A stretch of 64,000 nt of DNA from Pomacea canaliculata (Eukaryota): contig NC_037595.1 in NCBI RefSeq assembly GCF_003073045.1, positions 8,636,345 through 8,700,344 on the forward strand, read 5' to 3'. The translations under genes and the position numbers were made by a program. The notes beneath the pieces were generated by a model. The model was given only the letters and a program-made list of their open reading frames with translations. It was not told the origin of the DNA and did not search any database. The number at the start of each line of letters is the position of its first letter. The first letter of the stretch is position 1. Below are positions 1 to 64,000 of this stretch, piece by piece.

Positions 1-3000
1 ACAAATGCAGCAAACAGTAATTATATTTACCGTGATGATTAACGCGTGGGGATCTCTTGTTTAGAATTGTTTGAAGTTGATCATTTGACCTGCAGTTTGG
101 TGGCTGCTGGGATCACCGCGCATTGAGCGTATCTCTATGATGTGGATACTAGCGCGTTATAAAACTACATCATCATCATCATCATCTCAATGTCATCAGT
201 GTATTACTCAAGAACAGGAATCTAGACAAGACACTTTGGGATGAACAGACCTGCACACTGCAGCTGGCTCAAAATGTTGGCTCCCTCAAACAGGTGGTCA
301 ACCATCTTGACATTGGGCTTGATGCACCGGATAAAACTTGTACCCTGAGTAGTCCAAAGCAATGATGAGGTTAAAATCCCATAGAGTTTGTATTTACTAG
401 TTCTTTTTTAGTTACATCCAAATAAAGAAAAAGCCACCTGGGCAGTATATATGGCAATTGTAACGGCAACAGTTTTGGCTATCGTTGGGATTTTGTACAT
501 GTGCATGTGCGTGAGAGAGTGACATAGAAAACGTGTGAGTGACAGAGACAAATGTGTGGGCACCTTACGTGGATGCATACACCTGTAATTAGTGGGACAG
601 TGTACAATGTAACAATATTAGTTAGATGTATCATCAGTTAGGAGCGTTATAATTTATGTGTATGAATACTTACAGTTGACTTCAGTTTTTCCATCAGCAC
701 AACCAACTGCTTTCTAAATTTGCTGCCCACACTAATAAAGCTAAGTTTTCCTGCGTTGGCCTTGCTGTCAGCAAATAAACGCTGCAAAAGTGGGTTCTTG
801 CTGTCTTGTATGAGGAATTCCAGAGAAGCATGTAGTGCATCGTTGTTCTTCTCAATGAAGAGGTTCTGGGCAAAGTTATAGCATGAGATTAAAATGACTG
901 ATGTAAATTATGATGTTAATGTAGAATGTTCAATAACAAGTTTGACAAAACTCACAGTGTGATAGCAGACAGCACCAGCAAAATGCCTGATGAGGAACCC
1001 TTCATCGTCACGGACATCACGATGAGACTTGAGCTTGGACTTGCGTGGCACCTGTTAAAATTATACAGTTTAAAACAAAATCTTTCCTATGATGGCATAA
1101 ATGAGCAAAATAATAAAATTTATCACTGCTGTTTAACAACCTGACTACCCATTAGCCAATGAATCATGTTATTGCATGTTTCATGCCCTAAAAAAAGCTA
1201 AGCTATAAAACATGTGGCCACAACTTACACAAAAACATCCCCATATTCACAAATCAACTTGCAAGTGCACCCAAATTAAATGTTAGGAGAAGCTACATTA
1301 TTTAAAAGTGATTACAGAGAGACTTGACACTTTAATTCAGTGTAGGCTCACACCCATTACTCATGACTGAAGAGTGGTAGAACAAGGTTACAGGAACAGA
1401 GAGAGAGAGAAAAAAAAAGATATTATTTACATACACTAAGTCTGAAGTGGTTCTTGTTGCGGGAATGTACTTCACTTGTGAAGTGCTCAGGTCTGGGTGT
1501 CGGCAACTTGCTCTCCTCGTCAAGCAGGTCAAAAATACCCTGAGATTTGGCCTCAATCAACTCTGCAGTCAACAAGAATAACAAAATGTTTACATCGTCT
1601 GCATTACCTCCCCTACTCTACTCTTTAGGTCCCTGGTTTTCGAACGTGATACGTGTACCGCTACAGGTGGTAAGCAAGTACCATGAGCCAAAATAAATCA
1701 CTGTCACTAAATCACATACTAAACACTGGTAAACCTAAGACTAACATATGTATTCCTAGGGGTAGGGTTGGGAGGTGGTACTTAGTCAATTTGAATTTTC
1801 GAAAGTAGTACTCCTCTGGAGAAAAGTTTGAAAACCGGGGCTTTAGGTCACTTGTCTGCTGAATGACTTCTGAGTAGTATGGTAGCAAGACGTTTGTAAC
1901 CTTTTGCAGGGCTTTTTAAGGTACCCATTCATGCATTTTTTATTTATTAGTCATGGTTTCCATTTTAATGTAATAAAATTTACTTTACAAATCTATAAAA
2001 AGATGGTGTACAACCATCTAAACGAGTCTTAAGTAATCCTTGCTTATCGCAAATAATAACAGTTCCTACCAATGCAGTCCTGGTTGTCTGTCCATTCAAT
2101 GCGTTTGACATTTAGTCCTTCTTTTTCATATAAAGCTTGCTCCTGAAAAATATAGTTACGTAAAATTTTTGATATGTAATGATAATAGTAAGGACAAGTA
2201 AAGATGAGCATAAAAGCAAAGGGAAAGATTAGGGGTAACTCCTTGCAAAGACACCCATAACTCACAGAAAAATTTACATAAGTGATCCACATAGTATAGT
2301 CATTTTAAAAAAAAAGAGAGTGCTGTTCTTTATTGCTCAACCTGTGTTTATTCATAGGAACAAGCACATCAAACTCTAAATAATTATCTAAAAACTCTAA
2401 TCACCTCTTTGAGAATACGCTCATTGAAGAACTGCTGCAGTTTCTCATTGCAGTAGTTGATGCAAAACTGCTCAAAACTGTTCACTTGGAAATATTCTAA
2501 AAAGAGAAAGAGAGGCCCAAATGAACAACATGCATTCACATTCAATTATGTAAACATCCACATATGCACAGTTGCACACACATCCATATACTTTCACACA
2601 TATGAAGTCTGTAACAATCTTTATATACTGTCAAATGAATGCAGCCTGTAACAATATCTCCGTTTTTCTCCTCTGCACACACATGTTTATATTCAATTTA
2701 ATTCTAAAAGAAACCCCTTTAGTCACTAATCTTACCAAAGCCAGCAATGTCCAGGATTCCAATGTAATTGTTTGAGGAAGCAAATGGGATGGCTTGATTG
2801 ACAGACTCCACAATGTAGTCAAACATGCGTGAATACACAGCCTTGGCAAGTGCATCACGAGCACTTGAAGCCTCACCCGTCTTCAAGGGTACTCTGTACA
2901 GAAACAAAACCAGTGAGTACTATTAACATAATTAAAACAAAATATTCAATAACAGAAAAAGTTCACAATCCCCAAACTCCACACAAGTTTTACTGAACCA

Positions 3001-6000
3001 GCAAAGGCACTTTTACCAGGACTCATGAACAAAAATTAGTTGTATATAAATTATCCCTAGACCTAGCATAAAACCAAACATTTCAAAAAATGCATACAAC
3101 TAATGCATTGAATGACCATTACAGAGCTCTGCTACATGCCACAACTCTGGCTCAGCAATTTTGAATTAAAAAAAAGAGTGAAGCACTTTGGAATTCAAAT
3201 TCTAAAGAAACTACACTTAGGATCCACATCTACTACATACTTGATCGCAGTCCCTTTGGTTCCACCACGTGTAGCTTGCATGACACGGGAGGTCAGCGAA
3301 TCCCTCAGCTCTTCGCGGTCCACCCCCAGGAGCCCAGCAGCAGTGGTCAGCGAATCCTCTGCTCCAGCTGTCACTTTGCAGCCCCCTTTTAATGGACCAT
3401 TCAATATTATTTTATGGACCATTCACTATCAGCTACAGTTGCATAAGAATAATCTTTTTAATGGATTAAATACTTTAAATCATGATTTCATTAAGACGTA
3501 AAATGATTTATCTAATGGATTCTCCACTCCTACAAAAATTAAACTGTCTTAGACTTTATTCCCAAAAGAAAAGTGCAGCAGAAGGCTGGGGTTTCCTTCT
3601 GAAATGCTGGAGAAATTCCTGTGCATCAGAATACTTTATAACATAAAAACTCATGGCTGACCTTTAGCATCTTGGTTCTCCTCAAACATAACATTGCCCA
3701 GGTGAAGTACTGCAGCCACCAGCATGAAGATAGCCAACTTGTCTGCATCACTTACACCCATCTTAGACATTGCTTCATTGCACACTTGGAAGTCTCTAAC
3801 ATCATCAATCACTGCGTCATGAAGACATCCAAGCTTAAGGTACTGTCAAAGAAAAGCAAGAACACACTGACTATTCTGGCTACACTTTATACTTTCATTC
3901 CTCAACTTTATAAGAGCAGATTTATGTGGGTTAATGCTGGATTATAAACACTTGTGACAATTTGTTGCAATTATTTTTTCAGTATATAAACAGATTTTTT
4001 CATGCCCGGTGTTTTGCTATCAACAAAAGTAAATATATTCTGGGTCACCCTTGGTCTATACTGAAGGCACCATCACTACCACAACAACCCTATATCTCAT
4101 TTTTTTCCTAGTGATGAAAAAATTATTTACAATTAGTTATCTCTGAAATATGTACATATTCACAACAAAATATCATGCAGTTTTGTGTCCACTGGAAAAA
4201 TGCTCCAAGTATTAAAATACCTCTAAGTGACTGTAAATGATCCATGTACAAATATTTCTTTTAGTTTGTTTTAAAAATAGTTAAAGCTGAAGAAATTAAT
4301 TCACAGATAATTAAAAGGAATTTATGCACTGAGGATCTAATAATCATTTATAAATGCTTTATTTGCAGACCCATTACCAAAGTCTACTCAAGCACAAACA
4401 CTCAGTCTGACATGCTGTCTGCAGCTGATACCTTCAGCAGGGGTGCAAATGTTTTAGCAGCATGCATAACAATTACTACCATCAGTGAACGAAACAGATA
4501 TACAATTATGCTTATTTATTCTGACACAATTTTCAGAATGCACACTCACAAACCACCACACCGAGTTATCAACACAGTATAATGGAGAACTAACCCCCTG
4601 TTTATTAGCAAGTACTTTGGTTTCAAACTTAAAATAGATAGTTCCTCAGATAAATATAAATTTTTTGCACCCCCCACCCCACCCCTAAATTCCACCAAAA
4701 GCTTTTTTGAGGTTTATATAGTTAGCACCTTCCTCTCCCCTTCAATCCCTAAAACTAACCGTAACATGACACTACCACATATATCCCCTAAACTTTACCC
4801 AATCCACAAAACACTAAATCCAACAACTAAAACTGATGACTACCGTTTGGGTCCTCAGTTTACAGTATATACATGTATGCTAGAATGTGCACAAATTAAC
4901 ACCCACCTAAGCATGCATGCATGCACACAAACATGTTGATATCCATATATACTAATAATAAATGCAAAATTTGTAAAGCGCATACTCACACTTCTAAGGA
5001 GTATGCTCTTAACGCTTAAGAAGAAGAATGCAACATGGACAGCATACGAGGGACAGGAAAACAAATAACATATGAATTATAAAAGAATAAACAATAATAT
5101 TAACAAAAAATAAAATGAAATTCAGAAAAACACAAAGAGGAACCAAATAACAAGAACAAGAGCTGAGAGTAACACAAAAGGAGAAAGGAACACAGTAATC
5201 CAGGTTTACAGTGAAACCAGGATTGAAAGGGTGGGTTGAAGAGTGATGTGGGACAGCAGCAAACGTATTTTAGTTCACAAAGTATATGTAAAACTTTATA
5301 ACGAAGTGAAATATGTAGAAAAGACACAATTACCTTTCCCTCACCAGGACTCCAAAAAAAAAAAAAAAAATCATGGATAAACTAGTAAAAGCTTTCAAGC
5401 ATCTTTGTCACCTCAGCTTACCTGTTGACTTTTCCTATTATCATTCAGGGAATTCTCCGACTGACGATTGCAAAAGTACTGCGTGTTGCCCCGGTTCAAA
5501 TACTACACGAGAGAAGACAACTCATCACAATGCATACACAGATAACCCACAATCACTGACAGGAGAGAGTGCTCTTTTGTGACTGCCTCAACACAGTACA
5601 GTCTCAAGTCTAAGTGAATGTAGGGGAAATAAAAATGTGCTTGGCCAGAGATTCAAATTTGCTACATGAACACTGTAGGATTTTAAATGGTTTCACTTTC
5701 TTGCCATTCCTAAGACTTTGAGACTGACTGAGAGGCAGTAAGTACTAATAGCAATAGCAAGCAAGCTGAGCTCTTCAACAGTATCACCATAAGAAACTTG
5801 TTGGGCCATTTCAGAGTATGCAAGAGATGGAATTAACTTCATTTAAAAAAAATACCAAAATTTTTTGGTACTGCTGATTCTTTGGAAAGAAAAGGATACA
5901 TAGTTGATGTTTGATCAACTGGTTGCTAAAGGAATGGTACTTCACCTAAATTGCTGTAACAGTTTATGGAGATATTGGGAGTTTTATGTATGTCTGTCTG

Positions 6001-9000
6001 CTGTTATCAGAATGTAGCAAACATTTACTGCTTTCTTGGTTAGGTTGTTCCAATGCTACAGCTATGTCAATTTCAAAGATGTTCCTAACTCTGCTTGCAA
6101 CAGCCAGATAGAAAAAGTGAAGTTAAAGCCTATTACATAACAAATGACCCAACATGTTCTCTACACCTGTGTCATGCCAAGGCATCAATATAAACAAAAT
6201 ATGTGACCTAAACAAGAAACCAATTTGTATGTACATATCTATTAAGATTACACCACTTAGAAAAAATAAAACCACAAATACTGTACAACTACAAAACTGC
6301 ACAATGTGATTGGGCAGTGTAATAAATTTATTACATATTTACACACAGTGCTGAGAATGTTGCCATTAAATGCAAATCCTTATTTATGTTGTAACTGCAT
6401 TTAAGATACATTTTCAGCAGCTTGGAAGTGAATTCCACATTTTTCTCACTATGTAAAAATTAGTAACACTTCATAAAAAAATCGCTTGACAAGAAACATG
6501 GGTTTAAAAAAATTAGGCTTACTTGAAACAATAAACAGGTAAAGTGAACATTAATAATTTAATGAAATAGTAAGATTTTTTTTTTAAAAAAAGGTGCTTT
6601 TAAAAAGTCACTGTCAGGCTTAAAACTCTGTACAACTGTCAGCAGGCATATCTCTATTAAGATATGTTTAACACAATAAAATTTAAGAATATGGCTCATT
6701 CTACAAAGTGCCAGATTTTTCTTACACCCTGACAAGAAAATTCAATAAAACAATTTAATTTATTTACCAACAAGATGATAATGCAAAAGCAGTTGTAACC
6801 AAACCTGGAAGCGATCAGGAGGAGCTAACTTAAGTTTCTGTCTCAGATCTTCAGGGGCACCAGCACACAGTCGGTAAAAGATGTGGTAGTTGCGCTCATC
6901 TTTGCTCTGACTGCAAACGCGTGATTTTTCTAGCAGGTAGTGGGATATAAAACCACCACACACAGAATTCTGTAACATATTGCACACAATGCTGCTTCAT
7001 AAATCTTGTTTATTATTATGTTGAATTGTATCAATATCAAAGAAGGCATATCAGAAAATTTTATTTCCACCCCAAATGTGAAAAAGTAAGTAACAATGTG
7101 CTTTTACCAAAAGCCAGTTTTAACATAAAACATGAACATAACAAGTTCTGCAAGTCAAATACAATGTACTGATATGATTATCATAATCAAGGTAAATCTT
7201 CCATTACAAAGTGTTCACAATGTGAAGCATCCTTTTCTAAAGGGAATTCTGAAAAAAGAACAAGCACTAGCATACTTGCTGCCATCAATAAGAATGACTG
7301 CATAGTCTGAGTTTCATACCGATGACAAATATCTGCTCAATCCATCCTCTTACCTTGCCATCAAAGTGGATCTCAACAAACTTGCCAAATCGACTGCTAT
7401 TGTTATTTCTGACTGTCTTGGCATTTCCAAAGGCTTCCAGCAAAGGATTTGCTGGAGAAAAAAAAACCAAACAAGTGCATGTAATCATTTGAATGAAGAT
7501 AAGCTCAAGTGTACTGAAGTTATACTGGTTTATGGCAATGAGCTGACACTTCAAGATTTGTATGTACACATGCATGCACAAAACAATTACAACATACACA
7601 GGCAATGGCAGGGTGTGTGTGTGTGTGGAGGGGGGGAAGGGAAATGTGAATATCTGTAAACTATTCCTATCTCTTGTCAACTGAGATTTGAAATGCTGGA
7701 TTACGATGCAGTGAAAATTGTAAGATGAATCCCCCCCCAACCCACCAAAAAAAAAAAAGATCTGATGTGTTTGTTGCACTATATACTGTTTATTTAAGAA
7801 AAAGGCACATTTGCACTTTAACATTGTTTTTTAAAGTTTATTCTTAATTCATGTTACAGCAGAATAAACCAGGCACTATATTTGGCCTGAACAAACAAGA
7901 TGTTTCACTGAGAACTGTATTAAAATGGCAAAATAAACTTTTTGAGAGTAAACCAGTTACTGAAAAGTTCTGAATTACATTAATTCAGCCACACTCTCTA
8001 GTTCAGCTGATGTAAGCCATCTAGTCCATTACTGTTGTAGCCCATGAAGACAAAACTTTATAATTCAGTATGCAGGTTTTCATAGACCCAAATAACCGAT
8101 TAACTATGCAGTGCACTGAATATATATAGTCTAGAACACATCTGCTTCACAGCTAAACAAAAAACTCTGAATTGTAAAAGAGTTAACAGAAGTCCATGAA
8201 GTTTTTTATTTTTTAAAAAATTTCAAACATGTACAATACCTGATACTGCACAAGTTGAAAAAATATAATTTTCAATTGTTGAAAAGTGATACTAACACTC
8301 CAGAATGCGCTGTTCAATAGGTCCTGCATGAGTGCCCCAGTTTTCTGTCAAGTACCGCAAGATGTATTTCGTGGACTCGGTCTTGCCAGCACCAGACTCT
8401 CCACTGACAATGACTGACTGGCTGACCTTGGTGACTTTCATGTCACGATATGCCTTATCAGCTGCCAAAAGCAAATATTCCCCCCAAAGTTTAGATTTAG
8501 CAGAAGAGGATTTAAGTAAAAAAGTAATTTATTACCTTAGCTTGTAAACAAGTTTAATGTACAATGACACAAGATTACATGCACAAGGGCTTCTATCAAG
8601 GGGGAAAAAACTATACAGCAAATAAGGGTTTCAATCTACAACAAGAGTGCAAGGTCTTGATGTACTAAAACAATAATGGAAATAAAAGTTGCTCAAACAA
8701 AGGCAGAAAGGTAATGGGAGTGAGATCAATGGAAAACAAATTTGTCAATTGCTGCTCCTTATTAAAGAAATTATCAACAATGGGGAAAGAACTGGGAAAC
8801 TACGGCTGGATGAAAAGACATCTAGTTCTTAAAGCACATGCCGTTTGAAAGATTTTCTTTTACAACCAGCCATGACCTACATTAAATACCAATGCAGTCA
8901 AAATATCCATACATGCATGATACAGTTAGCTCAAGTTAGTTCAGTTACATCACTGAGTGGAACAGCAGATAACAAGGCTTTCTTGTTTTTTGATTTTTTC

Positions 9001-10919
9001 CCCCTCTCATGTGTTAGTGTTAAAACTGGGCAAGTAATATTTCAAGTGCAGGAGAATGATTTGTTTTCCAGTTATGATAACATCGCTTTCAATGCTTCAT
9101 ATCCATGTCATTGATGGTGTCTATAAAATAATGCAAATGCAGACTTTATCTGATCTTGACAGTTAAGCTTTGGACCAATGATAACAAAGCACATTTTAGC
9201 TTACCAATTGCATAAACATGAGGGGGCAGGGTACCCAGTGATTTCCCTTGGTACTTCTTGATTGTGGCTTGGGTATAGAGATCAGGGATCTCAAAGTAGG
9301 GGTTGATGGCAACGAGGATGTTTGCTGTGAAAGTCTGACACAAAACAGGAATGGCATTCCAGGATGACCAGAATGCATGCATATTCAGTCATTACTTTCT
9401 TGGCTTTAGACACTCTGATACAGACGTTCTTCAGACTTTGCATTAAGCCTTTCATACAACACTGTCAGCGATCAAAGCAGTTTCATTATGCTCCAAGTGC
9501 ATGCAACCAGTAGGAACAAACAGAAATTAATGCACACATGCATCTCAATAATTATCTTACAAGATAATGCTAGAACAAAATCTATTTATTCAAAATAAAA
9601 AAAAAATGAAAGCATGACACTAAACAGACATTCATACAGGAACATGCAAACACACATGCTTTTGTTTACACATACATGCACATAAATGCCAATCTGCTCA
9701 CACATGCACAGTCATACAGACACATAAGAATGTCACAGTTTTGAAATGATGACTGTGATCATTGGCAGCACTTTGAATAGATAACACCCTAGCATTTCAG
9801 TGTTTTGAATACCAAAAAGTTAGAATATGAAGCAAACTAATTTCAACTAAGTGAAACAATAACAGGAAATTTATTTCCCCTTGTGTTAATATGTCTACGT
9901 AGGTTTTTTAAAATGTGAAATTATTAGAATACAGCAAAGACATATAGAGAGATACAGAGTATCTGCATGAGAATATGAGTTCATAAAATTAGAAGTTTTT
10001 CTTTAAAACAAATTTTGTACGCTCTTTTTTCTCCAAATGTATTATTTTTCACCCCTGCCCCAATTAATCCAACACAAACCCACCTACATACAGGCAGATT
10101 TCAGTAAAAAAAAAAAAAAAAACCCCACAGAATCAAAGAAACCAGTAAGACAATGGTTTGTATGAAATGTCCCGATGAAACTTACATATATCTGATTTTT
10201 CATGTAGCGAATTCGGATGTTATTCAGCAGAGTTGCTTCATTTAGGTACATCAGAGCACCTGTCCAACACGAAGACATTTAAGGACAATTCACACAGCTA
10301 AATAAACCTGCCATGCCATGTCAAAGTACAGAATGTCATTTATAGCATTCACATTAGCCTTTCCATCGCAATTTTACACATGCAAAGTTTGTCAAAAATA
10401 TTTTTTTTCAAACAATTACCAAATTCTGTTCTGCAAATAATGCATGTATTTATTCTAACAACAATTGGTAGTCTCTTGGCATTATAATTATACTATTGAA
10501 AATTGGTGAATCACTAGAGTTATGGTGTCAAAAAATACAGCGATAATTAGTTGAAATTATTTCTGCCGTTATTAACCAGTAGCAATTTATCATTTATGAA
10601 GCTGTGACCATGTTTACTCACAGTTGTCATCACAGTCTTTGTTGTCATACTCTTCTGCTGGAAACGTGCGATCATATAAGGAATTGATGGTCTGAAACAA
10701 GGGTAAATGAATGCATTACGTTAACAGATGAAGAATGAGAAACTGAGATTACAGATTTTAGTGACAAACGCTCTAATAAATAAATCATCTTGATTTACTC
10801 ACAGTGCCTGGAGCATCAAATGGTTCGACAGCGATGACATCGGAACCAATGTCCACAATACGACCAAGTTTGAAGCCATCAGTGGAATGGGGCACCCAGA
10901 CTTTCTTACCCCCATCCAT
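1..10919 (-). CDS. MYO6: Myosin VI heavy chain homolog (unconventional myosin-6), partial. The start codon and about 17 motor-domain exons are in the window; the 3' exons run off the left edge.
   Basis: Minus-strand exon translations match myosin VI in order. N-terminus [25 protein letters not shown] (ATG complement at 10917-10919) resembles MEDGKPVWAPHPTDGFQ. Next: [16 protein letters not shown] (10.15-10.27 kb) and [17 protein letters not shown]...[15 protein letters not shown] (9.25-9.35 kb). P-loop exon [25 protein letters not shown] (8.30-8.46 kb). Switch [29 protein letters not shown] (7.29-7.39 kb). [42 protein letters not shown] (6.79-6.96 kb). [21 protein letters not shown] (3.24-3.33 kb). 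Switch II LDIAGF with a split codon G|AA completed by the next exon [30 protein letters not shown] (2405-2496). [24 protein letters not shown] (2.05-2.13 kb). [19 protein letters not shown] (1.44-1.56 kb). [27 protein letters not shown] (0.96-1.04 kb). [31 protein letters not shown] (0.24-0.37 kb). Exon ends show GT donors and AG acceptors on the minus strand, for example gtaaga after LDIAGF and tttttag before AATATTTCC. Confidence 0.85.
165..185. repeat. (CAT)7 microsatellite.
   Basis: catcatcatcatcatcatcat, read directly. Confidence 0.9.
2405..2496 (-). CDS. MYO6: MYO6 exon that completes the switch-II glutamate and encodes the myosin-VI-typical [29 protein letters not shown] segment.
   Basis: The upstream exon ends GCT GGC TTT G followed by gtaaga. 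This exon starts after tttttag with AA, completing GAA (the E of DIAGFE), then reads [30 protein letters not shown] and ends at a gtgatt donor. The 92 nt length equals 2 + 30 codons, consistent with phase continuity. Confidence 0.8.
4953..5100 (+). repeat. Copy A of a ~150 bp dispersed repeat family (unclassified, SINE- or MITE-like), in a MYO6 intron.
   Basis: aataataaatgcaaaatttgtaaagcgcatactcacacttctaaggagtatgctcttaacgcttaagaa...gacaggaaaacaaataacatatgaa is about 85% identical to 16530-16680, in the same orientation. Confidence 0.6.
7611..7628. repeat. (GT)9 microsatellite in a MYO6 intron.
   Basis: gtgtgtgtgtgtgtgtgt, read directly. Confidence 0.9.
10804..10919 (-). CDS. MYO6: MYO6 first coding exon. 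It begins with a short 5' UTR after an acceptor and ends at a GTGAGT donor.
   Basis: On the minus strand an acceptor ccatttttcag sits 21 nt upstream of ATG GAT GGG GGT AAG AAA GTC TGG. The exon ends ...GCT CCA GGC ACT followed by gtgagt (plus-strand ctcacag at about 10799-10805). The acceptor upstream of the ATG implies at least one further non-coding 5' exon. Confidence 0.75.
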
Positions 10920-13900
10920 CTTCCTGCTTCAGAATGGTGCCTGAAAAATGGTACACAATACAAGTGATATGCAACCAGATGAACTGAACATTAAAAAGAA
11001 TCAACATTTACTTTCAGGAACGATATCTATTAAGTGTGTTAATCAAAATCCATCAAGTTTGTTATAAAATTTCCATTAGTGACAGGCAAACATATAAAAG
11101 TCTCCATATATGTTGGGGGAATAGTCAGCCCAGAGACAAGATGCTCTTACTTTGCACTTAGCTGTGGAAACCAGGCATAACCTACTTTGCTCCATACTTA
11201 CATTTGAGGGAAAGTTCAAAGTTGGAATTGAAATAAGTACAAAGTTTGCTCTGCATTGGTGTAATGCTTTTAGTTCTGACCAGTCTAACAGTGTGATACT
11301 AATACTATAAATGTAGATGGAAAGACGGTACACACAACAAGGAAAATCTGGAGCTTTGCCATGTTTGACTTCTTAGTTGAAGAATCAAATCCCTAGCAAA
11401 TCTGTTTTATTTTAACTGTTTTATTCAACATTTTACCATGACAGATCATGACAAAATTCTCAATAATACAAATAATCTTTATTGTATTGTCTATAGCTGA
11501 AGCAGGAAGAGCTGCAGTTGGTAAGGTTTGGGCATTCCAGCTGTAATCTGACTTCTCTTATGATAATCCTTCAAGATACGTGTGCACACACACACACTGT
11601 GTGGGAAAGGGGAATGTGAAAATCACTTTTATAGACAGCTAATGACATATAGCACATCTCACAGAGAGAGATGTTTGAAGTATTTGACATATCTCATGCA
11701 TATCTAACACAGTATTTTGTAGAAACCACTTGACACTAAAGCATCTAATTTAGCTCAAGTGATAGCTTTCTCAAGCAGGTCTCTTAACCCATTTTATGTG
11801 TTTAACAAAAATATGACGTGGGTAAATGAACATGCACAGGACAAGAAAAAATAACCACAGAACTTTGACTAATTCTTACACCATCTTATGCAACATACAG
11901 CATAAGTTAAAAATCCCAAACAAATGGAAAAGTCAGATGCATACAAATACAAGTGGCTTATTTTGTTAGGCTTTTGGGCCCATTCAAAAAGATAAGTATA
12001 CAACACATTACAGGGAAAATATATAATACACAATAGATGAAGAATATCTTTAGCATGGAGAAGCGTTTCTTTACTTTGTTGCTAATTATTAAAAAAAGAA
12101 AGGTCAGACAGTATTATTTCATTTTTTGTTGACATCAGCATCAGTAGTTTAAAGTTATTCAGTCTAATGCAATGAATTTTTTGGAATGAAACTTTTTCTT
12201 AGATACAAGACACGGAAATGAAACTCATCCTTGGGCACGTCTTATATTATTGTCAAAATATATTAAGGCATAAAAAAAGTCAGATACATAAATAGAATCA
12301 ATGCCCCTTTCAACATAATTATCAGCAGGAAGGAGTGCACCTTTCTGGATGTACTTTCGGATTTCAATTGAATGAAAATGCTCATTCTCATATGTTGGTT
12401 TTTATATTTTGCCTTGTTTTGTTAATATTATGCTCGAATCTCTTCCATGCCATAATGACCACGTCCATGACATTAAAGATGTCAAATGCTTCTCTCTTCC
12501 TCATATATACACACAAATGGAAAGTGTGTTACAAAAAAAGCAGAGCTGAGGTGAGAGGACAGGATGATGGTCATGACACCTCTGAAGCCTCAGACTGTTG
12601 TGTTTGACTGGGGATGGGCCTTCAAAATGCAAACAAGGATGTGCACACTGCACTCTCTACCTCTTGCTCAAGATAAGATAACTTAGGTTGCTGTAAACTC
12701 CACACTGCAGGTGATCTTGCCTCTAGCATTTTAGAAGATAGCTCTCTTTGCTTTGTAAAATGATTTTAACTGCTACCTTGTGGAGGCAAAATTGCAAATG
12801 ATATAAAAACAGGTCTGCTACAATGCCTGCTTTTATTATAGTCTGAAAGCATTCTTATTAAGCAGATTAATACATATTACCTTAAAAGCAAAAAAAGGCA
12901 CATGAATCAACTGTGATGTGTTTATACTAATACTGATATAAAGATACCACAAAACATCAACAAAGGAAATGATATGTATACTTTCTAATACAACTGAATT
13001 CTGAACATCTTTCCAACATTAAAACTACATTTTTTTCCAGTTTATATCTACATTTCAAGAATGACCTTATCATTTAAGTGGCACAAAGAAATTTAAAGAA
13101 AGTGGTTACAAACAATGTCATTCAGCATATGTTTTATGGCTTTAAGTATGGTGCTGTCAGGGTTATGTTGACACAAAAGTTCATGAAAAGCAAAGCCAGC
13201 AAGGCCACGATAGTCAACTCCCTGATTACGCATGAACATAAGTGGATTTGGCTTCTAGGAAACACCCATCTCTCACAAACACACAGTCAGTACAAAAATA
13301 ACCCAAGCCAGCGGTTAGCTGGCTGAAATGTCACCACAAACCTGAGTGATTTCTATATGGTTCTAGTGCTTTACAATCTGATCTGTTTACAATCTAGGGG
13401 AAATAAATTCACAGCCTTCCTTTCTTTGTGTGTGTGTGAGAGAAAGAGTGAGAAATACATGTATATTCAACGATCCACATGAGCATATGCATTCCTTGTG
13501 TGCAATAAAGTAAGACAAGGAAGTAGGTAAGAAAGAAGCAAAACTGCAGAGAACAGAGAGCTTCTCATTGTATTTTTAAAAATTAGCATCATGTTACTGT
13601 ATGCTTTACATTTCTTTGTTACACTATACTGTTTGCAAATGCTGAGTCAACTTTACAAAGCTGTCAGGTCTACGAGGTCTCTTGTTTAAGTTCCCCAACC
13701 ACTGAAAAAGGCAGTACTTGGGAGAAAATAACATATTTGTAAGCACTAAAACTATGAAATAAATGTGTTTCTAACCTTACCTTTTAGCATTATTTTTAAG
13801 CAGTTGCCCCTCCTTTCTCACTATTAACAAATGCACAATAGATGTCTACAGAAGACAATAAAAACTGCATCAAAACCTTAAAATTTCTGAGTATGAACAT

Positions 13901-16529
13901 CATCAAATAAACTCAGAAAAACCATCTTAAACACAGCCTCTTTGTCCTATTCCCCCAGACCTATTGACTAACATACTGAATAAAAAATTCCAGAGCAGAC
14001 ATCAACCATTTCATCCTGTTGCCCCTGCAATTTAACCCCTACAGGTTTTATTTTTTGCTGCAGCTAAAGTGAAGGCAATAAACACACTCAGCAGTTCGCC
14101 ATACTGGTTAAACCAGATTTTGAAAGTTGCCATCACTGGCTGGCAAGTTTAAACAAGAACAAAGCAACAGAATGACAGAAAATGAGGGGCCACATTTGTT
14201 ATCACTAACCTCATATCCACCAACCTGACTGCATCAGCAAAAAGAATAACTTACACAATGAATAGAAAGTCTGCTTATCAAAGTATACTAGATGTCTTTT
14301 TGAGGCTAGTTAAAACTTTTTTGGTACATGTTCCTAACAAAAGTATGTTTGCAAAAAAAACCAAAACAAAACAACAACTATGTTACACCTTTAAACAAAC
14401 ACACATTTTTTTAAGATAAAACATTTCATTTGCATCTTAAATACAAAGTAAACAGAAATAAATATTTTAGTTTAGTACTAGTTACTGGTAAAAACCTTCA
14501 TGAAGAGGATTAAGCTTCACAAACTGTATAACAATAACTGCAATTCTTATTAAAGACAACACCTACCAAGTGGTGTGTAAGAGGTTGGTCGAAAACCTGG
14601 GAGAACAATGCAGTTAAACCTTTTCAGACTTGTTCTCTTAAGGATGGCTAGTCCAGGTAATGGTGGGGAAAAAAATCTACAACAATGACAGGTCTCAAAT
14701 GAGCAAACAGAGGGGACAGACATTTTTGCCAAACTTAACACAGACAAGATTGGGAAGGACAGGTATCTGGGTTACCCATCAGGAGTAGGGGGTGCAACCT
14801 TCACAAATTTGACAAGTCCTATTCAAACAGCTGCTGGTGAAACAGGCATGACCCCTCTCTTACCTGAGGGACTGCTGTTCTTGTTATCCTGTGTGCACTC
14901 ATGTGTGTGTGTACACGCACATGCATGCAGTTATGCACACATTTGGTATTGATGTGATCACGTCAGTTCACTTTATAACCTCTTGTAATTGTTCGAATGT
15001 AAATCAGAGATACCTGCAACTTGTGTAGAGTTATTGCAGGCACATGTTTAAAAAACTCTTTTAACAAGTCGGATGCTCTTTGCCAACACAATCATGACTG
15101 TTACAACTCTAGCAATTAAGTGATATGAAATTGCACTGATGATGCAGAACTCATGAATGGACTTAAATACAGAAGCTCACAAGTGCAAATATGTCATGTG
15201 ATCTTGAGAAAGAGAAGAGAAATAAGAAGCAGATATAAACTAATGAAATGGATCAAAGCACATTAAAAAAAACACTACAAACTGTCAAAAATTTCATAGT
15301 AATAAACAGTTCTACACCAACTTAATAAAAGAAGCTAACTGGAAAATGAAAAACACTACAGACATTCACATTAGGCCTTGATTTTTTTTTCACAAAGGCT
15401 GCTTGCCTGAACACATCATTCAGATCACAATTGAGAATGTGATATGCCTCTTCATCAATCCCAACGCACTGCAGCACCAGGCAAAACCTGAATAGCAACT
15501 TTGGAGAGTATCCCTTGCATGGAGTGAAGTATACAATTCTTAAAATGCCCCAGAAAGTCTCTCTTAAAAAGCTTTTTTGGCAAGTAAAGCCCTAGACAAC
15601 ATTGCAAAGTCATATGCACAAAGTTCTAATACCACCACACATCCTGTCCTTTCTTAATTAGTTCAGCACACATTAAGACATGCTATCGTAGGTCAGCTAA
15701 TAAATAAAACAATATTTTCCAAGTTTGCTTTATTACTGTATGACTTGCTGAGCTTCTCAATGCTGCAGGTTATCCATTTGGTGTATCTGTGCTGCTGTAA
15801 TTTTTTTTAAACCACTTTTATGCTTTATTTTATCAAAATAGGAACAAATCATATAAAAATACTTGTTACACTTAAAATGTAAATGAAGTACATTCACTCA
15901 ACCTGATGTCATTCTTTTTATTTTTTAAAGTTAGTTTTTCTTCTTAGCCATTACCTTTAATATTCTAAGCAAAATCAGCTTTTGATTGTGATGATCATGG
16001 CAGAGAAAGTAATGATCTACATGTTAAAGATCTAAATGTTTAAACCAGTGTCCTCTCACTAATTTATCAGTTTGCCAACCAATTTTCAACGGAATTTTTA
16101 AATTGATGCTTCAACAGATGATTTAATTAAGTATTAACTCAATAATGATATGAAGTAAAATATTCAAGGTATGTAGAGAATTTTTTTGTCTTTTCAATGC
16201 AGTTTTTACATTTTGAACAGTCGAGTAGAAATTTTACAAAAGATCTGCGTCCAGCTGTTTGTCTACAGCAATTGCTTAACTCTTGCTGAAACTGGCATTT
16301 CACTTCACCAGGGTTGAGTTGACATTTATGTATGAAAGTCAATAAATTCTCCAAGTCCACCATCCATATTTTGATATCAACTTGATTATATGATCTCAAC
16401 CAGATCGAACAGACCACACATCTGCCTAAACAGGCAACTTAATCAATGCTCGCAGTTTAATCAACAGACAGACAGTGATAAAAGAAGTAAATAGCTTATT
16501 TTATAAAAGATATTCTTGAAATAATAATA

Positions 16530-16680
16530 AATGCAAAATTTGTAAAGCGCATACTCACACTTCAAAGGAGCATGCTCTTATGCCTAAGAACAAGAACAAG
16601 AACAAGATATAGACAGAATACAAGCGACAGGAAAACAAATGAATAACACATGAACTAAGAAAGAATAGGAGAATGGTGTA
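16530..16680 (+). repeat. Copy B of the same ~150 bp dispersed repeat, in the MYO6 5' intron or intergenic region.
   Basis: aataataaatgcaaaatttgtaaagcgcatactcacacttcaaaggagcatgctcttatgcctaagaa...gacaggaaaacaaatgaataacacatgaa. Confidence 0.6.
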
Positions 16681-17399
16681 GATAAACGATCTTGAGCTTT
16701 ATATTTTTCCACTCTTATCAGTAAATCTGTGTATGTGTGTGTGTGCGCGGATGTTTGATGAGTTGTGTATGAAATTTATAATACACAGTATGCATTTTTC
16801 TTCCTGGCATATAACTATCATCAATGACAGTAGACTCACAACAGCTGTCCCAGTGGTAAGTGATTGACCCCACTGGTGACCGCTTTGCATTTATAATCGG
16901 CATATATCTAGTGTACTAATTACAAGAACATTTGTATTTACTTCACCAAAGCTACCATGTTTTATAATCTATGCAACACTTCTTGGAATAAATCAAGTGG
17001 TTGCTGCTCTTGTTAAGGCTATATGTAATGAATACAACCATCCTAGCTAGTTGGAGATGCCAGACAATATAAGCATTGTTTAGAGACAGCTCTTTTCAAG
17101 TGGATTAAGATTTAAGCTGCTTGATAAGTTATGGACACTGCTTTTTATAAGAATGATTCCTGATACCTAAAACTTCAGATGAAGTTTACCAAAAAAAATG
17201 TTATGAAATTTATGCATTGCTCAAAAGATTGAGTTATAAAACTGATTAACCTGCATGTTTATTTCATAAATCTTTGTGCTTATGATTAGTACACTTGTCT
17301 CACAGTAGAAATGACTCGATAATATTTACATCAATGTCTGCATGCTTTTATTTTTCACAGAGGTTTGCAACGTTACACATGGAATGTTCTCTGGAACCA

Positions 17400-18100
17400 A
17401 AATTTTTGAATAATCTTTGAATAAAATGTCTGCTTTCCCGAAACCCTTCAAAATTCGTCTCTAACAGTCGAAGCATACTTGTCCTTGGTTCGATCATGAC
17501 CGTACACTGATTACGAACAGACTCGAAGGTTGCTCTAAATTAGCCGCGATGCTAATCATCTAGCTATGATACTGTAGTATCTGCCCTAGTAACGACACTT
17601 TTCAGCTCTTTGCAGCTCGGGTATGAAACCAGTATCGTATAAAGAAATTTTGTTGTATTTAACGAAACACGCAATGCTTTATCTTAACATAAAGACCACA
17701 CCCCTTTTTATCGCAAAAGCCTGTATTTCCGTGAAAGCGTGATTGGCAACCTGCTCGGAATTCAGGTATCTTAATACTGTTTGCAGGTACGAGCTGCACC
17801 TTTTCAGCAGGTAGGTCGAGGTCTTCACAAGTAAAACAAACGATTGAAAAGAAAGCAATATATTTAAATTTATGTTAAAAAAGGAAGAATTAGACTGAAG
17901 AATAATATCAATCTTACCTGCAGTTACTGTGACTGACTCCCCGTTACTTCCCAACCCGCAGATTCAGGTGATTTGCACCTGTGCGACGGCCGGCGACACC
18001 ACGTCCGGCTTGGGTGTTACGCCTGTGATTACTCCGCACATGCGAAGAAATAGTGCCTCTGTTAACCTTTCGCAGGTGAACGATTGTTTAAAATAAACAA
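17400..18100. promoter_or_regulatory. CpG-rich island in an otherwise CpG-depleted region. It is a candidate divergent promoter and 5' non-coding exons for MYO6 (minus) and PARP4 (plus).
   Basis: CG dinucleotides are locally dense, e.g. gtgcgacggccggcgacaccacgtccggc at about 17.98 kb, set against a very low CpG background. A minus-strand splice donor is visible (plus cttacctg at 17917-17924, i.e. CAG|GTAAG on the minus strand). A plus-strand donor candidate is cgcag|gtgaac at about 18073. Both coding-start exons (MYO6 10919, PARP4 20077) are preceded by acceptors, so upstream non-coding exons are expected. No transcript evidence is available. Confidence 0.3.
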
Positions 18101-20076
18101 CTGAGGTGCACAGATAAAAAAACTTTGATAATCAATACTGGGTTTTATTACCCCTGAGTTAAGTGAACTAAGAAAAAAACTAGTTTCATAAAAAGTGTAT
18201 GATGTCATTCGCGGTCTGTTTTTTTTTTTTTTAAACAGGGGAGACCACTAATGCGCTTTAAAGCAGACGACCACACCCATCCTTTTGTATATCAAAATTA
18301 AGTTACTTTTGAGTGAATAAATAATTGTGGGTATTGTTTTACGCATAGTTTTGAATCGGAAAATTATATTATTTTATAATTATAGTTTTGACACTATTTG
18401 TTTCTAAACAAATTTTTAACGAGGAAGATGAAGTGCACAGGCGCACGGACCCATTGGACCCCGGAGCAGGAAGGGAAGCTACTCTCAATGCTTTCTAATC
18501 CAAACATTGCGACACCTTCTGACCATTCTGACGGTAAGCGTCGTACTTTAGTCAAGGATGTAGACAAGAATATGGGAAAAATAGTATTAAAACAAATAGA
18601 GTAAAGCAACTATAAAGCACTTTTTACAAATCTCTTTTTAATTATATTTCTTCTGTTAATTTCTACTGTGTTGGTCACTTCCTACTATGACAGTCTACAA
18701 AGCGAACCACGATAATATGTATATGTGCGTTAGAAATAGGATATGTTTGCATAAAAGGAAGTAGATGCGAGTGGCCAGAGTTAAATTTGTCTCTTGTTTC
18801 CTGTTATACAGCTTTAGAAGTTTCACAGCTCAATAAATGCGACTAGTTAACATGCAATAGTTCTTCCAGGAATGATCCTTTCCTATAGCTGGTATCTGTG
18901 TTGTATTTTTCTTTTAATTGGCATTTGTGTTTGAAATCGTGACATGAAAGTGTTTTAAACAATATAAAATGGAAATAAATTTACAGTAACGTTCCTAAAT
19001 TGTACTTTTGTTAAGTAATTCCTGTAAGTATTGTAATTTTAGCTTTGTTTTTTCTTTGGCGGATGTAAATTTGAACGATCGTCACCGAAGTTGGAGTAGA
19101 TAGTTGCTTTGATTATTGCTCAGCCATGGCCTATGTTAGGGTTGTAACACTGGCCTGGAGCATAGTTGTTTTTCATTATATTTTCTCCATATTATTATTA
19201 TGATACTAGGTACAAAAAATATGCATAAGAAATTGTAAAAGATGCATCGCTAAACAAACACAGACAGTAATATGTAATTTAAGATGGAACTGTTCACTTT
19301 CCTGACATTATGTGCGAACGAGTTTTATTCATAGAAGAAATAGATCAAAAGCTATCAATAACATTACAGCTGAAAAGATGGCAGAAATCAATTAAGTGAC
19401 GCTGGATTCCCCAACTAGCACAGAATAATTTCCATAAATCATTCTACAATTTAATGACTTGTTAATTGGGATTCAATGCTTTAACATTTTTAATCAAAAC
19501 CAGCGTCATTTACAGAACTGAAAAACAGGGTTTACAAAATTTGTTTATTTTTTTTAGCACAGAGAGATTGTTGATTCTTGCGTATCAGTGTTAAACTTAC
19601 TATCATTACAGATAATGTGATCTTCAAGAGAAAAACTAAGAGAAAAAGTATGGGAGAATGAGGCTCTGCCTAACTGGCATGACAGCTTTTGTGTTCCACA
19701 ATTGTTTCTTCCTATACCTGGTTGTAACTGCAGTTGATATGCAGTTTGTGCCTATCTGGGTTTTTTTTTATTATTATTGAATAAGCTTTAATTTTTGCTA
19801 TGTTTTTGTGGCCGACCTTAGAAATCATAAGGAGCTTTATTCTTCAACTGTATGTTTCTTTGGAGTGTTGCCAGTGTTGGCCATTACTTTTCAGCTTTAA
19901 TGTTACGGTTATTGATTGTTAACTGATTTGATGATTTGATGATCAATAATCATAAGCTAATTATACTTTTATTTCAGTCTGAACCTTATGAAACAAAATA
20001 CAATACCTAAACCTGGATACTTTGGTAAATCCACAAAGATTTCATTTTGCATTTTGCATTTTGAAGAAAAGGCAAT

Positions 20077-23000
20077 ATGTCAGTATTTGACAATTGTCAG
20101 ATAGCTCTGGATCTTGGCATCAATGTGGGCTTCAAGAAGAAAGTGGAACTACGCAAAGCCATCACTGAAAATGGTGGTGTGGTCTCATACATTGTCACCC
20201 AGAAGGTGTAGATATCTTTGTTTTCTGTGTATGATATATTTTTTTGTCATCAAAATTATTTGTAAATTTTAATTTGGAAGATATGTGTAACGAAGGGTTG
20301 TATTTACATATATACAGGGCTTCTGCTAAGGCTAAATTCTTTGGGGTCCCAGGGACCCCTTCTTCAGATTTTTAAGGGGTCCCTGTTCTTCGCCCAAATT
20401 TGAATGGGACCCCATTGACGAAAATTGAAGGGGTCCTCCGAACCGTACTGTACACAATTTTTTTGCGTAAGCAGAAGCCCTGATATAAATATATGTGTAT
20501 TGGGGAAATAGAGAAAGAGATACTTCTTATTTCATACTTTTCTTTCATTGTCTATTAATATAGTCAATCATAAGTAACATAACACTTAACATGTTGCTCT
20601 AAAAGTGAACACATTTTCAGTATGCTGGGCAGTCTGAAAAAATAAAGGGTGCAATCTTTTGCATTCTGCCTGCATAGTATTTTTTTAATCCTTTATGATG
20701 CAATACTTCAGTATCCCTCCTGTTCTCCTGATAATCATCCAAGTTTGATTGATAAACTGAACTCAGATTACAGCTGCCCAAAAATAAGAAAGCTTACACC
20801 TTTTAAAATTTGGCATTGGCACAAGGATCTTATGTGATCTGTTGCTGGCTGTGGTAAATGATAGAGAGGCAGATAGGAGGTTTAGTCAGTTCAAAACAAA
20901 TAATAATCAATACACTAATTGCCTTTAATTACTTGATTAAGTTTATTGCCTTAACACATTTCCTTGAATTGTTAACACTGTCGTTGGGCCTTTCCATTAC
21001 TAGTGTTCCTTTGTGGTGGCAAGTGATCCAGAGAAGTGTGATGTGTCCTCCAAGTGTCGTATGGCCCTCAAATATTGCCTTCCTGTGGTCAGCATGGACT
21101 ACATCTGGGACTCTTTATGTGCTGGGAAAAGATTAGCAATTGATCAGTATGCAATTGCTGGGAAGAGCAAAGGACTGGACTTTCGTTCTGGCAAGATCTC
21201 AGGTTAGGACTCTGGGCACTGATCCTAACAAAGAACTTATGAAATTTGAGGAAAAAGCTTAATCTTTAAGAGCATTCAGAATGTGCTTTCATTACATGAA
21301 TGCAAGTTTATTTTATAAAATTATAATTGAAGAATGTTGTCAAAATGAACAAGGAATAAATAAACAAGTATAACTTTGATGTCAGGGTGTTTTAAAGTTT
21401 AGAGTGTAATTGTCCATGAAATATCTATCCCTGGACTTGTTCTAAATTGGACTTTTGTCATTTGTGGTATAACACCTACTGTATTTTTATAGCACTTAAG
21501 AAACAAGACACTAAAACGATGAGTCGACATACTATCAAGCCACATTTTAATATTCGAAATGTGAAAGTGTGGCAGGCAGGTGATCCAGATGAGCCTCACT
21601 TTGATGAAAACTTTGAAATTGCCAAGTATGCTGTTTTTCAGGTAGGACCATCCATCTGAGCTGATTCTGTTTAAAAAAAAACTAAGTAGAAGAAAAGTAA
21701 AACATTTTTATGTGATGAAGATCAGAGCTATACCTTATATATGGGGAAACACTTATTAAATGAGTTTGACTAAGTATTAGTGGCAACTTAATTGTTTCCT
21801 CCCCTTTACTCCTTTTTAAGTTAATTCACAATTTGCATGTCATTATTTTATCTGGCTGAACTGGATTCAGAGCAAAACTATATATGTGTTAGCAGGATTA
21901 CTGATAGTATTGGTAGTAGGAAGACATGAAAAATAATAATATGGACATATGTAATGAATTTTCCCACTTTGCAGTAGGCACAATGAACTTTGCTAAATAA
22001 AGACACAGAACATATCGGTAAACTGAAATATTTAGATATATCAACAGCCATAAATACATGATAGAAAAAAAGAAACATCCACTCAAGTCCTGACAGATTC
22101 AAGGCATCAAACTTATACCAATAATATCTGCTGGTCAGGTTATGCCACAACATTGCAACATCAAATGTATAGCAGTAATGTCTGCCAGTCAAGGTAGGAA
22201 AGCACAAAAGCCAGACACCTTTTTCCTCACAACAGTTAAAGTGCTCAGTCTTATACTTTTTTAGCTGGTAGAAGCCTTACTTTTATATCACTAAGCATGA
22301 TTATGATAGATTTATGTGATGTTAATATTAGCTCTAACAGGTCTCTTGCTGATCCAACAGGGCCAGAACAAGAAACAGGACCTGACCACATTCTACTCAC
22401 TAGAGATTCACGTTGGAAGCAATGCTGGCAAGAAGGAGAACGGCAATGCTGAGCGGCAGTATAGACTCTATTCACACTTTGGAAACCTTACAGATGCAGT
22501 TGTGGGTGCCAAAAACCCTTTATCTTCCTTCCTTGTAATCCTGATAATTAGAATATTTAGACATAATAATAGGGATAATCATTAAAATAATAAAAGGTTG
22601 CTATTAATTTGTTATCCAGTGTGTAATGTATATTATTTGGTATTGGTTTATTGGTTATACTGGATTCCACAGGCTGGCAATCCCTGCAAGACAGAGATTT
22701 ACCACGTGGCTAACGCTGATCAGGCTCTTGCAGGATTTGCAACCCTTTACAGTGCTCAAATGAAAGACCACAAAATGCAGAAAGTGGAGAGTACAGTGCT
22801 ACGAAACGTGGGATCACGTAAGCTTCAACAGGTAGGAATGACGTGTCTCATTTAGATTAGATTGGAAAAAAAGTCTCTTCATAGTAACATTGTTGCCAGC
22901 TAAACTTGATGAAATAATTTAAAGAAAGACAAAGATAGATATATTTTTTATTTTCTTCCTCCAAAAAGGTCTTTACTTTTGTTTCAGATTCTTACAGAAC

Positions 23001-26000
23001 TGGAGAGTGAAGTAGGAGTAGCCTCTCGTGAAGTACAGAACCTGACAGAGCACATCTGGTTAGAAGCTATTGGAGAAGTGGAGGCTGTCCTTGCATCCAC
23101 AATATCTTCTGTGAAAGTGGAAGAGGCAAAGACTTTCTTTTCATTGCTTTGTGCATGTGTTTACATGTGTGCATGTGTACATATATGTACCTGAATCAGT
23201 GACATGTTCATTATTTTTCAACTAAAATGAAATATTGTATAACGAAACAGTGATTGGTCTATAGGTTGAGAAAGCTGAAGCACTTCTGGTTAAGATACGA
23301 GATGCTCTTGGCAAGGAGGTAGATGGGGATGTCACTTCTCTTGTCAAAGAATTCTACAGCACTCTTCCTCACAAATCTGAAGATGGAGGTAGCATGAAGC
23401 CATCTAGAGCATGGCTGTCAAAGAAACAAGATCTCTGTCAGGTAATCGTAGGGTTCATTTATTAGTGTATTCATATATATATGGGAGTGTATGTGATAGA
23501 GATAGAAAGACTAATGTCTGTGAGTCTGAAATTAAGGGTTAAATCCTAGGTCACTGTTGAAGACATTTGTCAAAGAAGTTCCAATCACAGTATCTCATCA
23601 GTGCTTCTAAAATTTTACTAATCTAATTTTTGTATTTTATATTCTCACTGTAGTAGGTTTAAGATTTTACAGGAGTTGAATAGAAATTCATTTGACCTTA
23701 TGCAAGTGTAAGATTTTCTTCTTTCAAAGTTGATGCTTTCTCATAATCCACCGAAGGTAATTTGGGTTTTGCTTTATTTTTCAGCAAACATATTTTTACA
23801 TGACCCTGTTATGCTTGCCATTCATTACTTGTGCGCATTGTTACTACAAAAAAAAACAATGGAAGCTATACTGTGATATTTTATCACCTTTTCTGTTTCC
23901 TGTATTAGCTAATAAGAGACATGGTGTCTGTGAGTGAAGCCACATCCTGGTCAGCACGCTCCAGTGCTCAGGCCAAGTACCGTGCCCTGCGCTGCAATAT
24001 TTCCTATCTAGAGCCAGGCACACAGGAACATAAGCAGATCATGGAAGATGTTGTTTCTTCTATCAACAAGTAAGGAGAACTTCTGTGCGATTATTTATTC
24101 CCTTTTTGTTCAACACATCACTCCTGTTAATTTTGCATGTTACAGAATCCACAAAAATCACCTTTATCACCTCACTTATGTCAGGCACATTTTTCATGAA
24201 AAGAAGTCTCCAATCATGTCAAACAGAACATACCTAATTCTTGCACATCTATATATATATGTGAGTAAAAAGTGATCCAATCTTACTGTAACCGAGTGTT
24301 GCGTGGTGAGGGGAGTAGAACAGTGACCACAACAGTCCAGCACTCAAACCAGAAAGGCAGGAGCCTGTCAGCAGTTACACAATTCTTTTAATGCCAATAG
24401 ATCTACAGTCACGGCTGCGTCGCTTGTCTCGCGTCTTCTCTTCGTAGTTTTCTCCCCTGTCCTTACGTCTCAGCTCTGCCCTTATATACCTCGCGGGTGT
24501 GTCACTTTTCGCGCTCTTTTGCATCAGCGTACTTTTCGCGCTCTTTTGTATCAGCATACTTTTCGCGCTCTTTCACAATCGTACCTTTACTTACTGGCAT
24601 GCATTAGCATTTTCTGCCTAACAAGCGCTGGACTACCGGCCATCTACATCCCCGCCAACTCTTTCTCTAACAGCGCCCTCGCTGATGAACTTTTGCTAGC
24701 AATACTAGGGCTGATATACAAGCTCGCCTAATATGTTTATGAGGGTGGGGCAGGTATCTTAAATATTTTAAATCAAGAAACATCTGTTGCTGCTGAGGCA
24801 CAATGTGTCTATAAGGGCAGGCATTCCGTCAATCTGTAATTTCTGTCAATGATATTTTGTAGACGCAGCCGTGGCAAAACAAGAAGAAAATAAACAAAAT
24901 ATCAAACTAATCAATGCTTACACCACATCTATGTTATCTACAGTGTCAATGAATAGTGTCACACAACCGTTTTCTCCCCATGTGAGTTTTATGCCTGTCT
25001 AACAGCAAACCGCGGCTGGAATACTGCAGGCACTGTCCCTTCTGGAATCACACTTACTGTCATATCAGGCACCACAGATACTGTCATTTCTGAAACCACA
25101 GGCACTGTCAGTTTTGGTACTGTCATATCTGGCACTGCACACACTGTCACTTCTGGAACCACAGGTACTGTCACTTCTGGCACCACAGGCACTGTCACTT
25201 TTGGTATTAATCTTGTTCTGGCTTGATGGGGTGGAAGAGTACCATACCAGAACGGAGTTTCTTCGTCACTGTCGTAGTCCTGACAATTCTGTGTCTCCGG
25301 CAGTTGAATATCTTCTAACTGCAGAGACGACTTCGCTGCTCTGTTGTCGCTATTGAGGGTCAGTGCAGGGCCGTCAACAAGGGGCCTGACTGTATACACA
25401 GCACTGTCATTAACTGGCCGGCTGGAGATATTACAGGTACTCCGGCCGCTCCGCCCATGGAATCTGTCCCGTTGCAGTTCTGCTTGGCTTTGCCGTCGCT
25501 GTGGTTGTTGCTGTTGTAGTTGCACCACTGGCTTGTTTTGAAACTCTTTCTTTGACATCGGCCGGCGATCACTGCCCCGGCATTTCACTCCTCCGATACC
25601 ACAGACGAACGTGGCTTGAACGCCCTTGTATGACAGTCTGGGTTCAAATTCCACCACTTCACCTTTGCCGAGGCTGCGAAAGCCTGCCTTGTGAATAACT
25701 GAATGGTGGACAAAGACGTCTTGATCGCCATTATCAGGTGTGATGAATCCCCATCCCTTTGCCACGTTGAACCACCTGCAGAAACCTCGCCTTCTGCCCC
25801 CTCCACCATCGCTGTCATCCGAGATGTTGTTAATCGCTGCCGCTTGTACGCCGCGCCGCCCTCCGCCTCGCCTGTAAAAGCTGTTTGTGATAGGGCTGAA
25901 TCTTTGACCATCTCGTTGTCTTGCCTGCTGTCGTCGCAGGTATCTCTGTTTATGCTGACAATCAGCCTCCCGGTGCCCCTCTCGTTCGCACCAATAGCAC

Positions 26001-29000
26001 ACAAGTGCCGCCGGTCGTGCGGTGCGGGTGGAGGGGATATTATTTTGTTGGATCCTATGAGGCTGGGAGGCCGTCTCCATTTCCAGCTGCCTGACTCGTG
26101 CAGTCAGGCGATCTATCTCATCCTCCCTGTCTTCATTGCCCTCCTCCTCTCTCTCTACACGCTTTGCCGTCTTCAGTAGGTCGGCAAAGGAAGAGGACTC
26201 ATTGTCAGCCAGGTGTCTAGAAGTTTCCCGTCGAACATGACAATTCTTCAGCCCCTTCACAAACTGGGCCGCCAGGTGGATATTTAACATAGCGCCGCTC
26301 TGCAGGCTGTTTGCTTTTGCCTGCAAATTGCGGAGCGTCGTGGCATACTCATCAACGGACTCTTCATGCCGCTGTCGGCGGTTATAAAAACTGGCGATGA
26401 CATCGACGACATCTTTCCGTTCGCCGTACGCCTCAACCAACACATCCAAGATCTTTTTGGGTGTGTCGATAGCGTCATGCGGTTGCATCAATACTCGCCG
26501 TCTGGCCGGTCCCTCCAGCGCGTTGAGAACATAGACACACGCCGCATTCTGCGGCATCGGGTTCATAGTGAGAGCCCACTGAACTTCTCTTTGGAACTCC
26601 TCCACATTCGGTGTTGGTCCGCCGGCAAACTTTTGGAGGCGAAATAACTGATATGTGCGTAAAGCCTCTACTGGGCTGTCTCCGTCTTCAGCCATTGTGC
26701 ACTTTTTCCCGCTGACAAATAATCCTGCTCGCAGCGCCAATTGATGTAACCGAGTGTTGCGTGGTGAGGGGAGTAGAACAGTGACCACAACAGTCCAGCA
26801 CTCAAACCAGAAAGGCAGGAGCCTGTCAGCAGTTACACAATTCTTTTAATGCCAATAGATCTACAGTCACGGCTGCGTCGCTTGTCTCGCGTCTTCTCTT
26901 CGTAGTTTTCTCCCCTGTCCTTACGTCTCAGCTCTGCCCTTATATACCTCGCGGGTGTGTCACTTTTCGCGCTCTTTTGCATCAGCGTACTTTTCGCGCT
27001 CTTTTGTATCAGCATACTTTTCGCGCTCTTTCACAATCGTACCTTTACTTACTGGCATGCATTAGCATTTTCTGCCTAACAAGCGCTGGACTACCGGCCA
27101 TCTACATTACAAGTACTATGCATGTGTATATGTATATGTAGATATAAAGCAATTATTTAACCATTTTGCAATTTTTGGTTGCCTCTAGATTTAGTTTTAC
27201 AAAAGCTGCAAATGAGGTATTTGGAACTGAGAATGAATAGGGAATTTCACCACTTGGATATACTTTTTAACAAGATGTATTTTTTCAGGATCTTTCTGAG
27301 TACTGGTGCATAATTTATTTCATAATGATATCACTAATATAGATATATATAATTAAAGAGTTAAGCTCTTTTAGGACCATGTACATATCTGATTTAAAAA
27401 GTCTTATCCTACCTACACAGTCTGTAGCTGATTATGATCAGCTTCTATTATTTTTACATCATTCATGTCCTCACTGTACACTACTTTTCTGTACATTTTG
27501 TTTTCAGAAAAATGACCATAAATATCACCAACATTTATGCTGTTCAAAGACCCATTGAAGATGCACATTTTCAACATGATATGGACAACAAGCGTCATCT
27601 CTTCCATTCTTCAAAAGTAGAAAATTTTCTTGGGATACTTTCAAGGTTTGTTCAATTTATTCCCAATAAAGTGAAAAGGCTGTGACAGCTGTAATTTTTT
27701 TCAATCAGATGGAAAATATGTTGAAGACAATCTGTATCTTTATGGCAGAATGTCACTGGTTTGGAAGCTACGTAGAAAAAGCTCCGGAGAAAATTCCCCA
27801 CTCTCCAGAGGAAATGAGTATCTGATAATTCAATATCTAGTAGTATATATAAACCTTTTTGGTGTTGGACCAATGAAATGTTAAGAGATTGCACTTTTCT
27901 TGGGACCAGATTTTTGTGGATCAGTTGGAGGAAGTGCTGCACTAGCCAGTGCACGTCTTAGGGCTTGGAAGCCAATGCTCTAACTACTGGGCACTCTGCT
28001 TCCCTTACCTTTTACCAGGAGACATTTAGTTTATTGCATAACCTTGAAATATGAACAAAAGCAAACCCCAAAACATAAAATTGTATAATATCAGTGATCA
28101 GAGGTTGGTACAGTGTTATCAGATAAGCCTGCAAGTAGTTGAAATAGCATGTCTTGTATTTAAAGAAAATTTTTATCACAGAGGATTGCTCTTACCTAAA
28201 GTCGTGGCAGATGACTTTGGTGGCACTCGGACTGATGCTGGAATGCTTGGATGTGGAATCTACTTTGCTAGTGATGCAAGGTAGGTCTTACTGAAAATTA
28301 GAACTCTTGAAATAATATTATAAGCTTTTTTTCATGGTCTAGAAAATGGATAGTGTGTATTATAAGACAACTGGATCTACATCACTATTTAACTTAAAGT
28401 TTTTTACAAATGAGTGGTTAGTATGACGTTAAAGCATCAAACTTGTAGCACTCCGCTCCATAGAAAAACTCCTCAGTGTGAGGAATGTTATGTCAACCTT
28501 TCTTTCAAAGAAAAGGAAAAAAATCCCATGACCAAGCCCGGGCCCCCTTCACAGATTCGGGCCCGGTTACACCAGACCAGCTACACTTTTGCCCCCCTAC
28601 CTTATCAGGCCTGGCCATGTATGATGGGATAGGGACTGTACTTATGAAGTGAGAGTAAGTCGTTTTCCTATGGCAAAGTAAGGAACTAAAGGAAAAGCAT
28701 CTTGTTTCTGGTTGTAAGGCAGTGTTGAGACACTGCTTCATGTTTCCTTTTCCTATGATACCTCTGCCACTGCTCTATAACTATGGCTTCAGGGGTAAAA
28801 ACAACATCTGCAGGATCCAGACATCACTTATAACTTCAGAAACAAGATGTTTATTCTTGATTTGTCACCTTGCTCCAAGGCAGAGAGGATTACCCTCGCT
28901 TCATAACTATAGACCCTGATTTTCCCATAGTGCACTACAGGATAACAGGTATTATGAATCCTGGCCAGTGTCATAGGAAAGATGATCATTAGGCTAAGTG

Positions 29001-32000
29001 TTCAGTTTGTTCTTCTGCTATGTGTTTACTGCTACATGGTCAGTCCAAATGGCTTGATGAACAAGGTTGGTTTTTGTAACTCGGCGTTCAGTTTTAGATT
29101 TAGTACTTTACACCTATACAAGCATTCAGCTCTTCTGAAATTTTGACTCTTTACCAAGATGACTACAATTTTCCTTTTATATTATTTATCTAATGTTAAC
29201 AGTAATGAATGTGTTCATAGTTGAACTACATCACGTTTCAGTAAATCAGTATAATATTCGCAGAGCAATGAACTAATGATGGAGGCATACATTTTATTCA
29301 TCATTTTATCCAGCAAAAGTGCCCTGTACTCAACCCCAAGCAAAACTAAAGGAACAAGACTGTTGCTTGTGAATGAAGTAGCCCTTGGACAGTGTTATGA
29401 TTATACTGCTATTGACACCACTTTGACAAAACCACCTGAAGGATATAACAGTGTTCATGGTGTGGGAAAGAAAAATGATAACTCCTCACATTTTGAGGTA
29501 TGTCAAACATGGATCTGTTTACTGCAGTCATAGAGCTTTTTTCCTAAAAGTCTCTTTTTCATTTATAGAATTGAAGAATATAAACACTGAATAAATTTTT
29601 CATTGATGGACCTCCAGCAATGGTCAAAACTTCCTGCATGCACATCCTGTGTCCAGAACTTAATTCTTGATTGCGTTAAGTATTTTGGGGGGTATTTCTT
29701 CACTTAAGTGTTATTCATGATACCTGGCTCTTTTATATAACATGCTTTTAGACAATTATAGGAGATTAAAGCTTTGTATTCTACAGACATTTCTTTGTGG
29801 TTTGCAGGATGATGAATATGTTGTTTATAGTGTCAACCAGCAGAGATTGCGCTACTTAGTAGAGTTTACTATTAACCAGGAGCAGCCAAGAAGTATGGTG
29901 ACATTAGACAATGTTTTAATGGAAACAGAGGACTTGGTTTCCATGGAATCTTGTGAAATTGGTGAGATTGTTTACTAATCCCTGTTGAATCAATAGGAAG
30001 TAAAGTATTTTAGTGACAGAAAGTTTCTGTCCAAGACAAAAAAGCATTTGTATGTATTAACTCAATACTATGCAATTTTGGTAGAGCCAGAGAGTGTGCT
30101 GTTGATCACCAGCTGGACTTTGCAGTTATTTTGAATATTTTATACCCTATGATTGTTTACTGTTCTTGGCATGCAGCTGCTGCATTCAAAATAGGAATAA
30201 ACTCTAGAGCAACATACCTTGAAATTTATTATTTTTTTTTTATATGGCTCCATGACTGAGTTAATCGGGTAGTGTGGGAGAGACTATGCATGTGTGCATT
30301 CTATCATAGCTCTGGTATGTTGCTTAATATTCATTTTCCAACCCTACATTGATGGTTCCATCAAGAAAAAAATTCTTTCTACAGATCTTCATGATGTTCA
30401 GAATGTTCGAGATCCAGTGGAAAGTGTCAAACTAGGCCTTGTTGTGGAGAATCAGGAGGGTCTAGTGGAACTGAAGAGTGTTCACGTCAGAGCAAAACTT
30501 GTTGATTTGGCAGCTCAGGTCCTCTAGAGTTCTTTTGTGTAATTTTTAAAATCCAGATTCCCCTTTTTGTGTTTCATCTTTAATGTGCCTTTCATGAAGT
30601 CAGACTAATTAATTGTTATGACAATCTTACCAGTTTGCTTTTTAAAATTATTCATTATTCATTGATAAAGTCCTTTTAAGAGAATAACAAAAATCTCTAC
30701 ATTATGCTTTCATTCTTGGTATTGGTTTGAACTGGTTTTCATTATAAAATTGACAATGAATCATGTTTACACATTGTTCTTTATCTGTAGGTCACTGTCT
30801 TACAAGAATATGTCAACAACAGCATGTATCCAGTAGAGGCAAAGTATGTTTTCCCACTTGGCGATGGGGCAGCTGTGTGTGGCTTTGAGGCCTTCATCAA
30901 TGACAAGCACATTGTGGGAGAGGTAAAGGAGAAGGAGACAGCCCACAGGGAATACAAACAGGCCATCAGTGAAGGCCATGGGGCATACTTGATGGACCAA
31001 GATGAAGAGACTCCAGTATGTCTTGCGTAACTGTATATCAGCATTGATAGTTATAAGGCCACGTAAGAGAGAGAGAGACGGAGACAGAGATTTTGATAAT
31101 TCTTTATTAACACTGGTGTTTTATAATGTTGTGCCTTTTTCACAGGTTTTTCCCTAGAGAAAGAAAATAATTAGTTAAACAAGAGAATAATATTATAACA
31201 ATATGCATTGACCACCAAGAAGTCTCAAGAAAAGGAATATCTAAAAGAGAGAGGGAAAGAAAAAAGGATTTACATAGATGTATGTGTAGACTTATGAACA
31301 ATAAAGAAATCTTTTGAGGAGAAAAACGAGAGATAACACTCATTTCCCAAACTCTTGTATTATTTGAAATATCGCATCCATGATTTGACAATAAACCATA
31401 ACATAGTTATTCTTTTTCAGGATGTGTTTACAGTCAGTGTCGGCAACCTACCACCTGGCGCCACAGTGTTGATTAAGATTACTTACGTAGCTGAATTACA
31501 GGTAGAAGAGGAAATCATTAGCTTCAGGCTACCTGGCAGTGTGGCACCATGGAAGAAAGAGTCAGCAGGCAAAGAGAAGACACAGGTAGGTTGCTGCCTT
31601 TGAGTTAGTTAAAGTTTCATAAAGTTAATTAAATTTTTAAAGTATTGATTATGTTGTTTTTTTCTGAGGGTGTTCATGCTGATTGGAATGCAGTAACACC
31701 TTTCTTCCACTGCTGTTTGTTTTACTTAAAGGATAAGGTACTAAAATCTTTAAAATATTCAATGATATGCACGTTTTTGAGATTTGATATGATGTTGCGA
31801 GATGTGTTTTATCATCTCGTAAAATTTAATACAATCTGAACAATTAGAAGTACCTTTTGTTAAAAAAAAAACAACTTTATAGGCTTACCTGGTTTTCTCA
31901 AACTGCCTACTACTGTACTTTCACACTTCAAACCTCTATGACTCACTCAAATTTGGGACAAGAAGGACAAATCTGATATTAAACCTGTCGATTTTAAATT

Positions 32001-35000
32001 ATAAGGTTTTTAAAATCTCATATTTTGTTTAGGTAGGACTCATTTTGTAGTGGCAGGTCACATATTTTTGCTGCTTCCAGGACAAAACAAAAACTTTTAA
32101 GCTCAGTAGTGGGCAAGTCAGCATTCAAGTTGCTGTGGAGATGCCTTTTGACATCAAGAGTCTTGTCTGCCCTACCCATTTTGTGAGAATGAAGGTAATG
32201 TGCTTCCTGTCTGTTCACATTTTAACTTGGAACTTAACATTGGGTCTGATTCAAGTTTGCATCAATTACATGAGATGCCATTTTAACAAATCCTGTGTTG
32301 TCTCCTTTATGTAAAATTTTTAGTCTTTTTTCCCTCTAAAGTTATTGTGAAGGGATCTCGCTCAGAAAACTTGTTTCTTTGTTTTTATATGATGAACTCT
32401 GCTGGTATCAAAAGCAAACAACATCCCTTCAACTTTTTTCCCCATCTTTATTTTTCTGTATTTCTTTGGTAGGAAAAGATGATAGAATCAGGCTTACCCC
32501 ATTACTCACAATTGTTCTGTTGCTTACTCTTGTAAATAATAAATGTAAGCAATGTAACTAATAAAATGTAACCAATGTAAATAATAAATGAGCATTGATT
32601 TAATACTTCAAAATATATATGGATATAAATTATGAATTCACAGGGTCGTTTGTCGTGTCTGCTGTGATCCCTTGATTTTGTATGCCTTTTGCCAGAAAAC
32701 AGCCACCAAGGCAGTAATAGAACTGAAACCTGGCCAGGATATCCAGGAAGGGTTCCAGATTCTCATTGGTCTTGCTGAGATACATGTTCCTCGAATGTGG
32801 GTAGAACGACACCCTGATCAGCCAGATCATGAGGTACTCTCAAGAGGTGGAGGGAGTGGGGGTACAGAAAGAGTATGTCTTTTGTGCTTCTGTGTGTGTT
32901 TGCATATGTGTGTATTTGTAAGCGAGAATAGATATTTAGCTGTATATGAATTACTATTTACTATTACATTTATGGAGTATGAAAGCATGAATACCAGTGT
33001 TGATGAGTATGCATCTTTGTATAAGGTATTTGTCTTTCCTACCTTAATTATTTGACCATGACAGATTTAATTTTCTGTTTTTTTTGTATAGCAAATGTTC
33101 CAGGTTTGTTCATGTGTGTTTAGCAAGTTGTTAATGTTGTTTTTGGCTTCAATATAGGGGTATACATACTTGATTTTATCTTAGCTATTCCATCATTAAA
33201 AGTTTTTATGTAATATTTCTTTTCTTTATGTTATATGGACTGCAGGCCTGCATGCTGACCTTTTATCCAGAATTTGAAGTGGGGTCAGAGGTCAGTTCAG
33301 AATTGGTTCTGCTGCTGGATGTGTCAAATTCAATGAAAGGGGCATCACTCCAAAGTGCAAAGAAGTTAGCAAAGTTGATTCTTCTCACTATGGATGCCAG
33401 CTGGAAATTCAATGTTGTTGTATTTGGAACAAGTAAGTTCTGTATGTTTCTTTAAACATCTCATCTTTTTTTTTTTAAACAAGAGGAAAGACATGATCTT
33501 AATTTTTAGTTTACATAAACACATTTTTTAATTCTTGTGGGATATAAAAATGAACTGAACAAGTAGCTGATATATTCAAAAGGAAAAAAAGTTAAACTTT
33601 TGTAGTTTGAAAGGAGAGAGACTGAAGAATGCTCTAGACAAGATACTGAGGCAGGATTTCAACAGGGTAAATCATGCACAGACCATATTATTATTGAACA
33701 GTCCTTCGAATGGCAGTCACCACTCTACATCACCTTTGGGAATTTTGAGAAGGCTTTTGATTCCGTAGACAAGGAAGCCATTAGGAAGTTGATGGAGCAC
33801 TACGGATTGCCACCAAAGTTCATTGCTATCATCCATCAGCTGTATGAGGACTAGACATGCCAGGTGATCCATGATGGGAAGCTGACTGACTCCTTCGCAG
33901 TTAGGACTGGAGTGAGGCAAGGTTGTATGCTCTCGCCAACAATCTTCCTGATAGTCATAGATTGGATCATGAGAAGAACAACCTCTAGCAGCAATATGGT
34001 GGACTTTCACCAGGCAACATGAGGATCTCGACTTTGCGGATGACATCAGCCTGTTGTCCCACAAGCGGCAACACGCACAGACAAAGCTCACTCGACTCTC
34101 AGAAGAAGCAGCAATGACTGGCCTGACCATCAACATTAAGAAGACGGAGGTAATGCAAGTCGACAATAAGAAGCCCCACTACAACTACATTGGGAATGTA
34201 TTGCAGATTCTGACCATTTCACCTACCTTGGCAGTATAGTCAGCAAATATGGAGGTGCAGATGAAGATGTAAGAAGCCGAATAAATAAAGCCAGGCTTGC
34301 ATTCCACACCCTGCGACCTATCTGGAGCTCCAAGGCACTATCACTATCTCGATCTACACACCAAGATCCGCATCTTAAACGCAAATATAAAGTCAGTCCT
34401 TCTATACGGATCTGTGACATGGTGTGTGACAAATGCCATCCCCAACAAGATTCAGACATTTGTCTACAGATGTCTGCGCCACATCCTCAATATCAGATGC
34501 ACCCAGAAGATCTCCAACACAGACCTGTGGCAGAGAACTAACCAAAAACCTTCCAGCCAGAAGCGAAAGTGGGGCTGGATCGGTCACATTTTGTGAAAGC
34601 TGGCCGACAATTTAACAAGACAAACTCTGGGCTGGAACTCACAGAGGCAGCGCAGGGTTGGGAGGCCCAAACAGACATGGAGGAGATCAGTCCACAATGA
34701 GGCTGGCATGACATGGTCCCAACTGGAAAGGGGTGCCTAGAACCTGATCCAATGGCGTGGTGTAGTTGTGGCCTTATGCTCCACTGGGGGTGATTAGGAA
34801 CAAGAAGACAAGAAGAAGTCTGAAAGGAAAGTATCACAGAGAAAGCTTTTCTGTATTCAGCTTTCTTGTATTTTTAAACAGAATATTGTTAACATACTGA
34901 TTCTAGTTATCAACTACAGGCATTACCTGTTAAGGCAATAACTGTCAGAACTATGCAGAAGATAGCCCAAGTGCAGAATGTTTATGGTATTGCTATAAAG

Positions 35001-38000
35001 TAAAATCTGCAGAAAAGAGGTTAAAGTACTGTGCAATATTTTGAACATACTCATCTCATTCTTTTATGTCTTAATCTTCTTTGTTGCACCAATTTAGTTA
35101 TTACTTTTCTTTAAAATAAATTTTACAATTGTCAGTAGAATGTCCAAGTTTTTGCTTTCAGGATACAGTGAGCTATTTCCATGTGCTCGACCAAAAAATG
35201 AGACCACATTACAAGAAGCTGAAAAATTCGTACAGGTTCAAAAAATTGCCGATTATCATAGATTAAAGTAATTTTAAAGCTCATTTTGTTTTTGAAAAAT
35301 CAGTTCATGTCATAAAATTAATCTAAGAATAAAAAGGGATTTTTCGAACTAACGTGAACTAAAAATTACTGCTTGTTTAAACAGTTTTAAGTGTTAATCA
35401 AAATTTGTAAATTATAGATACAAATAGTGTATTAATTTTTTTCCTGAAACTTTATCATTACACCACAGTTCAGCATTTTGTTTATAAATAAACTAATAAA
35501 TACCATAAAAAGGACTTAATGGGACTATAATGCAATTTAATCTTGCAGCAAGCCCAAGCAGATATGGGTAACACTGAAGTGTTCCGACCTCTTCATGCTT
35601 ACTTCCTCTTGCCACCAGCTAACCAAGCCCTGAGAAATGTGTTCTTGATATCAGATGGTCATCTTAACAATGAATCTTCTGTGTTGAAGGATGCTAGCAA
35701 CAACTATCATCATACCCGCATCTTCACTTTTGGTGTCAGGTGAGAAAGATGGTAGACTGAGAAAGAGAAGAGGGGAGAGAGTTTGGAGAGAGAGAAGAAA
35801 TTAGAGAAGTAGGAGAGACATGAAGTGAGAAAGAATGTGAGAGGTAGAAGAGGGGAAAAGAAAAAGATAAGGGATGGGCAGAAATTATGTGCAGTCACCA
35901 ACAAGCATGTGCCCGTGTGCTGGCACACTTACAAAAACACACATGAACACACTTATAAACATAACCTTCATGACTCAATGTATAAATATGAACTGAACAA
36001 AGAGCTACTACTTATTGTGAATTAATTGTTTATGCATCAAAGGAAGGAAATGGAAGTTTTGCTTCTTTTTAATATGGATTGAAAATGAAGTTCACTTTTA
36101 ATCTTAGCTCATCCTGCAATGCCTACTCACTGCGAGCTCTTGCTCGCATATCTGCTGGCTCATTTGAGTTCTTTGACACCAAAGTCAAATCCAAATGGGA
36201 AGAAAAAGTGAAGGGCCAGCTGCGAAAAGCTGGCCAGCCAGGCCTGACATCTGTCCGTGTTGACTGGCGTCAGTATGATGACAATTTGCCACCACCTGTG
36301 CAAGCTCCATGCCGTATCACAGCATTGTTCAGTGGAGCTCGACAGGTCATCTATGGCTTTGTGCCCAATTGTACAATGGTGAGCGATGCTATGTTAATTT
36401 TTTATAGAACGTTTTAACAATTATTTTTATTATTCAGGGAATGAGATGACAGTGATTTCATTGGGAAAAACAGATGCAGGAGTTGAGGGAGAAAGAAAGA
36501 ATAACCATATTATGTTGGTATTTCTTCTGTTTCAGGCATTTCTTTCTGCTGTTGTGGGAGGTCAGGAAGTTTCTACAGTTGTGTCAACATCTGATCTTGC
36601 CATCACAACTGGATTGGTGAGATAATTAGCAAGCTATAGAGATGTGGATTTTGATTTCCTATGGATGTCTGGTCATTAGCATGATGGACTGATATAGAGA
36701 GAAGAGACGTAGTGTCCTGCAAGTCTAACTGAAATATGACTGTAGGTTTAAATTTTTTTCTGCATAGTAATGGAAATATGATTTTATAATATTTTAGTCT
36801 CTGGTGCTTGTTACTGTCTGTAAAGACTTCTTTAAAAAATGTCAACATTTAAAAATAATAGACAACAATCATATCAAGATATAGTGTGTGAGTGTGTTCA
36901 TGTCTGTACATATAAACATGAATGCATTTGATCAATTTATTTATTTCTTCTTACGTATTACTACAAAATTTTCAGAGAAGTAAGTGACAGTTTCTTGTAA
37001 AAATGTAAATTCTTAAATTAATAATTCTTTTGTATTTAAAAAAAAATGTTTCATTTCTGTGAAGGTTGTACACAGACTGACAGCTCGAGCTTTGATACAG
37101 GACTGGGAAACAGGAATGCTGTCTGATGACCGCACACATCATGAGGTTAGCATTGAGAACAAAGGAAAACCTCCCTTCTTTCCTGACATATTTTTGTCTC
37201 ATAGCAAAGTTACAAGTCTGCCCTTGCACCTGAAGCCTAGCATACACTTTAGATCTTGGAGCAGTGGTTTGAGACACAGTGTTAGGACAGTGCTATGAGT
37301 TGTTTCTCTGTTAATTTTACTTAACAACCCAACTATTAGGAGCTTTGGAGCTATAACTTCTCTTTAACCAAGTGACTACTACTCATGTTCTGTGGGGTTA
37401 GTGGTCCTGTCCTCAAGGAGTTCAACCACACCCTCAACCACAAGATAAATCTTTATAAAAAGTAATGAGCAATGCTTTTGTTTGGTTTATGGCCTACGCT
37501 AGATGCACACCTTGCTGTCATCATGCTCTTTAGTCTGTCCTACTGCTTGATTGCCTTTGTTTCTCAGCTGTTCGCTGGGGCTGTTTTTTTAATTGACAAT
37601 AACCATGGAGCATTTTTGTTTATGCTTTATTTTCCTGTACATTGTTGTCTGCCTTTTGGGTTGGTAAAGGGATCTAAAGATTGTATTATGTGTACATTAT
37701 ATACATTTTATCTATTCCCACTTAGTTATGTTTCCATGAATCAGAATACATAGTATGCAGATTTCTTTTTTTTACTGCTTTAAGCCAAAGGTGATTGTAG
37801 CCATGAAAATTAACTATGCTATTAAAGACAATCCTTAAGAATGAAGTGAGCATTCGTAATTCATCGCTAGTTTGTTCTGATTATCTGCAGGTGGTTCGAA
37901 TGGATGAAAACAGAATATCATTGAGCTGAGCAAGGAGTACTCCATAGTCACGCAGTTCACCTCCTTTATAGCTGTTGAAAAGCGGGACAAGGTGGGAATA

Positions 38001-40613
38001 TAAGTCTTCTTTTTTTTCTTCTTCTTCTTATTATTTATAAAGTGCCTAACCTAAGGACTGAGGTTTACATATAGAGCCAATCACATAGGAACAATCAAAG
38101 AACACATTAAAAAGACAGGAAAGAGTTAGCAAAAATATCAGTGAAAGAACTGCATTTTAAGTGATATTTATAAAGTGAGATAAGAATGTCTAATATCATG
38201 CAACCATTGAAAAGGAAAAGAATTCCAAAGCTGAGTCCTGTAAACAGAGATTGAGCAATAGCATTGTGAATGGCATTTGAATTGCTTATGTTAAAGTAGC
38301 CTTGTTTACAAGGAGGGGAGAGAGAGCAAAAGAAATGTGGATGGACCATCAAATATTGGGCACATGGTGGCAGATTTTTTTAAGGGGCTGAAGATCATGT
38401 CAGGACAACCAGCAAGGAATAAATTATAGTTACTGAATCTGGAAGTGATGCAGGAAGTAACATAATATAGTTTTTTTCGTATCTATATTATGTAAAACAG
38501 AGCCAATGCTTTTCAACTCATAACAGTAGACAAGGCAAACTTTTGTAATGTGTAGTTTTATTGGTAAGTTAAATTCTATAATGAAACAAGTTCTTTGTAC
38601 AATTAAAAAGTTAAATTTTTCTGCAGCCTACACATAATGGCAGAGGAGTAAGAAAAGAAGTCAGAAGTGTATCAGGGAATGGCTGTTGGTTTGCACATAC
38701 TGAATTGAGAGATGTAATAAGGAAACAAGTAATTGATGAATTTCAGCATGTTTCGCAATTAAACTAGACAGTGGTGAACAAAACTAGGCGGAAAACTGAT
38801 CTCTGCAGAATACAATATCAGAATCTTCAGCTGGGACATAAGTATTGCTGGTGAATGATTTGTTATCTGCTTGCAGCAGGGATCACATTTGTTACTGATC
38901 ATTACTGTTGTCTTCACAGCCTCATTCCAGCACAACTGTCTAAGTAAACTGAAACCTTACTACCTGAGTATAGTTTTTTCTGTCGGCCTGTTTACCTTTC
39001 TCTCTATGTTATGCATTAAAAAGGAGAAATTTGGCAAATACTCATTCTCAGGCCTTACTGTTAGGAATTCTCTGTCCCTGTTTCTGCGTTTGAAGCTTTC
39101 AAATGCAGCCTCAAAATCCATCATCTTAAGAAGTATCTTTCATACTTAAAGTGTAATAACTCTTCTCATTCCTTAGTTCTTCATCTTCATTCATACACTT
39201 TAGTTTGTCTTTCCCATGGCATCATCTGTTTTCTGATACTTGTGTTGCTTCACTGTGGTTGACTCTCAGATCATTTGTGGTCTTTTGTGTACAATGCATT
39301 GAACTACCCCAAGTAAGAAAAATGCACTCTACTAATTATTATTATTCTAAAAAGTAGAGGAGATGGAAAATATTAAAGTCATTAACTGATGTGTCCTAAT
39401 ATCTAATGAACACCAGAAGTATGCACAAGCCTTTTTTCTTATTATTCCATTACCCACTCACTGAAGCATAGGGCTGCAACTTCATCACACCAGCGGATCC
39501 GGTTCTGGGTGTCTGTTTCCAGTTGGATACATGTCATGCCAGCTGCCTCCGTCTTGCTGTGGGCTGATCTCCTCCATATCTGTCTGGGTCTCCCAACCCT
39601 TAGCTGCCCTTGTGGGTTCCAGCCCAGAGCTTGTCTTGTTAAATTGTCAGCCAGCTTTCACAGGGTGTGACCGATCCAGCCCCACTTTTGCTTCTTGATG
39701 TCTTGGCTGGCAGGTTTTTGGTTAGTTCTCTGCCACAGATCTGTGTTGGAGATCTTCTGGGTGCATCTGATTTTGAGGATGTGGCGCAGACATCTGTAGA
39801 CAAATGTCTGAATCTTGTTGGGGATGGTATTTGTCATACACCATATCTCAGATCCATATAGAAGGACTGACTTTACATTTGTGGTGCGTAGAGATAGTGC
39901 CTTGGAGTTCCAGATAGGTCTCAGGATGTGGAATGCAAGCCAAAAAGATTGAAAAGATGAAAAGTCATTAACTGATGTATCCTTGTATCTATTGAACAAC
40001 AGAAGTATACACCAGCCTTTCCTTGTCCTGTATTTAGAAAATTGTTATCCAGTATTCCAGATACACCCATGATGATAAGAATATGGCTATTTTTAGAGAA
40101 ATTATTATCACCAAGTAACCTATTTCTTTTTCCTAGGATGAAGACATGAGCAAGAAAGGTCCCTCCATTATTGAACTTGTCAGCAAGGAGAGCATTGACA
40201 TTCTGGACTACATGAGCTGGCAGGAAGAGATGATGGACATAAAAGAAGACCAGCTTGTGAGTTTTTAAAGATTATTTTATGTTTGACGTGATAACTCTCA
40301 ATGCATATTTTTCCCCCTTCTTTGCATCAGGTAGGCATGTCATAATTCTTTTCATAGTTTCATATTTTCATTTTCAACCATTGTTTTATTCTTTTTGTTC
40401 CTCCCACCTTACAGTCCTGACTTTTATTATCCCCTAATTTTGCCTAAAAACATGTGAGCAATTAAAGGCAGTTTTCAAAACAAACTGTCACTTTACTTTT
40501 GTGAAAATTCAGTTCATCATGACATGATGTTTTAACTTTGTCTGTTTCTTTTTTAGGTGGAAGAAGAAGATGTGATCACATCAGCGAAATATGAAAGAAG
40601 AGCAGAAGAATGA
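20077..40613 (+). CDS. PARP4: Vault poly(ADP-ribose) polymerase (PARP4) homolog with BRCT, PARP catalytic, VIT and vWA domains. Multi-exon gene span; at least 25 coding exons detected.
   Basis: Plus-strand exons in order. BRCT: [43 protein letters not shown] (20077-20205) and [15 protein letters not shown]...[25 protein letters not shown] (21004-21202); ...[15 protein letters not shown] (21493-21641). Helical regulatory-like exons follow at 22.3-24.07 kb, e.g. [34 protein letters not shown] catalytic: ...[19 protein letters not shown] (27508-27645), [33 protein letters not shown] (28182-28280), [18 protein letters not shown]...[13 protein letters not shown] (29.31-29.50 kb), [20 protein letters not shown] (29.81-29.97 kb). 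VIT: [55 protein letters not shown] (30.79-31.02 kb) and [26 protein letters not shown] (31.42-31.59 kb); [14 protein letters not shown] (32.69-32.83 kb). vWA: [14 protein letters not shown]...FNVVVFGT (33.25-33.44 kb), [10 protein letters not shown]...[13 protein letters not shown]...[10 protein letters not shown] (35.55-35.74 kb), [25 protein letters not shown]...VIYGFVPNC (36.09-36.38 kb). Then [25 protein letters not shown] (37.06-37.15 kb), [25 protein letters not shown] (37.89-37.99 kb) and [31 protein letters not shown] (40.14-40.26 kb). Last exon 40557-40613 reads [18 protein letters not shown] then TGA. Colinear similarity to human PARP4 (recalled from memory) and the BRCT plus PARP plus VIT plus vWA architecture are PARP4-specific. 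Exon borders show GT and AG. Confidence 0.85.
20315..20482. mobile_element. 168 bp element resembling a MITE (miniature inverted-repeat transposable element) with 13 bp perfect terminal inverted repeats and an ATATA flank, in PARP4 intron 1.
   Basis: The left end CAGGGCTTCTGCT (20315-20327) and right end AGCAGAAGCCCTG (20470-20482) are perfect reverse complements. Both are flanked by ATATA (20310-20314 and 20483-20487). The interior has four copies of a G-rich palindromic submotif, (A/T)GGGGTCCC or GGGACCCC. It has no coding capacity. Confidence 0.5.
24287..24648 (-). repeat. 3' LTR of the retroelement (362 bp).
   Basis: Identical to 26745-27106. Contains three copies of a 27 bp tandem repeat, cttttcgcgctcttttg(c/t)atcagc(g/a)ta, at 24503-24584. 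Contains the identical spurious 60-codon ORF listed in the ORF track. Confidence 0.85.
24989..26695 (-). CDS. Gag-like polyprotein of 568 aa: a Ty3/gypsy-type capsid (Retrotrans_gag-like), one CCHC zinc knuckle, a cold-shock domain (Lin28/Y-box-like) and 8-aa tandem repeats (VTVPVVPE-like). No protease, RT or integrase.
   Basis: ORF 24989..26788 (minus). The probable start is MAEDGDSP (ATG complement 26693-26695), 50 nt downstream of the 5' LTR. The gag signature is ...[25 protein letters not shown]. The zinc knuckle [14 protein letters not shown] (C-x2-C-x4-H-x4-C) is at about 25958-25999. The cold-shock domain [48 protein letters not shown] is at about 25643-25786; compare Lin28 GICKWFNVRMGFGFL...DVFVHQSKLHMEGFRSLKEGEAVEFTF. 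Seven or eight 24 bp repeats encoding (P/S)(E/D)(V/M)TVPVV are at 25025-25210. The stop is at 24989-24991. Confidence 0.75.
   Translation of the reverse strand: MAEDGDSPVEALRTYQLFRLQKFAGGPTPNVEEFQREVQWALTMNPMPQNAACVYVLNALEGPARRRVLMQPHDAIDTPKKILDVLVEAYGERKDVVDVIASFYNRRQRHEESVDEYATTLRNLQAKANSLQSGAMLNIHLAAQFVKGLKNCHVRRETSRHLADNESSSFADLLKTAKRVEREEEGNEDREDEIDRLTARVRQLEMETASQPHRIQQNNIPSTRTARPAALVCYWCEREGHREADCQHKQRYLRRQQARQRDGQRFSPITNSFYRRGGGRRGVQAAAINNISDDSDGGGGRRRGFCRWFNVAKGWGFITPDNGDQDVFVHHSVIHKAGFRSLGKGEVVEFEPRLSYKGVQATFVCGIGGVKCRGSDRRPMSKKEFQNKPVVQLQQQQPQRRQSQAELQRDRFHGRSGRSTCNISSRPVNDSAVYTVRPLVDGPALTLNSDNRAAKSSLQLEDIQLPETQNCQDYDSDEETPFWYGTLPPHQARTRLIPKVTVPVVPEVTVPVVPEVTVCAVPDMTVPKLTVPVVSEMTVSVVPDMTVSVIPEGTVPAVFQPRFAVRQA
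26745..27106 (-). repeat. 5' LTR of the retroelement (362 bp), with U3 tandem repeats, TATA box and ATTAAA.
   Basis: See the 3' LTR. The offset between copies is a constant 2458 bp at start, middle and end, indicating no indels. Identical LTRs imply a very recent insertion. Confidence 0.85.
27508..28280 (+). CDS. PARP4: Two PARP4 catalytic-core exons (27508-27645 and 28182-28280) carrying the nicotinamide-pocket H-S and Y residues.
   Basis: Exon 27508-27645 reads [45 protein letters not shown] with R split across the junction (ttttcag acceptor, AG|gtttgt donor). Exon 28182-28280 reads (R)[33 protein letters not shown] followed by gtaggt. Compare human PARP4 [45 protein letters not shown]. 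The conserved Glu in DDEYVVY (29.8 kb) suggests a catalytically competent ADP-ribosyltransferase. Confidence 0.75.
33690..34840 (+). mobile_element. Degraded 3' portion of an RTE/CR1-like non-LTR retrotransposon (reverse transcriptase C-terminal half), frameshifted, in a PARP4 intron.
   Basis: Plus-strand frames give the RT motifs [96 protein letters not shown] (the FADD box), [67 protein letters not shown] and [12 protein letters not shown]. These span at least three frames with stops, so the copy is a pseudogene. Confidence 0.7.
39430..40000 (-). mobile_element. Second, inverted fragment of the same RTE/CR1-like family (RT C-terminus), in a downstream PARP4 intron.
   Basis: Minus-strand ORF 39658..39999 reads [67 protein letters not shown]. 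Further minus-strand sequence reads [30 protein letters not shown]. The DNA is nearly identical, as a reverse complement, to 34430-34620. Confidence 0.7.
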
Positions 40614-42399
40614 AACGCAAGAAGATATCTGTGGATTCACCTCAACTTCTCCATCAAAGTTACAAGAGTAAAGGTCACAGGAGTTTGTCAGAATCCTCCT
40701 AAAACTGACAGCAATGTCGTTATTTTGTTTTAAATACTACACTTTTCTTTATGTAATGGGATGATCTTTATCTAAACAAGTTAAATATTGTTACCTATTT
40801 GTTGTACAAAATTTCTTGGACTTAATAAGTAGTAATCACAGAATAGATCATATGTTAGTTTTGATAGCTGCTTATTCGTTAAGGAGTAAACTAGATAATG
40901 ATAACTGAATGCAGTGATAAGTCATTTCATTCTTATTTGTGCTGAGTTCCTTAGTGTACCACAGTTATGAGTCTGTGTGTGCTCTTTCTAAGAAATAATT
41001 AACTGCTGTTGTAAATAATAATGGCATGTTTATCTACATAATTGTATTATTGTAGTAGTAGCACCTTTGTCAAAGTGAAAAATATTCTAAAGTTGTTATT
41101 TGTTAATGTGAGCTTGCAAAAGAGAAAGGTAAGCAGTATCATAGCTTGTCTTTTTTTGCTTCCAGTTTGGTACTAATGGAGAGGGAATAAAGAACAATGA
41201 GAAGACATAATTTAAAATGAAGAAATAGAGGATTCTCTATAAAAGTGGTCAAAATTTCTTCCTGAATTTAGACACAAAAATAGATGTTTTAATTGCTGGT
41301 ATCAGTAGAGTGATGTGATCTTAAAAGCTAAAAGTAAGGTGTGAAGTAATTTACATGAATTGTGAATGTTTCAGAGATGGTTTGCTCGGATGAAGATGCA
41401 GAAAGGTCTTTTGATGAATTGTTAAGTTATGAATGTGCAGGTTTGTTGGATGCATAGGACATAAATCTTAATACCAAAATTGTTGCAAGATAACCTTTGA
41501 AATACACTCGCACAAAACAACTTGCACCACAAAAGAAAGTTGACAAGGGATGACAAGCATACAGCAGACATTAAGGGATCAGTTGTACACTACAACATAA
41601 TACAACTTAGCTCACTTTAAGTATCAGAATGTATGCTTAATTTACACTTTGGTCAGATGATAGAAGAAATGGCCAAAGAGGCTTTGAATGAAGATTGGGT
41701 GCTTGTTCAGATGTATCACACATTGAAGCATTCATCCGAAGATAACTTTTTTTTAAAAAGCAAGAATACCTTCTTAAGATCAACACCTTGCCTCTTCTCA
41801 GAAAAATAATTTACTTACTAACCCTAGCAGGAGTATATTCCAAAATTAATTTCCAACTCTAGAAAGTCTGCTCAAGCACATTATTCAGTAGTAGCAGGAA
41901 TTCAGGTTTTTTCCCTCTGGAGGAACTTAAAGCTGGACATTGTACAGGTCATTGCAATATTCGGTTCATTGATTGACAATGCTTTTTGTGAGGAGGTGGC
42001 TATTGCTGTCTTTGCTGACCGAAGTTTATATTAATCTGTCTTGGTGAACTGTTCAGTACCTGTAGGCCGTTTTGTTGTCACCTCATCACATCTTTTTAAT
42101 CTATTTTATGGCATTGCTCCTCTGTCTAGTTCTCTCTAGATGCCTTCATTCCCTTTCTGATGTCACTGTTAATGCTTTGTACTGGGAAGCTGCCTCAGGC
42201 CCACTTTTCCTTTCTTTCTTCCTTCAAGGTCTTGCTATGGTCATTTGTTCATCCCTTGACAGTTAACGAATGCTTATGCTGGTCCACCGGTGCTGGTCAT
42301 CTGGGAGAACGGGTGGATAGATGCAGTTGCTGGCAAGTCTTGCCACTGAGGTCAGTCGTGAGCGGTGATGAGCAGGTCTGCATAGATTGACCACTCCTT

Positions 42400-43500
42400 C
42401 ATGATCGCCACTTTTTCCTCTGTCAGCGTTGGCACACCTACGTACAATGAAGAGTGATCTCAGAATGTCGTGCTGGGTAACACGGCCGAACCAGACTAGC
42501 TAGCACTGCTTGACTGTTGCGAGAACTGGGTCCTGGTGTCCCACAAGGGTAGGAAAATAAAGTCACCGGTTTTCTGTTCCATGTAGAAAATTCATCATCA
42601 GGCACTTGTTCACCTATACCTGGATTCTTCCCTCACTATCGGCAAACAGAGTCTGTGTCTCACATCCTTACAGTAGGATGGCAACTTCGAAGGTTAGGTT
42701 TTTATATAGGTTTTCCTTTGTAGAAAATCTGATGGCGTTGTTGCACCAGATCCTGTCCTGCCCGGCCGTTGCCATTGTTGGTTATGATCCTGATGCAGAC
42801 CTCTGAAGTGCAGAAACCATCTTTAAAAAGAATGTACTGGAGCTGAACTCCGATCATGTAGATCTCTGCATCTTTGTTGCTGTTGGTGTTAATCATGACT
42901 TCACTCCTATCTGTGCTGGTCTCTCTTCCACGTTGCGTTAGCATTGTCTGTCAGTCTCTTGGTAAGGTCTTGCAGTTCGCTGTTGGTTCCTCCATGAGAT
43001 CGATGTCGTCTGCAAAATGTAGGTTGCATAGAGCCTGCCACTGATGGAAATTTAGGCGTGATGGTCGTGAAGGATTTTCTTCTCCAAGAAGATGTTGAAC
43101 AGGACAGGCAACAGGGAAGTAGCCTTGGCAGACACCCACTGGTTGTCTGAAAGAAGTCTTCTAGTTAATTGCTGAATAGAAACGCTTTCAGTGAGCTCTT
43201 ATAAATCGCTTTCATGACTCGAACGATGGTAAATTTGGCAACACATGGCACAGCATCTTGAGTCAGACTGTATGAAATACCTCTTTAAAATTAATGATGA
43301 AAGTTTCGTAAGATATTCCACTGGTATGGTATTTTTTTTTTATCCGAATGTGACAGTTGAAGATCTGTTCAGCTGTGTTCCTTCTTGGATTGAAGCCAGG
43401 CAATTGCTCGGCTAGGTTTGTGTGGCTGAGTGCATACGATTCTGGATTACTTTCAGCATGACTTACGGTTCGGTATATTTGTCACTTTTTTCTTTCTTTG
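42400..43500 (-). mobile_element. Decayed non-LTR retrotransposon reverse-transcriptase fragment (different copy or family); boundaries approximate.
   Basis: Minus-strand ORFs 42951..43139 (…NFHQWQALCNLHFADDIDLMEEPTANCKTL) and 42702..42944 (…TDRSEVMINTNSNKDAEIYMIGVQLQ…) follow the RT FADD-box then KTEVM arrangement of CR1/L2/RTE-like elements. They are interrupted by a stop. Confidence 0.45.
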
Positions 43501-45150
43501 AAAGGTATAGGAAGTAGTGTTTGTGTCCATTCTTTAGGCCAGTATGTGAGTTCTCAGATTCTTTAGCTTAGAGCAGTAAAGACATTTTGTGTTTCTTCCT
43601 ACTCTGGAACGCCATGTGACTTCCTTCCCTTTAGCCTGCGTACAGCTCACAGGTCCTCTTCCCGTCAGACTGGTAGGTCTGCAGGCTCTCTGGTTGTTTG
43701 GAATGATGATGGCGGCTGTCCTCAGCTGGAACTTGTACAGGTCCAAGTACGTCGGCTTAGCAGTTGCTTTCTTTGTGGTTGCCTTGACTAAAGACTTGTG
43801 GTGACCTGTCTTGGTGAGGTCTTCAGTAGCGGGTAGGCCTTCCTGCTGTTACTTTGCGCCATTCCCTCCCTCAGTGGTTCGGTATTGGTCCTCAATACAG
43901 ATCTCCATGGGTATCTTCATCACTATCCTGGCCTCGCAGTTCGCTTCTTCTGCTTTTCTTTTTTTTTTTTAAAAATGCCCGTCTTTGGCTACAAAGATCT
44001 AGGATATCATTCGTGACCCAGGATTGTTTCTTTTTCCTCTGCCTCCCTAAAACCTTTTAGGATGTTAAAAGTAGTACCATTAGGATGCTTTCTGCGAGGG
44101 TGTCTACATTGCAGTCTACTTGTTCCACAACGTTCAGGTCTTGCAGCTTCTCCAAGTCAAAGAGAATTATGGGGTAGGTGACATGGTGTTTCATCTTTAG
44201 CTTTAACGTAGGCTGGTTAACACGAGCATGTCGCTGCCTATATTGCCATTTGGATATGATCTTGTCTGAGCCTTGTCTGGTTTCCTTCCCACTGTACCAG
44301 AACGTGACCTTCGTCTTTTGCTTTCGCTACAGGTCACGGCCGTCTGACCTTTGGCAGCCTTTCATTGTCTCGGCTGTATCGGTCTAGCTCGTGAGTTCTT
44401 TCATCTTGCTTCACGGATGTGCGGACGTCTACGCGCACCAAAGTCCCCTCCCAGCTATATCTGGTGGTTTTGCTCCAGTAGCACACTTTTCGCTGGCCTC
44501 TTCCTGGAGTTCTCTGGGGTGGTGCGTGGTCGTTGTTGATCCAGGCCTCGACCGATTCATTGTTAAATTTTGTTTGCTTTCAATGACCCTGGACCTTTCT
44601 CACATCTAATACACCTAGTGTCGTCCAATGCCTTTTAAACAATGGGTCACTATGGTCGATTTGTAGGTGTGAATAGAATATTCAGCTAAACAGCAGGGAG
44701 AAAATGCTATAAAACTGGAAGAAAATCTGTATACTATGACCAAATAAAGACCGGCTGTCCCTCATGATTTACCCTCTCTCTATCAGTTTATGCGTGAGTG
44801 GGTAGGACGGTGGGATTGTTTGCGCGCGCGCGTCTGTCTCGGGAAAGGTAATGAGGTGAATGGTTTGTGCAGTGAGTTTGTGGAGGTATAGGTTATTAGA
44901 ATGGAAACATGAGCAAGGAAACTATAGACAGTAACAGCTGAAATTCTGATCATTACTGACAACAATAATTGTTCACAGTGATGACCATAGATTAAAGCTT
45001 TTGTACATATCACCATTCTCCATTTTCTTTTAGTCTATAATTTCTGCAGGCTACTTAGTCTTTCAGTGTGTTTTCCATGTGCTCTATGTTAGCCATAACG
45101 ATTAGCGTGTGTTAGCATGTGGCTACAGACCTCGCTAATTCACAAGATTA

Positions 45151-45801
45151 ATGAATGTTACAGATGTTGAGTGGGGTGGCGAAGATGTCAACATTGACAG
45201 ATTCTCGAAGCACTCGTCCGAGTCTTTTTTAGTGCCATGTTTGTCTGGTATGTCAGACTCCGTCTCACAAAGTAATAGTATCAGCAGAAGAAGACTCGCA
45301 GGAGGAAGACCAGGTGGTAGAGGCAGAAAAGCATACCTGGACAGTGAAGATTCTGCAGACCGATTCATGGTAACCCGGAGTTGTGAGTCAGCAGACATGG
45401 ATTCGTTCTTTCGTCGGAGTAGTGCGAAAAGAACTGATGTTCAGGACATGGCGTCAGCACCATACTTTAAAGCATCTGCTGGAGAATCTGAAGAATCTGA
45501 AGCATTAGAGCTTCTTAACAGAGGTAGAGGCCATCCCGTATACTCTCCAAGGTCTCCGACGTATCAAAAGCAGAGTTTTGGGGAAATTTTACAATCAACT
45601 TCATCCGCAGGAGGAATTGTACAAGCTCAGCCAGCAGCCCAAGGACAGAATCTGATGTTTGGAGCCGCACCGTTTTCTGTAAAACCATGTTCCTTTCAAC
45701 AACCCACGGGTAGATCTGAAGAAGAACCAGAGCTGGAAGCAGCACAGAGTGTATTTTTAGGCCCTATACGTTCACGGTCAGACCTGCAGTGGCTTCAGTA
45801 G
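45151..45801 (+). CDS. Intronless ORF part 1 (216 codons): a Ser/Arg-rich and acidic N-terminal region ending in an FG-like motif. It is joined, apparently by a frameshift, to the repeat ORF that follows.
   Basis: An ATG at 45151 follows a CpG-rich stretch (gtttgcgcgcgcgcgtctgtctcggg at about 44.82 kb). The product contains SPRSPTYQKQSFGEI and MFGAAPFSVKPCSFQQ. The frame-1 stop TAG is at 45799-45801, while frame 3 is open from 45720, giving an 80 nt overlap. Confidence 0.4.
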   Translation: MNVTDVEWGGEDVNIDRFSKHSSESFLVPCLSGMSDSVSQSNSISRRRLAGGRPGGRGRKAYLDSEDSADRFMVTRSCESADMDSFFRRSSAKRTDVQDMASAPYFKASAGESEESEALELLNRGRGHPVYSPRSPTYQKQSFGEILQSTSSAGGIVQAQPAAQGQNLMFGAAPFSVKPCSFQQPTGRSEEEPELEAAQSVFLGPIRSRSDLQWLQ

Positions 45802-46500
45802 GTCTCTTTGGTTGCAAGGCTTCAATGCCAGCTTCAATTGAAATGTTAGCTTCAGCGAGATCCCCTTTAGTTGGATTTGGAGGCATGGATTCTTCAAAGG
45901 CAACAGGTTTTGGGACAACATTTGGATTTGGAGGGGACGCACATTCAGGAGTCTTTGGAGCAGCACCTTTCTCACAGACTGCACCGTTAGCAGCACCTTT
46001 AGTACAGGCTATACCGCCAGCAGCATTTTTCTCACAGACTACACCGTCAGCAGCATTTTTCTCACAGACTGCACCGCCAGCAGCACCTTTCCCACAGATT
46101 TCAACGCAAGCAGCATTTTTCTCACAGACTACACCGTTAGCAGCACCTTTAGTACAGGCTACATCGCCAGCAGAATTTTTCTCACAGACTACACCGTCAG
46201 CAGCACCTTTACTACAGGCTACACCGTCAGCAGCACCTTTCCCACAGATTTCAACGCAAGCAGCATTTTTCTCACAGACTGCACCGCCAGCAGCACCTTT
46301 CGCACAGATTAAACCGTCAGCAGCATTTTTATCACGGGCTACAGCGCCAGCAGCACCTTTCTCACAGGCTACACCGCCAGCAGCATTTTTCTCACAGACT
46401 GCACCGTCATCAACACCTTTCCCACAGACTACAGTACAACGCCACTCACATTCAAATGCCAGTGCCGAAGTGCCGGTGTGTGTCCCAATGGGTAAGCAAG
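45720..46500 (+). CDS. ORF part 2 (about 260 codons), encoding FGFGG/VFGAAPF motifs and then about 13 tandem copies of an 11-aa unit (FFSQT[AT]P[PS]AAP / FPQISTQAA / LVQATSPAE).
   Basis: The translation reads GFGGMDSSKATGFGTTFGFGGDAHSGVFGAAPFSQTAPLAAPLVQAIPPAAFFSQTTPSAAFFSQTAPPAAPFPQISTQAAFFSQTTPLAAP.... The underlying DNA is a 33 bp-period tandem repeat (cagcagca(t/c)ttt(t/c)ctcacagactacaccg(t/c)). The frame-3 upstream stop is a TGA at 45717-45719. The track's 'M' at 45789 is a GTG, so the true start is unclear. Confidence 0.4.
45960..46440 (+). repeat. 33 bp-period tandem repeat array of about 14 imperfect copies, forming the coding repeats of the ORF above.
   Basis: Units such as ctcacagactacaccgtcagcagcatttttc and ctcacagactgcaccgccagcagcacctttc recur head-to-tail. 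Confidence 0.7.
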
Positions 46501-48360
46501 CAGTCTTATTGTTTTTTCAGTTGTTTTATTTGTTTGTTTATTTATTTGTTTACCGTGTTTGGTATTAAGAAGCAAAGAAAACTAATGGAAAAATATTCCA
46601 TATCATTTGAATATAATATGAATTAGCAGAAGACCTCCAGTAAACGTTAAAATTTCTTCTTATTTGACACAAGAAAAATTTCATTTGTTGATATCTATAA
46701 AATTAAAATGATCTAACAAGCTAATAGTGGATGTAAATAATTTATATGAATACTGGACGTTTCAGAAAAGTCGGTTGGCTTAGAGCCAACTCCTTTCTTT
46801 CGCAAGAGATGGCGACTTTCCAGGTTTGTTTGATGCATCTGAATTGTTGAGTAATAACCTGTGAAATACACTTGCAGAAACTCGCAGCTCAAAGCAAGTT
46901 GTCAGGGTCTCCGAAGCTTTTTCTTTTTTTTTTTGTATTCACAGGTTCTTTTGATTGCATGCTGCTTTTTTTGTTTTGTTTTGATCGACAGATTCTGATT
47001 GCCCTATTTTATTTGTTGTGGTTACCATTCTTCATGGTGTCCAACATTTTTAAGATCTTGTTCTCGATTCTGATTTTTTTTTATTATAACACCGACATTA
47101 ACTTTCAGTTCTGCTTCATCCATGGTTCTTCTTGTGTCCGACATGCCATTATGGGACCATTTTCACTTGGACTTAAAGCGATCCGGGACGACTAAACTGT
47201 CTCCTGTAACTTAGTCTGCATCGATCTGCATTCAGAGCAGACGTCTGTAGTCGGCAGTTTGTCTTTGATGACCTAGCACCCCTCTACAACCTGGAAGTAG
47301 GCGCTGTCCTTGACAGACATGCACCGCTCTCCACCCGCTGTGTCGCTGATTGCCAACCTACCCCATGGCTCATCCCTGAGGTTTGAAAACAATTGCAAAG
47401 AGAGCGCGGCATCGGTTGAAAGCCAGTGGAGAAAGGCGAGCCTCACGGCTCACACATATTTTTTCCTGTGTCACAGGGAGATGACAAAGCGTTGGTGTAG
47501 TTCTTCAAACATTCGATTTAAAAAAAAAGGCAAGCCAGACTAATATTCATCAAGTAGGGATTGATTTCGGATTGTGCGCCAGATGTTAAGCCAAAACTAA
47601 GGTGCCTTCTACCATTCTTCTTGAACAGCCGCCTGATATGTTCTTTAAATACTTTCTGAAAAAGTCGGGGATGGACCCACAGTCTCACAATTCTAGTTTT
47701 GGTGTTTCCTCCTGAGTTTGTCCCTGTCGCCGAGTCCCAGGTCAGGAGATCGTCAGAAATTCTCCAAAGAAATCTTGTTTCTCGACTCGATTACGTCCCG
47801 TCTCCTACACGAGTGCCTTGACTTGACCACTCGAGTTATCACTCAGCTGGAACTATTCTGCTGACTCCTAATCTTCATCATTTTCATTCATACATTTAAT
47901 TTGTGTTTGCCGTAGTGTTTTCCCTTTACAAACGCTGTGTTTCTGTCGGTTTGTTTGTAGTCTTTCGCGTGCAGCGCATGGACCTCGCATCCACACGGGA
48001 GAGTGCGCTTCACAAATTGAACTGTTTTATTATTCGTAGTAGTAATATGCCCAATTTGCACTTTATCTAGACGAGAGCAGTAAGAACAAGTAAGACTTAA
48101 CCTGCAAAATACTACATTTTGAAGCGCAATAACAATTGTATTATACTGCTTACAAAGAGTTAAGGGTCAGAGAATATCTCGCAAAAAATCATCCGCAGGT
48201 GTGACTTTTCATGTTGTACTTTGATTATTTGTTCGATAGTAAAGTGAGAAAAGTAATTTCTTTTCTAAATCATTTCTGTTCCAAGATACAGGCAGTCAAA
48301 AATACTCCCGACCCCCGAATCAGAAAGTCACAGGACCTGTCAGAGCACTTCGGCATAGCA

Positions 48361-48381
48361 AAAAAAAAAAAAAAAAAAAAA
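48361..48381. repeat. A21 homopolymer followed by AT-rich (ATAA)n-like sequence; a possible retroposon tail.
   Basis: aaaaaaaaaaaaaaaaaaaaa ataatgataataaataaataaattaataataaaag. Confidence 0.8.
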
Positions 48382-48595
48382 TAATGATAATAAATAAATA
48401 AATTAATAATAAAAGAAATAAAGGTGACTGCCATTTACTGACATGCATTCAGCACTCTGAAGTGTCATAATTGCTGATCAGACGCATAGTTCTGTAGTTC
48501 TGGCGCTACTGTTTTCTATTTTTGGAAGGGGTATGTATGACTATTTACTGGATTTATTCATTGAGCCATTCGGCACAGAGCATTGAGAGCATTTG

Positions 48596-49072
48596 TTATT
48601 TCATCCCTTCCTTGTCTTTTTTCATATGATTTTCCTGCCTTTCGATGGCATGCCACTCTTTTGAGCTCTTCCCGTTGGATTGGTAAGTCTGCAAGGTCGC
48701 TAGTTTCAATCTGGTTGTTTTTACCGATGTTACGTTTGTCTTCTGCTGGACATTGTTAACTTGCAAAGGTCTTTGCAATATTCAGTCTGTCAGCTTAGTA
48801 CAGCAATTATCTCCGTGAGAAGGCGGCCATTGCTGTCTTCGATGATTAAGGTCTTGTGTTGACGTCTTGATGAGTATCTTTAGTAATTGGTAAGTGTTTT
48901 TGCTGTCACCCCGTGCTATACCCTCCTCTGTGGTAATGATTTGGCCCTCGATGAAGTTATCCTTTACTGCTTTCATCTCTTTCCTGATGACCCAGTTCAT
49001 TTTTCTGTACGCGGAAGCTACTTTGGGTCGCTTTTTTGTGCACTGAAAGGTTTGGTTCACCAGTACAGGCAT
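48596..49072 (-). mobile_element. Possible retroelement-derived ORF fragment (similar to the region upstream of the RT in non-LTR elements). Weak call.
   Basis: Minus-strand ORFs of 96 and 60 aa (…QCTKKRPKVASAYRKMNWVIRKEMKAVKDNFIEGQIITTEEGIARGDSKNTYQLLKIL…) loosely resemble the segment preceding RT in RTE/L1-like ORF2. An A21 tract lies nearby at 48361-48381. Confidence 0.2.
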
Positions 49073-49363
49073 TGCTTTATTTTCCGTGATTTTCGTGCGT
49101 ATTTAAAGCATTAGGGACGCAGTCAACATGTATTAAAACAAGTACAGATCATTAAAGTACTGTGTATAGTCACACTTTCCAGTTTCAGTTCATTTCACAA
49201 TGTTTAGCTATCTATGGATAGTATACATTCTTAGGACTAACACCTGCATGTATTCTGAAGTAACCATTCATTACTAAAAGCTTTTATCTCCACCTCTAGA
49301 AAGTGCTTCAGCACAAAGTTCAGTATCATCAAACATTCAGTGTTTTTTTTTTATCTGATTCAG

Positions 49364-50187
49364 AAGACGTATACGACGATCTAACATCGACCGCAGCCAA
49401 TCAGCCACCACCATCACCACTACCACACAAAGCGAAAAGGTCAAATGCTGACTCACTGCCGAAACGACGACCTTGTTCTAATCAACTCAGGATATCACAG
49501 GAGTTCTCAAGTGAGCAGCTAGACAGACAAGAACCGCCGGCACCACCACAACAACTTAAATCAGGAGACGAGATAAAAGGATTAGCAGAATCACGTTTAG
49601 CAATAAAATTTGCCGCTGGAACGTTGTTACAACAACGAAGATCATTGATACAACGATCATGCAAATCCCAGGTGAGCCCGGATACAACCTACTATCATTC
49701 TGTTAGGCCTCATGCATCCTGCTCGAGAGCAGAGTCAGACCAAGAGAGATCTGAATCCCCGAAGGCTAGAGGCACAAGGTGGGATGTATTTAATGACGAA
49801 GCAATGTTAGAAGAGCAAGGAGCACAGCCAAGTGTCAAACGTCCCCTATCTAAAATGATGGAAAAGTCTCTTCGCCAAACGCAAGACATTGCCGCTGGTG
49901 GTCCGGAGAAATTGGTGAGTGAGGAAGAAGCGGTGTTAGATCTGAGAGAAAAGAAGACAAAGAAGAAGGGTTCCCTTGAACAGGGTATAATCAGTCGCTT
50001 TGAGAGCGAGATCGACTTCCTTCAGCGACAGCTGGAGTTTCAGGTCGGGGGCAAGTCCGGGCTGATGGACTACACTGCCGACGCCAAAGGGCAGGTGCCT
50101 GCCATCCGAGAGGCGGAGAGTAACCGGACCATCGACCAATGGCTGCAGCCGGACGTCTTGAAAACGCTGCTCATGTTGCCAGACAAG
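49364..50187 (+). CDS. Large exon of a gene of unknown function, encoding a Ser/Pro/Gln/Glu-rich, probably disordered region. It starts at an acceptor, so the 5' exon or exons were not located.
   Basis: Acceptor tttttttttatctgattcag|AAGACG at 49364. The ORF track frame (49303..50226) is open through to the donor GACAAG|gtaact at 50187. The content reads ...PPPSPLPHKAKRSNADSLPKRRP...EEQGAQPSVKRPLSKMMEKSLRQTQD...ISRFESEIDFLQRQLEFQVGG...QWLQPDVLKTLLMLPDK. The track's 'M' at 49303 is a GTG. Confidence 0.5.
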
Positions 50188-50603
50188 GTAACTTCTGCCT
50201 TGATGATGACGAGGAGAATGCCTTAATGATGATAACCGACTATCTTTTCTTGATGGTGACGCTGACAATGACAAGGACATTGACCATACCTTGATGAAGA
50301 ATAAAGATTTTTGTAATATTCTTTGGTTGGCCTATCATCAAAGATAAAAAAATGTCTATACATTCTGTTGGATGGCGTGTTATAATGATGCATTTTGCTA
50401 ATGACTGTCTTACCTTATGTGTATGTTATGTGTATCTGTATTGTTAAATACATTACTTTATGTATGTTTTGTGTATCTGTATATTATAGGATAAAAATAA
50501 AGTTTGAAACATTCGGTAGGTGATACTGTTCAAATGCTGTTTAGGTAGGTTGGTGTAAATGAGACCAGATCAAACGAAATAATGAGATTTCTTATTTGTA
50601 CAG

Positions 50604-50703
50604 GAAGGTGAGTGGTCCCTCGACCTACAACTGGGACTCGTCCTCCATGCCGACGTCGAGGCGTGTCGACAGCTTCTTTTCTCTAGTGGCCTTCGCTCCT
50701 TTG
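50604..50703 (+). CDS. Exon 2 of the same gene (100 nt; moves the reading phase from 0 to 1).
   Basis: Acceptor ttatttgtacag|GAAGGT and donor CCTTTG|gtgagt. In continuity with exon 1 (phase 0) it reads EGEWSLDLQLGLVLHADVEACRQLLFSSGLRSF plus 1 nt. This phase is exactly what is needed to enter the long ORF frame of the next exon. Confidence 0.5.
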
Positions 50704-50844
50704 GTGAGTAAACACTACTTACTCATTATGTGGGTATGTTGTGAGTCCCGTTCGCGAAGTCCAGGGACGGGTGGAGGAAGAGGGAGAATTGGAGAAATAA
50801 AGGTCGGGTCTGTAGGAAAGACAACGTTTTGTCACTGTTCGCTG

Positions 50845-50930
50845 TAACATAGGAAGGCCTATGTGGTTAGCGCTCTTAACTGTGGAGCAGAAGGTCGCCA
50901 GTTCAAGACCCACCTGGGTCTGTAGATGGT
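50845..50930 (+). repeat. tRNA-like (possible SINE) segment of uncertain identity, with A- and B-box-like motifs.
   Basis: GGCCTATGTGGTTAGCGCTCTTAACTGTGGAGCAGAAGGTCGCCAGTTCAAGACCCACCTGGGTC. TGGTTAGCGC resembles a pol III A box and GTTCAAGACC a B box, but it does not fold cleanly as a canonical tRNA. A related GGTTAGCGCC...GGCTTCACC segment occurs at 52030-52110. Confidence 0.3.
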
Positions 50931-51423
50931 TTAAAAAATGTCCCACCCTTCCAGCAGCTTTCTTAAAGAAATCAGATTTATCAGGCAAGACATAGGTAGC
51001 GGAAAGAGAGAGCTGGCTCTGTCTTGTACATGCCACGCTCCAGACACAATGGTTCACTTACCTTCACAGTCTCCACGACGACAAGGCTACGCGGATCTGT
51101 ATCTTAAGCAGGGAAGGCTAATAGCAATGGTGGTATACACACGTATATATACGTGTTTACCAGCTTAGTGTGGCTTTGACGCTTTATGGATGATACAGCT
51201 GTGCTCATTTGTTCCTGCTTGCCATTATTACAAAACCTCACGAGGAGGTTCGCATAAAAAGTAAAAACCTCTACCATAGACATTGGAAGTGAGAAGGGGA
51301 ACAGGCGCTGTATGTAACTGATCTGTGATTGCCCATACACGCACAAGCGCGCGCATACACACAGGTACACGCATACACAAGCACACACGTGTGTGTATCA
51401 ATGCATTTTCCCACTTTTGACAG

Positions 51424-51758
51424 GCGAGTCTGCTGCCAGCAGCCTGCAGAAAGTGGTGGCCACTCTACTGGTGCTGATCTCGCTCCTGCAAGTTCTGCTG
51501 CCCGAGCTGTCCCCGCCCGACTTGGTGCAGCTGCTCAAAGCCTCCATCGCCAGGTTCGCCGACAGCGAGCTGCAGTGCAAGGTCAGGTTGGCCTTAGAGG
51601 GCAGAAAACTCGAGCTACCCAACGACCTTATGAACCGCCTCGAAAAGGCGCTGTGCTACTGCAAGGTCATGGACGAACGCCATCCGTTGTCCTGTTCCTC
51701 GCTGGAGCTGGCATCCGATTGGCCAACTCTCTGCGTCAACCTACTCGGCTTAGCCTGA
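51424..51758 (+). CDS. Terminal exon of the same gene: a conserved-looking alpha-helical C-terminal domain with a stop at 51756-51758. Product unidentified.
   Basis: Acceptor ccacttttgacag|GCGAGT. Using the 1 nt carried from exon 2, it reads (G)ESAASSLQKVVATLLVLISLLQVLLPELSPPDLVQLLKASIARFADSELQCKVRLALEGRKLELPNDLMNRLEKALCYCKVMDERHPLSCSSLELASDWPTLCVNLLGLA*. Codon usage here is G/C-ending-rich compared with the flanks. Confidence 0.55.
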
Positions 51759-52025
51759 GGTATTGCACAGCTTCCTCGACAAAGAACGGTTTTTGGACTT
51801 GAGTAGTCTATACAGAACCCGCTTTAAAGTTTCCCGCTTGTTTTGATGACAAGACTTGTAGTTTGTATCCTGCTTTCCGGTGTGTAAAGGTTTTGTAAGA
51901 TTGCTTTTGACAACGCTTTTAATTTTGAATCTTGTAACATGTACCTTGTATGATATTCAGATATATCTGTGATGGGTGTTAAAAAAAGTCTTTTATGTGG
52001 TTTTTTGAATTGCTGTTTCCTTACA

Positions 52026-52110
52026 AGTCGGGCGGTCCGGTGGTCCAACGGTTAGCGCCAATACAGCGAAGGTTGACTGTCCTGGCTTCACCTCTCGTCT
52101 TGGACACGCT
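52026..52110 (+). repeat. Second tRNA-like (possible SINE) segment related to 50845-50930.
   Basis: tcgggcggtccggtggtccaacGGTTAGCGCCaatacagcgaaggttgactgtcctggcttcacctctcg shares the GGTTAGCGC core and a similar downstream layout. Confidence 0.25.
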
Positions 52111-53550
52111 TCTCTTTCTCTTGTGGCATGTGGCATCTGTTTACAGGGCTGCTTGCCTCACTGTGATATAGCCTTAGCTGCCGGCGGTGTAAAACACCAA
52201 TTCATCCACCCCACTTCTTACAAGTTTGTAACAATGAAAAGGAAAGTAGGGAGAATTATTGCATTAAATGTTTTATCACATTGCATGCTTACTAACGATG
52301 CTGCAAATGTAAAAAACAATACAGCCACATATTCATTTCAAGATATTTTAATAGTCGAGAATTTTTTTCCAGACATATTCACTAAATGTAACGCTTTTTT
52401 TCTACAGCCCACGAAACTACTGTGCCATACATTTTTGTTATCTCTTACATCTTTTCCTTTGTTCCCGATTCTTTTTTCTGCGATCACTTCGGAGAGTTTT
52501 GATGCTGTTTCAGCAAGCTTCGTGTACAGTGCACAAATGCGGCAAACATTGTACTTTTCGGGAGGCTGATCCTGCAATGACCGTTTGTTTTCACAAGAGT
52601 TGATGGATGGAACGATGTTTCTGTCATTGAAAGTTGAGCCGCATCACAGGAAATAATGATTTGAGCTCCCATACAAGGGTCATATAACTGTCGACTGCTC
52701 TTTGAAGCACAGCTTTTCATCGAAGGATCCATCCAGTGGAATCCATGCCTACCGTATCTGTGCTGACGACTTTCACCTTCTTGGAACAAGTGGTTACACT
52801 ACAGGGGCTCGCAGTAATTTTTATTTATTTTTTTTTCTTTGAGACCAACGTCCTTGATGATTGTTATATTTTTTGTGTGGCATTTTGAACCTTCCTTTGA
52901 TGGTAGGGAAAGAGCAATGTTGATCAACTTTATATTTTGCCGTGCATTGTATATGAAGGTGCACTTGGTGCCTGCCCTAAAAAGGTGTACTCGCCCGCCT
53001 GTCTGTATGTACAGCGCTCTGATTCCTGCTGATTCTGGAGAAAATCGCTATGTAAATGTGATGATTATTATTTTGAATTTATTTCAACCATCGGTGTATT
53101 TTTATAGAATAAATTAGGCTGTTCGAATTTTAAAATTATGCTCGCTTGATTAGATACAGTATGAAATTTGAGCTACTGCATTTTTCTAGTGTTTCGACAT
53201 CTGACTTCTTGAAACATTACTATTTTTGCATTTAATATCAGGTGTGCATTAATTTACTTGAATCAAAACTATGCAAGTTGTTTAGTTTTTAATTTGAAGA
53301 GCAGATCATGGCAACGACAGTGATGATGATAATAATGATGTAGTCTTGTAACTACAAACATCATCATTAGAAGAGGGAGAAATTTAACTTGCGCATGTCG
53401 CCGAGGGTGAAGTGACCTTTTCCCCTCTCTCCATGCCTTCTATCCTTAGCCGTGCGAGACCAAACAAATATGAACGAACGTTTGGTCAAGTTTGGCAAAG
53501 TAGTTCCATGACGGTTTTATAAAAAGTTGGACAAGTATTCATCCGTATTT

Positions 53551-53800
53551 GTCTTGTTTCTAATCAGCCTTAAGTGCGAAACAACCATAATTGCCAGCAC
53601 GTTCCCACAGGGTCAGCTTCTTAATAACCACCCACTCCCCTGCTTAAATGAATTTTAGCGGCTGCTAACTGTATGAAGGGGTGGGGGTACAGAAGGGGGA
53701 AGAAACTACCGAGGTCTTGTTAGGAAGGTCGAGGAAGACCAGTGCTGCTGGAATTGCATTTTGATAGTGTAAAATTCTTAGGCTTGACTGGCTTAGCGTA
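53551..53800 (+). repeat. Copy 1 of a dispersed repeat of at least 250 bp (unclassified).
   Basis: tgtcttgtttctaatcagccttaagtgcgaaacaac...cttaataaccacccactcccctgc...gctgctaactgtatgaagg...gtgctgctggaattgcattttgatagtgtaaaattcttagg aligns at roughly 75% with 63752-64000 in the same orientation. Confidence 0.55.
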
Positions 53801-54810
53801 GGAAAATGTCGTTTGTAAAGTTTGAATTAAAAACTGATTAATTAATAAAAATAAAGTTTATAACGCCATTGTCTCTGAGCATGCATGTATATGTGTATAT
53901 TACACGTGTGTGTTTGTGTGCGCGCACGCACGTATGAGATGTATTATGACTCATCTGATTCCAATTCGAAGTTGAAAGTTACCAAGAGAAAAATCTGCCA
54001 ATCGAGCCAACTAACAATCCAACCTAGTTATATGTCTGCTTTCAAGCTACTTTTGACTGACTAAATTCTTCTCACAAGGCACAAAATAACTATAGGAGTA
54101 ATGTATGTTCCCCCTTTTAACCCGCTGTTCCCACTGGTTGCTTGGAACAAATATTAACAAGGCGATAGGCAGAACCAAGACATGAAAGAAAAAGTGATGC
54201 GACTCTCTACGAAGGACTGATAAATCTAAATAATAATGAGAGAACTGACAGAGAAAGGCTTTATTGTCTGTAGGAGGTACAGAAGGTTCCGTCTATTACT
54301 GAGAATCATGTCGGTATTGACGTCCCATTATCATAGATAGTATCTAAATATTTATTAGAGTAGACTATCTCGATGGAATCACCATGGAGAGTACTGATGA
54401 CTACATCAGGCTTGTTCATCCTAAAGTCAAAGATTATTTCCTTTATTTTGGGGCGTTCAAGCCAAGGAAGCTGTCATACCATTGACAGGAAGTCAAGTCA
54501 GGAATAGCGCCACTGTGAACATGTTTGTCGTAACCCTATGGGGTCTGGGCACTTGTGATGGGCAGAGCCTCGTAGTAAGGTCTAACGCTAATTACTGACT
54601 CGAGCCCTCAGAGCACAACTCAACTAACAACACAACGCATCACAAGAACAAAATGCCGAGAGCTTACAAAAACAATGAAGGAATAAAAAGGAAATGCAAA
54701 TGAAGTAATTCCCAATCTTGGCTAGTTATCTAGGGTCTCCCATTAATACTAATCATTCTCCTCAATACTAATACAGATACCTATTGAGTCAAATCGCTGG
54801 TCTTACGCTG

Positions 54811-57800
54811 CTAATACTGAATCTCAGCTTTTTCAAGGGCTTCCTCAGCAGTTGCAATGCGAATGTTAAGTTCAGGCATGTAATGATCCCGAATGGTTGT
54901 GTCATTCACCCAGGAGTCACAGCGCATGCCATAGTCGTAGAGGCACTCCCGGTAGTGGTGCAGGAGCGCCCTCTCGGGGCTAAAGGTGCGGGACTCCCAG
55001 GGCTCCAGCAGCTGCTTGCTGACGTGGTGTATTCCCACTTCGAACACACGGCGAGGCATCACCATGACCTTAGTCCTAACCTGGAAAATAGACACAAAAC
55101 AACCTGCTAACACGTCTTGCAGCAAACTGGATTTTTAATACACGGACTAATATGTCTACCAGTGTTCATATTGTCATTCCATTATGCCAGGCTACATTAG
55201 TGAGAATCTGCATGCATTGTCCATTAAACTAACACTACGTAAACTCTTTTGAGTGGAAACAAGAGATGCAAAAGCCTCATGTATCCGATGTGAGACGGAT
55301 AAAAGAAGAAAAAAAAATAATAATCATGATAATAATAAAGTGAACGATTTAAGGAAAATATTACACGTACTTTGCTAATAACCTCTGTCCTTGCTGTCGA
55401 GAAAACGGTCATGACGTTGTCGGGGAGCTGGGTGGCCACCACAGGGTCGAAAAATGCCGACGCAAATCTGTAGCCACACGTGTCGTTTGGCAGTTCTGGC
55501 GGAATGATGTCGGAGTAAGTTCTGAAGCATCCAACATACAAGTCTGACTACATGTGGAAGGACCGAAGAACGACTTTACCTGGAGTCATTGTCGACTATC
55601 CGCTATCCAGCTAGATGCACCAAGCTTAGTCATTAACGTGGGATCGTACTGGTACGATTGTCAAACTGACAAATACTTACAGAAGAGAATGTTGTCACAG
55701 TAAGTAAAATGTGTTCCTTATTACACAAAAACATTGTTAACAATTACGTCAACCTGAAAAGCAGAAAAGAGTATGTTTACAGTATGTTAAATGTGTTATT
55801 TATTGCACAAACGCATATTGTTAATTATGTGAAAGTGAGATGCTCAACAAACACAGAGACTAAAGCAGAAACATGTAATGTCACATACACAAACACATGA
55901 GCAGAAACATGTAATGTCCACAAACATAAACACAATCCCGATATACACACACGCAACCGTGCACTATCGCGCCAACCTGCATGCACTCTAAAGTCGACCT
56001 CGGAATGACCCTGACCTTGCATCCTTGGAGTGAGGCACGATGAACTCATCGATGTCGTGGAAAGCAGTGTAGACGGACTGCGCCATGGTGCGGTACAGAC
56101 AGTCGTTGTTGACCACCAGTTGACCATGGTACCAGATGTTGCTGGACATCTCCTCCGGCAGTCGCCAAGGAATAACCGTAACCCAGCGCTGACGGCGAGA
56201 GGAACACAACGATGCACAATGTTTACTAGAGCTTCATGATGTCTTGCAGTGCTTCGAATCCATTCACATGTCTATATGATGTTTGCATCTAACAAATGGT
56301 TTTCATTTTGTATCTAAGTTTGCTGTTGTTTGCAGAGTTTGTTATTTTGTCATTATCTTACAAAGAATATACTGGCTTTGAACTGGGTTAATAAAGATTC
56401 GAATGCTGTATCTTTTGGTCCGCTTGCTGCAAAAACAATGTTCTTTGTATATTTTACAGAACTTTGTATTTGCTTATACAGCTTGGTTTTTGTTCCGTTC
56501 AAGTCTGAAGGCGCATTTTCTGAGTTAGTGGTTAGTGCTGGATTACTGACGTCGCGGGAGTTACATTAATTATTAGATTATTGTTATTATCTTTAGCTCT
56601 TCACTTTAGTACTAGTCGTAGGGGACACAGCTTGGGTGAACTGATGCCAGCCGGGACGGCCATGCGCGCGCGAGAGAGAAAGTCCCCCAGTGGACAGCAG
56701 GTCCATCCCTTCACGTGTTACGCAGACTTCATGGGTACGTTGTCATTGGCCGAATGAAGATAACATGAACTTACAGGTACACTCGTACACTGTTGGTTAT
56801 TTAACTATTATTGTTATTTTGTCGTGGGGAAAATTTTATCTTTAGTTTGCCCGATAAAGAAATTGGGTCGTTGTTCAGATCTGACAGCCAACAGAGGCTA
56901 CACAAATCTTACACGTGAGTTTGGTCGGCCAGCTAGACTGACCTGGTCTGGACGGTGTACTTAAAGTGGTAAAGAAATAGGAAACATGTTGTGGGTGCAA
57001 GACCTACAAAGATTTTGAAGTATTTTATTTTAAGCTTAAGAGTTTTCAATCTATAACGCACTGCAAAAGTAAGCTTTTTGTAAATGGATTTTATCACTCA
57101 GATATTATAATTGTCGGGATTGATAGCTTTTTTTCAACTTCAGTAACTTTCCTTGCTTGAACGGTGTAAAATACAAATAAACAAACAATAAGTAACTTCC
57201 CTGTTCACAATCAACCAATCAATTATAGGAGAGAGACTTACTTTGCCCTCGTAATGCCTGAGCACCCGTTGCACTATCTCTGAGGTAGAGAAGTCGTAGA
57301 AGAAGATCTGCTGAACACCCAGTAGCCGTGTGAGTTCCAGAAACTCCACAAGTCGCTTGGGGCTCACGGAGCCAAAGAGTGGGGAGACACAGATGCTAAA
57401 GTTGTAGGCGAACTTGTCTGTGCTGACCTGGTCGGACACCAACGGGTACAAGCCATGATGAGTAACCTTTTGACGGAGAGGTTATCGACTACGCCCCCCC
57501 CCCTTTTTACTGCCGCAGAAAAACGCATTAGATTGGATCGCTAAATAAAAGAATCAATCGTTTCAAGATGATAAGAGAAAGCTCTTCTTCTTCACAGGAC
57601 ACTTGAATGTTTGTTTTTCTGTTTATTCATGTCTCCTCCACACACACACACTCGCAGAACAAGGTGTAAATCCCAGAAAACACTTTGTAAACGTTTATAA
57701 AAGGTTTAAGTGCTATCAGTGGTTCTAAGCAAACCCAAAGTGAGAGACATAGCTACGTCACAGACCTTTTGACCGGAAGTGACTGGTGGCGACACACGCT

Positions 57801-60654
57801 CTACAGGAACCGCAACGTGCCTGTCGTTGCTAGATAAGTGCGACACCGCCAGCGTATAGTTAAGGTCACGTCCCAACGGCACAGAACAGGAGTAGATGAA
57901 GCCGAGATATTCCTACGGTGATTTTCGCACATCTGGAAAATGGGATAGAAAGGAGAGTAGTCGATGAAGGCGGTCACAGGTGTTCAATGGGGTACTCATG
58001 ACGGCACTTACACGTCAAAGACGAGTGTGGGTAAAGAGATGGGCGCGCACATATCCATTGCATCAAAGATAGGATGAAGATTTTACAGAAGTCTGAGTAA
58101 AAATGGTCGTTTGAGTATATACAAATTGTTGGAGATAAGTGTGTGTTTACAAAGTGGAATGCGTCTGGCGTTTGTTACAAGTACTCACGAGAGTAGCGCT
58201 CCTGAAGGAAGCAAAGACAATAACATTTTACACATGCGCACACCTCATATTGTGCAGCCTCCATTGTGTAGACGCCATTGTTTTCTCCGTAATCGAAGTG
58301 GCACAGCAGTCCCGTTTTGTTGGTGGAGTTGTAATGTACAATCACCATCATACGCACCCACACCTGAAATACCGCAAAAAGAAGTCTAAATCAGTAGGGC
58401 TTGTCGTGTAATGCCTTGTGTTGAATCAATATTCATTAGGTTTTGTCATTAAATACGGGTTAAGAGATCATGAAGCGAAGTCGCTGTTCCGTGGAAGTTA
58501 CAGGTAAGCGTCTTGTCTCCGCAGTTAGAAAGAGGCGTCTACACTCCGCTGATGCTAGTTTACCCACGGGACTGTAATTGATACAGCTGAAACGAAATTT
58601 TGTCACCCTCGATCAATCTAATTTACCTTCTTTGTTTTTTCTAGTTAGCTGGTGTTGTCCTTTCCCTCTCTTGGATCGAGGCTATATGTAAAAGAACGAA
58701 AACTTTGTTTTTAATTTTTGTGTGTGTTTGTTTTACCCTCGTCATTGTTATTCCTTCTAATGATCAGAACACTTTTGCTATGCGGTCTCAAGTTTTGTTG
58801 TATTTAAATCCTACATATAAAGAGGCTTGTTTCGATGAATTCCTAAATTATGCACCGTAACATCATCTTTGAACGAAACTTTTGCTGGTAATTCCATTAC
58901 CTGTTCTCACTGAAATGAACACTCATTACTTTTATTTTTAACTCTTGTTGCAATATTTTCAGAAATGGTTTAAAGAGAATTTTTTTTCTACCCATTATAA
59001 CTATCCGTTTTTTAAATGTACGTCGATCCTGAACTTAAAATAGGATGCTGTATATTAATCTGAACTCAAGATTTTTTCCCACTGTTTTTTTTTTTGATTG
59101 ACCTTTCACTTTTCTGACGTGCCAGTTCTGGACGGGCGAAGAGCTGTCATTGCAATGTTTTGTTCTGTAATGTCGTGAAATAAAAATTTAATTGAAAAAA
59201 TATCCCCTTGGTACCGTTCTAGATCATGGACAAATTGTTTCACTTGCACTGGGCCGACTGGGTGAACGTTTTCTGCGCTACACGAATATCAAAGCCCTTG
59301 ACCTATAGCGCTCCAAACACTCAGTCCTTCGCTTCCCCTTTACAACTTGTTATACCCACCCCTTAATCAATCTCTTCTAAAGGTGTAAAACAAATTTAAG
59401 TCGAATTTAAGAGTCATTCACTCAACTTGATCATGGCAATGAGGTCGAAGTTCGCAACATACATTGCTCTTTGATTTTTCCCCGCGGCTCTCTCTCTCAC
59501 TTCTCCCTCCTCCCTACCATACACAACAGCTCACCTTGTCCTGGCGGTCGTCGTGGTAGGCGGAGAAGACAGCCAGGTCATCGATGACCCTAATTAAAGT
59601 GCTGTTGCTATAGTCTAGCGCTTTCCTCTCTTTCTTCTTCACGGCCGACAGCATGTCCTGCGACTGCAAGCGGTCTCCAGCGGCGGTGGTGTTGTCTCTG
59701 TCAATCCTCGTGATGTCGTCGACCAGGCGAAGGTTCACATCATTTTGGTTTATATCCACTGTCGAGATCATGTCGGACACCTGCCTATCCAACTGCAGTA
59801 TCCCTTCCTCTAGGCCCTGTGGTTTCTCAAGTGTGACTTCCGCGCTTGGCACCTGGCAGAAAGGTAGGTAACATGAATCCGGAAAGGTACTTTCGTGACT
59901 TTACCGTTGTTGCGATATGGGGAATGCTAGAAACCGTGTAAAAGGGGAATATACAGTGAGAGGAGCGTGAGCACGAGAAGAGGTTTTGCTCATGTGCTAG
60001 GACAGTATGTCTTTAACAACATTATCCATTGTGGAAGATTCGCGGATCAAAGACGTGTCGATTGTAAAAGTAAGAGTTACACGAAACTACAAGCTACGGT
60101 CATATGACGGACATGACCTCTTAACCACTGCGCCTGCGCACTCTGAGAAGTAAAGTTGCTTTTCGTGTAGCACGCAACCTTTTTTTTCGCCGCGAGGGCC
60201 TCACTGAACATGATAAAAAATCTCGAGGTGATAGAGTAACATAAAGTAATATTTGTGAATTCTTGACAGTGCGTCGTACATACAGAGACAAGAAACTTAA
60301 TCTTAATTTCTCCATTCAGGCAACGACTTACCCTTGCTTCATAAATACTGTCCCAGATAAATATATATATATATAATGCATTACTACACAGTACACAAAT
60401 ATATGTGTGTGTGTGAGACTGATGTTGGACTGGTTATTGTACCTTTAGCCTGATTGAAACATTTTCGGGTCTTACCGATCGAATAGTGTTGTCGGTAGCG
60501 TCTTCTTCATCTGGGTCGTTGTCAACGACAATGACGGGCAACTTGCTGTTGACGCTACTGCTGCTGCCGAGCCGTGAGAGCGATTGCAGGAAGAGGACTA
60601 AGACGGTGACGTATACGGCGAAGAAGAGCATGATGGCACGAAAACACCGAGCCA
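54811..60654 (-). CDS. Glycosyltransferase family 92 (DUF23; galt-1-like type II membrane glycosyltransferase) gene with seven coding exons.
   Basis: Minus-strand exons (approximate coordinates). E1 60476-60654: MARCFRAIMLFFAVYVTVLVLFLQSLS (a signal-anchor TM) ...TIRS|gtaaga. E2 59537-59848: VPSAEVTLEKPQ...YHDDRQDK|gtgagc. E3 about 58230-58364: VWVRMMVIVHYNSTNKTGLLCHFDYGENNGVYTMEAAQYE. E4 about 57243-57445: YPLVSDQVSTDKFAYNFSICVSPLFG...LVEFLELTRLLGVQQIFFYDFS...RHYEGK|gtaagt. E5 about 56020-56196: RWVTVIPWRLPEE...NDCLYRTMAQSVYTAFHDIDEFIVPHSKD. E6 about 55392-55533: TYSDIIPPELPNDTCGYRFASAFFDPVVATQLPDNVMTVFSTARTEVISK|gtacgt. E7 54811-55078: VRTKVMVMPRRVFEV...LLHHYRECLYDYGMRCDSWVNDTTIRDHYMPELNIR...IQY* (TAG at 54811-54813). 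The motifs CVSPLFG, EF(I/L)E..R..GV..F..Y and the HYR C-terminus are GT92-family hallmarks. Confidence 0.7.
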
Positions 60655-63600
60655 TAGTCACACCGCACCTGCAAGGAAAATCCCACACCGTCAAATGACT
60701 CGCAGAAGAGGCCCCTACAAGAAATGTACAGTCGGACATTTTGAAACTAAAGGTGAAACGAGTATGGGACTTTACAGATTATGTTTACAGGTACCACAGT
60801 GTGAAGGTGGTACCTCTCCGATAAAACTTTTAGGTAGTGAGAGTGTAAGGATTTGGAATCACTGACCATACTTGCAGGTAGCATGGTAAAAAGAGTGTAA
60901 AGGTATTATTTATCTGATCATGCCTACAGGTAAAGATGTGAATCTGAGACTTGCGTGAAGGGTAAAGATCGGGGCAGATGGTGATGGTGCGCAATGTCAC
61001 TTCTCTGCTGGGAACCTTTCACCTCAGACAGCTTCCTGGGATGTGTACAGCCACGATTACCTGCAACAAAGTGCAGGATTATTCTACAGATAATAGATGC
61101 ACACAGGGAATACACACATACATGTATAGTGATTTACAGTCATCAGAGAGCACTCTTTCTAATGATATAGGTCACACTTATCTAGGTGTAAATTTTGAAA
61201 ATCGTTTTTTGCAGTTAAAGGCGACACACGCTAAAACACTAAGCTTCAGAATCAGCAGACACGCAGACTAAAGAAGACACTTAATGATAATACTTTGAAC
61301 GATCTCTGAGTACACTTAATCACGAACTTGTATTACTATACTCGTCCGTGCTCTAACTCCTTTCGATCTTCATAAACCCTAAGTTCTTAGGTGTATATTC
61401 TTTTTAAATTTCATGGCATAATATAATACAGCTATATAAAGAGCCGTACGAAAAGTAGTTAAAAACATAAAAAAACCAACAACAAGGAAACAAAATACAA
61501 ATACACATCGACACACATGCACTGTGTCATCAAATTTTACTACTTATACAATGTCTACAAGAAGTCGAATTAAAAAGAAGTCTGCATCTTTGAACCTGGC
61601 TCGTTATTATCTCCATGAACAGGTTTTGCTTCTGAATCAAGTTCTAAGAACTCATTTGTTGATGTTTGATCCATCCCTTTTTTTGGTACATAACTAATAT
61701 AGTTATTATTTAGTGCATAATGTATATTATTTATAATATTATAATGTACACAAGTTCATACATATAAAACATTTTAGTAACAAATTAAATTTTGACGTGT
61801 TAAAGACAAAAGTTACCAGTTCCATATTACTAAGAGCTGTGCATCTTTTCACTTTCATTTGTCTATATAATTCTTCTCTTTTCTAATGCTTTCCAAAATT
61901 TTAGAACATATATTTACATTTCAAAAATATGTATTCGATCGTTTCTTTTTCTCGGTTACAAAACGTAATGTGGTTTAAATCTGTTTCAAAATAAAATTCG
62001 TATCTAAATTCGTATATGCACAATGCTAACGTGGAACTATTAATATTCAATTTCATGGATTTTACTTATTTTAAGAAATATCTTTTTCAAGCTTAATTCG
62101 CTTTGCAACTTTTAAAATTCATTTCTTATAACAGTTTGGCTCATACTCATTGTCATTTAATATATTGTAATAAGAAAATTATACTTCACTTTTCATGTTT
62201 TCGTCGATGAATACTTACTTGAAACACTTTTTCACTGCTTCTACGCAACTGAATATTTTTTTTAAGTTTGTATTTAGATGATAGAATTGTTTAAAATATT
62301 CTTATTGTGGAATCTTCCCTTTTCGTCATTAAATCTCTAATGCTAAATAAATTTTTTATCAGCCAGTCTTTATATCTTAATTGACTTTAGGGCAATTGAC
62401 AGCGATAGAGAGTTCTGCCCCTTCGCCTCGCAGGCTGAGGTGATCTGCTCTCCTTGATATTGTTTATGTTTTGTTGTCGTGGTTCGATTTGGATAAAAGT
62501 GTTGGAACTTCATGTTTACATGTGCTTTAGCTGTTTTCTTCCTCTTCTGGTTTGCAACAGGACGTTATATAATGTTATTTTCAAGTGCGAACTGTCTGCA
62601 TCTATTGGCTGATATTTTGTGATTTATAAATTCCCACTTATTCTTAGTACCCGCATTATAGAAGAACGGCTCTGCTAGGAGCTTGTCAGCTGTACAGTTC
62701 TTAGATATTACAAATTGAAAATCAAGAAACAGTTACCTTTCAAGAAATCTGTCTTTCGCCCCGAACATTGTGGACTGTGAGACTTAACATTAGTCACACG
62801 TACACAATGACTAGAAAGATCTAGAACTGCAGCGAGATCTAGCGAGGTTTTTTTCTGAAAGGGAAATAAAGTATGGTCCCCTGGTTGAGTCTTCTGATTG
62901 GCCACCTGGATCACATGGCTTAATCTCGTATCTAGATCGAGGCTGATGCCCGTCTGCTACGCTCCCCGAAAAAAGGTTGTCTTCTGCTCAGTTAGAACAG
63001 CAGTTTGGGGGCACACATATTAATCGCGATTATAATTAGCATTTGCTGCGTGTGTTTGAGAGCGAGTGGAGGTGAGAGCGAGATGCAGTCTACTTGTGCT
63101 ACGAACGTTAGGGCCCGTAATGGCAGAAGTGTAAATGTCGTGCGTATGCATGATTGATGTACATGAGTGTAATTTAACAATGACACATGGATATCAAATC
63201 AGACTAGGCATGCAGAAATACAGAAATTACAGAAATGACTGAGTAACATAAAAAAGACACATATTATAAATGCTTATATTAGTCTTTCAGTAAAGAATAC
63301 AAGATTTTAGAAAAAAAATTTGTTTTTTCTAAAAGGTATCCTCACGTGACGACGACTAGATGACTATAATACATGTATAATGATGCAATCGTATTGCTAG
63401 ACAAATTTTTATAATAATCATAATCATGATCATTATCCCCAAAAGGGGAAGAAGGTAAGGCAAAAAAGGAAGAAAAAAATAGTTCTGGCGTGGTTGAGGG
63501 ATAGGATGAACAGCAGAGTGTACAGCCACTATGTTCTTCCAGCACAGAAGATAGTTTTATGGCATGGGAGCTGCTGTGTGTGTTTGACGGTGAAGATATT

Positions 63601-63751
63601 TTTGAGGTGCTGGTAAGGGTATAAATTTTAGGATATTAGTACACAGGGAGTTAATCCCATCCTCACCTAACTAAATACTTCTCTCCCTTTAGTCGTTCTC
63701 GACGTAGCAGATACAGACGACTGTTTGATAAAAGCCAAGTGTTCGTCTGTT

Positions 63752-64000
63752 CTTGTCTTGTTCCTAAACAGGCTTTAAGTGCGAAATAAACATATGTTCT
63801 AGCGTTTTCCCATAAAGTCAGAATCTTGATAATCATCCACTCCCTGCTCGGCAGAACGTTTAGTGACTACTAACTGTATGAGCAGGTGGTGGGGAGAAGG
63901 GCACGAAACAGGAGTTTGTGTGAGGAAGGTCACAGGTGAAGAGCAGTGCTTGCTGGATTTGCATTCTGATGGCGTGAAATTCTTAGGGTTTGAATGAATT
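63752..64000 (+). repeat. Copy 2 of the same dispersed repeat; truncated by the window end.
   Basis: tcttgtcttgttcctaaacaggctttaagtgcgaaataaac...cttgataatcatccactccctgc...gactactaactgtatgagcagg...gtgcttgctggatttgcattctgatggcgtgaaattcttagg. Confidence 0.55.

Follow-up and report, generated by a model that had tools for sequence, protein, structure and literature searches.

A Ty3/gypsy-type, gag-only retrotransposon of Pomacea canaliculata carrying a Lin28-derived cold-shock domain

The window analyzed here, a stretch of 64 kb of Pomacea canaliculata DNA, contains a structurally complete LTR retrotransposon (24287–27106, minus strand) in which a single open reading frame joins Gag to a fragment of Lin28 that includes the cold-shock domain (CSD). 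We regard this account of the identity and origin of the element as very likely to be correct. A fuller interpretation, in which a helper-dependent, gag-only Ty3/gypsy family captured the Lin28 fragment and employs its CSD as a nucleic-acid-binding module, appears probable as a whole; for the nucleocapsid-like role of the CSD, taken by itself, the chances are about even.

The two LTRs, located at 24287–24648 (the 3′ LTR in the orientation of the element) and 26745–27106 (the 5′ LTR), are 100% identical along their entire 362 bp (363 bp with an ambiguous T included). Both are on the minus strand, start with TGTA and end with TACA, thus showing TG..CA termini, and are flanked by identical copies of a 4-bp target-site duplication, TTAC (24283–24286 on the left and 27107–27110 on the right). 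The primer-binding site (PBS), TGGCGCTGCGAGCAGGAT, is found 5 nt downstream of the 5′ LTR (26722–26739, minus strand), and the sequence AGAGAAAGAGTTGGCGGGGA that abuts the 3′ LTR (24649–24668, minus strand) is the putative polypurine tract (PPT), assigned from its position and purine richness. The 5′ LTR was delineated by its identity to the 3′ LTR, as well as by its motifs and tandem repeat. The TATA box, TATATAAG, is at nt 161 of the LTR (26946–26939 in the 5′ LTR), ATTAAA is at nt 257 (24392–24387 in the 3′ LTR), and U3 includes 2.6 copies of a 27-bp repeat (24504–24573 in the 3′ LTR and 26962–27031 in the 5′ LTR). All of these elements, listed in an earlier sequence-only reading as the basis for calling the retrotransposon complete, were located. 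Upstream of the gag ATG, the leader is free of ATG triplets as far as the predicted transcription start. The 3′ untranslated internal region of ~320 bp (24669–24988, minus strand) shows no detectable coding similarity and no ORF of at least 60 residues in the orientation of the element, and Rfam models match neither of its strands. The element occurs only once in the window, and its LTR is not found there outside the element.

The gene that hosts the element is on the plus strand and encodes, in this order, the BRCT (21004–21204), PARP catalytic (27428–29975), VIT (30791–31600), and VWA (33174–35740) domains. This is the domain order of PARP4, and the element lies antisense within the intron between the BRCT and PARP regions. 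The insertion, with its identical LTRs, is recent, in agreement with the initial proposal of a recent antisense insertion into an intron of PARP4.

The ORF (24989–26695, minus strand, 568 residues followed by a stop codon) is the longest in the window and the only one in the element, which lacks pol, as had been claimed. It comprises Gag, a CCHC zinc knuckle, the Lin28 fragment, a segment similar to the tail of integrase, and octapeptide repeats. The capsid-like region (residues 10–209, nt 26069–26668) was identified through its phmmer relatives, whereas Pfam matches to Retrotrans_gag and PNMA were below the cutoff (E~0.02). The knuckle (residues 233–246, nt 25958–25999) has the canonical C-X2-C-X4-H-X4-C pattern and aligns with CFWCERPGH.E.(D/E)C of autonomous gag relatives, with a Pfam zf-CCHC score that is likewise below the cutoff (E=0.05). 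Only one of the three Pfam domains expected beforehand, the CSD, was therefore detected as such. The Lin28-derived segment (residues 296–388, nt 25532–25810) consists of the N-terminal GGGGRRRG of Lin28, the CSD, and the linker that follows it; the CSD is genuine, matching PF00313 with E=5.9e-20 and 71 bits over residues 303–365 (nt 25601–25789), and its RNP1 and RNP2 motifs (KGWGFI and VFVHH) are intact. The 24-nt tandem repeats close to the C terminus of the ORF (25032–25204) encode VTVPVVPE-like octapeptides and were resolved by TRF into two arrays with a period of 24 and 3.6 copies each, with the copy number differing between paralogues. The octapeptide repeat reported in the sequence-only reading is thus real, but it lies ~110 residues past the CSD rather than directly after it. 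The AlphaFold model, with a pLDDT of 37, is uninformative.

Since the Gag profile matches are below threshold, homology to Gag was established instead by phmmer through intermediate sequences. The query comprising residues 1–295 has 682 relatives at E≤1e-3, which include the Gag-Pol proteins P0292 and P0329, and the best matches outside Pomacea (P0188, P0189, and P0190) are 40–46% identical to it, with a Gag identity of only ~40% for the nearest pol-bearing relatives. P0189 adjoins a 1255-residue pol with RVT_1, RNaseH, and integrase domains, and a protease-bearing ORF found downstream of P0188 is 56% identical to that pol. By locus, a 358-residue gag is accompanied in L003 by a 1255-residue pol with these three domains, and gag is followed by a protease ORF in L002. 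The alignment to the autonomous relatives extends across the knuckle and the RG-rich tail of gag and, judging from these comparisons, the N-terminal 290 residues are a full Gag of the Ty3/gypsy type with one CCHC knuckle, as originally described. L003 also carries an identical 19-mer in the place of the PBS. At least 120 metagenome contigs contain the exact 18-mer of the PBS; a related gag and pol follow just downstream of it in L071, a related gag takes the same position in L016, and pol-like sequence is present in further contigs.

The CSD had been described as resembling those of Lin28 and Y-box proteins. The comparisons point to Lin28 as the donor, leaving no place for a Y-box protein, and indicate that the segment is a piece of Lin28 itself, beyond mere likeness. 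It is 70–76% identical in amino acid sequence to molluscan Lin28, linker included, shares with it the gastropod-specific GFC and CGIGG motifs, and its CSD matches LIN28A in the PDB with E=3e-18. At the nucleotide level, it is 80% identical to an exon of a Pomacea-type lin-28 gene with canonical splice sites, and the homology stops no more than two codons from the 3′ border of that exon. The captured span runs from the N terminus of Lin28 to the post-CSD linker and ends just before the zinc knuckles. The intron that splits the CSD in the host lin-28 is missing from the element, so the segment was captured from a spliced mRNA. In a neighbor-joining tree the CSDs of the elements are monophyletic with a bootstrap of 92% and nested inside molluscan Lin28. 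Of the two origins initially envisaged, these findings favor the one in which a non-autonomous element with gag alone took up an RNA-chaperone domain from its host.

The part of the ORF that follows the Lin28 segment (residues 422–496, nt 25208–25432) resembles the extreme C terminus of a Ty3/gypsy integrase. It aligns with residues 1164–1225 of the 1255-residue pol of L003 with 37% identity over 62 residues and 35.8 bits, a score attained by none of 500 shuffled sequences; with E=2e-6 uncorrected and 0.007 after correction for composition, this is a weak match to one comparison sequence. The similarity is suggestive, although not conclusive, of a remnant of integrase, in which case the Lin28 cDNA probably replaced the core of pol, and pol would have been replaced rather than simply be absent.

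The element belongs to a family whose diverged paralogues in P. canaliculata number at least eight and are spread over six or more scaffolds. Seven of these proteins match the full ORF and the eighth, P0067, matches its Gag half; overall identities are 57–79%. The join between the CSD and the tail is common to all seven paralogues that reach it, and the Lin28 fragment is in frame in every paralogue. In comparisons with P0002, P0004, and P0005, identity amounts to 90% in the Lin28 segment, against 79% in the tail and 72–74% in Gag (68% over a short overlap with P0005), making the Lin28 segment the best-conserved part, an observation that recombination between subfamilies could confound; the comparison with P0001 is clearly mosaic. 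Intact ORFs of 512–568 residues endure in copies that are only ~66–77% identical overall. Taken at face value, these sequences suggest that the family has propagated for a long time without pol while retaining the CSD. Five of the paralogous proteins keep the CSD and lack the knuckle, although mispredicted introns could contribute to this in proteins derived from gene models.

These data are best explained by a scenario in which the ancestor of the family, in an ampullariid snail, lost the protease-RT-RNaseH-integrase core and acquired in its place a fragment of spliced lin-28 mRNA. The likeliest route would be a template switch by reverse transcriptase copying RNAs packaged together, as happens when retroviruses transduce oncogenes. 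The fragment would thereby have been placed in the reading frame of gag, at its 3′ end, and on its other side apparently fused to the final ~80 codons of integrase. The LTR promoter would then drive one mRNA encoding one unprocessed protein, arranged as capsid, CCHC knuckle, Lin28 CSD, and tail. Reverse transcription and integration would be provided in trans by Pol of an autonomous relative primed by the same tRNA, and the Gag-CSD protein of the element itself probably co-assembles into the particles. The CSD could serve there as an extra module for binding and chaperoning single-stranded nucleic acids, a nucleocapsid function that would favor packaging of the element's own RNA; for the subfamily with knuckle-less predicted proteins, it may be a replacement module.

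A different, rather unlikely interpretation is that a single template switch deleted pol and left the Lin28 fragment behind as a neutral passenger with no role, and that the family spreads solely by means of what it retained, namely the LTRs, PBS, PPT, packaging signals, and perhaps Gag. Capture of seemingly functionless fragments by LTR retrotransposons is common in plants, according to a survey of rice and sorghum (PMC3726574), and the monophyletic CSDs and the single junction indicate one capture event ancestral to all copies, so that the presence of the CSD in each of them does not by itself prove its usefulness. What a passenger would not be expected to show is the preserved reading frame and RNP motifs, the highest conservation within the ORF, and the persistence of intact ORFs in diverged copies. 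The ratio dN/dS of 0.17 at dS of 0.73 between the segment and the host exon also argues against it, although this value blends a strongly constrained host branch with that of the element. At the other extreme, a Gag-Lin28(CSD) protein might act in the manner of Gag-onc proteins, mimicking Lin28 or competing with it on pre-let-7 or mRNAs and shifting cells towards a state that favors expression and transmission of retroelements. The donor is a regulator of developmental timing and pluripotency, the nucleic-acid-binding motifs of the CSD are conserved, and the architecture is analogous to that of replication-defective transducing retroviruses, in which pol is deleted and host cDNA is placed on gag. 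However, the capture left out the zinc knuckles, which in published Lin28–let-7 structures recognize the GGAG of pre-let-7 specifically and help to recruit TUT4/7, and the CSD of the element is ~25% diverged from the host exon; we consider such manipulation of the host improbable.

Even less probable is a domesticated gag-CSD gene of the snail of which this locus would be a non-mobile copy. The second origin initially envisaged, a recently mobilized domesticated gene, is likewise disfavored, given the intact LTRs, PBS, PPT, and target-site duplication and the scatter of at least eight diverged paralogues over six or more scaffolds. Seven paralogues are annotated by NCBI as ordinary genes ("uncharacterized protein LOC..."), and both co-option of Gag and fusions of gag with host genes are known (PMC8321522). 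Such a gene is difficult to reconcile with identical LTRs, a target-site duplication, a PPT, and a PBS also found in autonomous elements, with a location antisense inside an intron of another gene, or with the transposon-like behavior of a multi-copy, dispersed, and mosaic family with variable repeat numbers, although individual old copies could have been co-opted. Assemblers can generate perfectly identical repeats, yet a misassembly that produced the repeats as well as a chimeric ORF is barely conceivable when the repeats terminate exactly at TG..CA with a matching duplication, the PBS and PPT are at the required positions, and the same gag-CSD-tail junctions are encoded by independent P. 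canaliculata gene models.

This gag-only retrotransposon resembles several known systems. TR-GAGs are short (<4 kb) plant LTR elements with a PBS, a PPT, and a single Gag-only ORF, apparently active without pol and presumed to be mobilized in trans (PMC4350172). The molluscan element shares with them the PBS, the PPT, one Gag ORF, and the absence of pol, but differs from their plain Gag in having a host-derived Lin28 CSD and an apparent remnant of integrase. In Gag-onc transducing retroviruses, such as MC29 (Gag-Myc) and Abelson MuLV (Gag-Abl), pol has been lost and gag continues in frame into a spliced host cDNA, presumably acquired by template switching on co-packaged host RNA; such viruses retain the LTRs, PBS, and PPT and need a helper to propagate. 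They are exogenous and short-lived and undergo selection in somatic tumors, whereas the snail element belongs to a germ-line retrotransposon family that has diversified and has retained its cargo in copies 57–79% identical to each other; the comparison does not imply an effect of the cargo on the host. In maize Bs1, fragments of host genes form a chimeric ORF with gag. Other gene-capturing LTR retrotransposons appear in the rice and sorghum survey (PMC3726574), and a capture by a crocodilian ERV has been described (PMC4299795). All of these, like the snail element, lack pol functions and have transduced fragments of host genes, but their cargo derives from enzymes or other host genes unrelated to the function of Gag, whereas the snail element has an entire nucleic-acid-binding domain, located precisely at the position of nucleocapsid and conserved across the family.

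Compared with Lin28 itself, which consists of a CSD and two CCHC knuckles, the fusion protein has the CSD and linker by descent, and the CSD is again paired with a retroviral-type CCHC knuckle. The order is reversed, with the knuckle preceding the CSD; the knuckle originates from Gag, the two knuckles of Lin28 are absent, and a capsid domain is present. A further example in which a single unbroken ORF joins a gag-type capsid and a Lin28-type CSD is provided by the metagenomic proteins P0027/P0345 (locus L001), which combine Ty3_capsid, DEK_C, a Lin28-like CSD, and decayed Lin28 knuckles. BLASTP detects no similarity between their Gag part and that of the snail element, and no LTRs are present on the 1.66-kb contig. 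Their CSD is 48% identical to that of the snail element and their junctions are different, and with DEK_C and the retained remnants of the Lin28 knuckles they probably represent an independent fusion.

The element on the minus strand at window positions 24287–27106 is 2820 bp long and is bounded by two 362-bp direct repeats (24287–24648 and 26745–27106) that are 100% identical, end in TGTA...TACA and are both flanked by the 4-base duplication TTAC. Read along the minus strand, the 5' LTR contains a 27-bp repeat (2.6 copies) on its U3 side, TATATAAG at nucleotide 161 and ATTAAA at nucleotide 257. An 18-mer primer-binding site (PBS) that starts with TGG, TGGCGCTGCGAGCAGGAT, lies 5 nt downstream of this LTR, and a polypurine tract (PPT) of 20 bases, AGAGAAAGAGTTGGCGGGGA, immediately precedes the 3' LTR. 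The sole ORF between the LTRs (26695->24989, minus strand, 568 aa) is the longest of the entire 64-kb window; it is followed on its 3' side by a noncoding stretch of ~320 nt, and the predicted leader contains no ATG upstream of its start. The identical LTRs, target-site duplication (TSD), PBS, PPT, U3 repeats, TATATAAG, ATTAAA and single ORF described by the sequence-only reading are thus confirmed. Its description needs a single correction: the octapeptide (24-nt) repeat is found ~110 residues after the cold-shock domain (CSD) and not right behind it.

With its LTRs of the TG..CA type, short TSD, PBS and PPT, the element has the structure of an LTR retrotransposon; this anatomy is complete, the layout from promoter to poly(A) signal is intact, and the insertion is recent. 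No RT, RNaseH or integrase core was found anywhere between the LTRs, no further copy of the LTR or the ORF elsewhere in the window, and no match in an Rfam scan of the element.

The first half of the ORF is poorly recognized by profiles. Of the domains expected in Pfam by the sequence-only reading, the CSD was found (PF00313, E=5.9e-20, 71.4 bits, cutoff 27), whereas Retrotrans_gag (like PNMA, E~0.02) and zf-CCHC (E=0.05) stayed below the cutoff. The Ty3/gypsy-like character that had been proposed for the Gag was borne out by phmmer, in which a search of 1.8 billion representative proteins with residues 1–295 found 682 relatives with E<=1e-3, 121 of them with E<=1e-10. The closest relatives outside Pomacea are ordinary gag ORFs of 318–358 aa with 40–46% identity. 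One of them, P0189 (E=1e-47), is followed at its locus, L003 (SRR16971106), by a 1255-aa pol with RVT_1, RT_RNaseH, Integrase_H2C2 and rve, and another, P0188 (locus L002), by an aspartic-protease ORF. Two more distant matches, P0292 and P0329 (E~1e-10 to 1e-11), are Gag-Pol polyproteins with a PNMA-type Gag, zf-CCHC, RT-RNaseH and integrase. The alignment to the gags of these relatives ends near residue 280, and the knuckle of the element is aligned with the CFWCERPGH.E.(D/E)C motif of related gags. Since the alignment covers the capsid region, the knuckle and the RG-rich tail, the ORF starts with a complete Ty3/gypsy Gag, which, judging from these comparisons, is homologous to the Gag of Ty3/gypsy (Metaviridae) elements with the pol order PR-RT-RNaseH-IN. 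The element itself is not an autonomous member of this group but a non-autonomous derivative, because it has no pol of its own with RT and integrase.

Other searches with the Gag added little. A PDB sequence search returned a weak match to Ty3 Gag (E=0.007), and its matches to TAL-effector repeats were rejected as spurious. A degenerate-pattern scan of the JGI metagenomes with the Gag half gave no relatives, and exact-protein look-ups of the window ORF and of the proteins P0001, P0002 and P0204 gave no contigs. An AlphaFold2 model calculated from a 9-sequence family alignment (pLDDT 37, pTM 0.22) was unusable.

The CSD carries both RNA-binding motifs, RNP1 and RNP2 (KGWGFI, VFVHH), and matches CSD chains in the PDB at E~1e-18 and LIN28A, through the linker that follows the CSD, at ~3e-18. 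A search with residues 296–400 placed molluscan Lin28 on top (Solemya, Ruditapes, Saccostrea, Patella, Mytilus and Biomphalaria), with 70–76% identity that includes the linker, in agreement with the Lin28-type CSD originally proposed. Y-box proteins and bacterial Csps scored far behind; an origin of the CSD from a Y-box protein was rejected, as the YBX matches (E 1e-9 to 1e-4, 45% identity) are much weaker than those to Lin28. The similarity to Lin28 runs from its N-terminal GGGGRRRG through the CSD and the linker and ends where the two CCHC knuckles of Lin28 start, and the sequence beyond is unrelated to Lin28. As both C-terminal knuckles are absent, this is a Lin28-derived domain and not a Lin28 protein.

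The source of this domain can be narrowed further. The GFC motif is shared with Biomphalaria, CGIGG with Pomacea and Biomphalaria, and a 10-residue stretch with the caenogastropod Lin28 exons of Pomacea and Batillaria. The host lin-28 exon, found in the Logan contigs L004 and L005, is identical in protein sequence to the P. canaliculata annotation and has canonical splice sites (...TTTTTCAG/TCG ... ATCAG/GTGAGT, with slashes at the exon borders). Over the 168 nt of this exon the element has 80% DNA identity (dS=0.73, dN=0.126, dN/dS=0.17); it lacks the host CSD intron that follows VFVHQ, and the homology stops at most two codons from the 3' border of the exon. In a neighbor-joining tree, the phylogenetic check that had been proposed, the CSDs of the elements are monophyletic (92% bootstrap) and fall within molluscan Lin28; their position beside the exons of Pomacea and Batillaria is weakly supported (44% bootstrap on 56 aa). 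We conclude that the CSD goes back to a single capture from a spliced gastropod lin-28 mRNA, which is not of very recent date unless evolution has been fast since.

The part of the ORF behind the Lin28 segment may preserve a trace of the lost pol. Residues 423–496 can be aligned to the final ~80 residues of the L003 pol, which lie downstream of its integrase core (LQLEDIQL...DSDEE in the element against VISRPFGPNSPVYSVRQL...LDFEDIEL...DSDDD), with 37% identity over 62 aa and 35.8 bits. The match has an uncorrected E of 2e-6, which rises to 0.007 under composition correction, and its score was reached by none of 500 shuffles (mean 18.6, maximum 29.6). The tail could possibly contain a remnant of ~75 aa of the integrase C terminus, and the alignment suggests that Lin28 cDNA may have replaced the core of pol, leaving the 3' end of integrase in frame. 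The capture would have taken place by template switching during reverse transcription, in the manner of oncogene transduction by retroviruses.

The family to which the window copy belongs comprises eight proteins of P. canaliculata, spread over at least six scaffolds. All seven proteins that reach the junction between the CSD and the tail share it, at an overall identity of only 57–79%, so the architecture without pol predates the diversification of the family, which implies long-term non-autonomous propagation. Compared with the window copy, the paralogues P0002 and P0004 are 72–74% identical in Gag, 90% in the Lin28 segment and 79% in the tail; for P0005 the last two values are the same, and that for Gag is 68% on only 38 aligned residues. 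It is the Lin28 segment that is most constrained in these three comparisons. The corresponding values for P0001 (75%, 97% and 98%) mark it as a mosaic, as expected from recombination between co-packaged RNAs. In the gene models of five paralogue proteins, 20 residues that include the knuckle are missing and the last knuckle Cys is replaced by Arg, with the CSD nearly invariant in the same five. The gene model P0007 (P. canaliculata C0Q70_04163, 482 aa), in which the CSD-tail part of a family member (96% identical) is joined to unrelated sequence of ~300 aa, is a chimeric annotation or else an exonised fragment of an element.

The PBS connects the family with autonomous elements. Its 19-nt form is identical in L003, even though the two Gags are only ~40% identical, and the exact 18-mer is present in at least 120 JGI metagenome contigs, where it is followed by a related gag and pol in contig L071, by a related gag in L016 and by pol-like sequence in several others. 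These occurrences make the PBS a lineage feature common to autonomous elements, and the number of contigs with the 18-mer indicates that its use as a primer site is widespread in this Ty3/gypsy lineage. The site may correspond to the complement of a tRNA-Ser 3' end, which it resembles; tRNA genes turned up neither in the window nor in the 16 fetched PBS-bearing loci that were scanned. The identical LTRs with their TSD, the dispersed copies and the PBS shared with autonomous relatives are indirect signs of mobilisation in trans, which would be carried out by the Pol of an autonomous relative using the same tRNA primer.

Within the Gag fusion, which would remain unprocessed, the CSD may serve as an added or substitute nucleocapsid-like module for RNA binding and chaperoning. 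In favor of such a role are the conservation of the RNP motifs and of the aromatic residues, a low dN/dS and the fact that the knuckle can apparently be dispensed with; the argument from selection is weakened by recombination and by the mixture of host and element branches in dN/dS. That the captured OB-fold has taken over the nucleocapsid function altogether, as the sole nucleic-acid-binding and chaperone module where the knuckle is missing, is a tentative reading, which we consider possible but doubtful. If it is true, the retroelement packages and anneals its RNA by means of a host-derived CSD and not a zinc knuckle. To the rival reading of the captured fragment as a neutral passenger we give a small though appreciable chance.

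Gag-onc transducing retroviruses and maize Bs1 are parallels to the element, which would be a germ-line analogue of the former with a regulator of stem cells and developmental timing as its cargo. The corresponding possibility, that it manipulates the host by mimicking Lin28, is improbable and is weakened by the absence of the knuckles of Lin28. Domestication as a host gene is contradicted by the transposon anatomy and by the behavior of the family and is very improbable, and the chance that the structure is an assembly artefact is negligible. Returning to the nucleocapsid reading, a CSD serving as such a module would be a natural experiment in domain swapping that bears on the way in which retroelements select their RNA and chaperone it, and a case of a non-autonomous element that gains an advantage when it competes for the machinery of its helper.

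Among known elements, there is a structural likeness to the TR-GAG class, defined in plants as elements of <4 kb with LTRs, PBS and PPT and a single ORF encoding only Gag (PMC4350172). The present element fits this definition in its 2820 bp and one ORF, and differs in the additional non-Gag domains of that ORF and in its host; it would be an animal counterpart of the plant elements. Both gag-only LTR elements and the transduction of host genes by retroelements are already known. Full-text literature searches returned nothing that linked a CSD or Lin28 to a retrotransposon Gag, and a transduced host RNA-binding domain that is part of Gag and is kept through the diversification of a family is undescribed in the literature searched.

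A metagenome protein, P0027/P0345 (locus L001, 240–1610, ENA ERZ27289266), combines Ty3_capsid, DEK_C and a Lin28-type CSD in one uninterrupted, intronless ORF that retains decayed remnants of both Lin28 knuckles. It was rejected as a member of the same family, as its Gag has no similarity to that of the snail, and it is probably an independent gag-Lin28 fusion, which we treat only as a lead; being unrelated, it hints that fusions of a capsid with a Lin28-type CSD may have arisen more than once. Since the window copy, with its identical LTRs and intact ORF, appears to be young, the snail family may still be active. The element is unusual, the function of its CSD is what we infer, and the idea can be tested in an invasive snail with good genome resources.

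The surrounding gene was identified from open-frame matches on the plus strand to BRCT (21004–21204), the PARP catalytic domain (27428–29975), VIT (30791–31600) and VWA (33174–35740), which is the domain order of the vault PARP, PARP4. All of the best protein matches belong to Pomacea canaliculata, which places the window in this snail or a near relative. The element sits antisense in the intron that separates the BRCT and PARP exons; an antisense position in a PARP4 intron had already been given by the sequence-only reading. A later intron of this PARP4-type gene contains a frameshifted piece of a non-LTR (LINE-type) RT (33571–34700, plus strand), with a visible FADDISLL motif and a weak Pfam match to RVT_1 in one piece (E=0.0015). 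On the minus strand, an ORF at 7285–7824 contains what looks like switch I of a myosin motor domain, which makes it probable that a gene of the myosin type lies upstream on the opposite strand. At 45151–46568 (plus strand) there are two long open frames (216 and 259 aa), the longer one made of degenerate FFSQT(A/T)P.AAP repeats; this stretch may belong to the PARP4-type gene as a low-complexity exon, or may form a repeat of its own.

Follow-up and report, generated by a model that had tools for sequence, protein, structure and literature searches.

The window analysed here, a stretch of 64,000 nucleotides of Pomacea canaliculata DNA, contains the PARP4 (vault PARP) locus of the apple snail on its plus strand. 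The upstream exons of the gene are located at 20077–40256 and encode the BRCT, PARP catalytic, VIT and vWA modules, including an 'ILDYMSW' exon. They were mapped by tblastn using the P. canaliculata PARP4-like protein P0005 and orthologues from Batillaria and Littorina. P0005 matched plus-strand exons from 20077 to 37148 at ~100% identity, and two further exons (37908–37991 and 40137–40256) were added by the orthologues. Together with the Pfam domains listed for P0005, this places BRCT, PARP catalytic, VIT and vWA exons upstream of the stretch 45151–46500, which starts on the same strand 4.9 kb after the final exon of the vWA module. Neither a ubiquitin-like exon nor the acidic MGFxLFD motif, both found in other gastropod PARP4 tails, is present within 37–52 kb, and scans of 40–52.5 kb with Rfam and for tRNAs and inverted repeats yielded nothing relevant.

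Two further PARP4 exons are located downstream on the plus strand. The first one (49364–50187; 275 codons in a 308-codon open segment) was supported by P0125, which is 87% identical, and by alignment of PARP4 C-termini of Aplysia, Pecten and fish. A disordered, hypervariable linker makes up its first two thirds, and the MINT domain starts in its last ~60 codons. The exon start at 49364 was confirmed by comparison with the related contig L001, since indels just upstream of it comprise 2 and 8 nt, while all indels within the exon are multiples of 3. The last exon (51429–51758) encodes the rest of MINT, ends with a TGA at 51756–51758 and uses a phase-0 acceptor (AG at 51427–51428); another AG at 51422–51423 was rejected as out of phase. 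A family HMM of the last exon matched the C-terminus of full-length Pecten PARP4 (residues 1975–2081 of 2082, E 2e-19) and also PARP4 C-termini of Mytilus, about 90 fishes, one sponge and one coral. The family profile also matched residues 1573–1713 of human PARP4 (PDB 9bw6, 9bw7 and 11jf from vault cryo-EM; E 6.2e-25), in which MINT comprises residues 1562–1724 (PMC12280208). Judged by these sequence matches, both exons encode the conserved MVP-interaction (MINT) domain at the PARP4 C-terminus. An alignment with Batillaria P0127 spans their junction, so that the two exons form one protein.

Between these groups of exons, the stretch 45151–46500 is open in two frames. Frame 0 contains an ORF of 216 aa (45151–45801), while frame +2 is open from 45720 to 46565 and contains an ORF of 259 aa (45789–46568). 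The open frames overlap by ~80 nt, and with one base restored and ATG 45151 as start they give 447 codons, in agreement with a preliminary description of this DNA, which had reported two overlapping frames encoding together about 450 aa. Stops are present in all three frames over 45100–45150, and the minus strand of the stretch contains no ORF longer than 87 aa. The stretch had also been described as having no introns. It is indeed one long open exon, but this exon ends at a canonical donor (ATGG/GTAAGC) at 46492. The candidate linker exon of PARP4, in the following termed the large exon, thus covers 45139–46491 on the plus strand, with a 5′ edge between 45139 and ~45257. The intron to the next PARP4 exon (46492–49363, plus strand) would have a phase-1 donor (TGG/GTAAGC) and a phase-1 acceptor (tttttttttatctgattcag/AAGACG), which are compatible by sequence. 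For residues 1–447, AlphaFold2 predicted no secondary structure, whereas it placed helices in the last 200 residues of this chain. A supposedly CpG-rich stretch just upstream turned out to be a (CG)5 microsatellite without an island (CpG o/e 0.80 at 44% GC).

The large exon contains an FG-like cluster (45577–45959, plus strand), in which 8 FG dipeptides (SFGE, MFGAAPF, GLFGC, VGFGG, TGFGTTFGFGG, VFGAAPF) span residues 143 to 270. These 8 dipeptides, with 1 FxFG and 1 GLFG, are the complete FG inventory of the product. FG-like motifs had therefore been recognized correctly, and their resemblance to FG-nucleoporins is compositional only. The cluster is followed by a tandem decapeptide array (45960–46439, plus strand) of 16 units of 30 bp, composed of 25% A, 18% P, 12% F, 12% T, 11% S and 11% Q. 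For 45959–46433, TRF reported 15.8 copies of a 30-bp (10-residue) unit with 76% matches, and a separate repeat search found a spacing of 30 nt throughout the array. Its units, such as AAFFSQTAPP, AAPFPQISTQ and AAPLVQATSP, show a higher-order period of 5 units; an example peptide from the predicted snail product is AAFFSQTAPPAAPFPQISTQ. Of the originally proposed array of about 13 units of 33 bp and 11 residues, the tandem organization holds, but not the period and the copy number, which are 30 bp (10 aa) and ~16.

Openness of a frame across a 30-bp repeat is unremarkable, and frame +1 through the array is also open except for one stop. When 64 kb sequences of the same composition were simulated, 12% contained a 220-codon open segment, so that ORF1 alone is weak evidence; a segment of at least 308 codons occurred in 0 of 200 simulations. 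The open segments of 220, 282 and 308 codons are collinear on one strand with phase-compatible splice sites between them, which exceeds chance. Codon-usage log-odds are ~0 per codon in the stretch compared with 0.15–0.56 in structured PARP4 exons; they exceed those of intron controls, but what mainly drives this test is the lack of stops, and with PARP4 exons as training set it is uninformative for a disordered exon. Between the array units, 8 of 10 columns vary at codon position 1, 8 of 10 at position 2 and 2 of 10 at position 3, giving a 3-base periodicity (p about 0.003–0.008), and among the variant alleles of the units 0 of 24 are synonymous. Frame 0, in which the variation seems rich in synonymous changes (222 synonymous versus 223 nonsynonymous), was considered as the true array frame and ruled out because of 7 stops in 45799–46200.

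These data bear on a non-coding origin, in which an intronic 30-bp minisatellite open by chance would lie beside a chance 220-codon ORF. Openness of the unit in most frames, the window-wide chance probability of ORF1 (0.12), the lack of homologues and the weak codon-usage signal would fit this explanation, as would the absence of synonymous variation among the units, by which purifying selection on the peptide is not indicated. We nevertheless regard it as very unlikely, since the MINT exons need an upstream phase-1 donor, which the stretch supplies where its open frame ends, since 3-base periodicity between units is not expected of non-coding DNA, since FGAAPFS is encoded in both ORFs, each time in the respective open frame, and since a linker of 550–850 aa with such character occurs at the same position in every full-length PARP4 protein.

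The frame break is located in the two-frame zone 45720–45798 (plus strand), which is free of stops in frame 0 as well as in frame +2. The only homopolymer of at least 4 bases in this zone is a T5 run at 45754–45758, the candidate site of a missing base. The DNA motif encoding FGAAPFS is present at 45655 (frame 0) and at 45942 (frame +2); as these copies are 287 nt apart (2 mod 3), one extra base lets both be read alike. Deletion of 1 nt in a homopolymer is a typical long-read error. The published P. canaliculata reference assembly, assumed to be the source of the window, was obtained from PacBio CLR data with smartdenovo and Pilon '-fix bases' (PMC6129957). Most likely, the break results from the loss of 1 nt from the T5 homopolymer in the assembly. 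A sequencing or assembly indel in the overlap, listed last among the options of the preliminary description, is therefore the best-supported explanation.

A second defect of the same kind is located 7.8 kb upstream of the T5 break. The conserved exon 37891–37991 carries an A4 run (37907–37910, plus strand), in which one A is missing and the frame is shifted. With one A added, the exon matches the orthologues, has a length of 102 nt and regains phase 0 for the exon at 40137. The missing A leads to the premature end of the RefSeq PARP4 protein (1175 aa). Since this upstream one-base defect truncated the public gene model, nothing is annotated at the stretch 45151–46500, and the missing annotation of the linker exon is probably due to one-base assembly errors. 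The 1175-aa public model of P. canaliculata PARP4 thus appears truncated and would lack ~900 residues including the vault-placing domain.

Alternatively, the break at 45720–45798 could be real, either as a genuine intron of 80 or 89 nt (GT 45710 to AG 45789 or 45798) or as a true 1-nt frameshift allele, i.e. a young loss of function of the long isoform. The GT and AG boundaries exist, removal of 80 or 89 nt (both 2 mod 3) restores the frame, and two frameshifts in one gene could also signal recent pseudogenisation. The donor, however, scores 2.0 and the acceptors about −6 without a polypyrimidine tract, whereas the 16 verified PARP4 introns have donors of 4.7–11.2, acceptors of 5.7–15.9 and a minimal size of 157 nt, and the mini-intron was rejected as the main explanation on these scores and its size. 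Longer introns into an acceptor at 45856 scored better but were rejected, as most of ORF1 would be lost. Both shifts require +1 nt and both are at homopolymers. In the downstream conserved exons, 0 nonsynonymous and 4 synonymous differences to L002 were found (over part of the exon together with the last exon), and 0 nonsynonymous and 3 synonymous differences to L001 in the final third of exon 49364–50187. Other stops are absent. A real break is therefore improbable in our view.

With an assembly deletion at the T5 run as the preferred explanation, the relation of the large exon to PARP4 can be considered. Direct splicing from 40256 to 49364 would break the frame, and an intervening exon with a length of 1 mod 3 is therefore needed. 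From an acceptor at 45211 and with one base restored, the large exon comprises 1282 nt and fits this need. Phase-consistent chains lead from 40256 to 45211 or via 44787–44847 to 45164, but their acceptors are weak; the acceptor candidates at the 5′ edge score −0.5 to 2.6 compared with 5.7–15.9 for the known ones. Enumeration of intermediate exons in 40.3–45.1 kb gave many candidates, none of them convincing except possibly 44787–44847. The predicted protein would have a total length of ~2,060–2,080 aa, matching Pecten (2082) and Mytilus (2036) PARP4. Based on the location in the PARP4 locus, the assignment of the domains on either side, the phase-1 fit of 46492 and 49364 and this total length, we consider it probable that the stretch represents the largest coding exon of apple snail PARP4, encoding a disordered linker of ~430–450 residues. 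Judging from splice phases, the large exon is probably spliced into the PARP4 mRNA. The idea of a stand-alone intronless gene is not in accordance with the continuation via the donor at 46492 towards the two MINT exons.

The 5′ edge would also fit a first exon, as an in-frame stop (45136–45138) is followed by ATG 45151 and no strong acceptor is found there. By gene fission or an alternative promoter, the large exon could then be the first coding exon (ATG 45151 or 45250) of a separate three-exon transcript for an FG-like, decapeptide-containing disordered protein with the PARP4-derived MINT, which would be docked to the vault without enzyme activity. Catalytic PARP4 would end at a candidate alternative terminal exon (40557–40613, plus strand), which has an acceptor score of 7.8, a stop codon and an AATAAA at 41186 and would yield a short PARP4 without linker and MINT. 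RefSeq contains separate MINT-bearing models for Haliotis asinina (XP_067674270.1) and Aplysia (XP_005096629.2, with an initial Met), split models are found in GenBank for Nucella and Batillaria, and RefSeq PARP4 models of Littorina and Gigantopelta are without MINT. Such split models are, however, to be expected as artefacts where exons are long and of low complexity or assemblies carry frameshifts, and one artefact of this kind was demonstrated here. The Aplysia PARP4 model is flagged 'partial'. MINT is part of the same chain in bivalve, fish, coral and sponge PARP4, and P0135 contains MINT together with a ubiquitin-like domain of the gastropod type in a single chain. Phase-consistent chains from 40256 exist as well. 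A separate transcript is unlikely.

Database searches were consistent with a lineage-specific sequence. No protein resembling the large-exon part was found among 5.8 billion sequences (word-indexed search) or 1.84 billion sequences (full HMMER search), and ORF calls from related runs, which did yield the two downstream exons, also contained nothing like it. Lineage-specific low-complexity coding sequence, as one of the initial suggestions had it, is a correct label for the sequence as such. Neither the two ORFs nor the downstream exons gave a match in Pfam scans; these scans left out the PARP4-specific models PF26156 and PF26166, which are known from precomputed annotations. In the word-indexed search, the whole product matched only primate PSGL-1 decamer repeats (E 3e-5 to 8e-4, 31–33% of the query). 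The repeat-free tail gave no match there because of the limited sensitivity of the index, whereas the full HMMER search did find the MINT family.

These results also concern the earlier suggestions of a nucleoporin, a retrogene or a secreted hydrogel protein. Similarity searches with the repeat and the non-repeat parts revealed no nucleoporin, only the low-complexity PSGL-1 matches and the MINT family downstream. A POM121-type or other FG-nucleoporin gene, a retrogene or a secreted mucin-like protein of the PSGL-1 type might be suspected from the FG dipeptides, from the RefSeq name 'POM 121' of the Aplysia counterpart and from the fact that primate PSGL-1 decamers are the sole database matches of the repeat. 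However, no Pfam nucleoporin FG or POM121 match was obtained at E up to 10, and the few FG motifs listed above are all that is present. The POM121-type NPC anchor, an N-terminal transmembrane segment, is absent, and the C-terminus is the PARP4 MINT; since the Aplysia 'POM 121' also ends in this domain, its name is a compositional mislabel. The product has neither a signal peptide nor a transmembrane segment (maximum Kyte-Doolittle 19-residue window 1.12; hydrophilic N-terminus with a mean of −0.94), and the PSGL-1 matches are confined to the repeats and of low complexity. A retrogene does not agree with the lack of a poly(A) remnant after the ORF, where the sequence is T-rich and not A-rich, with the canonical donor leading to further exons, or with the absence of a parent or homologue in the searches. 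All these identities are extremely unlikely.

Evidence on selection came from the adjacent linker exon. In the first 102 codons of exon 49364–50187, comparison with L001 gave a dN of 0.175 and a dS of 0.027, i.e. a dN/dS of 6.4 (Fisher p 0.002), and the difference to the flanking intron (5 mismatches in 327) was pronounced (p 3e-10). This value is from a single pairwise comparison of the adjacent exon with a related genome of roughly 99% identity, the flanks of the segment being about 98.5% identical, and not from a phylogeny. The ORF of the exon is preserved in L001, and its last third differs only synonymously. The AlphaFold2 prediction, the lack of homologues, the missing synonymous variants and this dN/dS together characterize the linker as disordered, lineage-specific and rapidly evolving. 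Localized positive selection has been reported in the largest exon of vertebrate PARP4 (PMC4038475). From the single pairwise dN/dS over 102 codons and the zero synonymous variation among the 16 units, it may tentatively be proposed, though with some doubt, that the apple snail linker is a hypervariable surface under diversifying selection and repeat-exchange expansion, as is mammalian exon 30. The presumed host-pathogen conflict at vault PARP would then be at least as old as bilaterians. As part of this tentative proposal, the gastropod linker plus MINT may additionally be expressed alone as a vault-docked FG-like disordered protein.

In the preferred reading as a PARP4 linker exon, the encoded linker would consist of an SR/acidic stretch, the short FG-like cluster and the 16 A/P/F/T/S/Q-rich decapeptides. 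It would join the BRCT-PARP-VIT-vWA body to the C-terminal MINT, which docks the enzyme to the inner face of the vault shell. By analogy to human exon 30, it could serve as a flexible, fast-evolving tether or surface. Its sequence and length might change quickly, through diversifying selection on point substitutions and through unequal exchange between 30-bp units, while only frame openness and overall composition would be kept. The stretch is thus most likely an ordinary, if fast-evolving, portion of a known gene.

The PARP4 layout, with a long, fast-changing disordered exon between a conserved enzyme body and a conserved vault anchor, does not seem to be a vertebrate speciality. If dN>dS is upheld across ampullariids, the recognition targets of the linker could be studied independently in molluscs. 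The 1175-aa model and several gastropod annotations that split off the PARP4 tail, one of them named POM121, would mislead PARP and vault phylogeny as well as nucleoporin catalogues.

Several known systems resemble the snail linker. The PSGL-1 (SELPLG) decamers share the 10-residue period and a QTT-P-A-rich unit with the snail array, but PSGL-1 is a type I membrane mucin of the secretory pathway, whereas the product predicted for the snail lacks both a signal peptide and a transmembrane segment and would belong to a cytosolic enzyme; the match is compositional. FG-nucleoporins with cohesive FG domains are likewise disordered and have Phe in a polar uncharged A/P/S/T/Q context, and a few FG, GLFG and FxFG motifs are found in the snail linker. 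By analogy, its physical behaviour, i.e. weak multivalent aromatic contacts, could be similar. Differences are the low number of 8 FG dipeptides, the lack of an NPC anchor domain and of a family match, and the FF and PF motifs in place of FG in the array.

A further counterpart is Aplysia californica XP_005096629.2 (P0130, 'nuclear envelope pore membrane protein POM 121'), which is modelled as a separate gene and has the same order of a Pro-rich part, FG-type repeats, S/T/P-rich tandem repeats and MINT. Its last 167 residues align at E 1.6e-13, but its repeats, (GGATFGSS)n and SPTSPAY-like, are unlike the snail peptides. The contigs of this model and of Aplysia 'PARP4, partial' both have a length of 1,452,686 nt and are presumably the same contig. 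Lineage-specific tandem repeats are also found in the linkers of Pecten maximus P0046 (QQAQAFTSPIPPPPP), Micropterus salmoides P0086 (FQSEPAFSASADTLPPP..SFGFS) and Ephydatia muelleri P0043 (LTVGALPPRPAPPP). These Pro/Ala/Gln/Ser/Phe-rich repeats of 14–30 residues are located upstream of MINT as in the snail, but each unit is specific for its lineage and none is homologous to AAFFSQTAPP.

A comparison is also provided by human exon 30, the largest vertebrate PARP4 exon with about 360 aa (Daugherty et al. 2014, PMC4038475). No sequence similarity is detectable between the two exons, the snail exon is dominated by the 16-copy decapeptide array and the short FG-like cluster, and in the snail two or more exons share the linker. 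However, like the snail exon, human exon 30 is the largest of its gene, is located between the vWA module and the MVP-interaction domain, and is disordered with a lineage-specific sequence and length. In vertebrate PARP4, dN/dS exceeds 1 locally while the rest is conserved, and the corresponding signal in the snail comes from the adjacent linker exon and the nonsynonymous bias among the repeat units.

The open stretch at 45151-46500 (+) consists of two overlapping frames, as the preliminary description had stated, namely an ORF at 45151-45801 (216 aa, frame 0) and an open frame +2 at 45720-46565; the longest ORF on the opposite minus strand has at most 87 aa. With one base restored, the product comprises 447 residues from the ATG at 45151 (A 15%, S 14%, P 10%, F 9%, T 7%, Q 7%) and contains neither a hydrophobic N-terminus nor a transmembrane segment. 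The FG-like motifs reported earlier are present as eight FG dipeptides clustered at residues 143-270. A tandem array was also found, but instead of 13 units of 11 residues it contains about 16 decapeptides (AAFFSQTAPP, AAPFPQISTQ, AAPLVQATSP and others); at 45959-46433, the unit of 30 bp is present in 15.8 copies with 76% matches and a spacing of 30 nt in every case. What had been described as CpG-rich sequence upstream amounts to a (CG)5 run and does not have the properties of an island. AlphaFold2 (single sequence) predicted no secondary structure for residues 1-447, whereas the last 200 residues of the chain were modelled with helices; for the former, this output is consistent with disorder and nothing further. 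Open segments of 220 codons arise somewhere in 12% of simulated windows, and a frame that stays open across a 30 bp repeat is no more than chance predicts. A 308-codon open segment (49300-50223, +) lies 2.8 kb downstream, and its length was reached in none of the simulations.

Plus-strand open segments at 28-37 kb code for PARP catalytic, VIT and vWA sequences, and a protein search with these segments returned PARP4, the vault poly(ADP-ribose) polymerase, from many animals. The best match was the RefSeq protein P0005, 'poly [ADP-ribose] polymerase 4-like [Pomacea canaliculata]' (1175 aa), most exons of which are 100% identical to 20077-37148; orthologues from Batillaria, Littorina and others add exons at 37908-37991 and 40137-40256. 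For the stretch itself, the 49300-50223 segment and an ORF at 51393-51758, Pfam gave no match and a word-indexed search of 5.8 billion proteins gave no hits. Searching 1.84 billion representatives exhaustively with HMMER likewise gave nothing matching the stretch itself, but recovered an ORF 87% identical to 49364-50187 (P0125), an identical last-exon ORF (P0126) and 11 distant relatives of the last ~110-150 residues of the tail. An HMM of this tail family matches the extreme C-terminus of full-length PARP4 from Pecten (E 2e-19), Mytilus, about 90 fishes, a sponge and a coral, and a tail profile with the snail sequence first matches human PARP4 from vault cryo-EM entries over residues 1573-1713 (E 6.2e-25). 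In the human protein, residues 1562-1724 form the MVP-interaction (MINT) domain, which docks the enzyme inside the vault cage (PMC12280208), and the snail tail is identified as this domain. The Batillaria protein P0127 can be aligned past the point where the last two exons meet, and no additional residues are needed there in the multiple alignment. Together with the upstream exon matches and the MINT tail, this delimits the PARP4 locus to 20077-51758, so that the stretch falls within the locus, with the vWA module on one side and MINT on the other. The locus is flanked upstream by a myosin motor-domain exon (7285-7824, -; Pfam Myosin_head, E 4e-17) and downstream by a glycosyltransferase family 92 gene (54784-60739, -; Pfam Glyco_transf_92). 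The MINT-coding last exon (51424-51758) is GC3-rich (about 60% GC), whereas the upstream PARP4 exons are AT-rich; therefore, when codon usage is learned from these upstream exons, the model picks the wrong frame for it.

The frame of the stretch ends at a GTAAG donor at 46492 (phase 1), which speaks against a self-contained intronless gene. The next exon start at 49364 is preceded by a T-run and CAG and has the same phase. In L001, a contig of a related genome (Logan run SRR34434951), indels of 2 and 8 nt are located just upstream of 49364, while those within the exon measure 3, 6, 6 and 6 nt and the reading frame remains open, which fixes the exon start at 49364 and shows that an open frame is selected for. 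The acceptor of the last exon must be the AG at 51427-28 (phase 0; K|SAASS), in agreement with the alignment. Splicing 40256 (phase 0) straight to 49364 is out of frame, which calls for an exon in between whose length is 1 mod 3. The stretch from an acceptor at 45211 has this property with one base restored (1282 nt); a second phase-consistent chain uses a 61-nt exon (44787-44847) followed by an acceptor at 45164. All 5′ acceptor candidates of the exon are weak, so that either chain is tentative.

The frame break could be bridged by a GT-AG interval of 80 or 89 nt, whose donor scores 2.0 and whose acceptors score close to -6. Such a mini-intron was rejected as the main explanation because its splice scores and size fall below those of the 16 verified PARP4 introns in the window (donors 4.7-11.2, acceptors 5.7-15.9, shortest 157 nt). 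The motif FGAAPFS occurs twice, in ORF1 and at the head of the array, 287 nt apart and each in its own open frame, which indicates one missing base; within the zone where both frames are open, T5 at 45754-58 is the sole homopolymer of at least 4 bases. Decisive for this question is the conserved PARP4 exon 37891-37991, because it has the same type of defect in the same gene. As assembled, it translates to the exact C-terminus of P0005; with one A added to the A4 run at 37907-37910, its translation agrees with that of all orthologues, and the exon length can then be divided by three, as required by the splice phase of the neighbouring exons. The published reference assembly of the species, assumed here to be the source of the window, was built from PacBio CLR reads with Pilon '-fix bases' correction (PMC6129957). 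Both shifts, each needing +1 nt at a homopolymer, are most simply explained as assembly deletions, which favours the sequencing indel also considered at first; a real frameshift allele is conceivable. The two deletions would leave the tail without an annotated protein, and the public gene model appears to be short by about 900 residues through the shift at 37907-37910.

The stretch was therefore correctly noticed as a real feature but misread: it is best regarded as an unannotated, repeat-rich, disordered linker exon of the known gene PARP4, carrying a probable one-base assembly error. There is room for a short catalytic PARP4 isoform plus a separately transcribed product of linker and MINT, given the in-frame ATG directly after a stop, the weak 5′ acceptors and a possible alternative terminal exon at 40557-40613 with a good acceptor, a stop codon and AATAAA at 41186, use of which would yield an isoform without linker and vault-docking domain. 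An ancient fission is opposed by P0135, a single chain that carries MINT as well as a ubiquitin-like domain of the gastropod type, and by the bivalve PARP4 models, which are single genes.

Several PARP4 introns contain sequences resembling mobile elements. The intron 24070-27508 harbours a 599-aa ORF (24989-26788, -) with a gag-like N-terminal part, a CCHC knuckle, a cold-shock domain at residues 334-396 (Pfam CSD, E 6e-20) and C-terminal VPVVPE(V/M)TV repeats, a mixture unusual for a transposon-like ORF. Pieces of one LINE-type reverse-transcriptase element (Pfam DUF6451), with peptide sequence in common, were found in two introns in opposite orientations (33600-34600, +; 39658-39999, -). Between the linker exon and exon 49364, there is an A-rich run (48352-48393, about 18 A) whose inverted-repeat partner is a T-run at 43945-43979; the A-rich run probably represents a retroposon tail.

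Among the 16 repeat units, 8 of 10 first, 8 of 10 second and 2 of 10 third codon positions are variable (periodicity p about 3e-3), and none of 24 variant alleles is synonymous (29% expected for random changes). Such periodicity should be absent from non-coding DNA, and the scarcity of third-position and synonymous variants is the opposite of the pattern of purifying selection; the variation fits diversifying peptide change, with units that coalesce within a short time. The neighbouring exon 49364-50187 was compared with L001 and a second contig, L002, which have variants in common and are both ~98.5-99% identical to the window in introns, 3′ UTR and MINT-coding parts. In the latter, all seven differing codons are synonymous, two of them present in both contigs. 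The first 102 codons of the exon (49366-49671) differ from L001 at 36 nonsynonymous and 2 synonymous sites plus in-frame indels (dN 0.175, dS 0.027, dN/dS 6.4, Fisher p 0.002; p 3e-10 against the flanking intron with 5/327 mismatches). This is a hypervariable coding segment, in which the differences separate either alleles or closely related species.

All full-length PARP4 proteins examined contain a low-complexity linker of 550-850 residues at this position, often built of lineage-specific tandem repeats, as in Pecten, Micropterus and Ephydatia. Among other gastropod and lophotrochozoan PARP4 tails (P0006-P0011, P0023, P0135), it is seen that in many mollusc PARP4 proteins the vWA module is followed by a ubiquitin-like domain and by acidic 'ESDEEMGFSLFD' motifs similar to the tail of ribosomal P-proteins; both are absent from the Pomacea window. 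The MINT-bearing tail is annotated as a separate gene model in Aplysia (P0130), Nucella (P0131), Batillaria (P0127) and Haliotis asinina (P0134), and in Nucella and Batillaria these fragments lie two locus tags from the respective PARP4 models. The Aplysia counterpart combines FG-type repeats with MINT, although RefSeq names it 'nuclear envelope pore membrane protein POM 121'; its contig equals in length that of the Aplysia 'PARP4, partial' model and is presumably the same one. The initial nucleoporin impression thus reflects compositional resemblance only, the same that misled an annotation pipeline, and none of the features defining a nucleoporin, POM121, a retrogene or a mucin was found in the stretch. 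The sole aspect beyond routine is the hint, from one pairwise comparison, that the PARP4 linker of a mollusc is under diversifying selection. Daugherty et al. reported that the largest exon of vertebrate PARP4 (human exon 30, ~360 aa) is disordered, differs in length and alone shows strong positive selection (PMC4038475), the same picture of fast change beside conserved remaining parts as in the snail exon 49364-50187.

Follow-up and report, generated by a model that had tools for sequence, protein, structure and literature searches.

Three exons of a Pomacea canaliculata locus that encode a PARP4-type MVP-interaction domain are probably the 3' end of PARP4

In the 64,000-nucleotide stretch of the Pomacea canaliculata genome analysed here (the window; all coordinates refer to it), three forward-strand exons join into one open frame, which raises the question of whether they form an independent gene of unknown function, as a first-pass annotation had proposed, or part of a known one. 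The exons, splice sites and phases of that annotation were borne out: together they make a single frame of 418 aa, the two peptides quoted from it lie inside this frame, and both junctions (50187/50604 and 50703/51424) are present in the GenBank model PVD28319.1.

49364-50187 (+): 824 nt, exon 29 of our provisional PARP4 model; disordered S/P/Q/E-rich linker, conserved RFESEIDFLQR motif and start of the MINT domain; acceptor ttatctgattcag/AAGACG, donor GACAAG/GTAACT
50604-50703 (+): 100 nt, exon 30; MINT residues EGEWSLDLQLG...GLRSFG, including the family-invariant G-x-x-S-x-G; Potamilus PARP4 2219-2254 maps to 50601-50708 by tblastn; acceptor tgtacag/GAAGGT, donor CCTTTG/GTGAGT
51424-51758 (+): 335 nt, exon 31, terminal coding exon; C-terminal MINT helices ending ...LELASDWPTLCVNLLGLA; acceptor tttgacag/GCGAGT, stop TGA 51756-58
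50110-51755 (+), spliced over both introns: codes for the MINT / MVP-interaction domain, homologous to human PARP4 ~1557-1707

The open frame of the first of these exons (308 codons) exceeds the longest ORF in 200/200 composition-preserving shuffles (maximum 274), and in such shuffles the length of the last-exon ORF alone (146 codons) was not significant. Exon 29 has a phase 1 acceptor and a phase 0 donor; the donor of the 100-nt exon is in phase 1. Both junctions are crossed gap-free in alignments to human PARP4 and to 21 homologues. The phase-1 intron falls within the Gly codon of G-L-x-S-L/F-G, identical in position and phase in Nucella lapillus and Aplysia californica, and Nucella also has a phase-0 intron near the first junction. 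The product of exon 31 is 100% identical to the sequences P0123, P0180 and P0181.

The first 245 or so residues of the 418-aa product form a disordered, fast-evolving linker, and the remaining ~170 make up an all-helical domain. Serine, proline, glutamine and glutamate account for 36% of the N-terminal part, in agreement with the earlier description; the phospho-site-like SP/TP motifs also described there come down to three SP sites, and a motif count of this part returned no TP site. No family was detectable for these 245 residues. MINT has been defined as residues 1562-1724 of human PARP4 and binds MVP repeats 3-5 (PMC12280208), and on the evidence of sequence, profile and predicted fold we identify the leucine-rich C-terminal domain as the snail counterpart of this human PARP4 MVP-interaction domain (MINT, PF26156). 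Among PDB sequences, the best phmmer match was human PARP4 residues 1557-1706 of 1724 (E=1.4e-4), and a family profile matched PARP4 1563-1707 only, with an E of 1e-42 that is inflated by the vertebrate PARP4 tails included in its alignment (A1). The AlphaFold2 model of the domain is all-alpha (pLDDT 86), as the first-pass annotation had expected of a helical domain, and its top Foldseek match was 9bw6_B (Human Vault Cage in complex with PARP4; prob 1.00, TM 0.50/0.64), which was the sole credible one, all others having prob <=0.05.

A domain-only HMMER search recovered 40 homologues among 1.84e9 representative proteins, almost all of which match at their C-terminus or close to it. They are single C-terminal domains of PARP4-type proteins, including a full-length Potamilus PARP4 (BRCT/PARP_reg/PARP/VIT/VWA), a lungfish PARP4 and a scallop PARP4-like protein, and relatives of the domain carry the PF26156 label 'PARP4 MVP-ID'. 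MINT-like tails were also seen on P0127, a model whose N-terminus is ubiquitin-like, and on P0138, a model that includes an HSP70 fragment. In a word-index search with all 418 aa, the low-complexity part swamped the index, and two Logan fragments that are nearly identical were the only matches. A Pfam-A scan of the 418-aa product, run with a copy of Pfam that lacks PF26156, found no match. We do not take this null as novelty, because the same copy matched nothing relevant in any of 22 family members (0/22), vertebrate PARP4 tails included. With the C-terminal domain identified as MINT, the claim that the protein belongs to no known family falls.

The first 2 nt of exon 49364-50187 belong to a split codon, and the exon therefore cannot be a first exon. 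Further 5' exons, anticipated by the first-pass annotation, are indeed required, as every workable model has them, and the exons found upstream are those of a PARP4 core.

20077-24069 (+): exons 1-8, BRCT and the helical region before the catalytic domain, Pfam BRCT E=8.6e-9; 20077-20205 (start ATG 20077), 21004-21202, 21493-21641, 22361-22501, 22691-22831, 22988-23116, 23265-23441, 23909-24069
27508-27645, 28182-28280, 29314-29497, 29808-29897 (+): exons 9-12, PARP catalytic domain, Pfam PARP E=1.7e-32
30402-30518, 30791-31015, 31421-31585, 32081-32194, 32696-32833 (+): exons 13-17, VIT and the region after it, VIT E=1.4e-38
33246-33432, 35162-35235, 35549-35739, 36108-36378, 36536-36616, 37065-37145 (+): exons 18-23, vWA and the region after it, VWA_3 E=3e-21
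37914-37991 and 40137-40256 (+): exons 24 and 25, the last with clear PARP4-core homology

All core domain exons are open. Pfam placed BRCT at residues 2-81, PARP at 404-565, VIT at 615-739 and VWA at 876-1031 of the concatenated upstream exons, and exons 9-12 matched the catalytic fragments of human PARP4 with E=4.9e-73. The H-Y-E positions of the PARP signature (H862, Y896 and E988 in PARP1) are present on inspection of the sequence motifs, in LFHSS (His), GIYFA (Tyr) and DDEYVVY (Glu). Residues 202-1408 of Potamilus PARP4 are collinear with 20068-37991 and residues 2219-2349 map to 50601-51752, so that the exon mapping is collinear across 20-52 kb of the window; the upstream exons are also collinear with lungfish PARP4. 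Joined entirely by GT-AG introns, the provisional 31-exon model is a single 2,034-codon ORF from ATG 20077 to TGA 51758, whose product matches human PARP4 with E=5.5e-242, PARP2 with ~1e-23 and PARP1 with ~1e-18. Judged by its predicted domains, the locus has the makeup of PARP4/vPARP (PARP clade 5A; Citarelli et al. 2010, PMC2964712).

The model is provisional between the core and exon 29, where the linker exons and two exons of the GenBank model lie.

40585-40667 (+): exon 26, provisional, weak acceptor
45147-45709 (+): exon 27, provisional; acidic/serine-rich linker with ...DVEWGGEDV...; weak acceptor, alternative 45164 phase 1
45871-46491 (+): exon 28, provisional 5' edge; GFG/FG-like low complexity, then a tandem array with a period of 30 nt (10 aa), F-x-S-Q-T-x-P-x-A-A
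46766-46823 and 47236-47380 (+): alternative exons, used only in PVD28319.1

Three acceptors of the 31-exon model are weak (37914, 40585 and 45147) and were chosen partly for closing the frame. Around 37.9 kb, the reading frame changes between the conserved EWMK and the NIIELS that follows it, so that either a 1-nt indel or an unusual acceptor has to be assumed. A 1-nt homopolymer error was considered at ~37905 (A4); another, at ~45753 (T5), was dropped as needless once the 161-nt intron 45710-45870 had been found. The region 40.3-45.1 kb was searched for linker exons by phase, splice logic and composition, and since no convincing single exon with strong sites was found there, the weak-acceptor solution 40585-40667 was adopted provisionally. 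The strongest acceptor after exon 25, 28 nt upstream of the one used for exon 26 (exon start 40557), is in phase 0, and its frame is closed by a stop at 40611-13; AATAAA occurs at 41186. Exon 27, which begins mid-codon at its acceptor, resembles the Potamilus PARP4 linker at the motif level only.

PVD28319.1 (C0Q70_10906, hypothetical protein, 663 aa, Pomacea canaliculata) is 100% identical to the window and has the UniRef name 'PARP4 MVP-ID C-terminal domain-containing protein'. Its first exon is a version of exon 28 that begins at ATG 45825; the model shares its donor at 46491 with exon 28 and its stop with exon 31, and has no junction to the PARP4 core exons. Compared with the 31-exon model, it has two extra exons, 46766-46823 and 47236-47380; the 5' edge of exon 29 is the acceptor 49501 in PVD28319.1 versus 49364 here, with an identical donor. 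The earlier guess of a 5' exon in the GC-rich 47.2-47.5 kb segment was right insofar as it coincides with exon 47236-47380; a direct junction from 46491 to 49364 is, however, equally valid, as the exon 28 donor G/GTAAGC at 46491 is in phase 1 and matches the phase-1 acceptor at 49364, giving the codon G+AA (Glu). Exon 47236-47380 reads ...LDRHAPLSTRCV..PWLIPE and then, in a shifted frame, ESQWRKASL. In its motifs the segment resembles a decayed LINE ORF2 fragment; Pfam gave no match to it, and its second match within the window was only marginal (~62.9 kb, E=0.09). The 663-aa model probably represents a 3' fragment of PARP4, as do several other gastropod models, one labelled POM121 and one RNA polymerase II subunit.

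The human protein (UniProt Q9UKK3) is represented by the structures 9bw6, 9bw7 and 11jf and the catalytic fragments 8sx1 and 8swy. Human and snail proteins have in common, and in this order, BRCT, a helical region, the PARP catalytic domain, VIT, vWA, a long low-complexity linker and a C-terminal helical MINT, and the snail MINT aligns end to end with human residues 1557-1707, with a predicted fold matching 9bw6_B. They differ in length (1,724 aa in human versus ~2,034 aa in the snail model) and in the linker, which in the snail has the 10-residue FG-like tandem repeat, and MINT identity between them is only ~25%. One of the three named human MVP-contact residues, S1614, is conserved in the snail within the invariant G-x-x-S-x-G, whereas K1618 and R1689 are both Ser; molluscs have a K or R directly before the invariant Ser (GL[KR]S[LF]G). 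Outside Pomacea, the closest relatives of this MINT include those in mollusc PARP4 and PARP4-like models (24-43% identity); the models compared were from Potamilus streckersoni (KAK3593675.1, 2363 aa), Argopecten irradians (XP_069141939.1), Haliotis asinina (XP_067674270.1) and Nucella lapillus (KAL8613685.1). Their linkers, like that of Pomacea, are FG/proline-rich with acidic motifs, and are alignable only as short motifs.

Codon composition and sequence variation both change within exon 29. GC3 is 0.38 at 49366-49965, 0.76 at 49966-50187, 0.58 in the second of the three exons and 0.79 in the third, which confirms the G/C codon bias described for the C-terminal domain; elsewhere in the gene it is roughly 0.25-0.55. 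In comparison with a second sample (L001, 97.9% identical), every difference at 49463-49883 (10/10) is nonsynonymous, and all five exonic differences from 50028 onward, including the 2/2 in exon 29, are synonymous. Homopolymer-length differences from L001 are confined to runs of at least 6 and are uninformative for the A4/T5 indel question. On the other strand, the neighbours are a myosin gene at 0.2-10.3 kb and a GT92 glycosyltransferase gene at 54.8-57.5 kb. Candidate tRNA-derived SINEs at 50.85 and 52.03 kb were rejected: ARAGORN detected no gene resembling a tRNA, and alignment of the two copies was poor.

Could the three exons still constitute an independent gene for a conserved but uncharacterised regulatory or scaffold protein? 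The empty Pfam-A scan and the family-less N-terminal residues are what this reading has in its favour, and we give it next to no credence: the Pfam copy lacks PF26156, all three comparisons (sequence, profile, fold) assign the C-terminal domain to PARP4 MINT, and the first exon starts mid-codon at an acceptor, with no start codon context. A transposon-derived or decaying, pseudogenised sequence in place of a functional coding 3' end would be consistent with the LINE and LTR fragments in the flanking introns, the LINE-like GenBank exon 47236-47380, the frame irregularities suspected at 37.9 kb and 40.56 kb and the exclusively nonsynonymous differences in the linker. It is nonetheless very improbable, since the MINT part is intact, with its family-invariant motifs preserved, folds confidently and differs from the second sample only synonymously, and since all core domain exons are open. 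The many copies that the first-pass annotation had named as evidence for a transposon did not appear either, as self-BLAST of the window showed no second copy of 49.3-51.8 kb.

The remaining alternative is a split gene, in this snail and possibly across the gastropods, in which a PARP4 core without MINT would end near 40.6 kb and the linker and MINT would form a separate transcription unit of ~650-900 residues, starting between 40.7 and 45.9 kb, whose product would be a stand-alone FG-repeat vault-docking protein with no PARP domain. We consider this unlikely, though gastropod annotations (Pomacea, Nucella, Aplysia, Littorina, Babylonia, Haliotis) do keep the linker and MINT apart from the PARP4 core: C0Q70_10906 starts at its own ATG; in Nucella, PF26156 lies in a model of its own (272 aa), on the strand of the BRCT/PARP/VIT/VWA model (1532 aa) and 4 kb away from it; and MINT-only models exist in Aplysia (903 aa, mislabelled POM121), Littorina (780-877 aa, several isoforms), Babylonia and Haliotis. 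The stop and AATAAA that follow acceptor 40557 also fit this reading, as does the sharp difference in GC3 between the last ~180 codons and the rest of the locus; the switch in GC3, however, lies inside exon 29 and not at the putative gene boundary. The 'hypothetical protein' models of Pomacea and Nucella, which have GenBank-type accessions, look like pipeline predictions, gene models are commonly broken by low-complexity linkers, and the 5' edges of MINT-only models correspond to sequence internal to full-length PARP4 elsewhere; the acidic-MGFGLF motif, for example, is N-terminal in the Littorina model but internal in scallop and lungfish PARP4. Bivalve models, in contrast to those of gastropods, are continuous, from vWA to MINT in Argopecten (8 isoforms) or from BRCT to MINT in Potamilus, and in Pomacea the mid-codon start of exon 27 and the single all-GT-AG ORF spanning the locus also argue against a split. 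A gastropod fission of PARP4, or an internal promoter, is likewise doubtful; it would yield a stand-alone FG-linker and MINT protein of the vault lumen and a BRCT-PARP-VIT-vWA enzyme without a vault anchor, with MINT perhaps serving as a portable vault-targeting tag.

The reading we prefer, and consider likely, is that these three exons close the coding sequence of the Pomacea canaliculata PARP4 locus (vPARP, vault poly/mono-ADP-ribosyltransferase), with the MINT tail in one gene with the core. All 31 exons would then form one mRNA. By analogy with the human protein, the snail C-terminal domain may bind the inner wall of the vault shell (MVP repeats 3-5) and would thereby hold the catalytic N-terminal part inside the vault lumen by way of the long, flexible FG/proline-rich linker. 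Conservation of the PARP4-binding residues of MVP is reported to be confined to vertebrates (PMC12280208), and vault docking in the snail is therefore something we infer. Molluscs make MVP (PMC5302490), and vPARP-type proteins track vault-bearing animals (PMC2964712); no MVP gene was found within the window.

The exons are thus an ordinary, already annotated part of a gene, and their MINT domain is already known in GenBank and UniProt; tracing an ORF first described as unknown to an established domain of a known gene is in itself a finding of little weight. The presence of an intact MINT-type domain in molluscs, despite the non-conserved human MVP-contact residues, nevertheless bears on the claim that the PARP4-binding residues of MVP are specific to vertebrates (PMC12280208).

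The three exons that the first-pass annotation proposed were recovered with boundaries exactly as described:

49364-50187, plus strand, opening exon of the proposed gene (acceptor ending ttatctgattcag, donor GTAACT)
50604-50703, plus strand, middle exon (acceptor tgtacag, donor GTGAGT)
51424-51758, plus strand, last exon (acceptor tttgacag, stop codon TGA at 51756-58)

Joined, they give a single open frame of 418 residues containing both of the peptides originally quoted, and the 308-codon open frame over the opening exon is longer than the longest ORF of all 200 composition-preserving shuffles (maximum 274). This exon cannot be a first exon, because its first two bases belong to a split codon. 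The observation stood, and its interpretation only in part: the three exons are not an independent gene of unknown function, being instead the 3' end of PARP4, where they encode its vault-docking domain, and they are already annotated.

Sequence, homologues, profile, family label and predicted fold identify the C-terminal domain, previously placed in no known family, as the PARP4 MINT domain. In human PARP4, MINT comprises residues 1562-1724 and docks the enzyme on major vault protein (MVP) repeats 3-5 inside the vault (PMC12280208). Residues 1557-1706 of the 1724 in human PARP4 gave the one meaningful phmmer match among PDB sequences (E=1.4e-4), in an alignment gapless over both splice junctions. 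Searched exhaustively with HMMER for the last 177 residues, 1.84 billion representative proteins yielded 40 homologues, nearly all matching at or near the C-terminus, among them a Potamilus streckersoni PARP of full length (BRCT, PARP_reg, PARP, VIT, VWA), lungfish PARP4, 'PARP4-like' proteins of Argopecten and Haliotis, and gastropod 'hypothetical' proteins. Relatives are labelled Pfam PF26156, 'PARP4 MVP-ID C-terminal domain', and a 22-sequence family profile matched only PARP4 1563-1707 in the PDB (E=1e-42, inflated by the vertebrate PARP4 tails among its 22 sequences). The AlphaFold2 model (pLDDT 86, ten helices) had 9bw6_B, 'Human Vault Cage in complex with PARP4', as its sole credible Foldseek match in the PDB (prob 1.00, TM 0.50/0.64), every other being at prob <=0.05. 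An initial Pfam scan without match was uninformative, because the library used lacked PF26156. MINT-like C-terminal domains were also found on two models without PARP4 likeness, one of 963 aa (P0127) with an N-terminal ubiquitin-family domain and an acidic DVYDD-MGFGLF motif, the other from Pinctada (P0138, 742 aa) with a fragment of HSP70. Both may result from chimeric gene prediction, or they may point to MINT as a vault tag that is portable between proteins.

The rest of PARP4 is encoded by exons at 20.07-40.26 kb, on the same strand as the MINT exons, between two neighbouring genes:

~200-10300, minus strand, myosin (Myosin_head exons, GESGAGKT), upstream of PARP4
54814-57481, minus strand, glycosyltransferase family 92 (GT92) gene, downstream, converging on the 3' end of PARP4

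Numerous PARP4 fragments, as well as three long PARP4 proteins, align to the window in collinear order; residues 202-1408 of Potamilus PARP4 fall at 20068-37991 and residues 2219-2349 at 50601-50708 plus 51423-51752. Pfam detected BRCT, PARP catalytic, VIT and vWA domains on the concatenated upstream exons. A provisional 31-exon model (ATG 20077 to TGA 51758), built from homology anchors and GT-AG and phase logic, forms one uninterrupted 2,034-codon ORF with canonical introns and matches human PARP4 at E=5.5e-242, versus ~1e-23 for PARP2. An FG-like repeat exon ends at 46491 with a phase 1 donor (G/GTAAGC), the phase of the acceptor at 49364, and would most simply be the immediate upstream partner of exon 29 (49364-50187). 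Within this linker exon, GFG/FGFGG motifs are followed by a tandem array at 45899-46523 of roughly twenty units, whose period is 30 nt (10 residues, F-x-S-Q-T-x-P-x-A-A). Other PARP4 homologues also have FG/proline-rich linkers, which probably explains the annotation of the Aplysia homologue as nucleoporin POM121.

PARP4 introns also hold mobile elements. Between exons 8 and 9, a 2.8-kb element (24287-27107) is bounded by two 363-bp direct repeats, 100% identical (24287-24649, 26745-27107), with a 618-codon open frame on the minus strand between them (24992-26845). The product of this frame is Gag-like at its N-terminus and also contains a CCHC zinc knuckle and a cold-shock domain (Pfam CSD, E=6.8e-20); the whole resembles a young element of LTR type that carries a Gag-CCHC-CSD fusion. 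Non-LTR retrotransposon fragments lie at 33606-34811 (plus strand; reverse-transcriptase match, RVT_1, E=1.7e-13) and, as an inverted copy, at 39434-39941, with 80% identity over 538 bp.

The last exon shows no differences from members of the cluster holding GenBank PVD28319.1 ('hypothetical protein C0Q70_10906', Pomacea canaliculata; UniRef name 'PARP4 MVP-ID C-terminal domain-containing protein'). This 663-aa protein maps to the window at 100% identity in six exons:

45825-46491, exon 1
46766-46823, exon 2
47236-47380, exon 3
49501-50187, exon 4
50604-50703, exon 5
51424-51758, exon 6

Thus a public model already contains both junctions of the three-exon proposal. Its third exon coincides with the 5' exon guessed at 47.2-47.5 kb; we doubt that it is genuine, since its peptide (...LDRHAPLSTRCV..PWLIPE, then ESQWRKASL in a shifted frame) has motifs that may correspond to the endonuclease-reverse-transcriptase interval of LINE ORF2. 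In 49364-49500, the segment skipped by PVD28319.1, there is a polypyrimidine tract (T10), together with a DVYDD motif also seen in the linkers of other mollusc PARP4s. Two strong donor-like sites lie inside exon 29, at 49510 (CAA/GTGAGC) and 49671 (CAG/GTGAGC), and alternative splicing of the linker through them is possible.

We consider it likely that the linker and MINT form one gene with the PARP4 core. A split gene or an internal promoter, setting linker and MINT apart, appears unlikely, although gastropod annotations consistently keep them separate: in Nucella the core model (1532 aa) and the PF26156 model (272 aa) are same-strand neighbours separated by 4 kb, and modelling is likewise split in Aplysia, Littorina, Babylonia, Haliotis and Pomacea. 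Bivalve models, however, are continuous, gastropod models start within motifs that are internal in other species' proteins, exon 27 starts mid-codon, and low-complexity linkers commonly break gene predictions. Separation would also accord with the strongest acceptor after exon 25 (tgtctgtttcttttttag at 40556/40557, phase 0), which reaches a stop codon (40611-13) after 18 residues; AATAAA follows 570 nt downstream, at 41186, and either a short PARP4 isoform lacking MINT or a separate core gene could end here. The continuous model, moreover, depends on weak acceptors at 37914, 40585 and 45147. At 37891-37914, residues conserved in other PARP4s are split over two frames, E-W-M-K after a strong acceptor at 37891 and then NIIELSKEY, with an A4 run and a stop (37905-07) between them; a 1-nt indel, in the assembly or as a polymorphism, would account for this, as would splicing at the weak acceptor 37914.

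Nucella and Aplysia lend the junctions independent support. Both share the phase 1 intron that precedes the last exon and interrupts one Gly codon of a G-L-x-S-L/F-G motif; near the first junction Nucella has an intron too, in phase 0, and its middle exon measures ~97 nt. Over 48816-52840, a Logan contig of a second sample has 97.9% identity; 10 of 10 differences at 49463-49883 are nonsynonymous and 5 of 5 from 50028 onward synonymous, which fits a linker under loose constraint ahead of a constrained domain. The G/C-codon bias claimed for this domain was confirmed and is sharply localised. As far as 49965 GC3 is 0.38, and it is 0.76, 0.58 and 0.79 (the last exon) in successive remaining parts of the three exons, against mostly 0.25-0.55 elsewhere in the gene; the last ~180 codons (coding parts of 49966-51755) reach 0.67-0.85, versus ~0.4 across the other 1,850. 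The switch lies within exon 29, the flanking introns are 33-47% GC, and those between the last exons are not GC-rich. In Nucella and Aplysia MINT exons, GC3 is raised only to ~0.6.

Beyond the architecture and homology established for this locus, docking can be considered by analogy, with caveats. The human PARP4 contact residue S1614 is invariant across the family, snail included, whereas K1618 and R1689 are Ser in the snail; the MVP residues that bind PARP4 are reported to be conserved only in vertebrates (PMC12280208). MVP is abundant in molluscs (PMC5302490), and the distribution of vPARP-type proteins follows that of vaults among animals (PMC2964712). As in the human protein, the helical domain at the C-terminus would bind the MVP shell on its inner surface, and the long flexible linker would tether the enzyme in the vault lumen.
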